Assembly (NCBI GenBank): GCA_035291645.1
Contig: DATDRQ010000077.1
Span: forward strand, 1 to 57,477
Origin: Anaerolineales bacterium
GTDB taxonomy: Bacteria > Chloroflexota > Anaerolineae > Anaerolineales > UBA4823
Length of the DNA stretch: 57,477 bases
Direction: 5' to 3'
Program-made: the position numbers and the translations under genes
In this document: in pieces, positions 1 through 57,477 of the stretch
Layout of the letters: each line of letters opens with the position of its first letter
Numbering within the stretch: position 1 is the first letter of the stretch
The notes under the pieces: generated by a model
Databases searched by the model: none
What the model was told of the DNA's origin: nothing
Seen by the model: the letters and a program-made list of their open reading frames with translations, nothing else

Positions 1-708
<708 letters not shown>

Positions 709-742
709 CCTTAAGATCTCTGAAAGCTGATAGCTGAAAACC

Positions 743-1192
743 ATGCCAATCCGATGTGAGATCGTCTCGCAAGACCGAATGGTTTGGGAAGGGGACGCCG
801 ATATCGTCATCGTCCCCGGGACGGCGGGCGAGCTGGGTATCCTCCCCAACCATGCCCCGCTGCTTACAACGTTAAAGTTTGGCATCCTCAAGGTGCGCGC
901 CAAGGGCCAGGAGGAACTCTTTACCGTGGCGGGCGGGCTGGTCGAGGTGCAGCCGGACCTGATCACCGTGTTGGCGGACAGCGCCGAGAACGTCCTAGAG
1001 ATCGACGTGGCGCGCGCCGAAGCTGCCCGCAAGCGCGCGGAAGACCTGCTGCGACAGGGCGTTCCTCCGGACAGCGATATATACCTGCGCATGGAGGCAG
1101 CCCTGAAGCGCTCCAACCTGCGCATCGAAGCCGTCCGCCGCTACCGCGGGGGCGGGACGCGTTTCCCAGGCAGCTCGGTGGAACCGGATTAA
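743..1192 (+). CDS. atpC: F1 ATP synthase epsilon subunit
   Basis: 149 aa. The N-terminal pattern VIVPGTAGELGILPNHAPLLTTL is typical of epsilon. Starts 34 nt after atpD. Confidence 0.9.
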   Translation: MPIRCEIVSQDRMVWEGDADIVIVPGTAGELGILPNHAPLLTTLKFGILKVRAKGQEELFTVAGGLVEVQPDLITVLADSAENVLEIDVARAEAARKRAEDLLRQGVPPDSDIYLRMEAALKRSNLRIEAVRRYRGGGTRFPGSSVEPD

Positions 1193-1195
1193 ACC

Positions 1196-2209
1196 ATGGC
1201 TCTCTTCTCGAAGGACCTGGGCGTCGACCTGGGCACAATATGTACGCGTATCGCTGTTGGCGACAACCTGGTATTGGAAGAACCGACCATGGTTGCCATC
1301 GCCGTCTACGAGCAGAAGATCGTCTCTATCGGGCAGGAGGCGTTGGAGATGTACGGGCGGGTACCCGAGTCGATCGAAGTCACCCGCCCGATGCACAACG
1401 GAGTTATTGCAGATTACGAGATCACCGAGAAACTGTTGGAGTACCTGATTCACAAGGTCAGCGGACCGATGCGTTTCTTTCGCCCGCACGTCATGGTGAC
1501 CGTGCCGTATGGCGTGACGAGTGTGGAGAGCCGTGCGGTGCACGAAGCTTCGCTGCAGGCCGGGACGCGCGAGGCCTACCTGGTCCAGCAGCCGTTGGCT
1601 GCGGCGTTAGGTATGGACCTGCCGATCGGCACGCCGTCTGGTAACATGGTGCTATGCCTGGGCGGCGGCACAACCCAGGCAGCGGTGCTCGCCATGTATG
1701 GCATCGTCGCGGCGGAGACGATGCGCGCCGGGGGAATGCAGCTGGACGAGGCGATCGTAAACTACGTCCGCAAGAAGTACGGGCTGATCATCGGGCTGCA
1801 GACGGCCGAGCAGGTAAAAATCAAGATCGGAGCGGCTTTACCGCAGGACGAAGAGGCAGTCCTGGAGATCCAGGCCCAGGACCAGGTGAGCGGGCTACCC
1901 AAGCCGATTACTTTAACCAACGACGACGTCACCGAGGCGCTGCGCGAGCCGCTTCACGACGTGGTCGAAACAGCCCGGCGGGTGCTGGAGAAGACCCCCC
2001 CCGAGCTGGTGTCGGATATCATCGACCGGGGCATCGCCATCTGTGGGGGCGGGTCGCAGCTGCGCGGCATCGACCGGCTGCTGACCAAGGAGCTGGGTGT
2101 GCCCGCCTATAACGTGGACAATGCACTGACCTGCGTAGCTCAGGGGGCTGCCCTGGCGCTCGACCCGAACATCTACCCCAAGATCAAACGCAACCTGCCT
2201 CCGGTGTAA
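1196..2209 (+). CDS. mreB: Rod-shape actin homologue MreB
   Basis: 337 aa with actin-fold motifs GVDLGTICT, LGGGTTQAAV and ICGGGSQLRGI. The ATG lies 3 nt after the atpC stop. Confidence 0.93.
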   Translation: MALFSKDLGVDLGTICTRIAVGDNLVLEEPTMVAIAVYEQKIVSIGQEALEMYGRVPESIEVTRPMHNGVIADYEITEKLLEYLIHKVSGPMRFFRPHVMVTVPYGVTSVESRAVHEASLQAGTREAYLVQQPLAAALGMDLPIGTPSGNMVLCLGGGTTQAAVLAMYGIVAAETMRAGGMQLDEAIVNYVRKKYGLIIGLQTAEQVKIKIGAALPQDEEAVLEIQAQDQVSGLPKPITLTNDDVTEALREPLHDVVETARRVLEKTPPELVSDIIDRGIAICGGGSQLRGIDRLLTKELGVPAYNVDNALTCVAQGAALALDPNIYPKIKRNLPPV

Positions 2210-2212
2210 GTA

Positions 2213-2405
2213 TTTAACGCAAGGACGCAAACGCAAAATAAAGCGCAAGGATTTAAAAATGCTTCTCAGATGGTGGGGATAATTCTTGAACGAGAACGAA
2301 CTGAGTAAAATACTCGTTGAGGCGGCGATAGAAGTGCACCGCGAAAGGGTAGAAAGAAAAAAACTTAGCGCCTTTCTCTTCTTTCTCCTGCGCCTTTGCG
2401 TTAAA
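2213..2405. repeat. ~190-bp intergenic element bounded by imperfect inverted repeats
   Basis: Left arm TTTAACGCAAGGACGC (2213-2228). The reverse complement of the right arm (2390-2405) is TTTAACGCAAAGGCGC. 14 of 16 positions match by hand count. The interior carries a truncated GxxExxY-like reading frame. Confidence 0.4.
2286..2345 (+). pseudogene. Relic of the N-terminus of a GxxExxY-family (PD-(D/E)XK-like) protein
   Basis: TTG-NENELSKILVEAAIEVHRE matches the usual start of GxxExxY proteins. The expected LGPGLLE..Y core is missing and the frame runs into low-complexity sequence. Confidence 0.35.
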
Positions 2406-2410
2406 TCCCT

Positions 2411-3028
2411 TTATAAATAATAAGTCATGCGCTGCAAGTGGATGACCGGGTCGATATACTGCACCTGGACATCTTCCGGCACGCTCAGGCTGGTGGGGGC
2501 GTAGTTCAGGATCGCCCGCACGCCGGCCTTCACCAGACTGTCCGCCACCGCCTGCGCTTCTGCGCCAGGGGTGGCGATCATGGCGACCTGCATCCCGACC
2601 TTGCGGAGTACTTCTTCAATCTCTGCACTGTCTTGGACGGTGAATGGGCCGACCTTCGCCCCAACCTTGGCGGGATTGTTGTCGAAGACCATCGTCACGC
2701 GGAAACCGCGGTTGGCGAACCCCTGGTAGCGGGCCACTGCGGAGCCGATATCCCCGGCGCCGACCACAGCGATATCCCACACCCGGTCGACTTTCAAGAT
2801 CTGCTGGATCTGATTGGCAAGGTACTCGATCGAATATCCCGTGCCTTGCTTGCCGAACTCGCCGAACTGTGAGAGGTCCTTGCGTATCTGAGCAGCCGAG
2901 ATGCCTAGTCGCTCACCCAGCTCCTGCGAGGAGGTGACCCGGCGTCCCTCTGCGAGCATGCTTTGAAGGGCGCGCAGGTAAATAGGCAGCCGCCCGACGA
3001 TGATATCCGGGATAACCTTGGTGTCCAT
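2411..3028 (-). CDS. rex: Redox-sensing transcriptional repressor Rex
   Basis: 205 aa. Winged-helix part RLPIYLRAL..SSQELGERLGISAAQIRKDLSQFGEFGKQGTGY, plus Rossmann motif VVGAGDIGSAV. Confidence 0.9.
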   Translation of the reverse strand: MDTKVIPDIIVGRLPIYLRALQSMLAEGRRVTSSQELGERLGISAAQIRKDLSQFGEFGKQGTGYSIEYLANQIQQILKVDRVWDIAVVGAGDIGSAVARYQGFANRGFRVTMVFDNNPAKVGAKVGPFTVQDSAEIEEVLRKVGMQVAMIATPGAEAQAVADSLVKAGVRAILNYAPTSLSVPEDVQVQYIDPVIHLQRMTYYL

Positions 3029-3246
3029 CCGTTTCCTCCGTAAAACTTATGCGACCCCAGAGAACGAGTGAATTTAACCACAAGTTCACAAATTGTGCAA
3101 ACCCCCACAAGGAGGAAACAATCCCATGCAATTAGCCTAAAGCCATCGGTGGAGCGGAGAAGGGCCTCAGGGCAGGATGGTATAATCCTTCAGGGGACAA
3201 GCGCGGCCAGCCAGGAAACCGAACCGGATCAAGAGCGGATTTTTCC

Positions 3247-4515
3247 ATGTTCATCGATGAAACGCAAATCCAGGTTAGCTCCGGGAGGGGCGGGGACGGC
3301 GTCGTACACTTCCGGCGGGAGAAGTACGTTCCTTTCGGCGGCCCGGATGGGGGTGACGGCGGGCGCGGTGGGGACGTGATCTTAGAGGTCAGGCCCACCC
3401 TGAACACCCTGTCGTCTTTCCAGCACCGCCGGAAATACAAGGCCGAAGACGGGCGGTCCGGAGGCGGCAAAGACATGACCGGGCGATCCGGACCGGATCT
3501 GGTCATCCCGGTGCCGCCTGGCACGGTGGTCTCCGATTCCCGCAGCGGCGAGGTGCTCGGCGACCTGGTAAATCCTGGTGAGCGGCTGGTGGTGTGCCAG
3601 GGAGGCCGCGGCGGGCGCGGCAACTCCCGATTCGCCACTTCGCGCAACCAGGCGCCGCGCATCGCAGAACACGGTGCGCCGGCCCAGGAGAGAGAATTGA
3701 AGCTGGAGCTGCGCCTGGTCGCAGATGTCGGCATCGTCGGCGCCCCCAACGCCGGTAAATCGACCCTGCTGGCAGCCCTGACAAACGCTCAACCGAAGAT
3801 CGCTGCCTATCCCTTCACCACCCTGGAGCCAAACCTGGGGGTAGCCATTCTGGACGAGGATACCAGCCTGGTGCTGGCGGACATTCCCGGTCTGATCGAG
3901 GGCGCTCACTCAGGCGTCGGCCTGGGGGACGCCTTCCTGCGCCACATCCAGCGCACGCGGGTGCTGATCCACCTGCTGGATGGGACGGCGGAGGACCCGC
4001 TACTGGATTACGCCCAGATCAACAGCGAGCTGGCTCTGTTCGACCCGGATCTGGGGAGGAAACCGCAGCTGGTAGCGTTGAACAAGATTGATCAGCCTGA
4101 GGTCAAGGAGCGCTGGCCGCGCCTGGAAGCAGAATTCCGTGAGCGGCTCGGAGCGAACGGTCGCCCGCTGGCAATTTCAGCCCTGGCGCGCACCAACCTG
4201 ACCGAGCTGCTGCAGCGTGCTGCCCGGCTGCTGGCGGAGGCGCCCCTTCCGGCCCCGCCGGGCGAGCTGCCTGTCTACCGGGCCGAGAGCGACCCACGCG
4301 CCTTCGAGATCGAGCGCGAATCCAAGGGCTGGCGGGTGCGCGGCGCGGCGATCGAGCGCGCCGCCGCCATGACCTATTGGGAGTACGACCAGTCGATCCG
4401 CCGCTTCCAGCGTATCCTGCAGACCCTGGGGATCGATAAAGCATTGCGCAAGGCCGGCGTCCTGGAGGGCGATATGGTCTTCATCGGCGAGTACGAGCTG
4501 GAGTGGCAGGATTAA
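3247..4515 (+). CDS. obg: GTPase Obg/CgtA
   Basis: 422 aa. Glycine-rich Obg fold (GGDGGRGGDV), G1 GAPNAGKST, G3 DIPGLIEGA, G4 NKID. Confidence 0.95.
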   Translation: MFIDETQIQVSSGRGGDGVVHFRREKYVPFGGPDGGDGGRGGDVILEVRPTLNTLSSFQHRRKYKAEDGRSGGGKDMTGRSGPDLVIPVPPGTVVSDSRSGEVLGDLVNPGERLVVCQGGRGGRGNSRFATSRNQAPRIAEHGAPAQERELKLELRLVADVGIVGAPNAGKSTLLAALTNAQPKIAAYPFTTLEPNLGVAILDEDTSLVLADIPGLIEGAHSGVGLGDAFLRHIQRTRVLIHLLDGTAEDPLLDYAQINSELALFDPDLGRKPQLVALNKIDQPEVKERWPRLEAEFRERLGANGRPLAISALARTNLTELLQRAARLLAEAPLPAPPGELPVYRAESDPRAFEIERESKGWRVRGAAIERAAAMTYWEYDQSIRRFQRILQTLGIDKALRKAGVLEGDMVFIGEYELEWQD

Positions 4516-4534
4516 TAGGGCGAGGAATTACACC

Positions 4535-5158
4535 TTGGCGATCAGGCTTGGCATCTTCGGCGGCACCTTCGACCCACCCCACCTGGCGCACCTGATCCTG
4601 GCGGGAGAGGCTGCCTACCAGCTCAGGCTGGACCGGGTGCTATGGGTGCTCACAGCGGACCCGCCCCATAAGGAGAACCTGGTCGTCTCGCCGTGGGAGC
4701 AACGCCAGGCGCTTGTCCAGGCAGCCATCAAAGAGGACCCGATCTTCGAGCTCTCCCGGGTGGACCTGGACCGGCCCCCACCGCATTTCGCCTTCGAGAC
4801 GGTGCGACTGCTCCACGCCCGGCACCCTGGAGCGACCCTGATCTATCTGATGGGCGGCGACTCGCTGCACGATCTGCCAACCTGGAAACTGCCAGACGTG
4901 TTTATCTCCGAGAGCGACACGATCGGGGTCATGCGCCGGCCCGGCGATATGCTCAACCTGGATGCTCTGGAACGACAGCTTCCCGGATTAACCGAAAAGG
5001 TGGTCTTCATGGATGCCCCGCTGGTCGCCATTTCCGCCAGCGATATCCGCCGAAGGGTCGCAAATGGGGAACCGGTGCGCTATTTTCTCCCCCCAGCGGT
5101 CTACCAGCTGATCATCCGTCAGGGCTGGTACGGCTACCGGGGAGTAAACCTGATATAG
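4535..5158 (+). CDS. nadD: Nicotinate-nucleotide adenylyltransferase
   Basis: 207 aa with a TTG start. FGGTFDPPHLAHL nucleotidyltransferase motif and ISASDIRRR near the C-terminus. Confidence 0.88.
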   Translation: MAIRLGIFGGTFDPPHLAHLILAGEAAYQLRLDRVLWVLTADPPHKENLVVSPWEQRQALVQAAIKEDPIFELSRVDLDRPPPHFAFETVRLLHARHPGATLIYLMGGDSLHDLPTWKLPDVFISESDTIGVMRRPGDMLNLDALERQLPGLTEKVVFMDAPLVAISASDIRRRVANGEPVRYFLPPAVYQLIIRQGWYGYRGVNLI

Positions 5159-5178
5159 GTGGGGGAAAATCTGGCCTG

Positions 5179-6381
5179 ATGCGCCTGCAGCTGCCCCGCT
5201 CTTCAATTTCTAACCTGCTGCCGGCGGCCTTGTTGGGCGACCGGTTGTTTGCAACGGTCTCGGTTGCGCACCTGGCGGTGGATGTGCTCAACGGGATGCG
5301 GGCTATCCTGCTGACCTTTCTGAGCGGGCCGCTTGGCCTGAGCAACATCGCCCTGAGCCTGGTCAGCACGGTGTACGTCTCCTGCGCGGCGATCGCCCAG
5401 CCTTTATTTGGGCACCTCGCCGACCGCCTGGGACCGCGCTGGCTGGTAGCCGGGGGTGTGCTTTGGATGGGAGCGTTCTTCTCGCTGGCGGTGGTCGTCC
5501 CTGGCCCTCTCAGCCTGGTATTGCTGGTGATCGCCAGCCTGGGTTCAGGCGCCTTCCACCCGGCCGGGGCGATGGAGGCCACGCTGCGCGGGCAGGAGCG
5601 CTATTCCGGGCGGGAGACGACCTCCGCCGCCTACTTCTTCCTGTTCGGGCAAATGGGGGCTTTTTTCGGACCGCTGCTGGCAGGTCCGCTGTTGAACCGC
5701 TATGGCACCTGGGGGCTGCTTATATTGACGGTCCCCGTGTTGCTGGTCGGTCTCAACGCCGCCGGGCAGGACTACGGCTCGCTGGTCTCCTTTCCGAAGG
5801 TCCAGCAACCCGCCCGGCAGGCGTACCGGTCATTCCCGCGGCTGCGGGTGGGGTTGGTGGCATTTGCGTCGGTGGCGGCGTTCCAGTCCTGGGCGCAGCA
5901 GAACATGGTCACCTTCGTGCCGAAGTACCTGAGCGACCTGGGCTACTCGCCGGTCGTTTACGGCCTGGTCGCAGCGCTGTTCATGGGTGGAACGGCTTTG
6001 GGGAATCTGTTCGGAGGCTACCTGGCGGACCGCTTCGGAAAACGCAGGGTGGCCTCCTGGACACTGATGGCGGCAAGCCTGCCGCTCGCCCTGATCCCCG
6101 GCACGGCCTGGATTGGCTGGTTAATCCTGCTGGTTCCACTCTCCGGACTGCTCACCGGGGCGGTGCATAGCATCCTGGTCGTTCTGGCGCAGCGCCGCCT
6201 GCCGGGCGGGATGGCGCTGGCTTCCGGTTTGATCCTGGGCTACATGTTCACCAGCGGCGCACTCGGCACGCTCCTGACCGGCTACCTGGCGGATTTGCAC
6301 GGCTTGCCGGTAGTCTTCTACCTGAGCGCTGCCCTGGTATTGGCGGCGGCTGGGCTGACCCGCTATATTCCGAAAGGATGA
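5179..6381 (+). CDS. MFS transporter (Fsr-like)
   Basis: The ATG at 5179 is in frame with track ORF 4693..6381. Multiple TM helices and the motif QPLFGHLADRLGPRW. The upstream part of the ORF overlaps nadD and looks non-coding. Confidence 0.8.
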   Translation: MRLQLPRSSISNLLPAALLGDRLFATVSVAHLAVDVLNGMRAILLTFLSGPLGLSNIALSLVSTVYVSCAAIAQPLFGHLADRLGPRWLVAGGVLWMGAFFSLAVVVPGPLSLVLLVIASLGSGAFHPAGAMEATLRGQERYSGRETTSAAYFFLFGQMGAFFGPLLAGPLLNRYGTWGLLILTVPVLLVGLNAAGQDYGSLVSFPKVQQPARQAYRSFPRLRVGLVAFASVAAFQSWAQQNMVTFVPKYLSDLGYSPVVYGLVAALFMGGTALGNLFGGYLADRFGKRRVASWTLMAASLPLALIPGTAWIGWLILLVPLSGLLTGAVHSILVVLAQRRLPGGMALASGLILGYMFTSGALGTLLTGYLADLHGLPVVFYLSAALVLAAAGLTRYIPKG

Positions 6382-6414
6382 CCTTCCGAAAGGAAGACCT
6401 TGATAATAAACCAA

Positions 6415-7440
6415 TCAGTCCGGGACTCCGGCGAGCGGGTCGGGGGCGCCCAGCTCGAGCTCGCTCAGGCCCAGGGTGCGTCCCATTTGCTCCGTGCTGC
6501 GGTCGATGCCGAACTCGACCCACAGCGGGAAGTGGTCGGACACGCGGTAGGACATCAGGAAACTGCTCAAATCCTTGAAGACCGCCCCGGAGAAGTCCAC
6601 GCTGCCGGCTTTTTCTGTGTACTTCAAGTTGAAGCTTTCATCCATGAACCAGCCGATCTGGTCGTAGTAACGCGCCTCGGTATTGTACGTACTCTTGACG
6701 CCGACCAGCTGCTGGGGGACGTTGAGCCCGGTGGAGATGAAGGCGTTGAAGAGCGGGTTGTCGTCGCGCCGGTCGATGTTGAAATCACCCAGGACGATCA
6801 GGTTGCGCTCTTCGGCGCCCGGCGCGGTCGCCCGGTCGCGAATCTCACGGGCGGTGTACTCCGCTAAGGCGATCAGCTCCGGCAGGCGCTCCGCCGGGAG
6901 GGCGCCATAACGGATGTGCGCGGTGAGTAAAGTGAAGCGCTCGGTTCCGGCGCGAAAACCGACGATGTAGGGGGTGCGATCGAACTGTTCCTGTGGATCT
7001 CCCTGCGCGGTGGGAGGCAGGACGATCTCGCCTGCCAGCCCGGAAGGCAGCACCCGGCGCCGGTCGTACAGGAAGCCCAGCCGCTCGGTATTGCCGCGCT
7101 CCCCGGCGGAGACGTCGCTCAGCATCAGCCCCCAATCCGGGCCGAGGAATTCGTCCACCAGCAGGCGGATGCCGCTGGTATCCGCGCGCACCTCCTGCAC
7201 CGCCACGACGTCGAAGCGGCGGATGATCTCCGCCAGGATGGCGACCCCCCGCAGGTTGCGCTTGGGCGAACCCGGGTTTTCCGACCACTGTTCGTAGACC
7301 GGCCCGAAGGCGCGGATGTTCCAGGTACCGATCAACAGGTTGGCGTCGCCGGTTTTTGGCGGCAGCCCGCAGGACGCCAGCCGGCGGCGCACCCTGGCGA
7401 TGTCTTCCACGACGAAAGCGGGGTAATCAGCATAGTTCAT
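6415..7440 (-). CDS. Endonuclease/exonuclease/phosphatase (EEP, DNase I-like) family protein
   Basis: 341 aa. Motifs LLIGTWNIRAFG, DVVAVQEV, LGDFN and the C-terminal SDHFPLWVEF are typical of the EEP fold. Confidence 0.8.
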   Translation of the reverse strand: MNYADYPAFVVEDIARVRRRLASCGLPPKTGDANLLIGTWNIRAFGPVYEQWSENPGSPKRNLRGVAILAEIIRRFDVVAVQEVRADTSGIRLLVDEFLGPDWGLMLSDVSAGERGNTERLGFLYDRRRVLPSGLAGEIVLPPTAQGDPQEQFDRTPYIVGFRAGTERFTLLTAHIRYGALPAERLPELIALAEYTAREIRDRATAPGAEERNLIVLGDFNIDRRDDNPLFNAFISTGLNVPQQLVGVKSTYNTEARYYDQIGWFMDESFNLKYTEKAGSVDFSGAVFKDLSSFLMSYRVSDHFPLWVEFGIDRSTEQMGRTLGLSELELGAPDPLAGVPD

Positions 7441-7649
7441 CGGGTATATTCCTCAGCCCTGCCGGTTTCTTGAATACTATTCTCGTCACAACCAGGCAAA
7501 AGGGATGTTCATTGTTGCTATAGCAGATTTTGTGGAGTATTATAAATGAAAGCCGGTCACCAGTCCCCTCGAGGTGAAAGACAATACCCCGTAGAGTCAG
7601 GTGGCTAGAGCACAGTCGAGCAACGATCCATTCAATAAGGAGAGGAAAC

Positions 7650-7985
7650 ATGTACTACATTTCCAGTTCTCACCTGAAAGACAAAAAATCCGCCGCCTAT
7701 CAGAAGTGGCTCCTCTCGGATGAAGCGAAGAAACTTTTCGCAGAGGTCGAGAAAGAAACTGGGTTTAAATATGTTGAGACTTTTTGGCCGATCATGGGAC
7801 TCGGCGAATTCGGTTGCGAAGACTGGTGGGAAGCGCCTGATTGGTCAAGCTTTGATAAGGCGCGTGAATCCGATGCGATGGATCGACTGATGACGCGGTT
7901 TAATGAGCTGGATTTCTTCGATAACAACCGGCCCTCCGAGACCCGCGTGATGCGTTCCACGAGTGACGTCAAGATCTGGGAATAA
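7650..7985 (+). CDS. Hypothetical small protein
   Basis: 111 aa. SD AGGAGAGG lies 5 nt before the ATG. Visibly lower GC than its neighbours. I recognise no family. Confidence 0.55.
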   Translation: MYYISSSHLKDKKSAAYQKWLLSDEAKKLFAEVEKETGFKYVETFWPIMGLGEFGCEDWWEAPDWSSFDKARESDAMDRLMTRFNELDFFDNNRPSETRVMRSTSDVKIWE

Positions 7986-8073
7986 ATCACAGCGTTCCAG
8001 CCATACAAATGATAACTGTCAGGATTGACCTTGCCAGATCATCTCTGGATCTGGGTCTGTTCTGGCTGGACGA

Positions 8074-9198
8074 TCAACGGGTGGCGCGTAAATCCGGCAC
8101 GCGCAGGTAAATCAGCGCGGCAAAAGCCACCATGACCACGGCGTTCATCAAGACGGTCGTTGGCGGACCGAGGCGGGTCGCGATCTGGCCGTTGATCAAG
8201 GCGCCGATCGGCATCAGGCCGAAGAAGATCAAAGAGTACAGGCTCATCACCCGGCCGCGCAGCTCGTCGGGGACGTTCACCTGAACCAGGGCATTCCCGC
8301 TGTTCATCATCACCATGAAGCCCAACCCTGCGCCGAACAGGGTGACCATCGAGAGCGGCAGCTGGCGGGTGGTCGAGAACAGCACCAGAAACACTGGCAT
8401 GAGGAAACTACCCAGGGTGAGCATCTGCCCGCGCGAGCGCGTGCCACCCAGTGCGGCGATCCACAGCGCACCCACCAGGGCTCCCAGGCCGCGCGACGAC
8501 TGCAGCAGTCCGTTGGTGGTGGCGTCGCCTCCCAGCACGTCCACCGCCCAGGCCGGCATGAGTGTGATGAATCCCAGGGCGAACAGGCTGACCATCGCCA
8601 GGTTGAGATTGATGACGCGGATTAACGGGTGCCTCAAGGCATAATGCAGCCCCTCCTTAACTCTGCCGAAAATCGAGATGGTCTGCTGGACAGGGACGAA
8701 AGGCTTAATGCGCATGGCCAGCAGGGCGGCGATCACCGCCAGGAACGAAATCCCGTTGATGGTAAAGCACCAGGCTGGCCCAAGCGCCGCATAAGTCACC
8801 CCGGCGATGGCCGGACCGAGAACGGTGGCGATATTGAACATGGCCGAGTTGAGCGCGATAGCGTTGGTCAGGTCTTCCCGCGCCACCAGCTCGGGGACGA
8901 AAGCCAGCCGGGCCGGCGCGTCGAAAGCGTTGGCGGTGCCCAACAGGAAAGCCAATACAATGATGTGCCAGGGCTGGACCAGTCCGGAAAAGGCCAGCCC
9001 GGCCAGGATAAATGCCAGTACCATCATAGCGGTCTGGGTGATCACCAGCAGCGTGCGGCGGGACATGCGGTCGGCGGCGACCCCGCCGTATAGCATGAAG
9101 AGCCAGGATGGCAGCCCGGCTGCGAAACCGACGTATCCCAGGTAAGCCGGCGAGCGGGTCAGTTCATAGACCAGGAAACCCTGGGCGGTGATTTGCAT
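8074..9198 (-). CDS. MFS transporter (EntS/MFS_3-like); N-terminus unresolved
   Basis: 374 aa from the first ATG. The same frame stays open upstream and encodes ALRHRNYRLWFAGQLVSLFGTW, a typical TM1 of this family. There is no ATG/GTG/TTG before the in-frame stop at 9373-9375. Confidence 0.8.
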   Translation of the reverse strand: MQITAQGFLVYELTRSPAYLGYVGFAAGLPSWLFMLYGGVAADRMSRRTLLVITQTAMMVLAFILAGLAFSGLVQPWHIIVLAFLLGTANAFDAPARLAFVPELVAREDLTNAIALNSAMFNIATVLGPAIAGVTYAALGPAWCFTINGISFLAVIAALLAMRIKPFVPVQQTISIFGRVKEGLHYALRHPLIRVINLNLAMVSLFALGFITLMPAWAVDVLGGDATTNGLLQSSRGLGALVGALWIAALGGTRSRGQMLTLGSFLMPVFLVLFSTTRQLPLSMVTLFGAGLGFMVMMNSGNALVQVNVPDELRGRVMSLYSLIFFGLMPIGALINGQIATRLGPPTTVLMNAVVMVAFAALIYLRVPDLRATR

Positions 9199-9523
9199 CC
9201 AGGTGCCGAAGAGCGATACCAGTTGCCCGGCGAACCATAGCCGGTAATTGCGGTGCCGGAGGGCAGCAAAGGTCTGGTTTAGCCATGGAAAGCGCTTTCG
9301 GGAGGGTCTAACCGGCTCGATGAATGCCGCGACCGGCGGTTCTTGGGAAACGGGAGGCGTGGAAAACTCCTGTCATGCTGTGATAGTCCCCACCATTATA
9401 ATGCGTGCTTAGAGCTGACCGGAGGGAGAGTTCATTCGACTACGAAATCGTCACCGGCTGGCTGTTCTTTCTTGTAACGACGGTCTTTGAGTCCTTTGGT
9501 GTGGTCCGCAAACCGCGCCCAAC

Positions 9524-10735
9524 TTATACCTGCAGCCTTTGTGCCTCCATGACCTGCCTCTTCGGAAGACCTTTTTCCTGCTCCAGCAGCCATAAGGACA
9601 CGTTTCCAGGTTGCATGGTCTCTTCGACCACCTGCAACAATTCATAGGTTATCTTTTCCAAATCCACTTCATCGCGCAACCTGGCGCTGAAGTCTGCCAA
9701 GGTCTTTTCCGCATTGTATTTGCGGCGGTAGAAGCGGCGATCGATAGTCGACTGGATGCGGAGGCGCAAGGGGACGAATAATGCGGCGATGGCCAGCGTG
9801 GAGACGACCGTCACAAGTTCAGTTTGCTCCAGACTGGTGAGGTAACGCAGGAAGGTCTGCAGTGCAATCACGCTGCCAAAATACACCAGCGCCAGCGTAG
9901 CGGTCAGCGTGGCGTAGATCAGCGTGCGCCGGATGAGGACGTCGATCTCCCACAGCCGGTAGCGGTAGATGGCGATGCCTATAGATAGCGGGAGAAGGAT
10001 CAACGATACGATCGAGATGATCCCATTGCCCAGATCGTAGAGTTCGTTCAGAGGACCGGGCTGGTTGAGCGATGGGAAGAGCACACCCGGTAAGATCGCT
10101 GCGGACGAACCGACAATAAACGCCGCTAAGCCGAACACGACCCACTTGGTTTGTTGGCGTTGCACCGGATTGGACACCCGCATATAGCGGTAGATCTGAG
10201 CGACCAGACCGCTGCCCAGGAAAATAAACCAGGATAGAGATGAGAATGGATCGGGCAATTTCAACGGTCCGATTGGTTGGCTGACCAGGACGAGTGCGAT
10301 CAAAGCTATCGTTAGTAACCTTGTCCAGCGTGGCACAAACCGCCCATCGGGGAAGAGATACAGGAATAGTAGCAGCAATACCAGCCCGAGAATCCTCACG
10401 AAGTTGACTGGGATCGACCAGCTGGGGTCACTCTCCAGAAGCTCGTCCCAGGAGGGTGAAAGCGTTGCCCCAAAAGTCACCAGGAAGAGTGAGACGAATA
10501 ACGCCATCCAATCAGCCGGCTTGCGCCAAACGATGACCAGAGCGATGGTGGTATAAGCGATCAGAAGCACGACCTCAACCACGATGAAGTTGATCTCGCG
10601 CAACATAAAGCGCGCAGGCGCGCTGGCAATGAAAATCCCCAGGGTCAAGAGAATCAGCCCGGCCCAGATCGACCGTGCCAGGATGAGCCAGCCACCACTC
10701 AAGCGATTTTCTACTTTGCCAGGTGAATCGGTCAT
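9524..10735 (-). CDS. Polytopic membrane protein with a cytoplasmic tail (sensor-like, no output domain)
   Basis: 403 aa with about 8-10 TM helices. YRYRLWEIDVLIRRTL...DRRFYRRKYNAEKTLADFSARLRDEVDL resembles a widespread membrane module seen alone or N-terminal to kinases. Confidence 0.75.
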   Translation of the reverse strand: MTDSPGKVENRLSGGWLILARSIWAGLILLTLGIFIASAPARFMLREINFIVVEVVLLIAYTTIALVIVWRKPADWMALFVSLFLVTFGATLSPSWDELLESDPSWSIPVNFVRILGLVLLLLFLYLFPDGRFVPRWTRLLTIALIALVLVSQPIGPLKLPDPFSSLSWFIFLGSGLVAQIYRYMRVSNPVQRQQTKWVVFGLAAFIVGSSAAILPGVLFPSLNQPGPLNELYDLGNGIISIVSLILLPLSIGIAIYRYRLWEIDVLIRRTLIYATLTATLALVYFGSVIALQTFLRYLTSLEQTELVTVVSTLAIAALFVPLRLRIQSTIDRRFYRRKYNAEKTLADFSARLRDEVDLEKITYELLQVVEETMQPGNVSLWLLEQEKGLPKRQVMEAQRLQV

Positions 10736-10941
10736 CGTTCCACTGTTTTTTATTTGCGGAATTCTCTATTAGGATAAATTATATCCAATTATATCTTATG
10801 CCAATTTACAGGGAAATCAATGGGCAAGTCCGTGATGCGTGTAACCTTGCACGATCCACCGCCTGTTGTCAAACGGCGGCAGTGGTGGTCCATTGTCTTT
10901 ACCATTCGGTCGGGGAGGCCGCGTGCTCTGGCGGCTGTGAA

Positions 10942-11688
10942 TCACTGAGTGTGCGGGTCGATGAAGGTGATCGATTCGATTACAGCCTCGATCGCCTTAT
11001 CGCCTTCGGCCAGGTTTTCCTCCCCGCCAGGCTGCTCGACGATCAGGGCGATGGCATAGAACAACTGCGAGTCGGAGGCTGCCACCATCAGGATCTGCCC
11101 GGCGACCTTTTCTCCGCTCAGCCGACCGGTAATATCGGCTGCCAAACCGTCCTTCTTGCCGATATTCACGGCGTAGGGTGAGCCGGCATTGAATTCCTCC
11201 ATCCCGCCGCCGACTCCGCTCAGTAGTTGGTCCAGGTGTTCCTCGAGCGACCCGCCGGACTGTACGGGAACTCCAGTCATCGAGAGGATGATTGTGCCGT
11301 CCCTGTTCACCAGGGTGGCCTGGTCGGGTTTAAGGTGTAGGTCATAACCGACTACCGGGCGGAACGAGAAGCCAGCATCTTCAATGGTGCGCAAATCGCC
11401 CAGGGTGATAGCAGAACGGGCAGTTGCGACTGCTTCATTGTTGGTCGTCGGCTTGGGTGGCGAAGTAGGCGCCGGCGAAGCAGGCACAGAGTCTGCAGAA
11501 AACTCAACCAGATCCGCAGTCGATGCCATGACGGGTTCCTGAGTCAGTAGCACCGGCTGAGCCTCGGAGGCCGTTGGAGGAGCGCTGACCACCGTGGAAC
11601 CATAGGCAACTGGCGCGCAGGCAGTGACAGCCAGGAACTGTAAAACTGCCACCAGGCAGATCCCCCCGGCGCTTCGGGTCTTATTCAT
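10942..11688 (-). CDS. Secreted lipoprotein, function unknown
   Basis: 248 aa. Signal peptide with lipobox LAVTAC, then a Pro/Thr-rich linker and a globular domain. Confidence 0.7.
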   Translation of the reverse strand: MNKTRSAGGICLVAVLQFLAVTACAPVAYGSTVVSAPPTASEAQPVLLTQEPVMASTADLVEFSADSVPASPAPTSPPKPTTNNEAVATARSAITLGDLRTIEDAGFSFRPVVGYDLHLKPDQATLVNRDGTIILSMTGVPVQSGGSLEEHLDQLLSGVGGGMEEFNAGSPYAVNIGKKDGLAADITGRLSGEKVAGQILMVAASDSQLFYAIALIVEQPGGEENLAEGDKAIEAVIESITFIDPHTQ

Positions 11689-11733
11689 GATGACCTTCTC
11701 GAATTTGTGCTCTGGACTACAATTAGTTCAATA

Positions 11734-11761
11734 TAAAAAGCCAGTCCACCCGGGTCTGGCT
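11734..11761 (-). terminator. Possible intrinsic terminator
   Basis: On the minus strand: AGCCAG, an 11-nt loop, CTGGCT, then TTTTT. The stem is only 6 bp. Confidence 0.4.
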
Positions 11762-12031
11762 TGACAGTATGATTCCCGCTTGTCTTTTCTAAAACCTGGA
11801 TTCCGAATCCTTTTGCCTGGCTTGGGGACCGCACCTGACCGAATCAGGACGACCTTCGACTCTTTGCGCGTGGCTTAGATACCGTAATTAGTCCAATTCT
11901 ACCCGGATTCGAGCCGGCTTTCAAGACCTTTCGGTAACATTATCATTTGACTGGACTAGGACCTGCCGGGGATTTCTGGATCCAGGTGAAAATTTTAAGG
12001 TTGCAGCAAGGCACCGAACCAGAGGATCTTT

Positions 12032-12313
12032 TCAGAATGCCGTGATCTCGCCGACCTCCTGAATATCGATAGGGATATTTTCTATCTGGGCAGGGATGCG
12101 GTCTTCGGGTGAGAGTTGTGATTCCGGCAGTTTGTGCTTGACCAGGACTACCACGGATACGGTATTCGTCGGCTGCCCGCCGACCTGGCGGAAGCCGACC
12201 CCGACACCGACCACGTTCGGCTTCGAGAGCAGCTCCTGTTCGTACGCCTGTTTCACCGCCAGTGCCCTTTGGGTGGCGGCCTGAAGATCGGAAGGGTCGT
12301 ATTCTGAGCTCAT
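12032..12313 (-). CDS. Stand-alone paralogue of the N-terminal domain of the adjacent protease
   Basis: 93 aa. ATGA overlap with the upstream gene. 34 of 63 ungapped positions are identical to residues ~21-83 of the protease (PNVVGVGVG..VVVLV..KLP..LSPE..P.D..EVGE). Confidence 0.7.
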   Translation of the reverse strand: MSSEYDPSDLQAATQRALAVKQAYEQELLSKPNVVGVGVGFRQVGGQPTNTVSVVVLVKHKLPESQLSPEDRIPAQIENIPIDIQEVGEITAF

Positions 12314-13320
12314 ATCACTACCTGCAAATCATCGAGCACGGCCTGGATCGGATTGAAGATCGTGGTCTGGTTCGAACCGGCGAAGAGCAAGCCAACGGCT
12401 CGCAGTGAATCCCCCGCGACCACCAGAGAGCCGGAATCGCCGCCTTGCGACATCGGTCCTGCGATCAGCTGGTTCTGGAAGACCGCGGTTTTCCCAACCC
12501 CGTAACTGACGCTGACCGTTGCGTTCAGCAAGTTGATCTGCCCGGTGGTGAAACCGGTCGTGCGGCCAGATTTCCGCACGGGCATTCCCAGGGTGGCTTC
12601 GACCGTCCCGGAAACTGTGCCGATCTCCAGGATCTCGTCCAGGACATCCGCGTCGTTGAGCGGGCGGGCCAGGGCGGCGTCGATCATGTTGGTGGCTTGC
12701 GGGTTGGAGCGGTGTGAATCCAGCCGGTGGCTCGAACCCAGCAGGCGGGCGATGGCGTTGCCGAGTTCGACGTAAGCATTCGCCAGGCTGCAACTCCCCG
12801 GAGAAGAGGAAAAATCGATCGGGCGGAAGCGCTCGAGAGTGGCGATCTGGTCCAGGTTGGTCGAGCCGCCGTCGGCGGGACCCGGCTGCAAAATGGCGTC
12901 GCCAGGCGTGGCGTCGTTGCTGTTGGCGAGCACGTGGTTGTTGGAAAGGATCAGGCGGGTATTGGTATTCTTGTCGCGCACCACACAGCCCAGGGTGCCG
13001 GCAGTGATCTTGAAATGGCCGAGGCTGACCCCGCCGGGGGCCGGTCGCCAGCGATCCGTACGAGCCTGTTGGGCTCTCAACTCGCCGACCTCGACCACGT
13101 CGACCGGGACGCTGTCCACCCGCTTCGGCAGCACCGCCTCCGGCGACAGGGCGGCCAGGGGCAGCTTGCGCCGCACCAGGACGACCACTCCGATCTGTCC
13201 GGTCGGGACCCCGCCTGACACCTCGTATCCTACCCCGACGCCGACCACATTAGGGGTGGACATGATCTGAGCTTCTACCGACTCTTTAACCTGGTTGACT
13301 TCCTCGACCTGCGGGGACAT
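12310..13320 (-). CDS. Trypsin/chymotrypsin-fold (S1-like) serine protease with an N-terminal accessory domain
   Basis: 336 aa. Candidate catalytic His in LSNNHVLAN and Ser in GGDSGSLVV. GTLGCVV start of the protease barrel. Confidence 0.8.
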   Translation of the reverse strand: MSPQVEEVNQVKESVEAQIMSTPNVVGVGVGYEVSGGVPTGQIGVVVLVRRKLPLAALSPEAVLPKRVDSVPVDVVEVGELRAQQARTDRWRPAPGGVSLGHFKITAGTLGCVVRDKNTNTRLILSNNHVLANSNDATPGDAILQPGPADGGSTNLDQIATLERFRPIDFSSSPGSCSLANAYVELGNAIARLLGSSHRLDSHRSNPQATNMIDAALARPLNDADVLDEILEIGTVSGTVEATLGMPVRKSGRTTGFTTGQINLLNATVSVSYGVGKTAVFQNQLIAGPMSQGGDSGSLVVAGDSLRAVGLLFAGSNQTTIFNPIQAVLDDLQVVI

Positions 13321-13558
13321 GGGCTACCTCCTGGTTTTCGAAATGCGAGCACTGGTCTGCAGACTTTCTTGATCCGAGCCAAGGATCTGGGAACGGTAAG
13401 CGGATTGTATCACCACTTCGGCATAAAATAATGGGAGGAATAGGTATAATGGATATTAATAGTCTTATTATTCCCGTTACAGGCGGTCAAAAGCCGCTCG
13501 CACTTCTTGGGCCACGCAAAATGATTGTGCCAAGGGGCAGTCATTTGCCGCCCCGGAT

Positions 13559-14008
13559 ATGAATGAGGAAATTATGGCATCAGAAGAGATAGTCTTTGAC
13601 AGCCCGAAAGGGTGGGTGAGGAGTCATATTCGGGATTATGTGGAGAGCGATGGCAAGAAAGGTCACCGATGGCGAGGGCTGCCCACGCTGTTATTGACCA
13701 CGGTCGGTCGCAAGTCGGGAAAACTTCGCCGAACGGCGTTGATCTATGGTCGAGATGGGCAAAGCTACCTGCTGGTGGCATCGAACGGTGGCGCGCCGAA
13801 TCATCCGTTATGGTATCTGAATCTGGTCGAAAACTCTGAGGTCGAATTGCAAGTAGGTGCAGACAAGTTCCCTGCACACGCCCGCACCGCTACCACAGAG
13901 GAAAAACCGCGCTTGTGGAAACTGATGACGAAAATCTTTCCACACTACGACATATATCAAGCTAAAGCCGGCCGGGATATTCCAGTAGTGGTCGTTGAAC
14001 CGATCTAA
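13559..14008 (+). CDS. Deazaflavin (F420)-dependent nitroreductase family protein
   Basis: 149 aa. LLLTTVGRKSGKLRRTALIY...VASNGGAPNHPLWYLNL...EEKPRLW is the characteristic DDN-family pattern. Confidence 0.8.
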   Translation: MNEEIMASEEIVFDSPKGWVRSHIRDYVESDGKKGHRWRGLPTLLLTTVGRKSGKLRRTALIYGRDGQSYLLVASNGGAPNHPLWYLNLVENSEVELQVGADKFPAHARTATTEEKPRLWKLMTKIFPHYDIYQAKAGRDIPVVVVEPI

Positions 14009-14133
14009 CAGTACCAATTTCCAATATGAAGCGCATTCACTTGATTCACAACCACGGCATTCAGGTGCCTGGACCAGGCGAGCGCGCCAGGGCTTCAGCC
14101 GCAGAAATTCGCGGCTCATCTCGCCCTCCGGGT

Positions 14134-15021
14134 TCAGGTTTGATTCGACAGGCTGTAGCCCAATTCGGCAGTGCTTGATAGTGTCAGGAGGCCCATCGCT
14201 CCGGCCGGGGAGTGTAGCCAGAGCCGCTGCGGGTGGCCGGCAGCACTGCCATGCTGGCGGCGCAGGCTACCAGCCCCTTCCCCTGCCTGCTCCAGGACAA
14301 GCCCGGCAGCCTGAAGGGAGAAAGAAACCGCTGCCGCGCCCGGCGGGGTATAGCCAGACCCTGGCTCGACCTCTGGCTGCCTGCGAAGTAAAGCCCGATA
14401 GCGCGCCGTGCTGGCAGCCAGATCGGCCACGGCGATCGAGATGGCGGCAACCCCGCTCGCCCGGTTGATATGTTGGGTTGCTTGACCTTCAGGGACCCGC
14501 AGATTACGCGGGGTGACATCGTCGATCAAGAAAGGCAGGTCACGCGTCCTCGGGCAGGCGGTGCGCCAGGAGATCTGCTGCTGGTCTGGGCGAACACGAC
14601 CGCCCGGCGCGGGACCATCCAGCTCCAGGCCGCGCTCCCTGACTGACGGGAGCACATGATCCAGGTTCACGGCTCCCAGGGCGAAATCGTTGATCCCCGG
14701 ACCGATGAGCAAGGATTCTACGAAACGGCGGCCTAAAGGTGTGCGGCCGGCCGGATGGCGCTCCAGGAGACCGAGACGGTCAAGCAGGCGCAGCACGGGG
14801 AGACTGCGCTTTTGGTAAGCGGCGAGCAACTCGATGTATGAGCCATCGCCAAAGGATATCAGGGCGTTGTGGCTGAGCTGACCGGCGTGCACACCCCCGG
14901 GGGTGACCGTGAAGCCCATCGCAGAAAACTGCTGCGCTGCGCTAACCAGGTCGGCGACGACCAGGACGGCGTGATCGAAGATAAGGGCTCGCTGGGTTTC
15001 AGCCTGGCCTGGTTGGTTCAT
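14134..15021 (-). CDS. VOC/glyoxalase-like domain protein
   Basis: 295 aa. FDHAVLVVADL...GFTVTPGGVH...HNALISFGDGSYIELL resembles the glyoxalase-like domain. Confidence 0.65.
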   Translation of the reverse strand: MNQPGQAETQRALIFDHAVLVVADLVSAAQQFSAMGFTVTPGGVHAGQLSHNALISFGDGSYIELLAAYQKRSLPVLRLLDRLGLLERHPAGRTPLGRRFVESLLIGPGINDFALGAVNLDHVLPSVRERGLELDGPAPGGRVRPDQQQISWRTACPRTRDLPFLIDDVTPRNLRVPEGQATQHINRASGVAAISIAVADLAASTARYRALLRRQPEVEPGSGYTPPGAAAVSFSLQAAGLVLEQAGEGAGSLRRQHGSAAGHPQRLWLHSPAGAMGLLTLSSTAELGYSLSNQT

Positions 15022-15080
15022 TCCTGGTGTAGGGTATACAGGTGAAGCGCTTCGATCTTGGCGAAATGGTGCTCTACAGA

Positions 15081-15584
15081 TTACTTCTTCTTTCGTTTAA
15101 TACCTGCCTGGATTGCGATGCCGGAAAGGACGAGGGCGAAGAACAGGACGTTCTCCACCACCTGGCTCGCCTCCACGGCGTTGGCGATCAGGAAGGCTCC
15201 AATCACCGAAGAGAGCAGGATCAGCGCCCAATCGAAGAACAGGCCGATCAAGATCACCCCCAGGATGCCGCCAAAAATGAAGGCTAACCAGGCGAAGTTG
15301 ACCTCGCCCATCCCCAGAAATTGAAGTAAATTTAGGGCGATCACCCCACCGCCGAGGAATCCGGCCAGCCCGATGGCGACCCCTTGTAAGAAAATGGCGA
15401 TCAGTGCGCCGGCGATCCCGGCTGCGATCGCCACCAGCAGGACTAACCAGCCCAGATCGCTGCCGAGTGCCTGCCCGGCGAAGTAGAAGCCGGCCAGGAA
15501 TCCCAGAACGGAGACCAGCAGCCAGAACAGCTTGCGCCCAAGGACGAGCAGCAACCCGCCGATTATTAAGAATAGGATGTTCAT
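15081..15584 (-). CDS. Small multi-TM membrane protein (DUF4203-like)
   Basis: 167 aa, almost entirely Gly/Ala/Leu-rich TM helices with a KRKKK tail. 4-nt overlap with the upstream gene. Confidence 0.7.
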   Translation of the reverse strand: MNILFLIIGGLLLVLGRKLFWLLVSVLGFLAGFYFAGQALGSDLGWLVLLVAIAAGIAGALIAIFLQGVAIGLAGFLGGGVIALNLLQFLGMGEVNFAWLAFIFGGILGVILIGLFFDWALILLSSVIGAFLIANAVEASQVVENVLFFALVLSGIAIQAGIKRKKK

Positions 15585-15823
15585 GGTTCTTCTGTCTCTG
15601 GGACAGGCTGGATCGCCAGGGAGGGTGAGGCAGGCAGGCCGGCGAGCAACCTGCGGGTGGCTTCGGCGACCTGTGCTACCGCTCGCTCGAAGGCTGCCTG
15701 GTTGGCGCGCGAGGGTTTTCGGTAGCCGCTGACCTTGCGGACGTACTGGAGCGCGGCTGCTTGGATCTCCGCCTCGCTTGCCGGTCCCCCACTTGAGCGC
15801 AGCGTGTGGATGCTTCTACACAT
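15581..15823 (-). CDS. DUF2277-like small protein
   Basis: 80 aa. MCRSI..L......SEAEIQAAALQYVRKVSGYRKPSRANQAAFERAV matches my recollection of DUF2277. Confidence 0.6.
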   Translation of the reverse strand: MCRSIHTLRSSGGPASEAEIQAAALQYVRKVSGYRKPSRANQAAFERAVAQVAEATRRLLAGLPASPSLAIQPVPETEEP

Positions 15824-16006
15824 AGTTCAATTATATCCTTATCTATTCGATCGATTTTCCCGTTGATTCGACCATTCTTAAATCGCCGAAGACAACGGGT
15901 CGAGCTGGATCGAGCTAATCTCCGCGTTTAACGGAAAAAGTCTTGGTGAAGTTCCAACCCTGGCTCTTAAAATGACCAGGGATTATACAATTATACAAAA
16001 GTCCTG

Positions 16007-16035
16007 TTGACTCTCCGCTATTTCTCCCCTATAAT
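16007..16035 (+). promoter_or_regulatory. Sigma70-type promoter (TTGACT-17 nt-TATAAT)
   Basis: TTGACT at 16007-16012, a 17-nt spacer, TATAAT at 16030-16035. Lies in an AT-rich 470-bp intergenic region, ~260 nt upstream of the aminopeptidase ATG. Confidence 0.5.
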
Positions 16036-16297
16036 TACTCTCTATAACTATCCGATATATCTAAAATAATCCTGTTTCCGGCGGTTGCCTCGATATCTCA
16101 AACGTTGAACCGGGTTTCAAAAAAAGTCCTGCGGTTTTTGGGCGGGGAATCAAGCACCATCAACCCGTTGCAAAATCATTCCATACACTTGTTGAAAAGG
16201 AGGTGGGTAATAAATCCTGATCTATCCAAAACATCATGGATCGACCGATGATGGATGCTACACAAACAAATTCGAACGCCAAGAGGAGTGAAATAAG

Positions 16298-17800
16298 ATG
16301 AATAAACGAAATGTGAGGATCTTGCTTATCCTGGGATTGGCCTTGGTGATCCTGGCGCTCGTCCCGGCCGCGTTGGCCGAGGTTCCCTGCGATGTGCGGG
16401 TCAACGATAATCCCAAGAAGCTGCTCGAATGCGTCACCCTGGAAGGGGTGCGCGAGCACCAGGCCGCCCTGCAGGCCATCGCCGACGCCAATAACGGCAT
16501 CCGTACCTCGGGCACGCCCGGCTACGACCGATCGGTGGACTACGTCGTGCAGCGCATGGAGACTGCCGGGTATGATGTGACCGTCCAGCCGTTCCAGTTC
16601 CAGACCTTCATCACTCTCTCGCCGTCTATATTAGAGCAGGTCGCGCCGCCGCCCGCCGGACCGATCGCTAACAATATCATGGCCTACTCCGGCAGCGGAG
16701 ACGTCACGGCGGCTGTGACTGCGCTGCCAGCGCCGCCGGTGGACGCAACACCCGGTTGCGAGGCGGGTGACTTCGCCGGGTTCCCCGCCGGCAACATTGC
16801 CTTGATCAGCCGCGGCGCGTGCACCTTCGCCCTCAAGGCGACCAATGCCTATAACGCCGGTGCGTCCGGTGTGGTGATTTACAACAACATCCCCGGCCCT
16901 CTCAACGGCACGCTCGGCAATGGATTCACGCTGAATATCCCGGTCACCTCTGTTACCCAGGCCGTTGGCCAGCAGCTGGCCGCTACGCCGGGACTCGTCC
17001 TGCGCCTGAAGACCGACACCTTCCGCGGGATCGCCACCACCTACAACGTCCTGGCCGAATCACCCGGCGGCAACCCGGACAACGTCGTCATGGCTGGCGG
17101 GCACCTGGACTCGGTCAATGAAGGCCCGGGCATTAACGACAACGGCTCCGGCAGCGCGGCCCTCCTGGAAGCAGCCGAGCAGATGGCCAAGGTCAAGCCG
17201 CGCAACAAGGTGCGCTTCGCCTGGTGGGGAGCTGAAGAGTCCGGCCTGGTCGGATCGACCTTCTATGTGAACAACCTGAGCGCTGAAGAACGCGCTAAGA
17301 TCGCGCTGTACCTCAACTTCGACATGGTCGGTTCCCCCAACCACGTCTTCTTCATCTACGACGGCGACGACTCCGACGTCGTGGGCGCCGGGCCGGGCCC
17401 GGAGGGGTCCGCCCAGATCGAGAAGAAGTTTGAGCAATACTTCAACATGGTAGGCCAGCCCTTCAAGGGCACGGATTTCTCGGGACGGTCGGATTACGGC
17501 CCCTTCATCCTGGCGGGCATCCCCTCCGGCGGCCTGTTCACCGGTGCGGAGGGCATCAAGACGGCAGATGAAGCCGTGTTGTGGGGCGGCACCGCCGGCC
17601 AGGCCTACGATCCCTGCTATCACCAGGCCTGCGACACCTACGCTAATAATAACGAAACTGCCCTTGAGCACAACTCCGACGCAGTGGCTTTCGCAGTGCT
17701 GCAGTACGGCATGAATACCTCGGAGATCAACGACGTCAAGGGCAAGGGCAACTTCAAGCCACAGAATATGGACTATCTAGGCAACGATCTGGTCCGCTAA
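16298..17800 (+). CDS. Secreted M28-family aminopeptidase with PA domain
   Basis: 500 aa. Signal peptide ending ALAEV. Zinc-ligand blocks GGHLDSV, NDNGSGSAALLE and WWGAEESGLVGS. SD AGAGGAG before the ATG. Confidence 0.9.
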   Translation: MNKRNVRILLILGLALVILALVPAALAEVPCDVRVNDNPKKLLECVTLEGVREHQAALQAIADANNGIRTSGTPGYDRSVDYVVQRMETAGYDVTVQPFQFQTFITLSPSILEQVAPPPAGPIANNIMAYSGSGDVTAAVTALPAPPVDATPGCEAGDFAGFPAGNIALISRGACTFALKATNAYNAGASGVVIYNNIPGPLNGTLGNGFTLNIPVTSVTQAVGQQLAATPGLVLRLKTDTFRGIATTYNVLAESPGGNPDNVVMAGGHLDSVNEGPGINDNGSGSAALLEAAEQMAKVKPRNKVRFAWWGAEESGLVGSTFYVNNLSAEERAKIALYLNFDMVGSPNHVFFIYDGDDSDVVGAGPGPEGSAQIEKKFEQYFNMVGQPFKGTDFSGRSDYGPFILAGIPSGGLFTGAEGIKTADEAVLWGGTAGQAYDPCYHQACDTYANNNETALEHNSDAVAFAVLQYGMNTSEINDVKGKGNFKPQNMDYLGNDLVR

Positions 17801-17876
17801 GATCGCTGCACGTTTGAAAGCCTTCTGGTTGTCTGCCTGACCGAGTGGGGCAGGCTCCAACCCTCGGGTCACGAAG

Positions 17877-17912
17877 ATCTCCGCCCGGCAGGTCCTGGCG
17901 GAGATTTATTTA
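17877..17912 (+). terminator. Intrinsic terminator after the aminopeptidase gene
   Basis: ATCTCCGCC, an 11-nt loop, GGCGGAGAT, followed by TTTATTTATT. Confidence 0.55.
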
Positions 17913-19739
17913 TTCCTCGACAACTGAAAAGTCGACAATCGACTCGCCCAGCGCGCTGGCTTCGAGCACGGTCAAGGGGAAAGGCAGGTAATGCCCGCGC
18001 GGGTAGGCGAAGTTGGGGTCTTCAGCCAGGTTTAGCCGGGGGCGTGAATCGGTGAAGGCGAAGGCTTGCAGGTCGATGGTAGAGCGCACTTCCAGGTGGG
18101 TGCCATCACCCAGCTGCCAGGCGAAGCCGTCTGGTAGGCTATCTACCTGGTAGCGGTCGGCCCAACCTGGCCGGAAGCGCAGCCAGGGATCGACGACGAT
18201 GGGGATTTCTACCGGTATAGAAGCTGAAGTGCGGATTTCGACGCTTAACCCGGACGGAGTCAGGCGGAAAGTTTTTTGCACCTGCCCATCCGGCGAAGTG
18301 AGACGCATCCCATCCTGAAGGATTTCGACCTGATAGACTTCCCAGGGCGGGCGGCTATCGACGAAGGCGCCCTGGATTCCAGACGGTTCGGCGCCTTCGC
18401 CTGCGCTCAGGTCCCAATCCAGCGCATCGGAGAGGCCCACGATTAACTGTGAGGTGGGGGCGACCAGCTGGTGGATGCCAGCCGGAGTGCGGGCGAACAG
18501 CATCACCAGCCGCCCCCCGTGCGGGTCGACCACCGCCAGGGTGTTTGGGGAGGCCAGCAGGCATTCGGTCTCGCCATCCTGGTCTGGGTCGCCAGAGCAT
18601 CGAGTGACCGGTTCTGGATCCTCGGCCCAGCGCCCGGCTGCCTGCAGCAGGTCGGGCTGCCCTGAGTAGATCGCACGCAGCTGCGCCAGCTGCTCCGGCT
18701 CGGGCGGGAGCGGGGAGTACAGCGAGAGCGCCGCCTGCCAGGCAGCCAGCCGGAGGGGGTCTCGATCTCCCACGGGTGGCGCCAGATTGTCCAGGATAGG
18801 GGAATACGGTGCGAGAGACGGGGCTGAACGTCCAGCGGCTCCGACTTCGGGATGAAGAGTCTGCACGTCATCCCCGCCGAGCGGCTGGATCCAGGGGTGA
18901 GTGGCGATATAGCCCAGGACGGCTTCGGCGGTCTGTGGGTCTCCCAGCGGGCTGTCGGGCAGGCTGCCGCCTACCACTATCAGGGGGGTTGGCTCACGGC
19001 CTTGATAGGAGGCGGCGGCATGGCGCAGCAAGTCCGTTCTCAGTTCAAGGGAGAGGCCTGCGGGGTCTACTGGGGTGAGCGCGCCGGTCAGGGGAACTGG
19101 CAGGAGGGTGCGCCCTTTCCAGGAGGCTGCCCCGCCCGAAGGTAGCCGGGTGAAGATAACAGGGTAATCCGGTGCTCGATCCGGTGGGAGGCTGGGGGCG
19201 TACAGGATGCGGCTGCCGCGCAGTCCGAAGTCGAGCCCGGCTCGCCGGCTGTCTGCGATCGCCTGCGACCAGGCCCAATCCGGCAGACCGCTGGGGAAGT
19301 ATGGGTAAGCGGGTGAACCGGGCAGGGCATCCGGTAAGACGATCAACCCTTGAGCAGCCAGGTTGTGGACCTGGGGCAGCTTGCCAAGATAGTCGAGGGC
19401 AGCCAGGGAGGCTGGGCTCTTAAGGTCAAGCAGGAAGACCGGCACCTTGTAGCGGCGCACGTTCTGCAGCAGCAGTCTGAGACCGTGTCGTTCCCCGTAG
19501 GGTCCGGTGTGAGCGCCATCCCAGCGGCGCAGCGCCTGGGCAGGGGTGTAGGCCGGGAATGTGTCCCAGAAGGCCAGCAGGATTGGAGCGCGACCCGGCG
19601 GCAGGGCGTCTGAACGCAGCGGGCCGAGATTGTCGAAGGCTGCTTCCGCGCCTGAGGGGACCAGGAATGCCTGCAGGCTGAAATCGGCCTGGCCGGCCGG
19701 CAGGTTGTTGGCGTTCAGGGAGACCACCAGCGTGTCCAA
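17910..19739 (-). CDS. Large C-terminal segment of a split extracytoplasmic lipoprotein gene (function unknown)
   Basis: 609-aa ORF that begins only at a TTG and has no signal peptide. The frame is open a few codons further upstream (SRGLVRYPW). It appears to continue the ORF starting at 20217 after a 1-nt frame change near 19763-19770. Confidence 0.7.
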   Translation of the reverse strand: MDTLVVSLNANNLPAGQADFSLQAFLVPSGAEAAFDNLGPLRSDALPPGRAPILLAFWDTFPAYTPAQALRRWDGAHTGPYGERHGLRLLLQNVRRYKVPVFLLDLKSPASLAALDYLGKLPQVHNLAAQGLIVLPDALPGSPAYPYFPSGLPDWAWSQAIADSRRAGLDFGLRGSRILYAPSLPPDRAPDYPVIFTRLPSGGAASWKGRTLLPVPLTGALTPVDPAGLSLELRTDLLRHAAASYQGREPTPLIVVGGSLPDSPLGDPQTAEAVLGYIATHPWIQPLGGDDVQTLHPEVGAAGRSAPSLAPYSPILDNLAPPVGDRDPLRLAAWQAALSLYSPLPPEPEQLAQLRAIYSGQPDLLQAAGRWAEDPEPVTRCSGDPDQDGETECLLASPNTLAVVDPHGGRLVMLFARTPAGIHQLVAPTSQLIVGLSDALDWDLSAGEGAEPSGIQGAFVDSRPPWEVYQVEILQDGMRLTSPDGQVQKTFRLTPSGLSVEIRTSASIPVEIPIVVDPWLRFRPGWADRYQVDSLPDGFAWQLGDGTHLEVRSTIDLQAFAFTDSRPRLNLAEDPNFAYPRGHYLPFPLTVLEASALGESIVDFSVVEE

Positions 19740-20217
19740 CCACGGGTAGCGGACGAGGCCGCGGGATCAGGCGGGGATCGGGTAGCAGAGCGGCTCCCGG
19801 AGCGCCGGCCTGGAATGCACGGGTAGGTCCGGCTTGCGGCAAGAGCAGCAGGGTGTCCCAGTCGATCGCGCTTTCGCCCTGGAAGGGCAGGTCGCGCCGG
19901 CCGCCGGGACCGGTGTCCAGCGCCAGATAAAGGTCAAAGGAGGTCTGCAGATCGAGCTCCAGGAGGTCGAGGCGGATCTGTAGCTCATCTCCCGCCCGGC
20001 GAGTGTAGGCCGCGACCAGGTCGAAGGCGGGGATGGCATTAGAGGGTGCCTCGATTATGCGGAGATCTGCGTATAGCCAACGATCGTCTGGGGAAACGCG
20101 CGGCTGGGGCGAACAAGACGATAACAGCAGAGCGGACAGGAGCAACCCGATCGGCAGGCATATCTTCGGCAGGGTTGAGCAAGGGCTGGTCGATTTTCGG
20201 TGACGGGAGAGATGCAT
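19426..20217 (-). CDS. N-terminal segment of the same split lipoprotein gene
   Basis: ATG at 20217. Basic n-region RHRK, h-region LPIGLLLSALLL and lipobox LSSC. The sequence looks protein-like down to ~19765 (..GAALLPDPRLI). After that it becomes Pro/Arg/Gly-rich read-through overlapping the 17910..19739 frame. Confidence 0.55.
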   Translation of the reverse strand: MHLSRHRKSTSPCSTLPKICLPIGLLLSALLLSSCSPQPRVSPDDRWLYADLRIIEAPSNAIPAFDLVAAYTRRAGDELQIRLDLLELDLQTSFDLYLALDTGPGGRRDLPFQGESAIDWDTLLLLPQAGPTRAFQAGAPGAALLPDPRLIPRPRPLPVVGHAGGLPERQQPAGRPGRFQPAGIPGPLRRGSSLRQSRPAAFRRPAAGSRSNPAGLLGHIPGLHPCPGAAPLGWRSHRTLRGTTRSQTAAAERAPLQGAGLPA

Positions 20218-20629
20218 CCGCAGGATCCGGTCTTTCCAGACAGGAGGTTTACCAGGCGGGTCAACTTGCGAAACTGCAAGCGCTTTCCATTTTGCCAGGT
20301 GGTACAATTCTAACGCATCTGGATTGACGACCGCGCAGGATTTTAATAACTCCACCACGCATATCCGAGGGATCGACCGCCGAGCCGGTGGTCGAGGCTT
20401 CGAAAAGGCAAACCTATCGTGAGATGGGGACGCAAAGCCAAGGATCTCTGCCGAGATAGCCTGGCTGCCGATGAGCTCATCGTCGTTTTTGAGGCAAATT
20501 GTGCAGGAGGTCGGCTGGAGACAGCCTGGTTACCGAAAAGTCTGGCTTGAGGAGGCGAGAACCTGCTCTCATCAAGAAAGGCTTTTTTATTTTAGGCATT
20601 GTTATCTTTCTGTAGGGAGGGTTGAGCAA

Positions 20630-22105
20630 GTGAACGCAGCTCGCAAAACTGCCTGGTTCACAGTGCTGATCATCCTTTCCCAACTGCTCATCGCCTGCGG
20701 GGGGGATGACGGCCTGCCAAGGGGTCAGGTTCGAGGACCCAACGATCAGACCGGTTATTCATTCGTTGCGCCCCAGCAAAGCACCTACCCGGTTGATCCG
20801 GTGTTCGAGGATTTTTATGAATACTTGGGCGGAGAAGCTCGCCTGGGTCCGGCAATTTCCGCGGCGGGAGGGTCCGCGAGCCAGAAACAGCAATTCGTTC
20901 AGGCGGCTCTGCTGGTCTATGACAGCCTGGCCCCGGAAAGCGAGCGTTTTGGCCTGGCTCCCTTGGGGAGACAGTTTAATTCGGGTCAGGGGCGAACGGG
21001 TGGAACCCTGGAGATATTGGACGGCACGCAGGGCAATTTTCGCGTCTCTCCAGAATTCCTGTCGTTGTATGAGGCCATCGGCGGGGCCCGTTTTACCGGC
21101 CCGACGCTTGGAGAGGCGCGTTATAATCCTGACAAGGCGCGCTGGGAGCAATATTTCGAAAACCTGGGTTTTTACCGCCTGGACCAGGATGAACAGGTCC
21201 GCTTAATGGCATACGGCGCCTCAGCTTGCGACTTTCGCTGCCGCTACCGCCCCCCGGCAGACAGCCTCCCCAACCGGACAGGCGTCATGCCCGAACCTTT
21301 CGCCGGGCGAGTAAAAGTCCTGGGCCAGTCCTTCACCGGATCCCTGCTGGTAGGGCCGCGCATGGCGGCAGACGGGCAGCAGGAGGTCATCTTCGAGAAC
21401 CTGGTGCTGGTAATCGACCGGTCCAGCCTGGTCGGGGTCGCCGCCAGACCGCTCCCGGAAGTGGTCGGCATCCAGTCACAACCGCCGGTCCCGCGTGACC
21501 CGGATCCTTTAATGGTGTTTTACCCGTTGAAGGGCAATCTAGGTCACAACGTGCCGCAATATTTCGAAACCTACCTGGAGCAGCATGGCGGCCTGGCTGT
21601 GTCCGGCCTGCCGACCAGCGAGGTGACCGTAGTCCAACCCGGGTTCTACCGGCAATGCTTCACGAACCTGTGCCTGGATTTCGACCTGACCGCCGCAGAA
21701 GGAAACCAACTCTTCCCGACTCCGTTGGGCGCAGTGTATCGAGATATCGCGGTCGAGCCGCTGGTCAGTTTCGAACAAACCCAGTCGCTGGAGGGCATCG
21801 ACCTGCAGATCTGGGAGGGACGCACCTTTGTTTCTTCTGAGGAGATCCAGCAAGTGCACGTCGCCGTGTTCGAGGACGGCCTGCCCTTAAAGAATCGCGA
21901 GCCGGTGATCAGCCTGGCGCTTCCGGATGGCAGCCAGCTGCGCTACCACTTTCCTCCGACCGGGGAGGACGGTCTGTCATCCCTTTCCCTGCCGGCGATA
22001 GCGGCCTCCAGCGGGACATTGATCGCCTACCAGGTCTGCCTGAACGGGCTGGCCGGGGAGAAGGCTTGCGTGAGTGATAATTTCATGATCTGGAATCACC
22101 CATGA
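20630..22105 (+). CDS. Lipoprotein with three LGFP-like repeats (paralogue 1)
   Basis: GTG at 20630, 10 nt after GGGAGG. Lipobox LIAC. Three modules of the type F/Y..Y...GG....G.P (FYEYLGGEARLGPAIS, LYEAIGGARFTGPTLGEA, YLEQHGGLAVSGLPTSE). Paired Cys residues. Ends IWNHP. Confidence 0.8.
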   Translation: MNAARKTAWFTVLIILSQLLIACGGDDGLPRGQVRGPNDQTGYSFVAPQQSTYPVDPVFEDFYEYLGGEARLGPAISAAGGSASQKQQFVQAALLVYDSLAPESERFGLAPLGRQFNSGQGRTGGTLEILDGTQGNFRVSPEFLSLYEAIGGARFTGPTLGEARYNPDKARWEQYFENLGFYRLDQDEQVRLMAYGASACDFRCRYRPPADSLPNRTGVMPEPFAGRVKVLGQSFTGSLLVGPRMAADGQQEVIFENLVLVIDRSSLVGVAARPLPEVVGIQSQPPVPRDPDPLMVFYPLKGNLGHNVPQYFETYLEQHGGLAVSGLPTSEVTVVQPGFYRQCFTNLCLDFDLTAAEGNQLFPTPLGAVYRDIAVEPLVSFEQTQSLEGIDLQIWEGRTFVSSEEIQQVHVAVFEDGLPLKNREPVISLALPDGSQLRYHFPPTGEDGLSSLSLPAIAASSGTLIAYQVCLNGLAGEKACVSDNFMIWNHP

Positions 22106-23775
22106 GCAGGACAGGGATCCTCCAGGTCTTGATCTCGAAGACCGCGCTGGCCCTCATCCTGCTCGGGCTGACCGCCTGCAACTTTCCTTTCACTGAAAAA
22201 CCCGCTGGAGAGACGCAAACTCCGCCGGTGAATTCGCTGGTCGAATCATTCCCAATCGACCCTCTTTTCAAGGATTTTTATGAATACCTGGGCGGCGAGG
22301 CCGTGCTCGGAGCGGCGATCTCTCCGGCGATCCCACTCGGGAACATCCAATCTCAGTACCTCGAATCAGCCTTGCTGCTGTACGACCCGCTGGCAACCGA
22401 GAGCGACCGGTTCACACTGGCTCCCCTGGGCGTCTACCTGGGTATCTCGGAAGAGCCGCTGCCGGATCCTGGACAACCGGAAGTGCGCTATACCAACGGG
22501 CACGTCATCTACGATGAGTTCGTCCCTTTCTACGAGCAGCTGGGTGGGGCGCGCTTCGTTGGCCGGCCGCTGACGGAAGCGCGTCACAATCCGGCGAAGC
22601 TGCGCATCGAGCAGTACTTCGAAAACCTGGGTTTCTACCGGCTGCAAGGCGATCCACCCGGCAAGGTGCGATTGATCGCCTACGGGGCTTATTCCTGCGA
22701 CCAGCGCTGCCGGCACCCATCCGTAGCATCCAGCATCCCCAGCCTGCACGGTTTTCTGCCGGGACCTTTCGCCAAAACCGCCTCCTTTCTAGGGTTGGGA
22801 TTCACCGGCCTGACCCTGAGCGAGCCCTACCGCAACCGCGAAGGGCAAATGGAGGTGATCTTCCAGAACCTGGTGATGGTACTGGAGCCGGAGCAGGTCG
22901 GGCAAGCGGCTGCTTCCCAATATTCGATCCGGCTGCTCCTGCCAGCCGTTTTCTTTGGCGATCGGCCAGCCGCGCCGGCGAGCGCGCCTTCCCTGGCGGA
23001 ACGCCTGTGGGTGCCGTTGTCGCTGCGGGTCGGGCTGAGTTCTGCAACGGCGACACCGGGGGGGTTGCCGGTCGTGGAGATCGAGACCGCCGAGACAACC
23101 TTCCTGGTTTCCTTCAAGCCGATCGTCGAAATACTCGGCATTCTCCGGCAGCCTCCAGTCAGGGAGAAAGCGGATCCATTGCTGGTATTCTACCCGACCG
23201 GGGAGGGAAAAGGCTATCACGTCCCTGTTTACTTCGACCAGTACCTGCGGCGCTACGGTGGCAGCGCCGTGTCCGGCGATCCGATCACCGAAGCCTTCCC
23301 GATCAGCGGCGGCATCTTCCGGCAGTGTTTTATAAACCTGTGCCTGGATTTCGATCCCGGCGCTCCGGCTGGCAGGCAGCTGCGCCCGGCGCCACTCGGG
23401 GCAGAATACGAAGCTCGTTTTCACCTGGACACCGGGACCGGCTGGAAAGCCGATCGCCAGGGCCCCGTTCAGTTGAAAGTCTGGGAAGACCAGGCCTTTG
23501 TACCCCCGTGGGAGGGTCCGGTGATTTACGCCGGCTTGAGCCAGGCCGGCCAACCGCTCGGCGGGCGTAAACTGGAACTGACCCTGACTCTACCGGACAA
23601 CAGCCGGCAGGCCCATGCGCTGCCACAGACCGACTCCCAGGGACAGACCTCGATCCGGCTGCCTGCCATACAAGCTCCCAACGGCACACTGGTCCCCTAT
23701 TGGGTTTGTCTGGCAGAGGGCACAGGTGCGAACACCTGCATCGAAGATCACTATCTGATCTGGAATTATCCATAA
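22102..23775 (+). CDS. Lipoprotein with three LGFP-like repeats (paralogue 2)
   Basis: ATGA overlap with paralogue 1. Lipobox LTAC. Alignable to paralogue 1 over its whole length, with a ~70-aa insertion. Ends IWNYP. Confidence 0.85.
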   Translation: MSRTGILQVLISKTALALILLGLTACNFPFTEKPAGETQTPPVNSLVESFPIDPLFKDFYEYLGGEAVLGAAISPAIPLGNIQSQYLESALLLYDPLATESDRFTLAPLGVYLGISEEPLPDPGQPEVRYTNGHVIYDEFVPFYEQLGGARFVGRPLTEARHNPAKLRIEQYFENLGFYRLQGDPPGKVRLIAYGAYSCDQRCRHPSVASSIPSLHGFLPGPFAKTASFLGLGFTGLTLSEPYRNREGQMEVIFQNLVMVLEPEQVGQAAASQYSIRLLLPAVFFGDRPAAPASAPSLAERLWVPLSLRVGLSSATATPGGLPVVEIETAETTFLVSFKPIVEILGILRQPPVREKADPLLVFYPTGEGKGYHVPVYFDQYLRRYGGSAVSGDPITEAFPISGGIFRQCFINLCLDFDPGAPAGRQLRPAPLGAEYEARFHLDTGTGWKADRQGPVQLKVWEDQAFVPPWEGPVIYAGLSQAGQPLGGRKLELTLTLPDNSRQAHALPQTDSQGQTSIRLPAIQAPNGTLVPYWVCLAEGTGANTCIEDHYLIWNYP

Positions 23776-23797
23776 AGGAATCCCGATTCGAATCGAA

Positions 23798-23829
23798 GGG
23801 CTGCCTGCATCAGACAGGCAGCCCTTTTT
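23798..23829 (+). terminator. Strong intrinsic terminator between convergent operons
   Basis: GGGCTGCCTG, a 7-nt loop, CAGGCAGCCC, then TTTTT. Sits between the stops at 23775 (+) and 23855 (-). Confidence 0.8.
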
Positions 23830-23854
23830 ACAAATTTGCCTGGGTCAAAGCGGA

Positions 23855-26662
23855 TTAGCGCGAGACCACCATCTTGATCACCTGGCCCTGGCTGTCGAGG
23901 GTCAGGCGGGCGTAATGATGGTGGATAAGCGTCCCGCTGGACTCGGCCGCGTCAGCAACGACCTGCTTGCTGAGCGTCACCACGCTGGATACAGGCGCCG
24001 TTTCTTTCCATTTCCCTGATTTCGCCTGGAAGGTCGAGGTGGCGCAATGGTGACCTATCCCTGTGCAGGTGGACTTGCTCTGGCAGTATGACAGGCTGGC
24101 GTCCAGCATGCCGGGCAGGTACTGCTCGACGGCTTTCTTGATCTTGTCCAGGGTTTCGGAGGGGATAGGGGGTGGTTGTTGCAGGGTGTGGGCGACCGGC
24201 ATGCCGTTCTCCGGGGAGATAGCCGCTCGATCACAGACGGTCTTGACGTGGGCAGGCGGGTGAAGCGGGCGCAGGATCTGCTTCGCGCGCGGGTTGGGAT
24301 CGGAGATCGTCCCTAGCGGATCTCCAAACAACACGAAGGAGATCAGTGTCTTTTGATCCTCGCCGTCCAGGTATCCCTGGCGGCGGTGCATCTCACGCGC
24401 CAGGTGGATCTTCGCCCGGCGCAGCGCTTCCCCGGCGGGCAGGTTCTCGCGCAAGAACTTCCAAAAAGCATGACCCAGCAGGTCGCCGGCGATCAGAGGG
24501 GTAGTGATGGCGCCGTAGGAGGTACAGGTCGAACCGACCACGGCCTGGCTGCCAGAGGAGAGGAATTTGAGCGCCAGGGCTTCCTCGATGCCCTTGCCGT
24601 AGATGTGCGCACCATAGCAGGCCTCGCTGAACACGATCTGGGGCGCCCGGCCGCCGTTGACGACGTCTTGAGGGCGCAGGGCGACCGGGTAATCGGGCTG
24701 GTCGGCGGGGTCGCTCGGGTCGCGCTGCCCGTACCACTCGCTGGCGTCCGGCAAACCGTGCAGGTTGAAATAGGTCAGGCGGGAGGGTGGGATCAATCCT
24801 TGCCTGGGTGGTTTGCCGTTCTTCCCGATAGCCTGTGCTGGAGGCGAAACGAGCATCGAACCCGGATCGCCGATCGGCCGGTAGACCGACAGGGAAGCCC
24901 GGCGCCAGACGGCTGCGGTGTACCCCCAGCTGGGGCGGGGGCGTGAGCGCCTGAAGAGGCGGCTGCGCAGGTTGGTCCACCAGCGAACCCGGCGCGGGCG
25001 CGTGCGGGCGATTTGCTTATGGTAGCCGGCGATCTGACCCAACATTTTGACCAGCGGGGCGGGGTCCCCTTTGCTGCCGGCTGGCAGGCGTCCGACCGGC
25101 CATTCCGGGATGAAGTAGTTTTCGTCGCGGGTGGCGTAAGGATTATCAGAGGGGACGTCGGCGTCGTCGTCGTCGACCGGATTGGGAAGCTTGTGAAACG
25201 GGACGACTTCAGGCCCTCCCACGATCAACAAGGCGCCAATCATTTCCCCATGATGAGCCAGGTTAGCGTCGAGATCGACCAGCGCCAGCTTCAACGACCA
25301 CGGATCGGCTGGCTGGGCAGGCTCTAACTGGAAAGCGCCCATACACTCGGGGTCGTCTGCATAGAGCAGGATTGCGTTCCAATCCCGCCGGGCAGCCACC
25401 GAATCGCGCAAACGTTTGAGCGCCTCGTCGACCTCTTCCATGTGCTCGTCCCCGTATTGCCGGGCGAGCCCATAGCGGGTTGCCAGGAGGACGTACACGG
25501 GGAAGCGCCCGTCGGTGCGGGCCAGCGGACCACGCCCCAGGCTGCTGGCGATCCGCTCCAGTTCGGCCTGCACCGAACGCAAGGTTTCTGGCAGGGCCTG
25601 TACAGGCGCCCCAAGGCGCGTATCCTGTGTCTCAGGCTCCGGCGGGGGAGTGATCAAAGTCGCAGCCAGGGCGGCGTCTACGTATCCCTTTACCGCCCAG
25701 GCGGGACGGGTGGCGGCCTGTGATACTGCGCTCCGGCGGGTGCCCATCAGGACGGTATCGCCCGTGATCGCCGCTGCCTGAGTCACCTGGATTGGTTGGG
25801 TGGCAGCAGGGTCGACCGACCCGGAGGACAGACGGTTCCAACCCAAGGGGGCGGCCACCTCTGCCGGAACCGGGATCACCCAGGGGACTTCCAGAATGTC
25901 TGGCCACAGGTCCCGGTAAGGGTGTTGCCCTCCCCACAGCCGGGTTGCGACCTGACCGGTCACATCCTGTGCGGCAGCCTGGTGCAGTAAGGCTACCCCG
26001 CGCTCCGCCTGACCGGCTTCCATCAGCGCCTCGGCCAGCACCAGCGCAGGCACCAGGCACTCCGGAAAACGCTCGTGGTAGAAATCCGCCAGGTCATGCA
26101 CGGCGCGCGGTGGTAGGTTCATCAATGCAGCGGCTTGCAGGTGGCTGACTGCGACCAGAGCCGGGGCTGATTCTACTAACATCGCCCGGTGGACCAGCTG
26201 CTCGGCTTGATCTGCACGACCCGCGACTATGGCCTGGCGCGCCTGGTGCAACGCCTGCGCCCAGGCCGGGGGCAGGATGGGGCTATCTGCCTGGCTGCCC
26301 AGGGCAAATAAGGCTGCCCGGCAATCCGCGATTTGATAGCCAGAAGCCGACTGGAGCAGGTCAGCCTCTTTCTGGCGTTGCACAACCTCCGCCAGCAATT
26401 CCCAGGCCTGTAAGTCCTCCGGATCGATGCGGCAGGCTCGGTCCAGCAGTTGGCGGGCTTCATTGTACAGGCGCGCCGTTATCAAGACCCGGGCGTATAG
26501 CCGGTTTACCGGCAGGTCGCCTGGGTAATGTGCCAGCCATCCCAGTGCGGCCTGGCGGGCGAAGCGCAAGCTATTGGTCGACAGCGCCGTCCGCAGCAGG
26601 GTGACCAGCTCGGAGCGCGCCAGGATTTTCCGGGTGTAGATTGCAGAAGGCGATTCGCTCAT
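23855..26662 (-). CDS. TPR-repeat protein with a clan-CD (peptidase C25/caspase-like) cysteine peptidase domain and a small C-terminal beta-rich module
   Basis: 935 aa with no signal peptide. N-terminal TPR-like helices. LLIVGGPEVVPFHKL..VPSDNPYA..FIPEWPVGRLP resembles the C25 N-lobe. Candidate dyad His in YFNLHG (24758-24760) and Cys in VFSEACYG (24617-24619), 47 residues apart. Confidence 0.75.
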   Translation of the reverse strand: MSESPSAIYTRKILARSELVTLLRTALSTNSLRFARQAALGWLAHYPGDLPVNRLYARVLITARLYNEARQLLDRACRIDPEDLQAWELLAEVVQRQKEADLLQSASGYQIADCRAALFALGSQADSPILPPAWAQALHQARQAIVAGRADQAEQLVHRAMLVESAPALVAVSHLQAAALMNLPPRAVHDLADFYHERFPECLVPALVLAEALMEAGQAERGVALLHQAAAQDVTGQVATRLWGGQHPYRDLWPDILEVPWVIPVPAEVAAPLGWNRLSSGSVDPAATQPIQVTQAAAITGDTVLMGTRRSAVSQAATRPAWAVKGYVDAALAATLITPPPEPETQDTRLGAPVQALPETLRSVQAELERIASSLGRGPLARTDGRFPVYVLLATRYGLARQYGDEHMEEVDEALKRLRDSVAARRDWNAILLYADDPECMGAFQLEPAQPADPWSLKLALVDLDANLAHHGEMIGALLIVGGPEVVPFHKLPNPVDDDDADVPSDNPYATRDENYFIPEWPVGRLPAGSKGDPAPLVKMLGQIAGYHKQIARTRPRRVRWWTNLRSRLFRRSRPRPSWGYTAAVWRRASLSVYRPIGDPGSMLVSPPAQAIGKNGKPPRQGLIPPSRLTYFNLHGLPDASEWYGQRDPSDPADQPDYPVALRPQDVVNGGRAPQIVFSEACYGAHIYGKGIEEALALKFLSSGSQAVVGSTCTSYGAITTPLIAGDLLGHAFWKFLRENLPAGEALRRAKIHLAREMHRRQGYLDGEDQKTLISFVLFGDPLGTISDPNPRAKQILRPLHPPAHVKTVCDRAAISPENGMPVAHTLQQPPPIPSETLDKIKKAVEQYLPGMLDASLSYCQSKSTCTGIGHHCATSTFQAKSGKWKETAPVSSVVTLSKQVVADAAESSGTLIHHHYARLTLDSQGQVIKMVVSR

Positions 26663-26671
26663 AATATCCGT

Positions 26672-29600
26672 CTATGCATTTTGGGTAACTGGCCGGAGGT
26701 TGTGCACCAGGTTAAGGGCGACCAGCGCTGCCAGCTGGCGGTGGATCAACAGATCGTCTGGCGCCAGATCGGCTGCCCGGCGGAGCATGTTTTCAGCCCC
26801 CGGGTAATCCCGGCTGGCCTTGAGAGCCAGGCCGGCCTGCAGGTAAGGGCGCGGGTCGCGCGGAGAGACCGCCATAGCCTTCTGGTAGGTCTGAAGAGCC
26901 AGGGCTGGCTGCCGGCGGTCGACCTGGGTGGCGCCCAACTCCAGGTAAGTTTCGATCTCGCGAGGCGCCAGCCGGCTGGCTTCGCTCAGGTGGTGAATGG
27001 CCTGGTCGAGCTGTCCGGATTTGCGCAGCAGTCTTCCCAGCTGCAGGTGCAGTTCCGCTTGCTGCTCTGCGGAAATACCCCGCCCCCCGTTGCGCAGACC
27101 GTGTTGGGCAGCCTGGATGGCGGCCTCTGCCTGCCCGGCGCGGGCCAGCGAGTGCGCCAGGAGGGCCAGGATGCTGGCCTCATCTGGGTAACGGTTGACC
27201 AAATCGGCCAATGATTCGAGCGCGGCCTGCTGGCCGCGTGAGCAATCCAGCAAGTTAACCCTTTCGAGCAGGAGGGGCAATGGATCTACAGCCAGCGGGA
27301 TGGCGCGCTCGATGATGTCCAACGCCTCTTCTGAGCAGCCCATTTGCAGCAGGGCTTTCCCGAGCAGGTGAAGCGCCTGGGGTTGGTCCGGCTCGAGTTG
27401 CAGCACCTGTTCGGCGTATTCCTGGGTGGTTTGCGGGTCGCCCTCCTTCAAGGCGATCTCACCCCGCATGAGCATAGGCCCAAGATTGCCTGGAGCCAGG
27501 CCGATGGCGGTTTCGGCGCTCCTGGCAGCCTCGGGGAGGTCACCATTCGCCAGATAAGCCCGGGCCAGCGCCAGGGCGGGCTCCAGGGCAGTCGGGTCGA
27601 TCCGCCGGGCGTGCTCCAAAGCACGCACGGCGCGCCGGGTTTCGCCGTTTTGTAGTAAAGTCTCACCCAGGGCCAGGTGGTGGGCCAAGTGACCCGGTTC
27701 CAGATGGACAGCCTGTTCCAGGTGGTGGATGGCAACAGAGACATCCTCTTGATCGATCTGGATCTGGGCAGCCAGGGCATGCCAGCGCGGCTCCTCCGGC
27801 CACAGGGCCAACGCAGTCTGCAGCGCGTGCAGGCAGGCGGCGGTATCGCCATCCTGGTTGGCTAGGCGTGCTAATAAGATGTGATGGCAGGGTTGGTTTG
27901 GCTGGCGGCTGAGGGCGGCGTTGATGGCAGCCAGCCCATCCCGGACCTGCTCCGGCGTACTGCCCAGAGAGTTCAGCGCCAGAGCAACCTGTACCTGGAC
28001 CTGTGGGTGGAGCGGGGCGCTCCCGGCCTCTGCCTGCGCCATGCGGTAAACCTGCAGGACGTGTTCCAGCTCTCCACAGCGCCGGTGAGCAGCGATAACC
28101 GCTGCGAAGTCATCCGGGTGGGTCGCCAGGTGTTCCAGCGCCTGCAGGCTGTCCCGGCTGTTATGGAAGATCACCTGCCCGCGGGCGGTCCACCGGCGTG
28201 ATTGCATGGAACGGGCGGGTTGGGTTTCACTCGGCGCGTACCGCTGGGCATTCTGGAGAGCTTCTCGGAACTCCTGGTAGGTCTCTTCGGAGAGGGCCTC
28301 CTCACCTGGAGCGTGCACTTCGACCTCCAGATCCTGGCACAGACTCTGGTATTCCGCTCGCAGGGTTAAGGCGCGAACGATCTGCAGGTGCAGGTAAGGC
28401 TCGTGGGGGGCGTATGTCGCCGCGCGCCGGATCAGGTTTAGCCCGATCTCCCATTCTTGCAGGTCGAGGGCTGCCAGACCGGCGCCCAGCAGCGCCGAAC
28501 TATCCATCGCTTGACCGCTAGACTGCACGTCCTGTTCGGACTTCTCTAGAGTCTGGATTGCGACTTGCAGCGTGTTCAGGGCGATGCTGGCATCGCCTCG
28601 CCGGTAAGCCAGGCGCGCCTGCAAGGACAGCACGCGCGCTGCAGACGGGTCGAACTCCATGGCGGCGGTCAGCGCTTCAGCCGCGGCGACTTCTTCCTCC
28701 TGTTCGAGGGCCAGCTCGGCTGCCAGGCAGGCTCCACCTGCCGGGAAATCGTCCGGCAAAGGCAGGGGGATCTGCAGTCGAGCCTGGTCGTTTCGCAGGA
28801 CTGCCCGAGATAATTCTGCCGCGAGCGCCAAAGCCTGGCTGACTTCCCCGGTGACCGGTGCGCCTCTCCAGGCAGCCAGGGCGCGCTCGACATGGTCGAT
28901 GGCTGCCACCAGATCGCCCTGGGAGCGCATCAGCCGGGCGAGGCGAAAATGGGCGGCGGGCTGGTCGGGTTCGATGTTGAGGGCATGTTCCAGGCAGGCC
29001 TGAGCAGCCTGGGGCCGGCCGATCTTGACCAGCAGGTCGGCCCGGTTTAGCTGCAGCTCCCCGTTGTGCGGATCGGACTGAACAGCCCGTTCAAGCAACT
29101 CCAGAGCCTGCTCCGGATTGCCAGACAGGCGGTGGGCATCCGCCAGGTCGCGCAGGATCGCAGGTGGGTTGGTGCCGGACTCGACCAGGGCGCGTTCGAA
29201 TGCGGCGACTGCCGCGCAGGCTTCACCCAGTTCGATCAGCCCTACCCCCGCACGGTGAAGGTCATTCGGATTTACGGATGTATCGCCGATCTGGCGATAA
29301 CTGTTTGTAGCCCCTTGCCGGTCACCGCTGGCATGCTGGATCTGGGCGAGCTTCAGGAGAAGGTCAGAGCGCTTGGGTTCGAGCTGGATTGCCCGGGTGA
29401 GGGTCTTGATCGCTTCCGGCTTCGATCCTAATTCAACCATCTGTCCGGCAAACCAGGCCAGCACGTCGACGTCATCGGGGACCTGCTGGACTGCGCTGTG
29501 GGCTGCTTGGGCGGCCTCCTCAGAAAGGTTAATGGCAGTGTAAGCCTGGGCGAGCACCATGAAGACTTCGGGATCCGGTTTGTCAACCTGAGCGGCGTCG

Positions 29601-32212
29601 TGTAAAGCCGCGACCGTGGTCTCCGGCTGTCCTAACTTTAACGCCGTCCGTCCCAATCCCAAGGACAGGGGGTCTTTCCAGTGTGGGTCGTCTGCCAGAC
29701 CGGCCTCCAGTGCCTGGTAATAGGCCTGCAATGCGCCTGGCAGGTCGCCGCTCTGTTCCAACGCCTGCCCGAGCAGGGCTTGAGCGGTCTTGCGGACGAC
29801 CGGCAGATAGGACCCCTGGTCAATTTTTCGAACCGGTTCGCCATCCAATTCCTCGCCGAGATGGTCAACAACCGGCTCGGTCAATCGCAGCACGCGTTGG
29901 AGCGCTTGGGCGGCTTCTTCCGGCTGTGAACTGACCTTCAACAGGCTCTCGGCGTAGTCCAGGCTGGGATGCGGGTCGTGGGGAGCAGAGTTCACCGCCA
30001 CCGCCAGCGGGCTGAGAGCTGCCTGGGGATCGCCCTGGTCGAGCAGCAGGCGAGCGTAGGCATAAGCCAGTCCTGGGTAAGAAGGGAAATCCAGGAAGGT
30101 GTTCTCGAGAACCTGGCGGGCTTTTTCTGGATGGCCGAGTTGAACCAGGATGCTTCCATAAAGGAGAGCGATGCGAGGCTGGAGAGTAGCGTCCTGTTCG
30201 GCCGGGTTTTGCTTCCCTGCCCGGCCTTTGCCAAGACGGCGGCGGTTGCGCAGGCCCGGTCGCTCGCAGGCCAGTTCGTATGCCTTGCGCAGATTGGTCT
30301 GGGCCTGGGTGACGGCGTCATCCGCCAGGTAGGCCTCCGCCAGGGCCAGGTGGATGGCCGGGTCGTTCGGGACGGCGTGAGAAGCGGCGCTGAGGGTTTC
30401 GGTGGCTTTGGAGGCCTGGCCGCCGCGCTGGTAAGCGCGGGCTAGTGAGAGCCAGGGCTCAGGCTGGTGGGGTGCATGGGTTGTAGCCTGCTGGAAGTGC
30501 TCCATGGCTCCCTGCTCGTCCCCCTGAGCTGCCAGGGCTTCACCAAAGATGGCCTGGGTGAGGCCGTCCTCAGGATTCCGGTCCAGAGCCATCTGACAGG
30601 CTTGAATCGCCCGTTCTGGGTCGCCAGCGTTCAGGCTGCAGCTGGCTAGCGCTCGTAGATCGGAGTCGGTAGGCCAGATCGATTCTTCGGCCGGCGTGAA
30701 GCGCGGCGCCAGTAACTCGCTCCTTTCATGCAATGCAGCCTCCCACTCGCCGGCCCGCTCCAGGCTGGTCGCCAGCAGGCGGCGGTAGGCCGGATCGGCA
30801 GGTTGGAGGGCGACTGCCAGATGAGCGGTATTCACCGCCCCAGTCTCATCGCCTGCCCGCAGATCGGCTAGAGAGAGCGTGGCGAGACGGGCAGCGCTGG
30901 CCGGTTCTAGGCGGCAGGCCAGCGCGGCGGCGCGTTGGGCTTCTTCGAACAGAGACAGCTCCTGGCAGAAGCCGGTCAGGTGAATGAACCAGGGCAGGGC
31001 GCTCTCGATATCCGCTGGAGTGGGGGGTAGGTCGAGAGGCTGGCGATCTTTTTCAGCCAGGTAGGCCAGCGCCTGGCGAGCCGACTGCCGGGCTGAAGAC
31101 CTGTTCCCCGCCCGGTTCGCCTGGTGGGCCAGGATCACCGCCTGGGCTGGGCCGGCTTCCTCCAGGCTGGAGGCGGGCAGCAGGGCAGCGGCATCCTCAA
31201 CCCGCCCGGCCTCGAGCATGCCGGCCAGCAGTCTGGCGGATGGGAGGGCTGTCTGCGGCGCGGAGAGCGCTTCCTGCCAGGCGACCAGGGCTCCATCCAG
31301 GTCTTCTTCTTGGAAGGCTGTGCTGATCTGTGCGGCCAGCTCGGCCTGTAGCTGGCGGGAAATCTTGACCGCTTCGGCGCGGGCTGCGACAGAATGGGAG
31401 GTCTGCCCGGCGATTGCCTGTAAATCCGCCTGCGCTACCAGACCGGTGAGGGCGGCGATCTGAGCGTTTATCCCCACCTCTCCAGCTTCCTGATTTTCTG
31501 GCGGAACTGATAGCACCCGGGTGGCGAGCCTGGCTGCCTGGGATGGGCGGTGGGCTGCCAGCTGCCGGACCAGATCTGCCCCAGCTTGCGGTTCGAGTTT
31601 CTCAATTAATGTGGTAAAAAACCGCTCCTGTTCGGCAGCCGGCAATGGCTGGCACAGGACTGTATTCACCGCCAGCATGCGCAGGGCTGGCTTTTCGCTG
31701 CTGGCGAGCGCCCGTACCAGGGCCTGGCGATCTCCGCAGAGTCCGAATATTATGGTGAAAGATGAGCTCCACTGCGAATAGATCGCCGCCTCACCGCTAT
31801 GGGTCGCCCGGAGGCTGGCGACCGACCCCTCCCAGGAACCGGTCGAGCGGCGCTGGTCATATAGAGCGATCGCCAGCAAGGCCGCCTGGGCCAGGGCTTG
31901 ATCGTCCTCTGCGCCCGCGTACTGGGGGGATTTCTCTTGAGCTTCGAGCGCCTGGAGCGCCTGGTAGCGCAGCTGCGGATCGGGTGGGGCGTCGACTTCC
32001 GGCATGGGCTGGTTTAGCGCCAGGAAAGCCAGGTTGGCGGGCGACCAGGACTGCGGATTGGTTCCCAGGGCCTGCAAGGCGCGCGCGCCGAAGTCTTCGT
32101 CCTGAAGCAGGTCCCAGATGCGGGAGTCCTGGCGCAGAGCGGGGATCACCCAAGGCCAGCTGGCCTCGGGCAGGGCGGATTTCAAAGCGACGATAAATGA
32201 GGTTTGGGCCAT
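26672..32212 (-). CDS. Giant all-TPR repeat protein (1846 aa)
   Basis: A single ORF with continuous A/L/E/Q-rich 34-residue-type repeats (..A...Y..AL...P....A...LG......G....A...) and no recognisable catalytic domain. Its stop is 9 nt before the next ATG. Confidence 0.85.
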   Translation of the reverse strand: MAQTSFIVALKSALPEASWPWVIPALRQDSRIWDLLQDEDFGARALQALGTNPQSWSPANLAFLALNQPMPEVDAPPDPQLRYQALQALEAQEKSPQYAGAEDDQALAQAALLAIALYDQRRSTGSWEGSVASLRATHSGEAAIYSQWSSSFTIIFGLCGDRQALVRALASSEKPALRMLAVNTVLCQPLPAAEQERFFTTLIEKLEPQAGADLVRQLAAHRPSQAARLATRVLSVPPENQEAGEVGINAQIAALTGLVAQADLQAIAGQTSHSVAARAEAVKISRQLQAELAAQISTAFQEEDLDGALVAWQEALSAPQTALPSARLLAGMLEAGRVEDAAALLPASSLEEAGPAQAVILAHQANRAGNRSSARQSARQALAYLAEKDRQPLDLPPTPADIESALPWFIHLTGFCQELSLFEEAQRAAALACRLEPASAARLATLSLADLRAGDETGAVNTAHLAVALQPADPAYRRLLATSLERAGEWEAALHERSELLAPRFTPAEESIWPTDSDLRALASCSLNAGDPERAIQACQMALDRNPEDGLTQAIFGEALAAQGDEQGAMEHFQQATTHAPHQPEPWLSLARAYQRGGQASKATETLSAASHAVPNDPAIHLALAEAYLADDAVTQAQTNLRKAYELACERPGLRNRRRLGKGRAGKQNPAEQDATLQPRIALLYGSILVQLGHPEKARQVLENTFLDFPSYPGLAYAYARLLLDQGDPQAALSPLAVAVNSAPHDPHPSLDYAESLLKVSSQPEEAAQALQRVLRLTEPVVDHLGEELDGEPVRKIDQGSYLPVVRKTAQALLGQALEQSGDLPGALQAYYQALEAGLADDPHWKDPLSLGLGRTALKLGQPETTVAALHDAAQVDKPDPEVFMVLAQAYTAINLSEEAAQAAHSAVQQVPDDVDVLAWFAGQMVELGSKPEAIKTLTRAIQLEPKRSDLLLKLAQIQHASGDRQGATNSYRQIGDTSVNPNDLHRAGVGLIELGEACAAVAAFERALVESGTNPPAILRDLADAHRLSGNPEQALELLERAVQSDPHNGELQLNRADLLVKIGRPQAAQACLEHALNIEPDQPAAHFRLARLMRSQGDLVAAIDHVERALAAWRGAPVTGEVSQALALAAELSRAVLRNDQARLQIPLPLPDDFPAGGACLAAELALEQEEEVAAAEALTAAMEFDPSAARVLSLQARLAYRRGDASIALNTLQVAIQTLEKSEQDVQSSGQAMDSSALLGAGLAALDLQEWEIGLNLIRRAATYAPHEPYLHLQIVRALTLRAEYQSLCQDLEVEVHAPGEEALSEETYQEFREALQNAQRYAPSETQPARSMQSRRWTARGQVIFHNSRDSLQALEHLATHPDDFAAVIAAHRRCGELEHVLQVYRMAQAEAGSAPLHPQVQVQVALALNSLGSTPEQVRDGLAAINAALSRQPNQPCHHILLARLANQDGDTAACLHALQTALALWPEEPRWHALAAQIQIDQEDVSVAIHHLEQAVHLEPGHLAHHLALGETLLQNGETRRAVRALEHARRIDPTALEPALALARAYLANGDLPEAARSAETAIGLAPGNLGPMLMRGEIALKEGDPQTTQEYAEQVLQLEPDQPQALHLLGKALLQMGCSEEALDIIERAIPLAVDPLPLLLERVNLLDCSRGQQAALESLADLVNRYPDEASILALLAHSLARAGQAEAAIQAAQHGLRNGGRGISAEQQAELHLQLGRLLRKSGQLDQAIHHLSEASRLAPREIETYLELGATQVDRRQPALALQTYQKAMAVSPRDPRPYLQAGLALKASRDYPGAENMLRRAADLAPDDLLIHRQLAALVALNLVHNLRPVTQNA

Positions 32213-32269
32213 GCGTTCACCGGTGCCTGAGCAAGATGGGTTTGGAATTTGCAGGATATCGGATGTGGA

Positions 32270-32593
32270 TTAACTGATCCGGATCACCAACCAGCAGGCG
32301 GCGAGCATCAAGATCAGACCCAGGGCGGAGAGAAACACGCCGATCCCGGCCGCAGTCCGCACCAGGTCATTGGTGGCACCGAGCAGAGCCGAGGCGTTGC
32401 CGACCAAACCGGCGACTTCCTCCGCCATCCCCTTACGGGCCAGCTGAGCGGTCTGGTTCGCCAGGCTGCGCACCTCGCGCCCGGCTGAGCGGACCAACAG
32501 GACGAACATGCCGATCGACAGGCTGATCGCGCCGAAGAGGAAGAGGCCGAGGGCCATTGCCAGCTGTACTTCGATGAGCGTGAACGAGGTCAT
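32270..32593 (-). CDS. Small membrane protein (two terminal TM helices plus a central helical segment)
   Basis: 107 aa. Strong SD AAGGAGGAG 3 nt before the ATG. Confidence 0.7.
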   Translation of the reverse strand: MTSFTLIEVQLAMALGLFLFGAISLSIGMFVLLVRSAGREVRSLANQTAQLARKGMAEEVAGLVGNASALLGATNDLVRTAAGIGVFLSALGLILMLAACWLVIRIS

Positions 32594-32606
32594 ATACTCC
32601 TCCTTG

Positions 32607-33374
32607 TTATCGGGAGGCTCCGAGCAATGGAAACTCGCAGTCTACCATCAATCTGCCCGCCTCCGTCAGGGGCCAGGCGCGGGCGGCCTGGGCCAGGTCG
32701 AGGTCTGTCCGCAGATGAGGGGAAATGCCCCTTACCAGGCGTTGAACTTCCGGTCCGGAGAGCAGCCCACTGGACTGGCGGCAGGCGCTCGCCAGAAGCT
32801 CTGTCTGGCTTTGCTGGACCGTGATGCCATCCCCTTTCGTTCCCGCCAACCCGGCAACCTCGATAGGGCGTGCTTCCCTGGATATCGCCGGTCCCAGGCG
32901 GTTCAACAGGTCCAGGATGGAGGTCAGGCTGGTCGTATCGAGGACCACGTAACCAGTCCACCACAAACGTTCTGCGTGGAGGGAGTCCATGAAGGCTGCC
33001 ACAGGGAGGCCGCGCCGGTCGAGGGCGAACTGTTCCTCCAGTAAAGTCTCTCCCGGGACCGGGAAGACGGGCAACAAAGTCACCTCGGGCTTGCCTGGAA
33101 AGAACAGCGCCAGCCAGGCGCTTTCCAGGCGGGGAGAGGCTGCATCCAGGTCATCCACCCCGAGGATCAACCAGCTATTTTGGCCCGTGGTTGGCTGAGG
33201 GACGGATTCCAATCTAACAGAGCCTTCGTTCCCGGCCAGTCGGTTCATCGAGAGCAATGAACGCCCGATGGGGAGGCCGGCGATCAGGCCGAAGACCAGG
33301 AATAGCAGGAACAGCCTGGCATTTGCCCGGCTGTGTTTCTCTCTGTTCATCCACTCGATCCGCCTGTTCACCAT
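32607..33374 (-). CDS. Membrane-anchored, divergent LytR/CpsA/Psr (LCP)-like protein
   Basis: ATG at 33374 (alternative at 33350). N-terminal TM helix. WLILGVDDLDAASPRLESAWLALFFPGKPEVTLLPVFP and YVVLDTTSLTSILDLLNRLG follow the LCP pattern, but the usual S-I-P-R-D block is replaced. Confidence 0.6.
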   Translation of the reverse strand: MVNRRIEWMNREKHSRANARLFLLFLVFGLIAGLPIGRSLLSMNRLAGNEGSVRLESVPQPTTGQNSWLILGVDDLDAASPRLESAWLALFFPGKPEVTLLPVFPVPGETLLEEQFALDRRGLPVAAFMDSLHAERLWWTGYVVLDTTSLTSILDLLNRLGPAISREARPIEVAGLAGTKGDGITVQQSQTELLASACRQSSGLLSGPEVQRLVRGISPHLRTDLDLAQAARAWPLTEAGRLMVDCEFPLLGASR

Positions 33375-33378
33375 TGAT

Positions 33379-33651
33379 CTAGTGACTGAGTAACGCGCTG
33401 AGCAGCGCTGTGAAGAAGCCAATGCTCAACCCGGCAGCCGCCCAGCGTGCCGCCCGAGGCGCGTCCGGCGACCGAAAAAAATTGACAGCCTGCCAGGTCA
33501 TCCGGCTGGCGCTGCTGACCAGCTTCTGCAACAGGGTGGAATCGCTCAACAAATCTATCGCCAGTCGTAAAAAGCCGATCTCGATGCGTGCAGATACCTG
33601 GCGGAAATCAATCGGCGCGTGAAGGAAGGTTGTTTTCATAGGCCGGTTCAA
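33379..33651 (-). CDS. Small protein with a C-terminal TM helix
   Basis: 90 aa from the TTG at 33651, or 86 aa from the ATG at 33639. Packed between neighbours, with a 4-nt overlap or a 9-nt gap upstream and a 4-nt gap downstream. Confidence 0.45.
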   Translation of the reverse strand: MNRPMKTTFLHAPIDFRQVSARIEIGFLRLAIDLLSDSTLLQKLVSSASRMTWQAVNFFRSPDAPRAARWAAAGLSIGFFTALLSALLSH

Positions 33652-33893
33652 CGGGAAGTGGAGACTTTCAGGATCTTGCCCTGGGCGTTGGCTGTCACCC
33701 GGACGATGCGCGGGATGGATTTGCCATTGGAAGCCGTGGCAGTTCCCCGGTAGGTGAGGAGATAGGTCTGGCTCGAACTGCTGGAGTTTATCTGAGAGCC
33801 GGACTGGGTCTGGACTTTTGGCTGAATGCCTGCGACCTCCGGAAACCGGCGGTAGATCTGGGTGGAGATAGACTTCAACGCTTTGGCATCCAT
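33648..33893 (-). CDS. Small soluble protein (PepSY-like pattern), related to the C-terminus of the 935-aa peptidase
   Basis: 81 aa. SD AAGGTG ~10 nt before the ATG, which is 24 nt after the ftsZ stop. Ends RIVRVTANAQGKILKVSTSR, compared with ARLTLDSQGQVIKMVVSR at the end of the 23855..26662 product. Confidence 0.6.
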   Translation of the reverse strand: MDAKALKSISTQIYRRFPEVAGIQPKVQTQSGSQINSSSSSQTYLLTYRGTATASNGKSIPRIVRVTANAQGKILKVSTSR

Positions 33894-33917
33894 GGAGCAG
33901 GTTTCACCTTACGAGGA

Positions 33918-35126
33918 TTATGATAAGGACGCACCGGGTGGCTGGTCTACCTGGCGGGCGCGCCGTCGCAGGAAGGCCGGCACGTCCAGATCGTTGGCGG
34001 CGATGCGTGGCATGCTGTAATTCACCGTTACGGTCGACTGGCTGACAGGCTCCGCTGTGAGTACAGGGGTTGGTGCAGTGGCAGGCTCAGCAGCCAGCAC
34101 CGTTCGCCGGTTCAGCTGGGTGGAAACCCCGGAAAAGACTTCGTCTAGCGTGGGAGCGCCCAGGCCGGTGATGACCAGGATCACCTGGGCGCGGCCTTCC
34201 ATGCGCTCGTCGTGGGTCACGCCGAGTACGATCTCGGTCTGGCTGCCGATCTGGTGGTGCAGGTTAGTCAGCACTTCGCTGATCTCGACCAGGCTCAGGT
34301 CCTTACCACCGGTAAAGTTGGCGATCACCCCGGCGGCTTGTTCGAGCGAGATGCTCTCGAGCAGCGGGTGGTGCAGGGCCTGCTCGATGGCTATGTGTGC
34401 CTTATCCTCTCCATGACCATGACCGATAGACATCAACGCGCCGCCGCCCAGTTTCATCAAGCGCCGAATGTGGGCAAAGTCGACGTTGATCAGGCCGGGT
34501 TCGGTGATCAGCTCGGTGATGCCCTGGACTGCCTGGCGGAGCACGTCGTCGGCCAGGCGGAAAGCCAGGTCCAGAGGCAGGTCGCGCGCGGCGACGTACA
34601 GCAAGCGGTCGTTGGGGATCGAAATGAGCGTATCGGTATGCGGGCGCAGGGTGGATAATCCCTGGGAGGCGTTGCGCTGGCGGCGGCCCATTTCAAATGA
34701 GAAGGGCGTGGTGACGATGGCGATGGTCACTGCACCGACAGAACGGGCGGCGCGGGCGGCGATCGGGATCGAGCCGGTACCGGTGCCGCCGCCCATGCCG
34801 GCGGTCAGGAAGACCATATCGGCCCCTTCCAGGGCTGCGGCGATCTCCTTCTCACTCTCCTCTGCGGCGGCGCGGCCGACCTCAGGGTTACCGCCGGCTC
34901 CCAGCCCGCGTGTGGTGCGTGGGCCGAGCTGGATCCTGACCGGCGCCAGGCTGGTCTGCAAGGCCTGGTAGTCGGAGTTGGCCGCGATGAACTCCACGCC
35001 GTCCAGGCCAAGCTCGATCATGCGATTTATGGCGTTGCTGCCACCCCCACCCAGACCGAGCACTTTGAGTTTCGGCGGGGGAGCTGCGTATATTTCGTTC
35101 GATTTCATCTCGCTCGTTTCGATCAT
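33918..35126 (-). CDS. ftsZ: Cell division tubulin homologue FtsZ
   Basis: 402 aa. GLGGGGSNAINRM, tubulin signature GMGGGTGTGS, C-terminal peptide DLDVPAFLRRR. SD GAGGTGGAGG before the ATG. Confidence 0.95.
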   Translation of the reverse strand: MIETSEMKSNEIYAAPPPKLKVLGLGGGGSNAINRMIELGLDGVEFIAANSDYQALQTSLAPVRIQLGPRTTRGLGAGGNPEVGRAAAEESEKEIAAALEGADMVFLTAGMGGGTGTGSIPIAARAARSVGAVTIAIVTTPFSFEMGRRQRNASQGLSTLRPHTDTLISIPNDRLLYVAARDLPLDLAFRLADDVLRQAVQGITELITEPGLINVDFAHIRRLMKLGGGALMSIGHGHGEDKAHIAIEQALHHPLLESISLEQAAGVIANFTGGKDLSLVEISEVLTNLHHQIGSQTEIVLGVTHDERMEGRAQVILVITGLGAPTLDEVFSGVSTQLNRRTVLAAEPATAPTPVLTAEPVSQSTVTVNYSMPRIAANDLDVPAFLRRRARQVDQPPGASLS

Positions 35127-35213
35127 TGGATACCTCCACCTCTTTTTTTATTCCAACGCTCTACAAATTATTTCGCCGAATCCTTACGCTTGGTCGGGAG
35201 ATCGAGCCCAAAC

Positions 35214-36536
35214 TTATTCAGCCAGGAATGTTGCAATACTTGTGCCATCTCCACCGATCCGTTCGACGTAGCAGCCCGCAGCACGCAGGGCGTTCAGGCT
35301 GTCTTCCGGAAAGTCGTGCTCGTTGCCGACCACGGTAACTCGCTCGGCCAGCAGGGCGTCCTCCAACGAAAATCCCAGGGTCGGGCGAAATTTCTTCAGG
35401 TATGGGCGCACTGCAGTCAGGTGCCAGTCGGAAACCCCCCAGGTATAGGCCGGCAGGAGCAAGTAATGGGCGATCGGGTGGGCGCGCTTGCGGATCGGTG
35501 TGAAGCTGTGACCGGAGGCGGTCTTCTCAAGTCGAGAGGCCTGGTGGCGCAGGGCGATCACCGCCGGGTGATGCCCACCGCCGGCGCGGAACCAGGCCCG
35601 CTTCGCCTGGGGATCGTCCTCCCGGCAGCCCAACAGCGAGAAGTGCCCTGCCAGGACTTCCGCCGGGATTACACAGGACGGCGTTTCATTTGCACCGTGA
35701 GCAGTTTGTTCGGCCTGGACTGAAAGCAGGGAATGGGCGATCTGTTGGGCCTGCTGGACCTGGGCGATCTCGTCTTGAGACGGGTTGAATGCGTCGATTC
35801 CGAACAACAGGATGGGCCGCGTGCTCCCCAGGACCGCCTGGGTAATTGCCAGGTACCAGTCGAAGATGCGGAAGCCGCGCTGGTCCTGGCTGCCTGCCGG
35901 GGTAGCATACGGTCGCGAACCAGGCCAGCTCTCGGGGCCTCCCCGGCCCCAGTCCATGGGTTTCTCGCCTACCCGCGCATAAGCGGAGAGTACCAAGTCA
36001 CCGACCAGATTTTCCGGACTGCGCCGCTGCAGTCCGGCCAGAGCGGAGCACAGAAAGGCAGTATCCCAGTAGTCTCCACCAGGTTCGAGGGGCGGAAAGA
36101 CCGGGTTCAATCCTTCTCCGGCGGCGGTGACCGCCAGGGGGATGAAACGGTCCAGGAAGCGCTCGACCAGCTCGTCCTTGGCCCAGGAGTTTGCCGGCCA
36201 GGCCGATCGCCGGTTTGGCCGGTCGAACAGGATCGCGTAATGAACGCCCCAGTGAGAATAGACTGACAGGAGCATAGACAGCTGGTCGGCGTGAGTAGCG
36301 GGCTCCAACGGCAGGGAGAAATGTAGGACCGGCTCAATGCCAGCTTCCAGAAGACCCACCACGAAGCCCTCCGGGATGGCGCGGTCGTGGGGCGCGTGCA
36401 GGCTTAGCCAGGTGGCGCCCATGGCCTGCAGCTCCGGCAACCAGGTGTGCAGGTCTCCCTGGCGGTAGTGCAGGAAATCCGGGAAGTAATGGAAACCCAG
36501 GCGGGTGTTGAGGGCAGGAGTGTGGATACCGGCCAT
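35214..36536 (-). CDS. Hypothetical protein, possibly (beta/alpha)8 glycoside-hydrolase-like
   Basis: ATG at 36536, 5 nt after GGAGAG (the track ORF starts at the TTG at 36563). 440 aa. An alternating strand/helix pattern with conserved acidic and aromatic residues. The fold assignment is only a guess. Confidence 0.7.
   Translation of the reverse strand: MAGIHTPALNTRLGFHYFPDFLHYRQGDLHTWLPELQAMGATWLSLHAPHDRAIPEGFVVGLLEAGIEPVLHFSLPLEPATHADQLSMLLSVYSHWGVHYAILFDRPNRRSAWPANSWAKDELVERFLDRFIPLAVTAAGEGLNPVFPPLEPGGDYWDTAFLCSALAGLQRRSPENLVGDLVLSAYARVGEKPMDWGRGGPESWPGSRPYATPAGSQDQRGFRIFDWYLAITQAVLGSTRPILLFGIDAFNPSQDEIAQVQQAQQIAHSLLSVQAEQTAHGANETPSCVIPAEVLAGHFSLLGCREDDPQAKRAWFRAGGGHHPAVIALRHQASRLEKTASGHSFTPIRKRAHPIAHYLLLPAYTWGVSDWHLTAVRPYLKKFRPTLGFSLEDALLAERVTVVGNEHDFPEDSLNALRAAGCYVERIGGDGTSIATFLAE
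35232..35247 (-). promoter_or_regulatory. Sigma54 (-24/-12) promoter upstream of ftsZ
   Basis: The minus strand reads TGGCAC-AAGTA-TTGCA, which matches all 11 specified bases of TGGCAC-N5-TTGCW. It lies inside the last codons of the upstream CDS. Predicted TSS ~35222. Confidence 0.7.
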
Positions 36537-36598
36537 GTGTTCTCTCCAGGCAGATCGATGCAAGAGGTGTGCCAGGAGAATTGGCCGGTCGAATTTTT

Positions 36599-37765
36599 CT
36601 AGCGACCCGTGACGATCTCCGGCGGCAGGTGGCCCAGGTCGATGGCAGCCTCGTCGCAGAACAACATGGCGCGCTCGATCACGTTGCGCACCTCGCGCAC
36701 GTTGCCGGGCCAGTCGTACTCCAGCAGTGCCTGCATGGCGCGCGGGGTGATATCGGTGATATTCAGCCCCATGCGCAGGTTATTCTGGCGGATGAATAGC
36801 CCAACCAGCTCGGGAAGGTCCTCTTTGCGCTCTCTTAGAGGGGGGAGGTGCAGGTCAACGACCTTCAACCGGTAGTACAGGTCCTCGCGGAACTCGCCGC
36901 GCTTGACCATTTCCGGCAGGTTGCGATTGGAAGCTGCGATCACCATCACGTCGACCTTGATCAAATTCGTGCCGCCCACCCGGCGGAAGCTGCGTTCCTC
37001 CAAGGCGCGCAACAGTTTGGCCTGGATATCGGTAGGTGTGGAGGCGATCTCGTCCAGGAACAGAATGCCTTCGTTGGCGACCTCCATCAGGCCGGGCTTG
37101 CGCTTCTCGGCGCTGGTGAAAGCGCCGGCCTCGTAGCCAAACAGCTCGGCTTCCAATACCGTGCTCTGGATGGCGGGGCAGCTGACGTCGATAAAAGGCT
37201 TGTCACGGCGCGGCCCCATCTGGTGGATCGCCCGCGCCAGGACTTCCTTGCCGGTGCCGGTCTCCCCAGTGATCAGGACCGAGACCGAGGCAATTGCAGC
37301 CCGCCGGGCGTGGTCGAGCAGGGTCTGCATGGCGGGGCTCTTGCCGGCGACGAAGTCGATCTGTTGTGCGCTGCGGAAATGGTCCAGCTCGCGGCGCATC
37401 GAGACGATCTCACCGGCGCGCTGCAGGGATTGCAGCAGCTGGGGCATATCGATCGGTTTGCCAAGGAAATCGTGCGCCCCATTTTTCATCGCCTCGACCG
37501 CCATGTCCACCTCGCCGAAGGCTGTCATCAGGATGATCGGCGGGCGGTGGTGCATGGAGAGCGTCTCTTCCAGCAGGATGGGACCGTAGCCGTCCTGGAG
37601 CATCACGTCGAGCAGGATGATGTCGGCGCTGCCACGCTGGATCTGCCGGCGGGCTTCAGCCAGGCTGGCGGCGCCGATCACTTCATACCCGTGCGCGCTC
37701 AACAGGCTCTCAATATTCAAGCGGAAGTTCTCCTCATCATCTACCACTAAGATCGTAAAACCCAT
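36599..37765 (-). CDS. Sigma54-dependent response regulator (REC + AAA+), lacking a C-terminal DNA-binding domain
   Basis: 388 aa. REC domain (ILVVDDEE, IILLDVML). Walker A GETGTGKE, sigma54-contact loop GAFTSA, Walker B ILFLDEI, DWPGNVREVRN. The protein ends ~25 aa after that block, with no HTH_8/Fis segment. Confidence 0.9.
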   Translation of the reverse strand: MGFTILVVDDEENFRLNIESLLSAHGYEVIGAASLAEARRQIQRGSADIILLDVMLQDGYGPILLEETLSMHHRPPIILMTAFGEVDMAVEAMKNGAHDFLGKPIDMPQLLQSLQRAGEIVSMRRELDHFRSAQQIDFVAGKSPAMQTLLDHARRAAIASVSVLITGETGTGKEVLARAIHQMGPRRDKPFIDVSCPAIQSTVLEAELFGYEAGAFTSAEKRKPGLMEVANEGILFLDEIASTPTDIQAKLLRALEERSFRRVGGTNLIKVDVMVIAASNRNLPEMVKRGEFREDLYYRLKVVDLHLPPLRERKEDLPELVGLFIRQNNLRMGLNITDITPRAMQALLEYDWPGNVREVRNVIERAMLFCDEAAIDLGHLPPEIVTGR

Positions 37766-37858
37766 TGCTTAAGACCTCCACATGATTATTCTCTTAGATG
37801 TATCGCAGTTCAAGGGGATTACGCCCCCATCTTCCTGCCAACTGCGTAAGTCCTATTT

Positions 37859-39832
37859 CTATTCGTTGGCCTGGATTAAGGGGAATTGCACCTGGAAAAC
37901 CGTCCCTCCGGGGACGCTGGAAACCTGGATATTGCCCTTATGGGCGGTCACGATCCGCTTGGCAATGGCTAATCCCAGACCGGTGCCGTTGCGGTTGGTG
38001 GTGAAGAACGGCTCGAAGATGCGTACCCGGATGTCCTCCGGGATGCCTGGTCCATCATCGATGATATTGACCTCCACATGCTCGCGCGCGCCTACTGTAG
38101 GTCCGGGGCGGACCTGGATCGAAAGGTTTCCACCGGAGGAACTCATCGCTTCGACGGCGTTGCCGATCAGGTTGTTGAAGACCTGTTCCAGATTGCGCAG
38201 GTCACCTAGAATGGTGGTGTTGTGGGCGCTGTTCTTGACCTCCTGGCGCACGTTGAGGCGCGCCAGCCGCGGGCGCCAGCGGTCGACCAGAGCCGGGATA
38301 ATCACAGCCAGCTCCACCGGCTCCGGCCGTGCTTCCGCCGGGCGCGAAAAGGACAGCACGGACTGCATCAGGTGGGTCAGGCGATTGCAGTCCTGGTTGA
38401 GGCGGGTGATCAAATCCTGGTTGGGGTCGTCCTGGGGCAAATTGAGCGCCAGGACCTGCAGACCGGTGCTGATGTTGTTGATCGGGTTGCGTACCTCGTG
38501 AGCGAAGATGGCGGTGATCTCGCCCAGCAAGGCGCGCTGTTCGAGCTGCTGGTTGCGCACCTGGAATTGCTCGTGCTCGCTGAGATCTCGCAAAAGGACG
38601 ATAACGCCTTCCAGGTTATCGCCGACTATCAACGGGAGCATGCGGATACGAGCCGGAAAAGCGGTGCCATCCCGGCGGTGGAGGCGCACGTCGCCCAGGT
38701 TGGGCGTCGGGATGCCCTGCAGGGCAGCCTGCAAGGCCGGGATCAAGTTGTCTGGGCCGATCAGCACATCACCCACCGGTTGGTCGAGCACCTCCCGCGT
38801 GGCGTAGCCGAGGATCTCCTCGGCAGCCGGGTTAAGGTCGACGACCCCCAATTCGCGGGTCAGGGTCAAGATACCGTCCTGGCTGGCACCCCAGACCACC
38901 GCGTTGAAGCGCGCCGCGCGCAGAGCTTCGGTTTCATTATCGACCAGGTTGGAGCGCAGGCTTTCCTGCTCGATCAGGCCGGTGATCGTGGCGGCGACGA
39001 TGCGTAGCAGGGGAAGATGATCCTCGCGCAGCAGCCCACCTGGGTCAGCGCTGATCAGCAACCCGACCACGGCTTCTTCGGCGCCGAGTGGGGCGCTGGC
39101 CAGGTAAGCCAGCTTGGCAGCCCGGGCGGCGCGTTGTAATTCGGTCGCAGCGCGCTTCCCGGGGGCCCAGGGGGTAGCCTGGAGAAGTTGGGGAACCTCT
39201 GCGGCCGGGATCTGCTCGGGGAAAACCTCTGTCTCTGCAGAGGTGGGAGACATGTTGAAGGTGTAGGCGCGCACCAGGCTGGGCTGGTTCGGGCGAGCCA
39301 GGTAGACCGCCAGCAGGCCTGCGCCGGTCAGGCGGTGGCAGGCAGCCAGAGCCAGCTGGACGGCCTGTCCGGTGCTGTGAGCTGTCGCACAGCCGGCCAG
39401 ATGAGTCAGCTCTTCCAGGCGCGCGGCCTGGCGCTGCTGCTCGGCGCGCTGCTGCTGATGGGTGGAAACCGGTTCGAGGGTGACCAGGAACCAGGATTTC
39501 TGCGGGTCGAGCCCTATGTGGGTGGCGATCACCTCGACCGATCCACCCTGGCGCAAGGGCAGGTTCGCCAGCCTGCTGCCTGGGGATAGTTGGGAGGCCG
39601 CCGCGGGATAGGCTGGCTCGAACAGCATATCAGGATCGAGCGCGGTCAGCTCCGCGCGCGTGAATGCGGTCAGCTCGGTTGCCCGCGCGTTGGCGAGCAG
39701 GAAGTGACCGGCAGGCTTATCCCATAACAGGGCAGGCTGGGGCAGCAGGTCGATCAGGGCCCCCAGGTCCGCTAGAGAGGGCTGGCGACGGTTGAGCAGG
39801 GGCAGGCTTGGGATGCGTAACGGTTTGATCAT
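37859..39832 (-). CDS. Soluble sensor histidine kinase (PAS-GAF-PAS-HisKA-HATPase)
   Basis: 657 aa with no TM helices. H-box FAHEVRNPINNI, N-box NLIGNAVEAM, G1 DDGPGIP, G2 GTGLGLAIAK. ATGA overlap with the rpoN stop. Confidence 0.9.
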   Translation of the reverse strand: MIKPLRIPSLPLLNRRQPSLADLGALIDLLPQPALLWDKPAGHFLLANARATELTAFTRAELTALDPDMLFEPAYPAAASQLSPGSRLANLPLRQGGSVEVIATHIGLDPQKSWFLVTLEPVSTHQQQRAEQQRQAARLEELTHLAGCATAHSTGQAVQLALAACHRLTGAGLLAVYLARPNQPSLVRAYTFNMSPTSAETEVFPEQIPAAEVPQLLQATPWAPGKRAATELQRAARAAKLAYLASAPLGAEEAVVGLLISADPGGLLREDHLPLLRIVAATITGLIEQESLRSNLVDNETEALRAARFNAVVWGASQDGILTLTRELGVVDLNPAAEEILGYATREVLDQPVGDVLIGPDNLIPALQAALQGIPTPNLGDVRLHRRDGTAFPARIRMLPLIVGDNLEGVIVLLRDLSEHEQFQVRNQQLEQRALLGEITAIFAHEVRNPINNISTGLQVLALNLPQDDPNQDLITRLNQDCNRLTHLMQSVLSFSRPAEARPEPVELAVIIPALVDRWRPRLARLNVRQEVKNSAHNTTILGDLRNLEQVFNNLIGNAVEAMSSSGGNLSIQVRPGPTVGAREHVEVNIIDDGPGIPEDIRVRIFEPFFTTNRNGTGLGLAIAKRIVTAHKGNIQVSSVPGGTVFQVQFPLIQANE

Positions 39833-41256
39833 GCGGCACCGGCAAGCGAGCCGGCCTGACGAAGGTGGGAGGGCAGGATGCCTTCCATGGCGCGGTATTT
39901 GGCGACCGTTCGCCGGGCTACAGAGAAGCCCAGGTGATTCAATAGATTAACGATCTCGTTGTCGCTCAGGGGGCTGGTCTCCTGATCGATAATCGTTTTC
40001 AAGACCGCACGCACGTGCAGACTGCGGTCGAAGAACTTGGACAGTGGGACGATGTGCCCGCTGGGCAGCTGCACGCTTTTCCCAGAGACGGCCCGCGAGA
40101 TGGTCGATTCGTGCACCTGTAGCTCATCGGCCAGGCTGGCGCGAGTGAGCGGCTGGAGGCATTCGTCTCCGTTCAGGATGAACTCGCGCTGCAGGACGGC
40201 GATGCGGCGCATCAGGCGGACCAGGGTGTTGTTGCGCTGCTGCAGGCACTTGACCAACAGCTCGGCCTGCTCCATGTCTGAGCGCCAGACGTCCGCTTTT
40301 TCGGGGGGCGCCTCGCCCAGCGAGTGGCGGAAAAGCGGGTTGACGCGCAGCAGCCCGGCGAAAGGCGAGATGACTTCTATCATCAATACGGTGCCCGGCC
40401 CATCCTGCAACCAGTTGATCACGACATCGGGGTAGACGTAAACGGAGGGCGTCGCCCCGTGTCCCTGGCGAATATCGCCCCACCAGGCGCGCGCCGGGAA
40501 CGGGTTCAGGTTATCGCCGATGAAAGTGGCGATCTCCTGGGCACGCCGGGCTGGGACACCCAACAGCCGTCCCAACTCGCCGTACTGGTGGCGGCTCATC
40601 AGGTCGAGCCCCTGACGGATAGCCTGGGCAGCCAGCGAGGGCACCGGGCGGGTCTCAGCCAGGACTTCCAGCTGTGCGAGCAGCGCCTCCTGCGGGGATG
40701 TCGATCCCACACCGACCGGTTCCGCCCGCTGAATCTGGTGCAGTACCTTTTCGACCCGTTCCAGAGTTGCGTGGTGGTAGCGGGCGATCTCTCCCAGGGG
40801 GACTTCGAGCAGGCCGTCCTCGTCCAGGTTGGAGAGGATGTGCGCCGCTAAACGCCTGTCCTCGAAGGCCAGTTCGGGAGCGATCTGGCGCAACACGAAG
40901 GTCGGCAGATCCTCGACCGCCTGGGGCAGGTTTTCTTCCGGCTGGTCCATGGGATCGGTCCGGCGGGAAGGGTAGAAATCCTGGCGGGGGGAGACGAACA
41001 CAATCGGCTGGTCGAGCCCGGCTGCGTGGCTGGCGGCGCAGCGCGGGCAGGCGCTGGATTCAGGAAAGGCCATCCCGCAGCCGGGGCAGCGGCGTGTGTC
41101 GCGCAGCTCCAGGGCCGGGTTTTTCGCCAGGGCGGCCTCGATCTTTTGGTCCAGCTCGGCTGCCGAGAGCTCCAGCAAGGCCATGGTTTGAGCCAGATGG
41201 GCAGTGGTCAGGGGGCGAAGAGCGGTTGTGTGGCGAAGGTGTGTGGATTGGAACAT
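39829..41256 (-). CDS. rpoN: RNA polymerase sigma-54 factor
   Basis: ATG at 41256 (the track ORF starts further upstream). Region I LTTAHLAQTMALLELSAAELDQKIEAALAKNPALE. RpoN box ARRTVAKYR near the C-terminus. A CPGC...CPRC segment follows region I. Confidence 0.92.
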   Translation of the reverse strand: MFQSTHLRHTTALRPLTTAHLAQTMALLELSAAELDQKIEAALAKNPALELRDTRRCPGCGMAFPESSACPRCAASHAAGLDQPIVFVSPRQDFYPSRRTDPMDQPEENLPQAVEDLPTFVLRQIAPELAFEDRRLAAHILSNLDEDGLLEVPLGEIARYHHATLERVEKVLHQIQRAEPVGVGSTSPQEALLAQLEVLAETRPVPSLAAQAIRQGLDLMSRHQYGELGRLLGVPARRAQEIATFIGDNLNPFPARAWWGDIRQGHGATPSVYVYPDVVINWLQDGPGTVLMIEVISPFAGLLRVNPLFRHSLGEAPPEKADVWRSDMEQAELLVKCLQQRNNTLVRLMRRIAVLQREFILNGDECLQPLTRASLADELQVHESTISRAVSGKSVQLPSGHIVPLSKFFDRSLHVRAVLKTIIDQETSPLSDNEIVNLLNHLGFSVARRTVAKYRAMEGILPSHLRQAGSLAGAA

Positions 41257-41312
41257 AAGGTTAACCCAGGGAATTGGAATGGATAGGCAAGAAAACAGTG
41301 TCCATACCTGGT

Positions 41313-41328
41313 TGCAAGATTTGTGCCC
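41313..41328 (-). promoter_or_regulatory. Sigma54 (-24/-12) promoter-like motif upstream of rpoN
   Basis: The minus strand reads GGGCAC-AAATC-TTGCA, 10 of 11 consensus bases with correct GG-N10-GC spacing. The -12 GC lies 58 nt before the rpoN ATG. Over GGCACAAnTnTTGCAAC it is identical to the ftsZ site at 15 of 17 positions. Confidence 0.6.
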
Positions 41329-41494
41329 GCTAAACACGCGTATTATAAGTCGATTAACCCCCAGAATCGATTGGCTGACAGTTTTGTCAGCTTACTTCAG
41401 GACGCTTGAGCTTATAGGTCTAGTCTAGAAATACCGCTGTGCTCACCGGAATGTATCGGTGTTCTTCGCCACTGATTCTGTGACCAGGCTAATC

Positions 41495-41995
41495 CTAGGG
41501 CGAATTCGGCGGCGGGGCGACCTGCACCATCGTCGTGCTGCCGTCGGGGTTGGTCAGGATGACGGCAATATTGGTTGCGCCTGCCCGAGGAACCAACACA
41601 TGACCACTGCAGCTGCCGACCCACTGGTCGGCGACGCCCAGATGCGGGTAGAGGGTACAGTCGGGGGGCGCCGTCTGGGTCTCGGTATCGATCGGCTGGT
41701 CGGCGATGCGCCAGCCCGCCATGCGCCACTGGTCGGGTAAAAGCTCGGTCGAGGCGACGAACAGGTTGCCGTCGAAGGCGACCATGCCCTCGGGTGATCC
41801 ACCTGGCTGAGAGACATCGGGAGCCGCAGGGTCGGCCGGTTGGTCGTTGCCCGGATTGTAAATCGCCGGGGAGACGCCGCCCCCGGAGCCGGAGGGGGTC
41901 ATCGGGCTGTTACCGCCATCCGGGGTGCAGGCAGCCAGCGCCAGGGATAGCAGGGCGAGAGAGAGCATTATGAGGGTTTCAGGTATTTTTTGCAT
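41495..41995 (-). CDS. Small secreted lipoprotein, function unknown
   Basis: ATG at 41995, 8 nt after GGAGG. Signal peptide with lipobox LAAC. Confidence 0.7.
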   Translation of the reverse strand: MQKIPETLIMLSLALLSLALAACTPDGGNSPMTPSGSGGGVSPAIYNPGNDQPADPAAPDVSQPGGSPEGMVAFDGNLFVASTELLPDQWRMAGWRIADQPIDTETQTAPPDCTLYPHLGVADQWVGSCSGHVLVPRAGATNIAVILTNPDGSTTMVQVAPPPNSP

Positions 41996-42077
41996 CACCC
42001 CGGCCTCCACGAACTGAGGATGAAGGGATCAGGTCAAGACTTAGCTAAATGGATGCAAGAAGCAGGCCAGAGGGATC

Positions 42078-42103
42078 AAAAAAGCCCGCTGTGGCGGGCT
42101 TTT
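42078..42103 (-). terminator. Intrinsic terminator downstream of tRNA-Arg
   Basis: AGCCCGC, a 4-nt loop, GCGGGCT, flanked by A6 and T4. On the minus strand the hairpin is followed by TTTTTT. Confidence 0.65.
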
Positions 42104-42106
42104 GGC

Positions 42107-42181
42107 TGGTACCCCCACCGCGACTCGAACGCGGGTTTCTACCTCCGGAGGGTAGCGCTCTATCCACTGAGCTATGGGGGC
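42107..42181 (-). tRNA. tRNA-Arg (anticodon CCG), CCA encoded
   Basis: The reverse complement folds as a cloverleaf. Acceptor GCCCCCA/TGGGGGT (pair 1-72 is G-U), D-arm GCTC/GAGC, anticodon stem CTACC/GGTAG with loop CU-CCG-GA, T-arm CCGCG-TTCGAGT-CGCGG, then ACCA. Confidence 0.9.
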
Positions 42182-42251
42182 CTGGGTCGAATTTTACCAC
42201 ATTCAGGCTTATAGTCTCATGGTCTGATGGTCATATAGGAAATCGATCAGA

Positions 42252-42932
42252 CTATGAGACAAATATCAGCCGGGTGCGCTCGATCCGCGCCGCGCTTGGA
42301 TCGTAATCTAACGCCGCGAGCACCTCTTCCGGGCGGCCGGTGCGGCCTTCCTGCGCCGCCAGAAGCATGCGCAGCCGCTGGCGGCCAGCTTCATCCGGCG
42401 GCATGGGTTCCAGCGCCTCGATCAGCGGCCTCAGGTCGTAAGGCTTGCCGCGCCGTTCACGCGGTAAGCTGTCTGCCCGTAACAGGCCGTCCAACCGGTC
42501 CTCCAATCCATCGACCGGATCGAGCAGGGTAACCGTATACTCCGCCGCCTGGACGCGTGTTTGCAGGGCGGGCTCTGCCAGCTCGACCGGTTGCATCTCC
42601 AGCAGGCGCAATCCGGGCGGCAGAGCGCCCTCCAGCGCAACGCGGATCTGGTCCAGCGAGCGCCCGTTTTCCCCCAGCCAGGTGTCCATCAACTCGCAGC
42701 GGCTGGTGAAACCCAGCGGCAAGGCCGCGGCCAACTGCAGCCTGGGGCGCGGGTTGAAGCCCTGGTTGTAGATCAGGGGCAGGTCGGCCCGGCGCATGGT
42801 CCGCTCCCAGGCCTTGTGCAGGTCCAGGTGGGAGGTATAGCGCATGGCGTCGGTCTTGGCGAAGGTGAGGCGCAGGCGGATCAAATTTAATTGCTTACCG
42901 CTACCCGCTTCTTCGGCGAGACCTGCGGGCAC
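42252..42932 (-). CDS. Radical-SAM-associated protein (TIGR03936/DUF2344 family)
   Basis: 226 aa. RLRLTFAKTDAMRYTSHLDLHKAWERTMRRADLPLIYNQGFNPRP is the family hallmark. The start is uncertain because it overlaps the upstream gene by 46 nt. Confidence 0.8.
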   Translation of the reverse strand: MPAGLAEEAGSGKQLNLIRLRLTFAKTDAMRYTSHLDLHKAWERTMRRADLPLIYNQGFNPRPRLQLAAALPLGFTSRCELMDTWLGENGRSLDQIRVALEGALPPGLRLLEMQPVELAEPALQTRVQAAEYTVTLLDPVDGLEDRLDGLLRADSLPRERRGKPYDLRPLIEALEPMPPDEAGRQRLRMLLAAQEGRTGRPEEVLAALDYDPSAARIERTRLIFVS

Positions 42933-44812
42933 ATCCAGGCGTCGCCCGGGTGCTCGCGGCGCAGGTCGGCGAAGGTGGGCAGGATGCCGCAGGCGAAGCA
43001 GCCCTCCCGGCAGTCATGGGTCGTCTCCGCAATCTGGCTGCGCATATACTCATCGAAGAGGAACTTCTTACGCAGGGTGGTGCTGATGTGCTCCCAGGGG
43101 AAAACCTCGAAGGCCGGTCGTGGGCGGTCGGTGTAGAAGGCCGGGTCGAGGCCGGCTTCGTCGAAGGCTGCCAGCCAGGCCGGCATGGAGAAGTGCTCCT
43201 TCCAGGCGTCGAAGCGGGCGCCGCGCTGCCAGGCCCGGTAGACGACCTCCGCCATGCGGCGGTCGCCGCGCGACAGCCAGGCCTCCAGCAGCGTTTCGTC
43301 CGGTTTCGTCCAGGTCAGCTTGAGCCCGGCGCCGCGCATCTGCCGGCGCAGCAGAGCCTGTTTGGCGAGGATGTTCTCGCGGGTGTCGCACGGCACCCAC
43401 TGGAAAGGGGTGTGCGGTTTAGGGACAAAGGTGCTGACCCCGGCGTGCAGGTTGGCGCGCTTGCCGATCTCCTGGCGGCCTATGGCCAGGACCGTCTTGC
43501 ACAGGTCGACGATCGCCTGCACGTCCTCGAGCGTCTCGGACGGGTGCCCGATCATGAAATAAAGCTTGAGAGTGGGCCAGCCGCGGGCGTAGATGGCGCG
43601 GGCTGTCTCCAACAGCTGCGCGGTGCTGACCGGTTTGTTGATGATGCGGCGCATGCGTTCGGTGGCGGCCTCCGGCGCCAGGGTGAAGCCGCTGCGCCGC
43701 TCGTCCATCACGGCGTCCATCAGGTCCACCGAGACGGTCTCGATGCGCAGGGAGGGCAGCGAGACGGACAGGTGGCGTCCCAGGAAGTGCTCCCGGACGG
43801 TCTGGACCAGATCGATGATGTGCGTATAGTCGGAAGAAGATAAAGAAAGCAGGCCGATCTCCTCGAAGCCGGTTTGGGCGATAGCTTGCTCGACCGCCGC
43901 CAGGATTTCCGCCACGGGGCGTTCGCGTACCGGGCGAGTGATCATCCCGGCGTGGCAGAAACGGCAGCCGCGCGTGCAGCCGCGCATGATCTCGATCGGG
44001 ATACGGTTGTGGACCGTGTCGACGTAGGGGACGATGAAGCGGGTGGGCGGGGGCGGGAGCTGGGCGACGATGCGTTTCTGCACCGGCAGCGGAGCGCCTT
44101 CCCATAATGACTCGATGCGGGCGAAGGCACCGTTTGGGTGGTAGTGGGCTACGTACAGGGAGGGCACGTAGACTCCCCAGATGCGCGCCAGCCCGTGCAG
44201 CAGGTCGGCGCGCGAGCCGCTGCCCGCCTTCCAGGCCTGGTGGGAGTCGACGATATCGTGGATCACCTCCTCACCCTCGCCGATGGCGAAGGCGTCGATG
44301 AAGGCGTGCATCGGCTCGGGGTTGAAGGCGGTGTGCCCGCCGGCGATCACCAGCGGGTGCTCTGTGGTGCGCTCGACGCTGACCAGCGGGATGCCCGCCA
44401 GGTCGAGAGCGTTGAGGGTGTTGGTGTAGAGGGTCTCGTAGGGCAGGGAGAAACCGATGATGTCGAAGTCGGAGAGCGGGTGCTTGCTTTCTAGGGAGTA
44501 GAGCGGCAGGCCTGCCTTGCGCATAGCCACTTCCATGTCGCTCCACGGGCAGAAAGCCCGCTCCGCCAATGTATCTTCTCGCCGGTTGAGCTGGTCGTAC
44601 AGGATGGTCATGCCCAGGTTGGACATGCCCAGGTCGTAGAGGTCGGGGAAGACCAGGGCCACGCGGGTGCGCACGCTGTCCCAGTCCTTGACCACCTGGT
44701 TGAGCTCGCCACCGGTGTAACGCCCCGGCTTCTGCACGCTGGGCAGGATGCGCTCCAGACGGGAAGTAACTTCGGCGGGGGTCAACCGTTCGCTTAACAA
44801 TTCCTTCAGCAC
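42887..44812 (-). CDS. B12-binding-domain radical SAM protein (TIGR03960 family)
   Basis: 641 aa. CxxxCxxC cluster motif in MRGCTRGCRFCHAG. N-terminal B12-like region and the conserved C-terminal extension. Confidence 0.88.
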   Translation of the reverse strand: MLKELLSERLTPAEVTSRLERILPSVQKPGRYTGGELNQVVKDWDSVRTRVALVFPDLYDLGMSNLGMTILYDQLNRREDTLAERAFCPWSDMEVAMRKAGLPLYSLESKHPLSDFDIIGFSLPYETLYTNTLNALDLAGIPLVSVERTTEHPLVIAGGHTAFNPEPMHAFIDAFAIGEGEEVIHDIVDSHQAWKAGSGSRADLLHGLARIWGVYVPSLYVAHYHPNGAFARIESLWEGAPLPVQKRIVAQLPPPPTRFIVPYVDTVHNRIPIEIMRGCTRGCRFCHAGMITRPVRERPVAEILAAVEQAIAQTGFEEIGLLSLSSSDYTHIIDLVQTVREHFLGRHLSVSLPSLRIETVSVDLMDAVMDERRSGFTLAPEAATERMRRIINKPVSTAQLLETARAIYARGWPTLKLYFMIGHPSETLEDVQAIVDLCKTVLAIGRQEIGKRANLHAGVSTFVPKPHTPFQWVPCDTRENILAKQALLRRQMRGAGLKLTWTKPDETLLEAWLSRGDRRMAEVVYRAWQRGARFDAWKEHFSMPAWLAAFDEAGLDPAFYTDRPRPAFEVFPWEHISTTLRKKFLFDEYMRSQIAETTHDCREGCFACGILPTFADLRREHPGDAWMCPQVSPKKRVAVSN

Positions 44813-44923
44813 AAGCCATCTCCAATCTGACCTTCATCACTCAGAAGGCGAGTGATGGAGGAAGAAATACCGACCTAACCAGTCTGGAATATGGATTATA
44901 ACAAAATGTATGCGGATGGCAAA

Positions 44924-44980
44924 AGGGGCACGGCAAGGGAGCTCGAGCCCAACGATCGAGGTTTTTCTTGCCGTGCCCCT
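44924..44980 (-). terminator. Intrinsic terminator overlapping the ndk stop codon
   Basis: On the minus strand: AGGGGCACGGCAAG, a 28-nt loop, CTTGCCGTGCCCCT, then TTTGCC. The stem is ~14 bp. Confidence 0.55.
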
Positions 44981-45431
44981 ACTCCTCAAAAATCCAGGGG
45001 TCGACCGAGCGTTCCCAGGCGACCAGCTCTTCAGGCCGGAACCACAGCTCTACCTCGGCCACGCCGTTCTCGACCGAATCGGAAGCGTGGGTCAGGTTGC
45101 GCCCGACCTCCAAGGCGAAGTCGTGACGCAGGGAGCCGGGGGCGGCCTCAGTCGGGCGGGTGGCGCCCATCGTCTGGCGCACCGCCGCCACTGCGTTCGG
45201 TCCCTCCCAGACCATCGCCATGACCGGGGCCGAGGTGATGTAGCGGATCAGGCCTTCATAGAAAGGTTTGCCCTTGTGGATGGAGTAGTGAGTTTCGGCC
45301 AGCTGCTGACTGACCTGTAAGAATTTAGCGCCTACCAGGCGCAGGCCGCGCCGTTCCAGGCGGGTGGTGATTTCCCCGATCAGGCCGCGCTGCACGCCGT
45401 CGGGTTTGACGAGAACCAAAGTTCGTTCCAA
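44979..45431 (-). CDS. ndk: Nucleoside diphosphate kinase
   Basis: 150 aa. LVLVKPDGVQRGLIGEI and the active-site block NLTHASDS. Confidence 0.95.
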   Translation of the reverse strand: MERTLVLVKPDGVQRGLIGEITTRLERRGLRLVGAKFLQVSQQLAETHYSIHKGKPFYEGLIRYITSAPVMAMVWEGPNAVAAVRQTMGATRPTEAAPGSLRHDFALEVGRNLTHASDSVENGVAEVELWFRPEELVAWERSVDPWIFEE

Positions 45432-45454
45432 GAGGCCTCCGAGATTTGCAGTTG

Positions 45455-45479
45455 GCGGTTAGCGGTTAGCGGTTAGCGG
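45455..45479. repeat. Heptamer tandem repeat (GCGGTTA) x ~3.6
   Basis: A direct read gives GCGGTTA GCGGTTA GCGGTTA GCGGA. Confidence 0.8.
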
Positions 45480-45496
45480 ACAGCGATCTGCCGTCA

Positions 45497-45626
45497 GCAA
45501 TCGGCCAACCGGTAGACCGGGTGAGCGGCGAGAAAAGTTCCTGTTACCGGTTGGCACGCAATCGGCCAACCAGTAGATCGTGTGGGCGGCGAGAAGAGAT
45601 CCTATTACCGGTTGGCACGCAATCAG
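45497..45626. repeat. 61-bp tandem repeat, 2 full copies plus a partial third, each with an internal long-range inverted repeat
   Basis: Copy 1 is 45497-45557 and copy 2 is 45558-45618, and GCAATC starts again at 45619. Each copy contains GGCCAACC(G/A)GTA...TACCGGTTGGC. Confidence 0.85.
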
Positions 45627-45636
45627 AAATCGAAAA

Positions 45637-48600
45637 TTATCTTAGCAAGTCTTCGGCCCGGTCGTAGGCTTCCAGGGCCTCCTGGAGGCGGCCGGCGCGC
45701 GCCAGGGCGTCGCCCAGGGCCTGGTATAGAGAAGACTCGGCCGGGTGAAGCGCGAGAGCCTGTTGCACCTCCCGGATGACTTCATCCAGCTGCTGCTCGT
45801 GGCGGATCAAGCTGACATAGCGTGCCACCGCCGCGGGGATGTCGCCAACGGACAGGCTTTGCCAGGCCTGCGACAGCTCGGGAACTTCGGAGGCGGGCGA
45901 TTGACTCTCGGGCACGACGGTCAGGATCAGGCGCAGGCGCAATTCCTCCACCGTCTCGGGGGTGATCCCTGGGACCTGCCCAAGCTGGTCTAAACTGGTG
46001 AACGGGCCGTGCTGCTCGCGGTAGGTCACGATATTCTGAGCCAGGATAAAGCCGACGCTGGGCAGGCGTTCGAGCTGCGCCTGGGAAGCTGCGTTCAGGT
46101 CGAGCAGGCCTTCGGGCGCGTGCTCCGGCAGTTTGGCGGCATCCAGTAAGCCGGTAGCCGCCGCACTGGCGAACCACTCGGTCTCCTCGACGTCGGCCGC
46201 GGGGGTTGGCTCTGCCGTTGCGTACTCACGCAGCCACTCGGGCAGCTCGTCCGAGGCCTTTTGGGGGGCGAGCGAGATCTCTTCTGCCGGTTGGGTCTCT
46301 TGTGGGGCGGCAGGCGGTTCCTCCAACCACTCGTAAACCTCAGCGCCGGCCGCTGCTACGGGCAGCTCTTCGGCGGCGGGTTTTTCGACTCCGGCCTCTA
46401 CCTCGGCGGACGGCTGCTCTTCATCTAACATCCGGTCGGCAGCGTATACCGCGCCGGCAGCAGCCAGGACATCCGCCAGGCTGCCGGAGGCGCCAGCCGG
46501 TGCGGTCTCCTCTTCAAGAAGGGGAGCTTCTTCAACTTCTTCCGGTTTCCCGTCCAGTTCGCCAAGGGCGGTGCCAGCTGCAACCGCGCCGGCCAATCCG
46601 AGCCAGGGGGGCGCCGGTTCTTCGCGCGTCTCCTCGACCGGCCCGGCTTCCCACACTGCTTCTTCGAGCAGAGGTTCTTCGGCCGAGACTTCCACTTCCT
46701 CGACAGCGGCTTGATCTTCGGCGCTCAAGCCTTGAAGCCAGGCGTAAGTGGATTCCTGATCCTCAGCCAGGAAAGGCATTTCTTCATCAGCCGAAACGGT
46801 CTCCGGCGTTGTCTCGAAGGTTTCTTCTGCGGCTTCCTCGAACAGGCGCACCGGGCGGGTGTCGCCTTCGATCTGCGGCGGTTCGGCCGCTTCCACTTTC
46901 GCCGGGCGCTCAGCGAGTATCTCGCCGGCGACTCCCACTGCACCGGCGGCCATGGCGGCCTGCAGCCAACCTGGAACCTCCTCTTCTGCTGGCTGGACCG
47001 CTTCTTCGTCGGTGGTTTCACCTGCTTCGGCCGGGGCGGCCTCGCTTTCAAGAGCCTCTCCGCTGATGGCGCGCAGCCAATCCGGGACGGTTTCTCTACC
47101 TTCCGGCTGGTCCTCGAAGGCCTTGACACCATGGGGGGCTTGTGTTTCCGGTTCGCCGGCCAATTCCTTTAGCCAATCGGGCGTGGTGTCTTCAATTTCG
47201 GCGGGTGAGGCAGCCTCGGCCGTCTCTGCAGCCAGCCCGCTCTCTCCAGTATCTTCGGGCGCCAGGGAAGCCAGGAATGCCAGGCTGGATGCTTCGGCCG
47301 CGAGCGGGGGTTCAACCAATGTTTCGCCGGACGGCTGGCTTTCTTCTTCAACAGGTGTTTCTAATGTCTCTGGCGGGCTGAGCTCCTGAAGCCAGGCGGG
47401 GACTCCTTCTTCTTCCGCCTCGACCTCTGCCTCCACCAGTGACTCTTCTGCAAGCAGTTGCCCGGCTTCCTCTGGCTCTCCGACAGCCGGCTCCTGTTCT
47501 TCCAGGGATTCCTCCAAGAGTGTTTCGCCTGCGACGACGGCTGAGCCGCCTTCGGCCAACCATTCTGCCACACCCTCGGGTTCTTCCGGAAGGGCCTCGC
47601 CGGGTCCGGCGGCTCCGGACTCGGAGGACAAGGCGGCGCTCTCCACCGCTACGCCCTCAGCCTCCAGGGAGGCCTCTTCGACAGCCTGAGCTTCACTTTC
47701 CTCCCCCAACCCTTCTTCAGCCAGGTCTTGCTCCTCTTCTTGACTCGCAATGAGCGCAGCTGCTCCCAATCCTACGGTGCCTGCTACTCCGGCTGCCTGT
47801 GTTCCAGCCAGCCAATCGGGCAACTCATCGTCCGGCTTTGGGCTCTCTTCAAGAGCCGCCCCGGCGTCGGCGACCTGCACCCCTGCCAGCCAATCCGGTA
47901 AAGTCTCCGGCTCTTCCTGGATTATTTCGTCGGTTGCGGCGGCTTCGACCTCCGCCGTGAAAGCCTCACTTTCACCTGCGGCGACCTCTTCTGCTAGCTT
48001 CTCCTCGGGTTGCGCTTCCGATTCATCATCCTCGGATAGGGCGGCGGCTACGCCCAGGCCTGCCGCTGCGGCAGCAGTTCCGGCCAGCCAGTCCGGCAGA
48101 TCGGTCTCTCCTGGCGCTTCCATTTCCTCCGGCGGGACAGGCTGTCCTTCTGGCGCCAGGGAGCGCAGCCACTCCGGGATTTCGCTCTCTTGCGGAGTCT
48201 CCTCTACGAAGGGTTCAGGTTCGACCGGCGGCTCCTGGATAGATTCGGTTACGGCTACCCACCCTGCGGCGTGCATCCAATCGGGGAGCTCTTCGCCAGG
48301 GGTTCCAGTCTCGGCGGGGACTTCCTGTTCCGCTGCGGAGGTGGATTCAGCAATCGTTGGCGCGGTGGCCTCTGGTTCAGCGAGCGGTGGTTCTGCAGAA
48401 GCCGGTCTGGCTCGCTCCGGTGCCAACTCGGCTGTAACGCCGATTACCAGGCGGTCCAGCATGACGGCCTCATCCGGTACCTGCTCGGCAGCTGGGTAAT
48501 CCGGTGAGACGTGCGCTCTGTACGGGTCGATCGCCTCGACGCGTTGCTTGTAATAGGATGCCTCGGAAGCGCGTTCGGTGGAGGGAAGCACCTCCGCCAT

Positions 48601-49212
48601 GATGCGGTTAGCTTCCAGGCAATTCGGCAGGCGGTTGAGCAGCGCCGAACAGGTCTCCACCGCGATATTGCGCTGCCCGGTCTGGAAGTACAGGCGCGCC
48701 AGCACCACCTGCAGGTCGGGTCGCTGCGGGTCTTCTGCCAGGATGGCGCGCAGCTCGCCGATCGCCTGGCTGTACAGGTGGCTGCGAGCAGACATGCGCG
48801 CCAGAGCGCCGCGCGTCAGGGAGACCTTGATTGGGGGCGTGCCGTCACGCTGCCCGTACAGACGGCGCAGCTCCGCCTGGATGGCGGCGTTGGAAGGCTG
48901 CACGTCGAAAGCCCGCTCCATATGCCAGATGGCTTCTTCGAGGCCGCTCGCATCCTCACGGATGATGCTCATCCCTACGTGGGCGATGAAATCATCCGGA
49001 ATGCAGGAGAGCACTCGCTGCAGAACATCCTCGGCATCGCTATAGCGCTGTACTTCCAGGTAAGCCTTACCAAGGAGGCGATACGTCGCGACGTGCTTGG
49101 GGAATCGTTCCAGGATGTGACGGCTGTGGGCGATAGCCTCCTCGATCTGGTTGCCTTCGATCAGGCCTTCGATCTCCCGATTATATGCTCGAAGTGAGAT
49201 GTCCGTCATCAT
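45637..49212 (-). CDS. TPR / acidic (P[DE]WL)n repeat / ComEA-like helix-hairpin-helix / TPR protein
   Basis: ATG at 49212, 5 nt after AAGGAG (the track ORF starts at the GTG at 49242). 1191 aa. N-terminal TPRs, then a ~700-aa Glu/Ala/Pro-rich region with 14-15 xWL motifs. The HhH block LDLNAASQAQLERLPSVGFILAQNIVTYREQHGPFTSLDQLGQVPGI lies at ~45928-46108. Confidence 0.85.
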   Translation of the reverse strand: MMTDISLRAYNREIEGLIEGNQIEEAIAHSRHILERFPKHVATYRLLGKAYLEVQRYSDAEDVLQRVLSCIPDDFIAHVGMSIIREDASGLEEAIWHMERAFDVQPSNAAIQAELRRLYGQRDGTPPIKVSLTRGALARMSARSHLYSQAIGELRAILAEDPQRPDLQVVLARLYFQTGQRNIAVETCSALLNRLPNCLEANRIMAEVLPSTERASEASYYKQRVEAIDPYRAHVSPDYPAAEQVPDEAVMLDRLVIGVTAELAPERARPASAEPPLAEPEATAPTIAESTSAAEQEVPAETGTPGEELPDWMHAAGWVAVTESIQEPPVEPEPFVEETPQESEIPEWLRSLAPEGQPVPPEEMEAPGETDLPDWLAGTAAAAAGLGVAAALSEDDESEAQPEEKLAEEVAAGESEAFTAEVEAAATDEIIQEEPETLPDWLAGVQVADAGAALEESPKPDDELPDWLAGTQAAGVAGTVGLGAAALIASQEEEQDLAEEGLGEESEAQAVEEASLEAEGVAVESAALSSESGAAGPGEALPEEPEGVAEWLAEGGSAVVAGETLLEESLEEQEPAVGEPEEAGQLLAEESLVEAEVEAEEEGVPAWLQELSPPETLETPVEEESQPSGETLVEPPLAAEASSLAFLASLAPEDTGESGLAAETAEAASPAEIEDTTPDWLKELAGEPETQAPHGVKAFEDQPEGRETVPDWLRAISGEALESEAAPAEAGETTDEEAVQPAEEEVPGWLQAAMAAGAVGVAGEILAERPAKVEAAEPPQIEGDTRPVRLFEEAAEETFETTPETVSADEEMPFLAEDQESTYAWLQGLSAEDQAAVEEVEVSAEEPLLEEAVWEAGPVEETREEPAPPWLGLAGAVAAGTALGELDGKPEEVEEAPLLEEETAPAGASGSLADVLAAAGAVYAADRMLDEEQPSAEVEAGVEKPAAEELPVAAAGAEVYEWLEEPPAAPQETQPAEEISLAPQKASDELPEWLREYATAEPTPAADVEETEWFASAAATGLLDAAKLPEHAPEGLLDLNAASQAQLERLPSVGFILAQNIVTYREQHGPFTSLDQLGQVPGITPETVEELRLRLILTVVPESQSPASEVPELSQAWQSLSVGDIPAAVARYVSLIRHEQQLDEVIREVQQALALHPAESSLYQALGDALARAGRLQEALEAYDRAEDLLR

Positions 49213-49281
49213 ATTCGCTCCTTGCCATCGCAGCTTGTACACCCTCGTAAAGGTACTATACCATGATCGGATCGAAACCTG

Positions 49282-51654
49282 TCAATCCCCAGGGACCGCG
49301 GCCACCTCGGGTTCGGCAATTTTCGAGCCAGATCGCTTGCTGCGCAGGATCGCCCAGACCAGGATAGCGACCAGCACCAGCACGGCGATCCAGCCGGAGA
49401 AGCCCAGGTTTTTGTAAACCACTACGATCGGGGCGACAATCAGCGCTACCAGGTTGACGACTTTGATCATCGGGTTCAGGGCGGGACCGGCCGTGTCCTT
49501 GAACGGGTCGCCGACCGTATCACCGACTACGCCGGCTTTGTGGCGCTCGGATCCCTTGCCCAGGTTGTTCGCCGGATCTCTCGGCTCGTCTTCGATCAGT
49601 TTCTTGGCGTTATCCCACGCGCCGCCGGAGTTGTTCAGGAAGACCGCCAGCAGCTGGCCGGAGAGGATGATCCCGGCCAGGAAGCCGCCCAGGGCTTCCA
49701 CCTGGAAAAGCAGTCCGACCAGGATCGGCGAGACGACGGCGATGGCTGCCAGGGGGATCAATTCTTTTTGGGCAGCTTCGGTCGAAAGAGCAACCGCTTG
49801 CCGGTAATCCGGTTTGACTTTGCCCTCCAGCACGCCCAGTTTGAACTGGCGGCGAACTTCCTGGATGATCTGCGCGGCTGCCCGGCTGACTGCCTGGATG
49901 GCGAACGCGGAGAACAGCCAGGGAATGGCGCCGCCGATCAGCATCCCTACGAACACCTGGGGGATGGATACGCGGATGCCGCCGGCCAGGGCGGTGGGGT
50001 CAACCCGGCTGACGTCGGTGATAAAGGAGCCGAACAGGGAGACCGCTGCGATCACCGCCGAGCTGATGGCTATGCCTTTGGTGATGGCTTTGGTCGTGTT
50101 GCCGACCGCGTCCAGGTCGGCCATGATCTTGCGGGCGGCGTTGGTCTCCGGGTCGTCCAGGTCGTGCCAGGCCATCTCGCCGATGCCGTTGGCGTTGTCG
50201 GAGATCGGCCCGAACGAGTCCATCGCCACGTTGTTGCCGGTCAGGGTCAACATCCCGATGCCGGTCAGGGCGACGCCATACAGGATGAAGGTGAATTGGA
50301 GTGCCGGTTCGGCGGTGACACCCCCGAAGATCAGGATAGAGGCGAAGATGGTCGCCGCGATGACCAGGACCGACCACACCGATGATTCGAAGCCGGTCGA
50401 GATGCCCGACAGGATCAGGGTCGCCGGGCCGGTGTCGGCGGATTTCTTGATCTCCTTAACGGGTGAACTGTGAGTGCCGGTGAAGTAGTCGGTCAGGCGA
50501 TCGATCAGGATCGCCAGCAGCACTCCTGCGGCGGTCGCCAGGAAGGGCCGCCACCAGCCGCCATCCACCCCGCCCATATACAGCAAGGCGACGAGACCGA
50601 AGAACACGACCGAGATGGCGGCGGAGGTGAGGAAGCCGGTGAAGATGGCCCGCATGGCGTCGCCGCTCTTGCCGGTGCCGCCGCGCACCAGGTAAGTACC
50701 GAAGATGGAAGCCAGCACGCCGATGCCGCGCACCAGCAGCGGGAAGATGATCCACTCGAGTTGACCGGTAATGGTGGTCAGGGCGACTCCCAGGATCAGG
50801 CTCGAGACGATGGTTACCTCGTAGGATTCGAAAATATCGGCAGCCATGCCGGCGCAGTCGCCGACGTTATCTCCGACCAAGTCGGCGATCACCGCCGGGT
50901 TGCGCGGGTCGTCCTCCGGGATGCCGGCCTCGATCTTGCCGACCAGGTCCGCCCCGACGTCAGCGGCTTTCGTGAAGATACCCCCGCCTACCCGCATAAA
51001 CAACGCCAGCAGGGTGCCGCCGAAGCCGAAACCCAGCAGGGCGTCTGGCGCGGCGATGCCGAAAATTATGAAGATCAGGGTGCCTCCCAGCAACCCGAGG
51101 CCATCGGTGAGCATGCCGGTGATGGTGCCAGTCCGGTAGGCGATGCGCAGCGAATCCCCAAAGGACCGGCGGGCGGCGGAGGCGACGCGCACGTTGCCCT
51201 GCACGGCCATGCGCATACCGATCTGGCCGACCGCCAGCGAGAAACCGGCGCCCATGACGAAGGCGATGGCCCGACCGAAGCCGATGTAGGTGCGGACCTG
51301 CTGTTTTTCAGCCAGGGTCAGGTTCTGGGCGCAGGTTCCACTTTCCTCCAGCGTACTTCCTTTAAATGCCATACAGTACCACGCGGAGGCTTCCATCGTC
51401 GGAGGCACAACATAGACCGAGGCGAACAGGGCGATCGTCAGGACGGCGATCAGCGGCAGGATCGACCGCAGCTGCCGGCGCAGGTAGGCGTCTGCGCCCT
51501 CCCGGATAGCATTCCAAACTTCCAGCATCTTAGCGGTGCCCTTATCCTCTTTCATAATCTGGCCGCGTAAGAATACAGCATAGAGTAAGCCTAATATCGC
51601 GACCCCCAGCACACTCCAGATAGCGACTTGCTCGAACGTAGTAAGTCCGTACAC
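49282..51654 (-). CDS. hppA: Membrane-bound ion-translocating pyrophosphatase
   Basis: 790 aa, polytopic. Signature blocks GDNVGDCAGMAADIFESYEVT and GDTVGDPFKDTAGPALNP. Confidence 0.95.
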   Translation of the reverse strand: MYGLTTFEQVAIWSVLGVAILGLLYAVFLRGQIMKEDKGTAKMLEVWNAIREGADAYLRRQLRSILPLIAVLTIALFASVYVVPPTMEASAWYCMAFKGSTLEESGTCAQNLTLAEKQQVRTYIGFGRAIAFVMGAGFSLAVGQIGMRMAVQGNVRVASAARRSFGDSLRIAYRTGTITGMLTDGLGLLGGTLIFIIFGIAAPDALLGFGFGGTLLALFMRVGGGIFTKAADVGADLVGKIEAGIPEDDPRNPAVIADLVGDNVGDCAGMAADIFESYEVTIVSSLILGVALTTITGQLEWIIFPLLVRGIGVLASIFGTYLVRGGTGKSGDAMRAIFTGFLTSAAISVVFFGLVALLYMGGVDGGWWRPFLATAAGVLLAILIDRLTDYFTGTHSSPVKEIKKSADTGPATLILSGISTGFESSVWSVLVIAATIFASILIFGGVTAEPALQFTFILYGVALTGIGMLTLTGNNVAMDSFGPISDNANGIGEMAWHDLDDPETNAARKIMADLDAVGNTTKAITKGIAISSAVIAAVSLFGSFITDVSRVDPTALAGGIRVSIPQVFVGMLIGGAIPWLFSAFAIQAVSRAAAQIIQEVRRQFKLGVLEGKVKPDYRQAVALSTEAAQKELIPLAAIAVVSPILVGLLFQVEALGGFLAGIILSGQLLAVFLNNSGGAWDNAKKLIEDEPRDPANNLGKGSERHKAGVVGDTVGDPFKDTAGPALNPMIKVVNLVALIVAPIVVVYKNLGFSGWIAVLVLVAILVWAILRSKRSGSKIAEPEVAAVPGD

Positions 51655-51848
51655 AGGAATCCTCCGCAGGTGAAATAGATGATCGTGATTCTATGCAGGC
51701 CGGTCGAAATTGGCCTGCGGGAACTCTCCCTCGCCGTTATAACCCCCTTTTGAAAGATTAGGATTAGCGCTGGAATTGTACAATTGCACTGCTTTTGTGT
51801 CAAGAATCACGATTTATATTAGCGATTTATTAGAATTTTTGTAAGTGC

Positions 51849-51878
51849 TTGACTTTGACTCTTTTTTTGTTGTATAAA
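51849..51878 (+). promoter_or_regulatory. Candidate sigma70-type promoter for the ABC operon
   Basis: TTGACT at 51849-51854, an 18-nt spacer, TATAAA at 51873-51878, ~200 nt upstream of the ATPase ATG. Confidence 0.4.
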
Positions 51879-51950
51879 CTTACTGTGAACCTACCGGCAG
51901 CAGTTTACCTGAGGAACAACATGCAGGATAACCGCTGCCGTTGATGACGG

Positions 51951-51992
51951 GAGCACGCCACCAGCCTTTGGTCGCTGTGCTTTCTTGTTTTT
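51951..51992 (+). terminator. Terminator-like hairpin plus U-tract inside the ABC operon leader (possible attenuator)
   Basis: GAGCACGCCACCA pairs with TGGTCGCTGTGCTT (~11 pairs, one mismatch and one bulge, 5-nt loop). It is followed by TCTTGTTTTTG, ~90 nt before the ATG at 52080. Confidence 0.35.
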
Positions 51993-52079
51993 GATCTTCG
52001 ACCGGGCAAACGGTTGGGAAGACCCGGAGAAAACCGTTGCAAGGTTAAAGCCAAGTAAACACCTAACCAGGAGCAAGAC

Positions 52080-53048
52080 ATGATCCAAGTTGAGGGGCTG
52101 ACCAAGGATTACGGCCCGCGGCGAGCCATTGACGACCTGACCTTCCACGCCAACCATGGCGAGATCCTGGGTTTCCTGGGTCCGAACGGGGCCGGCAAGA
52201 CCACCACTATGCGCATCCTGACCGGTTTCATGCCGCCCACCTCCGGGAGAGCCAGCGTTGCCGGCTTCGACGTGGTCGACCAGTCGCTGGAGGTGCGCCG
52301 GCGGGTAGGCTACGTGCCGGAAACCGTGCCCCTGTATCCGGATATGACCGTGTTCGCTTACCTCAAGTTCATGGCAGACCTGCGCAGGGTCCCGGAGGCC
52401 GAGGATCGGGTCGACGCGGTGCTGGAGATCGTGCACATGGAGGCGCGCGCCGAAGGTCTGATCGCCAACCTTTCGAAAGGCTTGCGCCAGAGGATTGGTG
52501 TGGCCCAGGCGCTGCTGCACGAGCCGGAAGTGCTGATCCTGGACGAGCCAACCATCGGGCTCGATCCAGCCCAGATCCGGGACGTGCGTGACCTGATCCA
52601 GCAGCTGGGCAAGGAGCGCACCATCCTGCTCTCGACGCATATCCTCTCCGAGGCCCAGCAGGTGTGCGACCGGGTGCTGATCATCAACAAGGGAAAGATC
52701 GTCGCCGAAGATTCGCCGGACCAGCTGCAAGCCAGACTGGCAGGGGCGCAGCGCATCAACCTAAAAGTGAAAGGCGATTCGGATGGCCTGTCCGGGGTGC
52801 TGAGGCAGGTCGCTGGAGTCAACGCCGTGCTGCCGGGGGAAGCCGGCAGTGTCGAGGTCGAGCTCGCTCCTGGAGTAGAGGCGCGCCCCGAGGTCGCCCG
52901 GGCGGTGGTCAACGCCGGTTTCGACTTGCTGGAGCTGCGCCCGGTCGGCATGACCCTGGAGGATATCTTCCTGCAATTGACCCGGGAAGAACCTGCCCTT
53001 CCGGAGATGGCTGATGTGGAACCGGACGAGGAGACCGAGGAGGATTGA
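52080..53048 (+). CDS. ABC transporter ATP-binding protein (ABC-2/GldA-like)
   Basis: 322 aa. Walker A GPNGAGKTT, signature LSKGLRQR, Walker B ILDEPT. Acidic C-terminal tail. Confidence 0.92.
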   Translation: MIQVEGLTKDYGPRRAIDDLTFHANHGEILGFLGPNGAGKTTTMRILTGFMPPTSGRASVAGFDVVDQSLEVRRRVGYVPETVPLYPDMTVFAYLKFMADLRRVPEAEDRVDAVLEIVHMEARAEGLIANLSKGLRQRIGVAQALLHEPEVLILDEPTIGLDPAQIRDVRDLIQQLGKERTILLSTHILSEAQQVCDRVLIINKGKIVAEDSPDQLQARLAGAQRINLKVKGDSDGLSGVLRQVAGVNAVLPGEAGSVEVELAPGVEARPEVARAVVNAGFDLLELRPVGMTLEDIFLQLTREEPALPEMADVEPDEETEED

Positions 53049-53119
53049 ATCGGCTCCCTCCGGCGGGAATCCTATTTACCTATTAGATGCTCGCACTTCG
53101 TTGGTCACGCAAAATTGGA

Positions 53120-53211
53120 TTGTCACCCTGAGCCCTTCGGTCCCTCAGGATAAACTCCGCGAAGGGTCTCCCACTGAGTCCCGAGATGCTTCGCTTCGCT
53201 CAGCATGACAA
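53120..53211. repeat. Highly self-complementary ~90-bp palindromic element (REP/MITE-like) between the ABC ATPase and permease genes
   Basis: Outer arms TTGTCACCCTGAG (53120-53132) and CTCAGCATGACAA (53199-53211). Inner arms CCCTTCG (53133-53139) and CGAAGGG (53160-53166). Confidence 0.6.
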
Positions 53212-53232
53212 CCGACGAAAAAAAGGAATTAT

Positions 53233-53964
53233 ATGCGTAACATTCTGACGATTGCGTCGCGTGAATACAAGCTCTACTTCGCAACCCCGGTTGCCTACAT
53301 GGTAGCCTTCATTATCCTGCTGGTCATTGGTTTCTTGTTTTACGGGACAGTGGCCGCAGGAGCGATCCAACAATTTGCCCCAGGGGTGGACGTTGTCCTG
53401 GGACCGATGGTGACCCTGCTGCTGTTCGGGGTGCCGGCGCTGACCATGCGCCTGATCGCCGAGGAACAGCGCATGGGGACGATCGAGTTGCTGCTGACCG
53501 CGCCGGTGCGGGACGCCGAGCTGGTCGTCGGGAAATGGCTGGGTGGCTTCCTGTTCCTGGCGACCCTGGTCGCCCTGACCTGGGTCTTCCCGATCGCCCT
53601 GAACGCCCTGGTCGAACCCGGCATCGACCAGGGGCCGTTATTGACCGGCTACCTTGGATTGTTGCTGGTATGCGCCGCGCTGGTCGCCATCGGCGTGGCC
53701 ATCTCGGCCATGTTTAGCAACCAGATTGCGGCCTTCTTCGCCACGCTGGGCGTTTTCCTGGTGCTGTGGTTGATCAGCGTACCCAACCAGGCGATGGGAG
53801 GCTTAGGAAATAACCTGCTCACCTACCTGGATTTCAGCGAGCACTACTACCGCACCCTGTTCCGCGGGGTGATCGACCTGGCGGACGTGGTCTACTTCTT
53901 GAGCGTGACCGCGTTTGGGTTGTTGGTCGGCACGCTGGTGGTCGAGCTACGGAGGTGGCGCTGA
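53233..53964 (+). CDS. ABC-2 type transporter permease (GldF-like)
   Basis: 243 aa with six predicted TM helices. EEQRMGTIELLLTAP motif. Confidence 0.88.
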   Translation: MRNILTIASREYKLYFATPVAYMVAFIILLVIGFLFYGTVAAGAIQQFAPGVDVVLGPMVTLLLFGVPALTMRLIAEEQRMGTIELLLTAPVRDAELVVGKWLGGFLFLATLVALTWVFPIALNALVEPGIDQGPLLTGYLGLLLVCAALVAIGVAISAMFSNQIAAFFATLGVFLVLWLISVPNQAMGGLGNNLLTYLDFSEHYYRTLFRGVIDLADVVYFLSVTAFGLLVGTLVVELRRWR

Positions 53965-55526
53965 TGAAGCAGTCTTGGAGACGTTTTGCCCCGTTTGGGC
54001 TGTACCTGGCGCTAATCGCCGGGCTGGTCGGCCTGGGGTTTTACATCGTGCAGCGCGAATTCTCCCTGGGCGTGCAGATCTGCCTGGCGCTGGTTTTTGC
54101 CGGCCTGGGGTTGTTCGCCATCCTCGATCCACAGCGGGTGCGCGCCGCCCTGACCGGGCGCCAGGCGCGCTACGGCAGCAACGCCCTGATCCTCTTCGTC
54201 GCCTTCGTCGGCATCCTGGTGGTGGTCAATTACCTGGTCTATAAGAACCCCAAGCGCTGGGACCTGACCGAAGGCCAACAGCTCACCCTGGCCCCTGAGA
54301 CGATCGAAACCCTGAAAAGCCTGCCGCAGCCTGTCGAGGTGCTCGCCTTCTACACAGCCGCCAACCCCAGTGGGGACGCCGACTCCCTGCTGGACCAGTA
54401 CAAGTACAACAGCGCTGGGAAATTCGATTACCGGTTCATCGATCCAAACGAAGACCCCCTGACCGCCCAACAGTTCCAAATCTCGCGGGATGGCACGCTG
54501 GTTCTCACCCTGGGCGGCAGCACACAGCAGGTGAACCTGGTCAACGAAAACGAGCTGACCGGGGCGCTGATCCGCCTGATCAGCCCTGGCGAGCACGTGG
54601 TCTATTTTCTGACCGGTCACGGCGAGTTCGACCCGCAGGACAGCGGCGAACAGGGCTACAGCCAGGCGAAAGCGACCCTGGAGGGCAAGAATTACATCGT
54701 GAAGCAGCTGAACCTGCTCTCCGAAAATAAGATCCCAGAGGACGCTGAAGTGATTGTGATCGCTGGGCCAGTGAAACCGGTCTCTCAGCAGGAGGTCGAC
54801 CTCCTGAGCGCGTATCTGGCTGCCGGTGGTTCGCTGGTCGTTATGCAGGAACCCCTGCCGGTCACCGATTTCGGCGACCAGCCGGACCCGCTGGCGGATT
54901 TCCTGGTGAACAGCTGGGGGTTGACCCTCGGCAAGGACATGATCCTGGACATGAGCTCGAACCAGCCTTTCGTCGCCGTGGCGAACCAGTACGGGCAGCA
55001 CGCCATCACCGACAAACTGCAAGGCCTGGTCTCCATTTACCCGACAGCGCGCAGCGTTAGTTTTGCCGAGGGCAGCGACAAGTTCCCGGTGACGCTGGTG
55101 CAGACCTCCCAGAATTCCTGGGGGGAGACGGACCTGCAGGCGCTGGCGAGCTCGGCCGGCTCGGATACCCAACCGCAGATCGAACCCGACGAAGGCGTCG
55201 ACCTGCTGGGACCGGTGCCACTGGCAGCCAGCGCTGAGGATCAGACCTCGGGAGCGCGCCTGGTTGTCTTCGGGGATGCTGATTTCGCTTCAGACCAGTT
55301 GATCGGGCAGTACGGCAACCAGGATATTTTTATCAACAGCGTCGATTGGGCCGCCGAACAGGAGCAGCTGATCAACCTGACTCCAAAGGAGAACGTCCAG
55401 CGCATGTTGATCCCACCCGGGCCTTATACGATGAACCTGATCCTGCTGGCATCCGTATTTATCCTGCCAGGGATCGTCCTGCTCGCCGGGGTTTTCGTGT
55501 GGGTGGGTCGCAGGAGGAAAGGCTAG
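53955..55526 (+). CDS. GldG-like ABC-transporter auxiliary component
   Basis: 523 aa. N- and C-terminal TM anchors around a large extracytoplasmic domain. 10-nt overlap with the permease gene. Confidence 0.8.
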   Translation: MALMKQSWRRFAPFGLYLALIAGLVGLGFYIVQREFSLGVQICLALVFAGLGLFAILDPQRVRAALTGRQARYGSNALILFVAFVGILVVVNYLVYKNPKRWDLTEGQQLTLAPETIETLKSLPQPVEVLAFYTAANPSGDADSLLDQYKYNSAGKFDYRFIDPNEDPLTAQQFQISRDGTLVLTLGGSTQQVNLVNENELTGALIRLISPGEHVVYFLTGHGEFDPQDSGEQGYSQAKATLEGKNYIVKQLNLLSENKIPEDAEVIVIAGPVKPVSQQEVDLLSAYLAAGGSLVVMQEPLPVTDFGDQPDPLADFLVNSWGLTLGKDMILDMSSNQPFVAVANQYGQHAITDKLQGLVSIYPTARSVSFAEGSDKFPVTLVQTSQNSWGETDLQALASSAGSDTQPQIEPDEGVDLLGPVPLAASAEDQTSGARLVVFGDADFASDQLIGQYGNQDIFINSVDWAAEQEQLINLTPKENVQRMLIPPGPYTMNLILLASVFILPGIVLLAGVFVWVGRRRKG

Positions 55527-55531
55527 GAAGT

Positions 55532-56116
55532 ATGGTCCGGCGAAATACCTGGATTGTAGTGGGAGTTTTTCTTCTGGTTCTCGCTGCTGCCCTGATCTGG
55601 CAGCGCTCTCAGGATCTAAGCGCGGCTCAGGCGACGCCAACCGCGATGGCTGCTTTCCTGATCGATATGGAAGGACGGCAGGTGAAGAGCCTGCAGCTGA
55701 CTGGTTTGGATGATAATCTCCTTTCGATTGAAAAAGGCCTGGATGGTTCGTGGGAGGTGGTCGAGCCGGGCGGAATGCAGGCAGACCCAGCCCTGGTCGA
55801 GCAGCTACTCGCCGATCTCGGCATGCTGCAGATCTCCACTGAACTGGAGACCACGATCGAGCTCAAGAACCTGGGTCTCGACCCGGCGGCATACGAGATC
55901 AACGTCGACTTCGAGAATGGAAATAGCGCCAGAGTCTTTATCGGCGATCAGACCCCGACCCAGGAAGGTTATTACGCCTACAGGGAGGGCGAAAAAGTGG
56001 CTGTGGCTGACCAGGCCGGGATCGACAGCCTGATTGGATACCTCTCTTCACCCCCTGTGCAGAACACGCCCGCCCCGATCTCGACTCCTGCGGAGACAAG
56101 CGCCCCGCAACCTTAA
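55532..56116 (+). CDS. DUF4340-like membrane-anchored protein
   Basis: ATG at 55532, in frame with track ORF 55346..56116. N-terminal TM helix WIVVGVFLLVLAAALIW. This is the usual partner of GldG-like genes. Confidence 0.7.
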   Translation: MVRRNTWIVVGVFLLVLAAALIWQRSQDLSAAQATPTAMAAFLIDMEGRQVKSLQLTGLDDNLLSIEKGLDGSWEVVEPGGMQADPALVEQLLADLGMLQISTELETTIELKNLGLDPAAYEINVDFENGNSARVFIGDQTPTQEGYYAYREGEKVAVADQAGIDSLIGYLSSPPVQNTPAPISTPAETSAPQP

Positions 56117-56225
56117 TAAATTCTATACAAATTGGGTCTTGATTTTAGGCAAATAATCATGTATTCTGGTAATAATATAATAACGATTTGTTCTGTGCCT
56201 GTTCGAATCAGGCCAGGGAGAAAAA

Positions 56226-57440
56226 ATGATTGATGAAGAACTGTTAAGCGCAATCGAAAACCACGAAGAGAATCCTGCGCTGGCTCGCTTAATAGAAATT
56301 GGACGCCAAAAAAAATACGTCACCATCGACGACATCCTGCACTTCTTTCCGGAAGCGGAATCGGACGTCGACCAGTTGGAGGAAGCTTTTGCCGGGTTGA
56401 TGAGCGCCGGCATCCCGTTCCTGGAAGACGCGCCGAGCGGCGGACCGACCGAAGAAGACCTTTCCGAAGAAGAGGAGGTGGAGGAAGACAGCCGCAAGAC
56501 GCTGGCTGTCGATGACAACTACCTGGCGAACATCGATACCGATGACACGATCGGGCTGTACCTGAAGGAAGTCGGTCGGGTTCCGTTACTGACCGCTATC
56601 GAAGAGGTCGAGCTGGCGCAGCGTATAGAGCGCGGCCGGCTGGCCCGCGAGGAACTGGCCCGCGGCAACGTGACTCCCCGCCGCCGGCAGGCATTGCAGC
56701 GCCTGATCGAAGACGGTTGGGCAGCCCGCGAGCACCTGATCACTGCCAACTCCCGCCTGGTGATCAGCGTCGCCAAGAAGTACATGGGTCGGGGTGTGCC
56801 CTTCCTGGACCTGATCCAGGAGGGCAATATCGGCCTGATCCGGGCCGCCAAGAAGTTCGATTACCGCCGCGGCCACAAGTTCAGCACCTACGCCACCTGG
56901 TGGATCCGCCAGGCGGTGACGCGCGCCATCGCCGACCAGGGCCGCACTATCCGCGTCCCGGTCCACATGGGCGACCAGATCAACAAACTGCTGCGCGTCC
57001 AGCACCAGCTGACTCAACGGCTGGGCCGCGATCCATCGGTGGACGAGCTGGCCGAAGCGCTCGAGGTCACTCCGCAGAAGGTCGAGAACATGATCCAGGT
57101 GGCGCGCCGCCCGCTCTCGCTTGAGACGCCCACCGACGACGAAGAGGACTCGGTGCTGGGCGATTTCATCCAGGACGACGACGTGCCCGCCCCGGACGAC
57201 TCGGCAACCTACAACCTGCTGCGCGAGCACCTGGAGACCGTGCTGGATGGGTTGCCCCCGCGCGAGGTGCGCATCCTGCAGCTGCGGTATGGGCTGCTGG
57301 ACGGGCAGGCGTATACATTGGAAGAGGTCGGGCGGAAGATGGGCGTGACACGCGAGCGCGTCCGCCAGATCGAAGCGCAAGCCCTCAGCCGGCTGCGCCA
57401 CCCCGCCATCCGGCGCAAGCTGCGTGAGTACCTGGGGTAA
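56226..57440 (+). CDS. rpoD: Primary-type RNA polymerase sigma factor (sigma70 family)
   Basis: 404 aa. Acidic region 1, region 2 [17 protein letters not shown], region 4.2 [23 protein letters not shown]. Confidence 0.93.
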
Positions 57441-57477
57441 ATTCGATTTCGGAAATCTACAACCTGGTTATTCCTGA

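Follow-up and report, generated by a model that had tools for sequence, protein, structure and literature searches.

The coding sequence of gene X, which lies directly upstream of ftsZ in an Anaerolineales bacterium, very probably ends in a real sigma-54 promoter, here called P_ftsZ. On the evidence of the DNA, a signalling pathway appears to switch the main cell-division gene of this lineage. Comparison of related loci shows that selection preserves the bases of P_ftsZ as DNA and not for the protein they encode. With good confidence, the element can be regarded as genuine, as the start of a transcript comprising ftsZ and the small genes behind it, and as part of a compact local regulon of three promoters.

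The probable ftsZ promoter element and its sister sites

In the window, the stretch of 57,477 nucleotides that was analysed, P_ftsZ occupies positions 35232..35247 of the minus strand (TGGCAC-AAGTA-TTGCA), in codons D430-A435 of gene X (35214..36536, minus strand). Read from 35247 to 35232, the strand gives TGGCACAAGTATTGCA, in which 11 of the 11 specified bases of the -24/-12 consensus TGGCAC-N5-TTGCW are matched and the GG and GC are exactly 10 bp apart. Its context (...GGA GAT GGC ACA AGT ATT GCA ACA TTC CTG GCT GAA TAA) places it within the last 12 codons of X, whose C-terminus reads DGTSIATFLAE*. The C of the -12 GC lies at 35233, 107 nt from the ATG of ftsZ at 35126, and the Shine-Dalgarno sequence aGAGGTGGAGG is found 5′ of this ATG; the transcription start is predicted at about 35221-35222, with a leader of ~95 nt in the window. 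The site, its distance to the ATG and the Shine-Dalgarno sequence had been reported in a first-pass annotation, and all of them matched when the sequence was re-read.

Two sister sites are present on the same strand. P_X (36559..36574, minus strand) is an exact consensus match, TGGCAC-ACCTC-TTGCA, situated in the 62 nt that separate X from the activator gene; its GC precedes the X ATG by 24 nt. P_rpoN (41313..41328, minus strand), GGGCAC-AAATC-TTGCA, is a match with one mismatch, reading GGGCACAAATCTTGCA from 41328 to 41313, with its GC 57 nt before the rpoN ATG; auto-activation of the rpoN-kinase-activator operon is predicted. Along the minus strand the arrangement runs P-rpoN-kinase-activator-P-X-P-ftsZ, and all three sites of the window are sense-oriented and located directly 5′ of rpoN, X and ftsZ.

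Exact matches to TGGCAC-N5-TTGCW number 2 in the 57-kb window versus 0.06 ± 0.24 in dinucleotide-preserving shuffles, and two or more were obtained in 0 of 100 shuffles; the initial estimate of 0.03 chance matches is of similar magnitude. With two mismatches allowed, the motif occurs at chance density (59 observed versus 64 expected), which is why weaker sites are left uninterpreted and near-perfect sites alone stand out. Related loci totalling 1.16 Mb contain 88 exact matches, 85 of them at three homologous positions: 51 at the 3′ end of X, 28 before X and 6 before rpoN. Of the other three, one is a distal site ~235 nt upstream of X and two are truly elsewhere, versus 1.6 by chance. Beyond the three homologous positions, exact matches are thus at chance level, and the scatter over unrelated regions that had been named as an argument against the promoter was not found in these loci.

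Conservation and geometry in Anaerolineae

The comparison covered the loci of 80 Anaerolineae species in which X is 43-53% identical, 79 of them being used in the counts of synonymous usage. X and ftsZ are adjacent in every locus that reaches far enough, and GGCAY-N5-TTGCW recurs at the same X codons in 73/80 species. The full nucleotide pattern is observed in 66/79 loci, versus 2 expected from per-locus synonymous usage given the amino acids; the loci come from related species and such counts are not fully independent, though synonymous sites elsewhere in X are nearly saturated. Individual codons of the motif behave accordingly: the Ile/Leu/Val codon is xTT in 79/79 loci (31% expected), the Ala codon GCA in 78/79 (22% expected) and the Gly codon GGC in 73/79 (34% expected), while T is the third base of the codon before this Gly in 72/79, whether that codon specifies Asp or a replacement (Asn, His or Ser). 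Amino acid replacements (D to N, H or S; I to L or V) leave the promoter bases intact. Fixation also extends to the spacer Ser codon (AGT in 39/39), for which the standard consensus gives no reason, and partly to the ACA/CAA codons that follow the motif. G431 and A435 are invariant across 32 X homologues.

The gene-wide profile of synonymous sites in X peaks exactly at codons 430-436, with an excess of 0.3-0.75 and a background of 0.036 ± 0.095; the third base of Thr432, the first N of the spacer, is free. Conservation beyond what the codons require, together with the background density described above, supports the original proposal of a functional sigma-54 promoter for ftsZ.

The sister sites are conserved as well, with a motif ≤250 nt upstream of X in 66/80 species and upstream of rpoN in 21 of the 22 species examined. 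In relatives at 72-79% identity, P_ftsZ, P_X and P_rpoN are all kept while their flanks diverge with indels, and P_ftsZ is invariant whereas the ftsZ leader diverges in the same manner.

P_ftsZ is sense-oriented in all loci. Its GC is at least 25 nt from the ftsZ start in each of the 74 relatives for which a start was called, apart from one erroneous call, and GC-to-start distances cluster at 25-36 nt for ftsZ and at ~24-27 nt for X and rpoN. Since the ftsZ start follows the GC by 25-36 nt in most species, the predicted transcription start falls just ahead of the Shine-Dalgarno sequence, which in the shortest cases begins 1-3 nt after it (~12 nt past the GC). In most species ftsZ directly abuts X, its Shine-Dalgarno sequence overlaps the X stop codon, and the X tail, ...GDGTSIATQLAER*, encodes P_ftsZ plus the ftsZ ribosome-binding site. 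The start near 35222 and the ~95-nt leader proposed in the first-pass annotation are therefore right for this genome but atypical, as the predicted leader is ~13-25 nt in most relatives.

The regulatory cluster and alternative readings

Domain hits for sigma-54, a histidine kinase and an AAA+ activator bear out the earlier description of an rpoN/kinase/activator cluster upstream of X. The rpoN gene (39829..41256, minus strand) encodes 475 aa from the ATG at 41256, a length also given by gene callers in relatives. The product has all three Pfam sigma-54 domains (activator-interacting, core-binding and DNA-binding) and an RpoN box, ARRTVAKYR, that is intact in 23/24 orthologues; its score against TIGR02395 is 256, slightly below the cut-off of 277. 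The sensor histidine kinase (37859..39832, minus strand, 657 aa) combines GAF (a weak hit), PAS, HisKA and HATPase domains, and its position between rpoN and the activator is conserved. No obvious membrane-spanning segment was seen when it was inspected by eye, and the kinase is thus probably cytoplasmic.

The sigma-54 activator, a bEBP of 388 aa (36599..37765, minus strand), consists of a receiver, an AAA+ sigma-54 interaction domain (PF00158, E = 1.5e-65) and a lid. Pfam detects no HTH DNA-binding domain, the lid ending at residue 386 of 388; NtrC/AtoC models match only to position ~385 of ~461, and all 29 orthologues, of 388-400 aa, end alike without an HTH. Both the sister sites and this missing domain had been overlooked in the first-pass annotation. 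Over the 1.3 kb of X that precede P_ftsZ, the synonymous profile reveals no second block conserved at the nucleotide level that might mark an upstream activator site, which would fit an enhancer-independent activator. The loop of the activator is GAFTSA in the window and not the canonical GAFTGA, which was counted against the promoter model; among the 29 orthologues, GAFTSA is found in 16, GAFTGA in 11 and other variants in 2. The sister promoters and the lack of an HTH in the activator both strengthen the sigma-54 reading of P_ftsZ. Loci of the cultured genera Anaerolinea, Leptolinea and Longilinea keep the arrangement. Against the model, no rpoN cluster is found within 8 kb in 45/80 loci, the complete MAG chromosome OY969772.1 likewise lacks an adjacent one, and for those without an adjacent cluster the search for sigma-54 homologues returned close relatives only, at 60-88% identity.

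Activators devoid of a DNA-binding domain are known as type Ic EBPs, in FlgS-FlgR of Helicobacter and Campylobacter and in CtcB-CtcC of Chlamydia (Francke et al. 2011, PMC3162934). As in these systems, a two-component kinase is paired here with a receiver-AAA+ activator without HTH, an architecture that by analogy would have the activator act from solution, with no need of an upstream enhancer. The targets of FlgR and CtcC are flagellar or late developmental genes, while here they would be ftsZ and its neighbour, in the phylum Chloroflexota; a further difference is that a single operon, with a sigma-54 promoter of its own, comprises rpoN, kinase and activator here.

In the model proposed, P_rpoN would serve rpoN, the PAS/GAF histidine kinase and the NtrC-type activator, P_X the TIM-barrel protein X, and P_ftsZ would serve ftsZ. 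The cytoplasmic kinase would sense a signal and phosphorylate the receiver domain of the activator. The latter, having no DNA-binding domain, would by analogy with FlgR and CtcC assemble and, from solution, touch the promoter-bound sigma-54 holoenzyme via its GAFT(S/G)A loop. All three promoters would then be opened, with positive feedback on sigma-54, kinase and activator and a rise in X and FtsZ.

A more far-reaching version, to be regarded as tentative and rather doubtful, is that throughout the class Anaerolineae the sigma-54 promoters P_X and P_ftsZ account for most or all transcription of ftsZ, under the control of one activator lacking a DNA-binding domain, a cytoplasmic PAS/GAF kinase and an auto-amplifying operon. 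If true, sigma-54 would be an essential, signal-gated septation switch in these filamentous bacteria, and the C-terminal peptide of X would be dual-coding, dictated by a promoter and a ribosome-binding site and not by protein function. FtsZ is essential in most bacteria, and it would be unusual for its expression to depend strictly on an activated bEBP. A scan of the minus strand between 35126 and 36600 for the sigma-70 consensus found none for X or ftsZ, which is weak evidence as Chloroflexota promoters may differ; sigma-70 promoters missed by this crude scan may supply basal ftsZ.

There is some chance, though a small one, that P_ftsZ is a true sigma-54 binding site without being the main ftsZ promoter: holoenzyme stably bound there as a closed complex would modulate read-through from P_X as a roadblock, or the site would give only a conditional boost, bulk ftsZ mRNA arising elsewhere. 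The essentiality of FtsZ speaks for this reading, and the abutment of ftsZ on X in most species makes co-transcription from P_X possible. The closed complexes of sigma-54 holoenzyme are also stable, and for many of the intragenic sites in E. coli no transcript is known (PMC4591121). On the other side, the site is always sense-oriented, its GC is never closer than 25 nt to the ATG and the predicted start falls right before the Shine-Dalgarno sequence, a spacing that a roadblock would not need. Moreover, P_X is itself a predicted sigma-54 promoter in 66/80 loci, so that read-through would still depend on sigma-54, and the absence of a sigma-70-like promoter before X or ftsZ in the window argues, if weakly, in the same direction.

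It is considerably less probable that the conserved bases represent another signal at the X-ftsZ junction, such as a target bound by a different protein or a feature of the mRNA for processing or translational coupling. Conservation does go slightly past the textbook consensus, in the spacer AGT and the partly fixed ACA/CAA codons, and the Shine-Dalgarno sequence of ftsZ overlaps the X stop codon. Yet the sites of rpoN, X and ftsZ share only the bipartite sigma-54 consensus, their spacers being variable, and two of the three are in untranscribed intergenic DNA. The gene upstream of X is divergent in 61/75 loci, which places the P_X motif in an untranscribed spacer and argues for a DNA and not an RNA signal. 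An RNA element in the 103-nt leader of the window was considered and rejected, as this leader is no more stably folded than its shuffled versions (z = -0.61) and carries indels in the relatives at 72-79% identity; no Rfam match was obtained in the ftsZ leader.

That the match is a by-product of the conserved peptide GDGTSIA combined with codon bias or shared ancestry is scarcely credible: D-G-T and I-A can indeed encode most of the motif, but per-locus synonymous usage, which predicts 2 full patterns where 66 were observed, and the gene-wide profile reject such a coding constraint, substitutions keep the promoter bases while the rest of X is near synonymous saturation, and the two isolated codon outliers elsewhere in the gene reflect an NNC-TGG context and not a codon run. 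On these grounds the outliers, T31 and A314, were rejected as regulatory sites.

Known systems and the genes around the proposed promoter

Promoters of ftsZ that lie in upstream genes or use alternative sigma factors are found in E. coli (internal to ftsQAZ), in B. subtilis (sigma-H, ftsAZ) and in Streptomyces (developmental), where they tune the FtsZ level to growth phase or development. P_ftsZ resembles them in being buried in the preceding coding sequence. To our knowledge, the ftsZ promoters of these three are all of the sigma-70 family and none depends on sigma-54; none has, therefore, the all-or-none need for an ATP-hydrolysing activator. Transcription of rpoN from sigma-54 promoters also has precedents, such as the nifU2-rpoN operon of Rhodobacter capsulatus. 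The sigma-54-type promoter before rpoN would likewise provide positive autoregulation; unlike nifU2-rpoN, the operon described here includes kinase and activator, so that all three would auto-amplify, and the arrangement recurs in 21/22 species.

Intragenic sigma-54 promoters that serve the next gene have been described in E. coli, from nagB to nagE, rlmD to relA and yqeC to yqeB (Bonocora et al. 2015, PMC4591121). P_ftsZ shares with them its place within the coding part of the preceding gene, its sense orientation, its interspecies conservation and the service of the next gene. The E. coli cases have 5′ UTRs of 360-760 nt and enhancer-binding activators of the NtrC type (PMC4591121). P_ftsZ departs from this long-UTR pattern, as it is located in the final 6-14 codons with a predicted leader of ~13-95 nt; it also differs in its class-wide conservation, across proteins only about 45-50% identical, and in having ftsZ as its target.

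In the surveys of sigma-54 regulons consulted, ftsZ is absent and cell division is not among the enriched categories; the literature search found no published description of a sigma-54 ftsZ promoter and no paper linking Anaerolineae and RpoN. Studies of ftsZ transcription come almost entirely from a few model phyla, in which FtsZ levels are set by sigma-70-family promoters and classical regulators. If the proposed promoter is real, transcription of a division gene would be off by default and would need an ATP-driven, phosphorylation-controlled activator. This would give sigma-54 a testable role in Chloroflexota, where none is described, add a third lineage with an enhancer-independent activator and provide a clean natural case of one gene whose coding sequence also carries the promoter and ribosome-binding site of another. 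Filament-forming Anaerolineae abound in anaerobic digesters and in activated sludge, which makes the control of their septation of practical interest.

Gene X and four small genes downstream of ftsZ would become candidates for division factors in Chloroflexota, a phylum with a little-understood divisome. X, for which the gene caller agrees on 440 aa, is uncharacterised and present in the Anaerolineae relatives examined; it matches no Pfam or NCBIfam family, and its more than 1800 homologues, from Anaerolineales, are all annotated as 'hypothetical'. Structure prediction (pLDDT 77) suggests a TIM barrel resembling glycoside hydrolases, followed by a C-terminal alpha/beta domain; matches to GH39, GH164 and GH42 are weak (TM ~0.45), and no specific activity is claimed for this reason. 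FtsZ itself (33918..35126, minus strand, 402 aa) is canonical, with a tubulin/FtsZ GTPase domain, FtsZ_C and the C-terminal peptide DLDVPAFLRRR, and matches B. subtilis FtsZ over its full length (E = 2e-93).

The four small genes 3′ of ftsZ (32270..33893, minus strand; ~79, 86, 255 and 107 aa) are tightly packed, have the same order in relatives, match no Pfam or NCBIfam family and probably make up the remainder of the ftsZ operon. The gene for the 107-aa membrane protein (32270..32593, minus strand) has a sigma-54 motif of its own in other species: homologues of the protein (58% identical) occur in three related loci (L056, L059 and L030), each preceded by GGCAY-N5-TTGCA.

Gene order and sigma-54-type motifs in the window

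On the minus strand of the window, rpoN (39829..41256; 475 aa from the ATG at 41256) encodes a sigma factor with activator-interacting, core-binding and DNA-binding domains and the RpoN box ARRTVAKYR. It is followed by genes for a histidine kinase (37859..39832; weak GAF, then PAS-HisKA-HATPase, by eye without an obvious membrane segment) and a response-regulator activator (36599..37765; receiver, sigma-54-interaction AAA+ domain and lid, loop GAFTSA). The activator terminates right behind the AAA+ lid and, since the NtrC and AtoC profiles match it only up to position ~385 of ~461, it lacks a DNA-binding domain. Next come X, an uncharacterised gene of no family (35214..36536, minus strand; 440 aa), and ftsZ (33918..35126, minus strand), which encodes a canonical FtsZ, similar over its full length to that of B. 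subtilis (E = 2e-93) and with a normal C-terminal peptide.

The first-pass annotation had placed a consensus sigma-54 promoter ~100 nt upstream of ftsZ, and the window sequence and a pattern search confirm the site, its description and the arithmetic. From 35247 to 35232 the minus strand reads TGGCAC-AAGTA-TTGCA (hereafter P_ftsZ), within the codons GAT GGC ACA AGT ATT GCA (D-G-T-S-I-A) of the X ORF, which stops 10 codons further on (...ATFLAE*). The distance from the -12 GC (its C at 35233) to the ftsZ ATG at 35126 is 107 nt, and aGAGGTGGAGG precedes this ATG. The 57.5-kb window holds two exact matches to TGGCAC-N5-TTGCW versus 0.06 expected from shuffles. Two sister sites had been overlooked. 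The second exact motif, P_X (36574..36559, minus strand), falls within the 62 nt that separate the activator gene from X; its GC stands 24 nt ahead of the start codon of X. Tolerating one mismatch reveals a third site, P_rpoN (GGGCACAAATCTTGCA, 41328..41313, minus strand), in the spacer upstream of rpoN; with two mismatches the motif occurs at chance density. Three sigma-54-type candidate promoters, all sense-oriented, are therefore found within one 7.4-kb stretch.

Conservation across related loci

More than 1800 homologues of X exist; none is named, and every one that carries a taxon label is from Anaerolineales or Anaerolineaceae. A scan of species-representative genomes provided a comparison set of 80 loci (X 43-53% identical), in which ftsZ directly follows X wherever the locus reaches far enough. 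In ~35 loci X is preceded by the rpoN-kinase-activator cluster, which either abuts it or is set off by one divergent gene; 45 of the 80 have no adjacent rpoN cluster. The gene order of the window recurs exactly in two closer relatives (79% and 72%), whose gene calls match the start codons assigned in the window.

At the homologous X codons, GGCAY-N5-TTGCW is present in 73/80 loci and the strict consensus in 51/80. Asn (AAT), His (CAT) or Ser (TCT) in place of Asp keeps T as the third base each time; Leu (CTT) or Val (GTT) in place of Ile is always encoded by xTT; and with Met or Ile in place of Thr the element reads TGGCAT, which is a common -24 variant. With the synonymous usage of each locus itself as the null, the Gly codon is GGC in 73/79 loci (34% expected), the Ile/Leu/Val codon xTT in 79/79 (31%), the Ala codon GCA in 78/79 (22%) and the final base of the preceding codon T in 72/79 (62%), all four features occurring jointly in 66 loci versus 2 expected. 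In the synonymous-site profile over 382 aligned X codons, the background excess is 0.036 +/- 0.095, which means that silent sites are nearly saturated and that shared ancestry cannot account for the conservation of the motif; an excess of 0.3-0.75 is reached solely at codons 430-436. The joint codon count and this peak establish conservation beyond the overlapping codons. Of the spacer bases, the first (third base of Thr432) is free to vary, and the Ser codon (35238..35240, minus strand) is AGT in 39/39 species having Ser versus 9% background usage, a constraint beyond what the textbook sigma-54 consensus predicts. The 18-nt core does not vary among the 72-79% relatives, in which the leader downstream diverges with indels.

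The sister sites recur as well. In 66/80 loci the 250 nt ahead of X contain a motif, whose first base is typically 39 nt from the ATG, and 21/22 loci with a complete region upstream of rpoN have a motif there. Because the gene preceding X is on the opposite strand in 61/75 loci, X-ftsZ forms an independent transcription unit there, and the location of P_X in a divergent, presumably untranscribed spacer favours a DNA signal over an RNA signal.

Both strands of the 80 loci (1.16 Mb in total) contain 88 strict matches, compared with 1.6 expected by order-1 Markov simulation. The X 3′ end accounts for 51 of them, the stretch just before X for 28 and the region before rpoN for 6; of the remaining 3, one is a more distal site on the upstream side of X. 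Outside the three homologous positions the relaxed pattern has 16-17 matches, the chance level being 16.5, so that the scatter through unrelated coding sequence which the first-pass annotation had named as evidence against its reading is not seen.

Two other codons of X with strong synonymous conservation, T31 (~36444, minus strand; ACC in 39 of ~42 Thr codons) and A314 (~35595, minus strand; GCC in 60/73 Ala codons), were rejected as regulatory sites; both precede an invariant Trp TGG, and their conservation points to an NNC-TGG codon-pair preference.

Predicted promoter geometry and proposed mechanism

The predicted ftsZ leader is ~95 nt long in the window. In most relatives ftsZ starts 25-36 nt past the GC (exactly 26 nt in 13 loci), and the distance is never below 25 nt among correctly called starts. 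The common X tail ...CTG GCA GAG AGG TGA (LAER*) doubles as the ftsZ Shine-Dalgarno sequence in most relatives (e.g. L012, L016, L022, L046 and L054) and ftsZ then starts 3-9 nt past the X stop codon, so that the last dozen X codons encode promoter, Shine-Dalgarno sequence and peptide at once. The predicted transcription start (GC + 12 nt) falls 1-3 nt ahead of this Shine-Dalgarno sequence. P_X and P_rpoN have the same minimal GC-to-start-codon spacing, 24-27 nt. Such uniform packing at three independent sites is expected of promoters; neither a simple binding site nor an artefact of coding would call for it.

Among orthologues of the sigma factor, the RpoN box is intact in 23/24, and all 29 activator (bEBP) orthologues have 388-400 aa and no HTH, most with a GAFTSA or GAFTGA loop. 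Consensus elements, nucleotide-level selection, position and orientation are observed for the motifs, and a sigma-54 with an intact RpoN box is co-encoded with an HTH-less bEBP. This comparative evidence supports the original promoter interpretation and, judged from sequence, P_ftsZ is quite likely a functional sigma-54 promoter for ftsZ. The kinase would phosphorylate the activator, whose hexamer would engage the promoter-bound holoenzyme from solution, in the manner of FlgR or CtcC, and then open P_rpoN, P_X and P_ftsZ; P_rpoN would imply positive feedback on all three regulators. In the synonymous-site profile (382 codons), no further block of nucleotide-level conservation appears in X ahead of P_ftsZ, which fits the predicted enhancer independence. 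A crude scan of the window detected no sigma-70 promoter before X or ftsZ, a result that does not prove sigma-54 exclusivity.

Promoters of ftsZ within upstream genes are known for sigma-70-family factors. E. coli has intragenic sigma-54 promoters from which a downstream gene is served, with leaders of 360-760 nt (PMC4591121), in contrast to the much shorter one predicted here. FlgR and CtcC are classed as activators without a DNA-binding domain, such proteins being on record in Helicobacter and Chlamydia (PMC3162934). We found no literature report of sigma-54 control of ftsZ, and none that assigns sigma-54 a function in Anaerolineae; 'Anaerolineae' and 'RpoN' occur together in one paper, which deals with soil and is unrelated. 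Cell division is among the non-enriched categories of a 2011 comparative sigma-54 survey, and FtsZ receives merely a passing mention in a 2025 survey. The mechanism itself is of a kind already known; the novelty would lie in ftsZ as target, in a self-contained auto-amplifying module and in a promoter plus Shine-Dalgarno sequence inside a protein tail.

Flanking elements and neighbouring genes

Behind ftsZ in the window come four closely packed small genes, the last of which encodes a conserved 107-aa membrane protein (32270..32593, minus strand) with hydrophobic segments at both ends. Homologues 54-58% identical are preceded by their own GGCAY-N5-TTGCA in three related loci (L056:12025, L059:13202, L030:12082), which makes this protein a candidate addition to the regulon.

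A perfect palindrome, GCTGACA-AAAC-TGTCAGC (41374..41391, minus strand), and a TATAAT box (41342..41347, minus strand) lie ~45 and ~15 nt upstream of the P_rpoN motif, respectively; both are kept in the 72-79% relatives, in which the flanks diverge. They may represent an operator and a basal sigma-70 promoter overlapping P_rpoN. Short conserved boxes also occur just upstream of sigma-54 motifs in species subgroups: ATTATAGCACG 8-10 nt before P_X (L018, L027, L029, L031, L035, L039, L045, L077) and TTTTAGCACA ~20 nt before P_rpoN (L049, L051, L057, L064, L066, L072, L075, L076).

Upstream of the rpoN cluster are genes for a TIGR03960 B12-binding radical SAM protein and its TIGR03936/DUF2344 partner (42252..44812, minus strand), next after which comes a tRNA gene (42110..42181, minus strand); in the related loci L081 and L083 the same genes likewise stand ahead of rpoN. 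Two very large TPR-repeat proteins border the region: one of 1846 aa (26672..32212, minus strand), directly behind the ftsZ operon and kept there in L081-L083, and one of 1201 aa (45637..49242, minus strand) with HHH and BTAD-like segments. A c-di-GMP-I-GGC riboswitch aptamer (20398..20473, plus strand; Rfam RF03167, 68.9 bits, E = 3e-14) directly precedes an ORF of 544 aa (20471..22105).

Follow-up and report, generated by a model that had tools for sequence, protein, structure and literature searches.

A conserved sigma-54-type site ahead of the rpoN, kinase and activator genes of an Anaerolineales bacterium is consistent with positive autoregulation of rpoN

In most descriptions, sigma-54 genes are expressed constitutively, and to our knowledge self-activated rpoN genes are limited to a few nitrogen-fixation systems. 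The nifU2-rpoN superoperon of Rhodobacter capsulatus combines a weak constitutive promoter with a promoter activated by NifA and RpoN (Cullen et al. 1994, as excerpted in PMC6925177), and rpoN is also self-activated in the rhizobial prxS-rpoN2 operons (PMC3538637), so this kind of loop is already known. The locus described here resembles these systems in that rpoN would be transcribed from a sigma-54 promoter with positive feedback; a weak constitutive promoter may likewise supply basal sigma-54, for which our locus has a candidate -10 hexamer lacking a good -35. In R. capsulatus, activation relies on NifA, a DNA-binding protein of nitrogen fixation whose gene lies elsewhere, whereas the activator encoded here lacks a DNA-binding domain and belongs to the operon itself. 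Furthermore, the sigma-54 promoter of R. capsulatus lies ahead of an upstream nif gene, while the candidate promoter described here lies directly ahead of rpoN, is conserved across a clade of Chloroflexota, and is accompanied by similar sites at ftsZ and envelope-type genes that would be co-regulated.

Activators without a DNA-binding domain have been described in Chlamydia (CtcC) and in Helicobacter and Campylobacter (FlgR) (PMC3162934, PMC7482065), and AtoC has been reported as the closest homolog of CtcC (PMC7482065); AtoC is also the best NCBIfam match of the activator studied here. The CtcB/CtcC and FlgS/FlgR pairs share with our locus an activator composed of receiver (REC) and AAA+ domains without a helix-turn-helix, a soluble kinase, and presumably, by analogy, a sigma-54 holoenzyme contacted from solution. 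Neither co-transcription with rpoN nor a sigma-54 promoter ahead of rpoN is described for these pairs (PMC7482065, PMC3162934), and autoregulation of Chlamydia CtcB/CtcC is not mentioned in PMC7482065. Their targets are type III secretion, membrane, or flagellar genes, in contrast to the ftsZ and envelope-type genes found here. A further parallel is provided by glmY, where sigma-54 represses an overlapping sigma-70 promoter, as reported for several E. coli promoters (PMC3045617, PMC4551910). As would be the case here, both promoter types at glmY share DNA, sigma-70 provides the basal level, sigma-54 acts as a repressor, and different lineages keep different versions of the arrangement. At glmY, the activator GlrR recognises sites located upstream, and a small RNA is produced, whereas the product here is sigma-54 itself; moreover, the rpoN promoters of most relatives of our locus appear to share the two promoter types hexamer for hexamer, with the -35 supplied either by TTGGCA of the -24 element or by TTGCAA of the -12 element, while the elements of the present locus do not overlap. 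A 2011 survey recorded sigma-54 in only 'some Chloroflexi' and did not find cell division enriched in the genomic context of sigma-54 (PMC3162934). Our full-text literature search for Anaerolineae with sigma-54 retrieved nothing relevant, and no description of ftsZ under enhancer-independent sigma-54 control was found. What differs here from the known systems is the single operon behind the site, the activator devoid of a DNA-binding domain, the hexamer-sharing dual promoters, the conservation in all examined loci, and the link with ftsZ.

The analysed stretch, hereafter the window, comprises 57,477 nucleotides. Its homologs assign it to the Anaerolineales of the phylum Chloroflexota, and the following features make up the core of the locus:

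41313..41328, minus strand: candidate sigma-54 (-24/-12) promoter of the rpoN operon, GGGCAC-AAATC-TTGCA; 23.0 bits; conserved in 88/88 loci
39829..41256, minus strand: rpoN, sigma-54, 475 aa; Pfam AID, CBD, and DBD; RpoN box; CxxC-N9-CxxC insertion
37859..39832, minus strand: histidine kinase, 657 aa, soluble; GAF-PAS-HisKA-HATPase; start overlaps the rpoN stop by 4 nt
36599..37765, minus strand: response-regulator sigma-54 activator, 388 aa; REC, AAA+, and lid; GAFTSA loop

The site in front of rpoN (GGGCACAAATCTTGCA, minus strand 41328->41313) is located on the same strand as rpoN within an intergenic region of 238 nt. Its GG (41327-41326) and GC (41315-41314) are separated by 10 nt, which is the canonical -24/-12 spacing, and it agrees with TGGCAC-N5-TTGCW at 10 of 11 bases; the core is matched exactly, and the base preceding GG is a G where the consensus has T. 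The distance from C41314 to A41256 of the rpoN ATG is 58 nt. All of these properties, i.e., the motif, the 10/11 match, the spacing, and the distance to the ATG, had been put forward in the preliminary description together with a TATAAT at 41347->41342, and each was verified in the sequence. The predicted sigma-54 transcription start lies near 41302, which would leave about 46 nt of leader, in which no clear Shine-Dalgarno sequence was seen.

When the full 11-base consensus was searched with at most one mismatch, four matches were obtained in the window against 2.04 expected, and 12 of 100 shuffled sequences also reached four, so this criterion is not significant by itself. The exact core GGCAC-N5-TTGCA was present three times against 0.15 expected, a 20-fold enrichment, and three copies were reached in 0/100 shuffles. 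All three cores are on the minus strand, and they are situated ahead of rpoN, of an ORF of 440 aa, and of ftsZ. On the weight matrix of 23 columns, constructed from 31 sites of 14 loci with the window excluded, the rpoN site scored the 23.0 bits given above; across 50 shuffles of the window, the top-scoring position reached 11.8 bits on average and 21.5 bits at most. The rpoN site GGCACAAATCTTGCAAC and the ftsZ site GGCACAAGTATTGCAAC are the same at 15 of 17 positions, as had been noticed beforehand; the special meaning then attached to this identity does not hold, because the extended consensus of the clade, TGGCA(C/T)(A/G)...CTTGCAAC, accounts for the likeness, which was therefore rejected as a sign of a particular rpoN-ftsZ link.

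Orthologous loci for comparison were collected from one genome scan, from look-ups of named homologs, and from one metagenome scan (N-terminal alignment). The pattern of the genome scan was the universal RpoN-box peptide, which mostly returned distant phyla, 9 of the 80 loci (L001-L008, L010) being of the Anaerolineae type. A sense-strand site scoring 19.6-33.6 bits was found no more than 260 nt upstream of rpoN, with start codons estimated in some loci, in all 88 of the 88 loci that had enough upstream sequence; the motif proposed for the window is thus present in the rpoN upstream regions of its orthologs. About 75 of these 88 loci are metagenomic and were unused for the matrix, and one of them (L089) is the window's own sequence. 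The site-bearing loci span RpoN identities from 45 to 100%, and their flanks have fully diverged; as the loci are phylogenetically related, the counts do not represent independent events, although the flanks are nevertheless saturated with change. Antisense controls at the rpoN fronts mostly remained below 10 bits. In the motif-anchored alignment, the rpoN site is the sole conserved island of the intergenic region, with 1.6-1.9 bits of information at GGCA and CTTGCA and less than 0.5 bit over the 80 nt upstream, and the same alignment revealed no conserved upstream activating sequence in those 80 nt.

In 897 kb of loci, 156 matches of at least 18 bits were recorded, 151 of which were at five gene fronts. 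The counts for these fronts, followed by those for the kinase and activator genes, were:

rpoN front: 95 matches; 88/88 loci
440-aa gene front: 23 matches; 23/23 loci
ftsZ front: 18 matches; 18/18 loci
107-aa membrane gene front: 12 matches; 12/21 loci
lipoprotein gene front: 3 matches; 2/7 loci
kinase gene front: 0 matches; 0/76 loci
activator gene front: 0 matches; 0/60 loci

Three loci (L087, L088, and L169) have a divergently oriented gene upstream of rpoN and still carry the site; read-through is impossible there, and rpoN therefore needs its own promoter. The rpoN loci of more distant Chloroflexota (L009 and L011) have neither such a site nor kinase and activator neighbours, so the arrangement is specific to this clade.

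RpoN matched PF00309 with 29.6 bits (cut-off 23.8) as well as PF04963 and PF04552 and bears the RpoN box ARRTVAKYR, while its score on the NCBIfam equivalog TIGR02395 was 256, slightly under the cut-off of 277, which indicates a divergent RpoN lineage. The histidine kinase has no predicted transmembrane segment. The activator matched PF00072 and PF00158 (E = 1.5e-65), with the phospho-acceptor D53 in an LLDV context, and its sigma-54 contact loop reads GAFTSA; among the orthologs, GAFTGA was counted 26 times, GAFTSA 17 times, and GSFTGA 3 times. No HTH_8 match was obtained for the activator; the protein stops after the AAA lid at residue 388, and the NtrC and AtoC models cover it only to approximately position 385 of 461-463. 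The DNA-binding domain is also missing in 47 full-length orthologs, which measure 387-405 aa.

It had been suggested earlier that sigma-54, its kinase, and its activator are all transcribed from the one promoter, and the organization of the genes agrees with this. Besides the 4-nt overlap of rpoN and the kinase gene, the gene junctions are tight across the relatives, internal sigma-54 sites were found in 0/76 loci ahead of the kinase and in 0/60 ahead of the activator, and terminator-like sites were no more common than in shuffled sequences, with none at the gene boundaries within the cluster. A single operon of rpoN, kinase, and activator behind the rpoN-front site would fit these data. Within the 93-nt gap between the kinase and activator genes of the window, a sigma-70-like sequence, TTGAAC-17-AATAAT (37785-37813, minus strand), was observed; it is not conserved because the corresponding gaps of the relatives are much shorter, and it might allow some independent basal expression of the window's activator.

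The sequences around the rpoN sites also contain candidate housekeeping elements. In the window, the relevant feature is the following:

41342..41347, minus strand: TATAAT, candidate sigma-70 -10, 20 nt upstream of GG

This hexamer had been proposed as a source of basal sigma-70 transcription. The proposal agrees with a pattern found throughout the clade, since a nearby sigma-70 -10 hexamer accompanies about 80 of the 85 distinct rpoN promoters, but the copy in the window has no recognisable -35, the best candidate being TCGATT with 3 of 6 bases. A sigma-70 scanner called nothing on the rpoN upstream region of the window, and the TATAAT thus draws its support from the comparative evidence. Two arrangements account for most relatives. 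In type A (41/85; e.g., L088, L097, and L103), TATAAT starts 21-22 nt after GG, and the -24 element (T/G)TGGCA, 17 nt upstream, takes the place of the -35, whereas in type B (24/85; e.g., L001, L003, and L087), TATACT starts 32-33 nt after GG, and the -12 element TTGCA(A/C) takes this place with a spacer of 16-17 nt. Accordingly, in 65 of the 85 related rpoN promoters the -24 (TTGGCA) or the -12 (TTGCAA) would double as a sigma-70 -35. Among the 20 remaining promoters, seven show a perfect TTGACA-16/17-GATAAT immediately upstream. A further six, among them the window and its closest relatives L081, L090, L082/L091, and L083, carry TATAAT at -19 to -22 and lack a good -35. In L004 and L005, the sequences TGGTATAAT and TGGTATACT represent an extended -10 fused to the -24 element. 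At the type A and type B offsets, no -10 hexamer was present in the three other promoter classes (0/21, 0/17, and 0/12). The sequences point to a rule of the clade whereby rpoN alone in the regulon pairs a sigma-54 promoter with a housekeeping one, and the TATAAT of the window would fit this rule. Hexamer sharing is absent from the window, which has TATGGA at +21 and CGGGCA where the -35 would be, and its sigma-54/sigma-70 pairing is weak and non-overlapping.

The other exact cores and the genes behind them are arranged downstream of the activator gene as follows:

36559..36574, minus strand: candidate sigma-54 promoter of the 440-aa gene, TGGCAC-ACCTC-TTGCA; 23.4 bits; 23/23 loci
35214..36536, minus strand: conserved hypothetical protein, 440 aa, predicted cytoplasmic TIM barrel
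35232..35247, minus strand: candidate sigma-54 promoter of ftsZ, TGGCAC-AAGTA-TTGCA; 27.6 bits; 18/18 loci
33918..35126, minus strand: ftsZ, 402 aa; Pfam Tubulin and FtsZ_C; C-terminal peptide DLDVPAFLRRR
23855..33893, minus strand: closely packed genes after ftsZ, six ORFs

The site of the 440-aa gene begins 24 nt past the activator stop codon. The 440-aa protein has more than 1800 homologs and showed no match in Pfam, NCBIfam, or PDB sequence searches. Its AlphaFold2 model (pLDDT 79) gave Foldseek TM scores of about 0.45 to GH39/GH20 enzymes and aldolases, and the protein is accordingly predicted from the model to be a cytoplasmic TIM barrel weakly resembling glycoside hydrolases; no function was assigned because the structure matches generic TIM barrels only. 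FtsZ scored 376 on TIGR00065 (cut-off 295). The ftsZ site is located inside the 3' end of the 440-aa gene, where it coincides with the codons D-G-T-S-I-A-T of the conserved C-terminal peptide GDGTSIAT. In 15 of 17 distinct sequences the site is in this frame, and all 15 use GGC for Gly, NTT for Ile/Leu/Val, and GCA for Ala, while amino acids and adjacent third positions vary. The two other sequences, L086 and L087, keep the ftsZ motif in another frame, and in L086 the stop codon falls within the motif. This codon usage reveals that the ftsZ site is selected at the DNA level, a clear instance in which a promoter restricts the choice of codons.

The six ORFs after ftsZ encode products of 81 aa and 90 aa, a 271-aa membrane protein, a 107-aa membrane protein, an 1846-aa TPR protein, and a 935-aa TPR/peptidase C25-like protein, and they are probably co-transcribed with ftsZ. 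In distant relatives, the pair formed by the 107-aa and TPR genes comes right after the activator gene, behind its own sigma-54 site. For instance, L002-L006 and L008 (Anaerolineaceae, Bellilinea, Leptolinea) have the activator gene followed by a sigma-54 site, the 107-aa membrane protein gene, and the gene for the giant TPR protein, and the position after the activator lacks ftsZ, the small ORFs, and the 440-aa gene. The layout points to an older core module that either received the ftsZ block later or lost it, and the 107-aa protein and the giant TPR protein are the most widely conserved target of the regulon. In L170, the 440-aa gene and ftsZ are far from rpoN and both sites are retained.

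Taken together, we consider it likely that the site at 41313..41328 is a working sigma-54 promoter of the three-gene operon, providing positive autoregulation that is started by a sigma-70 bootstrap. Sigma-54 holoenzyme would occupy GG(41327/6)...GC(41315/4) as a closed complex, an intracellular signal would lead the kinase to phosphorylate the activator, and the activator would open the complex from solution, as has been proposed for CtcC and FlgR (PMC3162934, PMC7482065), and with no enhancer, so that transcription would begin near 41302. The products of the operon would be the three proteins required for this opening step, which would constitute positive autoregulation. Since the activator lacks a DNA-binding domain and the alignment revealed no upstream activating sequence that is conserved, any closed complex should be a substrate; an activator that cannot tell promoters apart must also activate its own operon, which amounts to positive feedback. 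The basal level starting the loop would come from the sigma-70-type element, i.e., TATAAT 41347-41342 in the window and, in most relatives, a -10 hexamer for which the -24 or -12 element acts as the -35. At overlapping promoters (types A and B), inactive sigma-54 holoenzyme would occlude the sigma-70 promoter, producing a self-limited floor in the OFF state. The same activator would serve the 440-aa gene, ftsZ and the genes downstream of it, and, in relatives, the 107-aa and TPR genes, and the loop would therefore set the level of a small cell-division/envelope regulon. The sequences themselves establish the motif, the gene identities, the operon layout, the conservation and specificity of the site, and the accompanying -10 elements; that the promoter is active and depends on the activator, that occlusion takes place, and what the loop does in the cell are what we infer from them.

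Two alternatives would deny transcription by sigma-54 from this site. A chance match or functionless relic, with rpoN transcription originating at the TATAAT or reading through from the upstream lipoprotein gene, would be in line with the frequency of 10/11 matches in 57 kb, which is within chance when taken alone, but it is contradicted by the 20-fold enrichment of the exact core, the persistence of the site in 88/88 loci down to 45% RpoN identity amid randomised flanks, and its retention where the upstream gene is divergent; we regard this explanation as close to negligible. The site could also act as an operator only, where an inert closed complex would block the sigma-70 promoter and exert negative autoregulation of rpoN with no sigma-54 transcription. 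The 65/85 relatives whose sigma-70 -10 promoters share a hexamer with the sigma-54 site speak in favour of such a role, and occlusion of overlapping sigma-70 promoters by sigma-54 is documented (PMC4551910, PMC3045617). Occlusion is equally compatible with a working promoter, however, so that the absence of activation is the only part of this proposal that competes with it. Moreover, the site shares its orientation and sequence with the regulon's remaining promoters, all of them devoid of a sigma-70 element, and its distance to the start codon is similar to theirs; an activator with neither an enhancer nor a DNA-binding domain has no means of telling closed complexes apart; and the -10 element of the window and of its nearest relatives lies outside the site. 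An exclusively repressive function is consequently improbable in our view.

If the site is a working promoter, as we favour, the behaviour of the loop is a separate matter. The ftsZ gene is normally essential, and as its promoter appears to be of the sigma-54 type, the system would have to be active in dividing cells; this promoter type was found at ftsZ in 18/18 loci, and the region checked there contained no sigma-70 element. Such activity would agree with a graded amplifier or homeostat operating throughout growth, and the overlapping sigma-70 promoters would add both a floor and self-limitation. Positive feedback through a cooperative hexameric ATPase could in principle be bistable, however, and a second ftsZ or further ftsZ promoters are possible. 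Because ftsZ seems to rely on this type of promoter, the loop is probably active while cells grow, and a lasting OFF state during growth seems unlikely; we lean towards a graded loop, ranked likelier than a bistable or developmental switch.

A broader interpretation is offered as a tentative proposal, which we consider possible rather than probable. According to it, sigma-54 in this clade would not be a general nitrogen or stress factor; it would belong to a self-contained and self-amplifying module consisting of sigma-54, a soluble GAF-PAS kinase, an activator devoid of a DNA-binding domain, and one promoter type, which would chiefly set the expression of ftsZ and division/envelope genes, and the dual-mode rpoN promoter would pass from a self-limited sigma-70 floor built from sigma-54 hexamers to positive feedback by the phosphorylated activator. 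If this were true, an intracellular signal would gate septation in these filamentous bacteria.

In every related locus examined, the entire activation machinery lies behind its own promoter type. It would form a compact natural sigma factor feedback loop with a built-in sigma-70 bootstrap, and ftsZ would be placed under enhancer-independent sigma-54 control. The locus offers a testable way into the control of cell division in Anaerolineae, which are abundant yet poorly studied, and several conserved proteins of unknown function gain a regulatory context. In addition, the 88 rpoN sites and more than 50 others define a sigma-54 consensus of the clade for genome-wide prediction of the regulon.

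Some further elements of the cluster are worth describing. RpoN carries a clade-specific CxxC-N9-CxxC sequence (41038-41088, minus strand; residues 57-73) between region I and the core-binding domain, in which C57, C60, C70, and C73 are invariant in 25/25 aligned homologs. It looks like a zinc-ribbon insertion, and we know of no such insertion in sigma-54. The 107-aa membrane protein (32270-32593, minus strand), for which Pfam gives no match, starts with MTSFTLIEV and recalls the N-terminal motif of type IV pilins and pseudopilins. Ahead of rpoN, a perfect palindrome, GCTGACA-aaac-TGTCAGC (41374-41391, minus strand), is situated about 56 nt upstream of the GG. It occurs once in the window, which is not beyond chance, and is kept only in L081, the nearest relative. 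A role as a general enhancer was discarded on these grounds and because the activator has no domain for DNA binding; the palindrome may be an operator for some factor or a stem-loop. RNA folding of the 238-nt intergenic region gave z = -0.54, which indicates no leader structure, and an Rfam scan of 33000-43000 detected a tRNA as the sole RNA element.

The upstream flank of the operon contains the following features:

41495..42010, minus strand: predicted lipoprotein, 171 aa; next gene upstream of rpoN, same strand
42054..42069, minus strand: probable, weaker fourth sigma-54 site, TGGCCT-GCTTC-TTGCA; 20.2 bits, within the shuffle range
42107..42181, minus strand: tRNA-Arg(CCG), upstream boundary of the cluster; hairpin and T-run

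Orthologs of the lipoprotein are encoded in L081, L082, L085, and L086, and variants of the site in front of its gene are present in L081 (TGGCAG), L085, and L086. The site at 42054..42069, which lies just past the terminator-like hairpin of the tRNA-Arg gene, is a probable sigma-54 site of the lipoprotein gene, and read-through from this gene could add to rpoN transcription. The hairpin and T-run of the tRNA gene were seen by eye and were uncalled by the terminator scanner. The extended -10 promoter of tRNA-Arg(CCG), TGGTAAAAT (42191-42220, minus strand), is conserved in all relatives and constitutes a useful reference for the housekeeping promoters of the clade.
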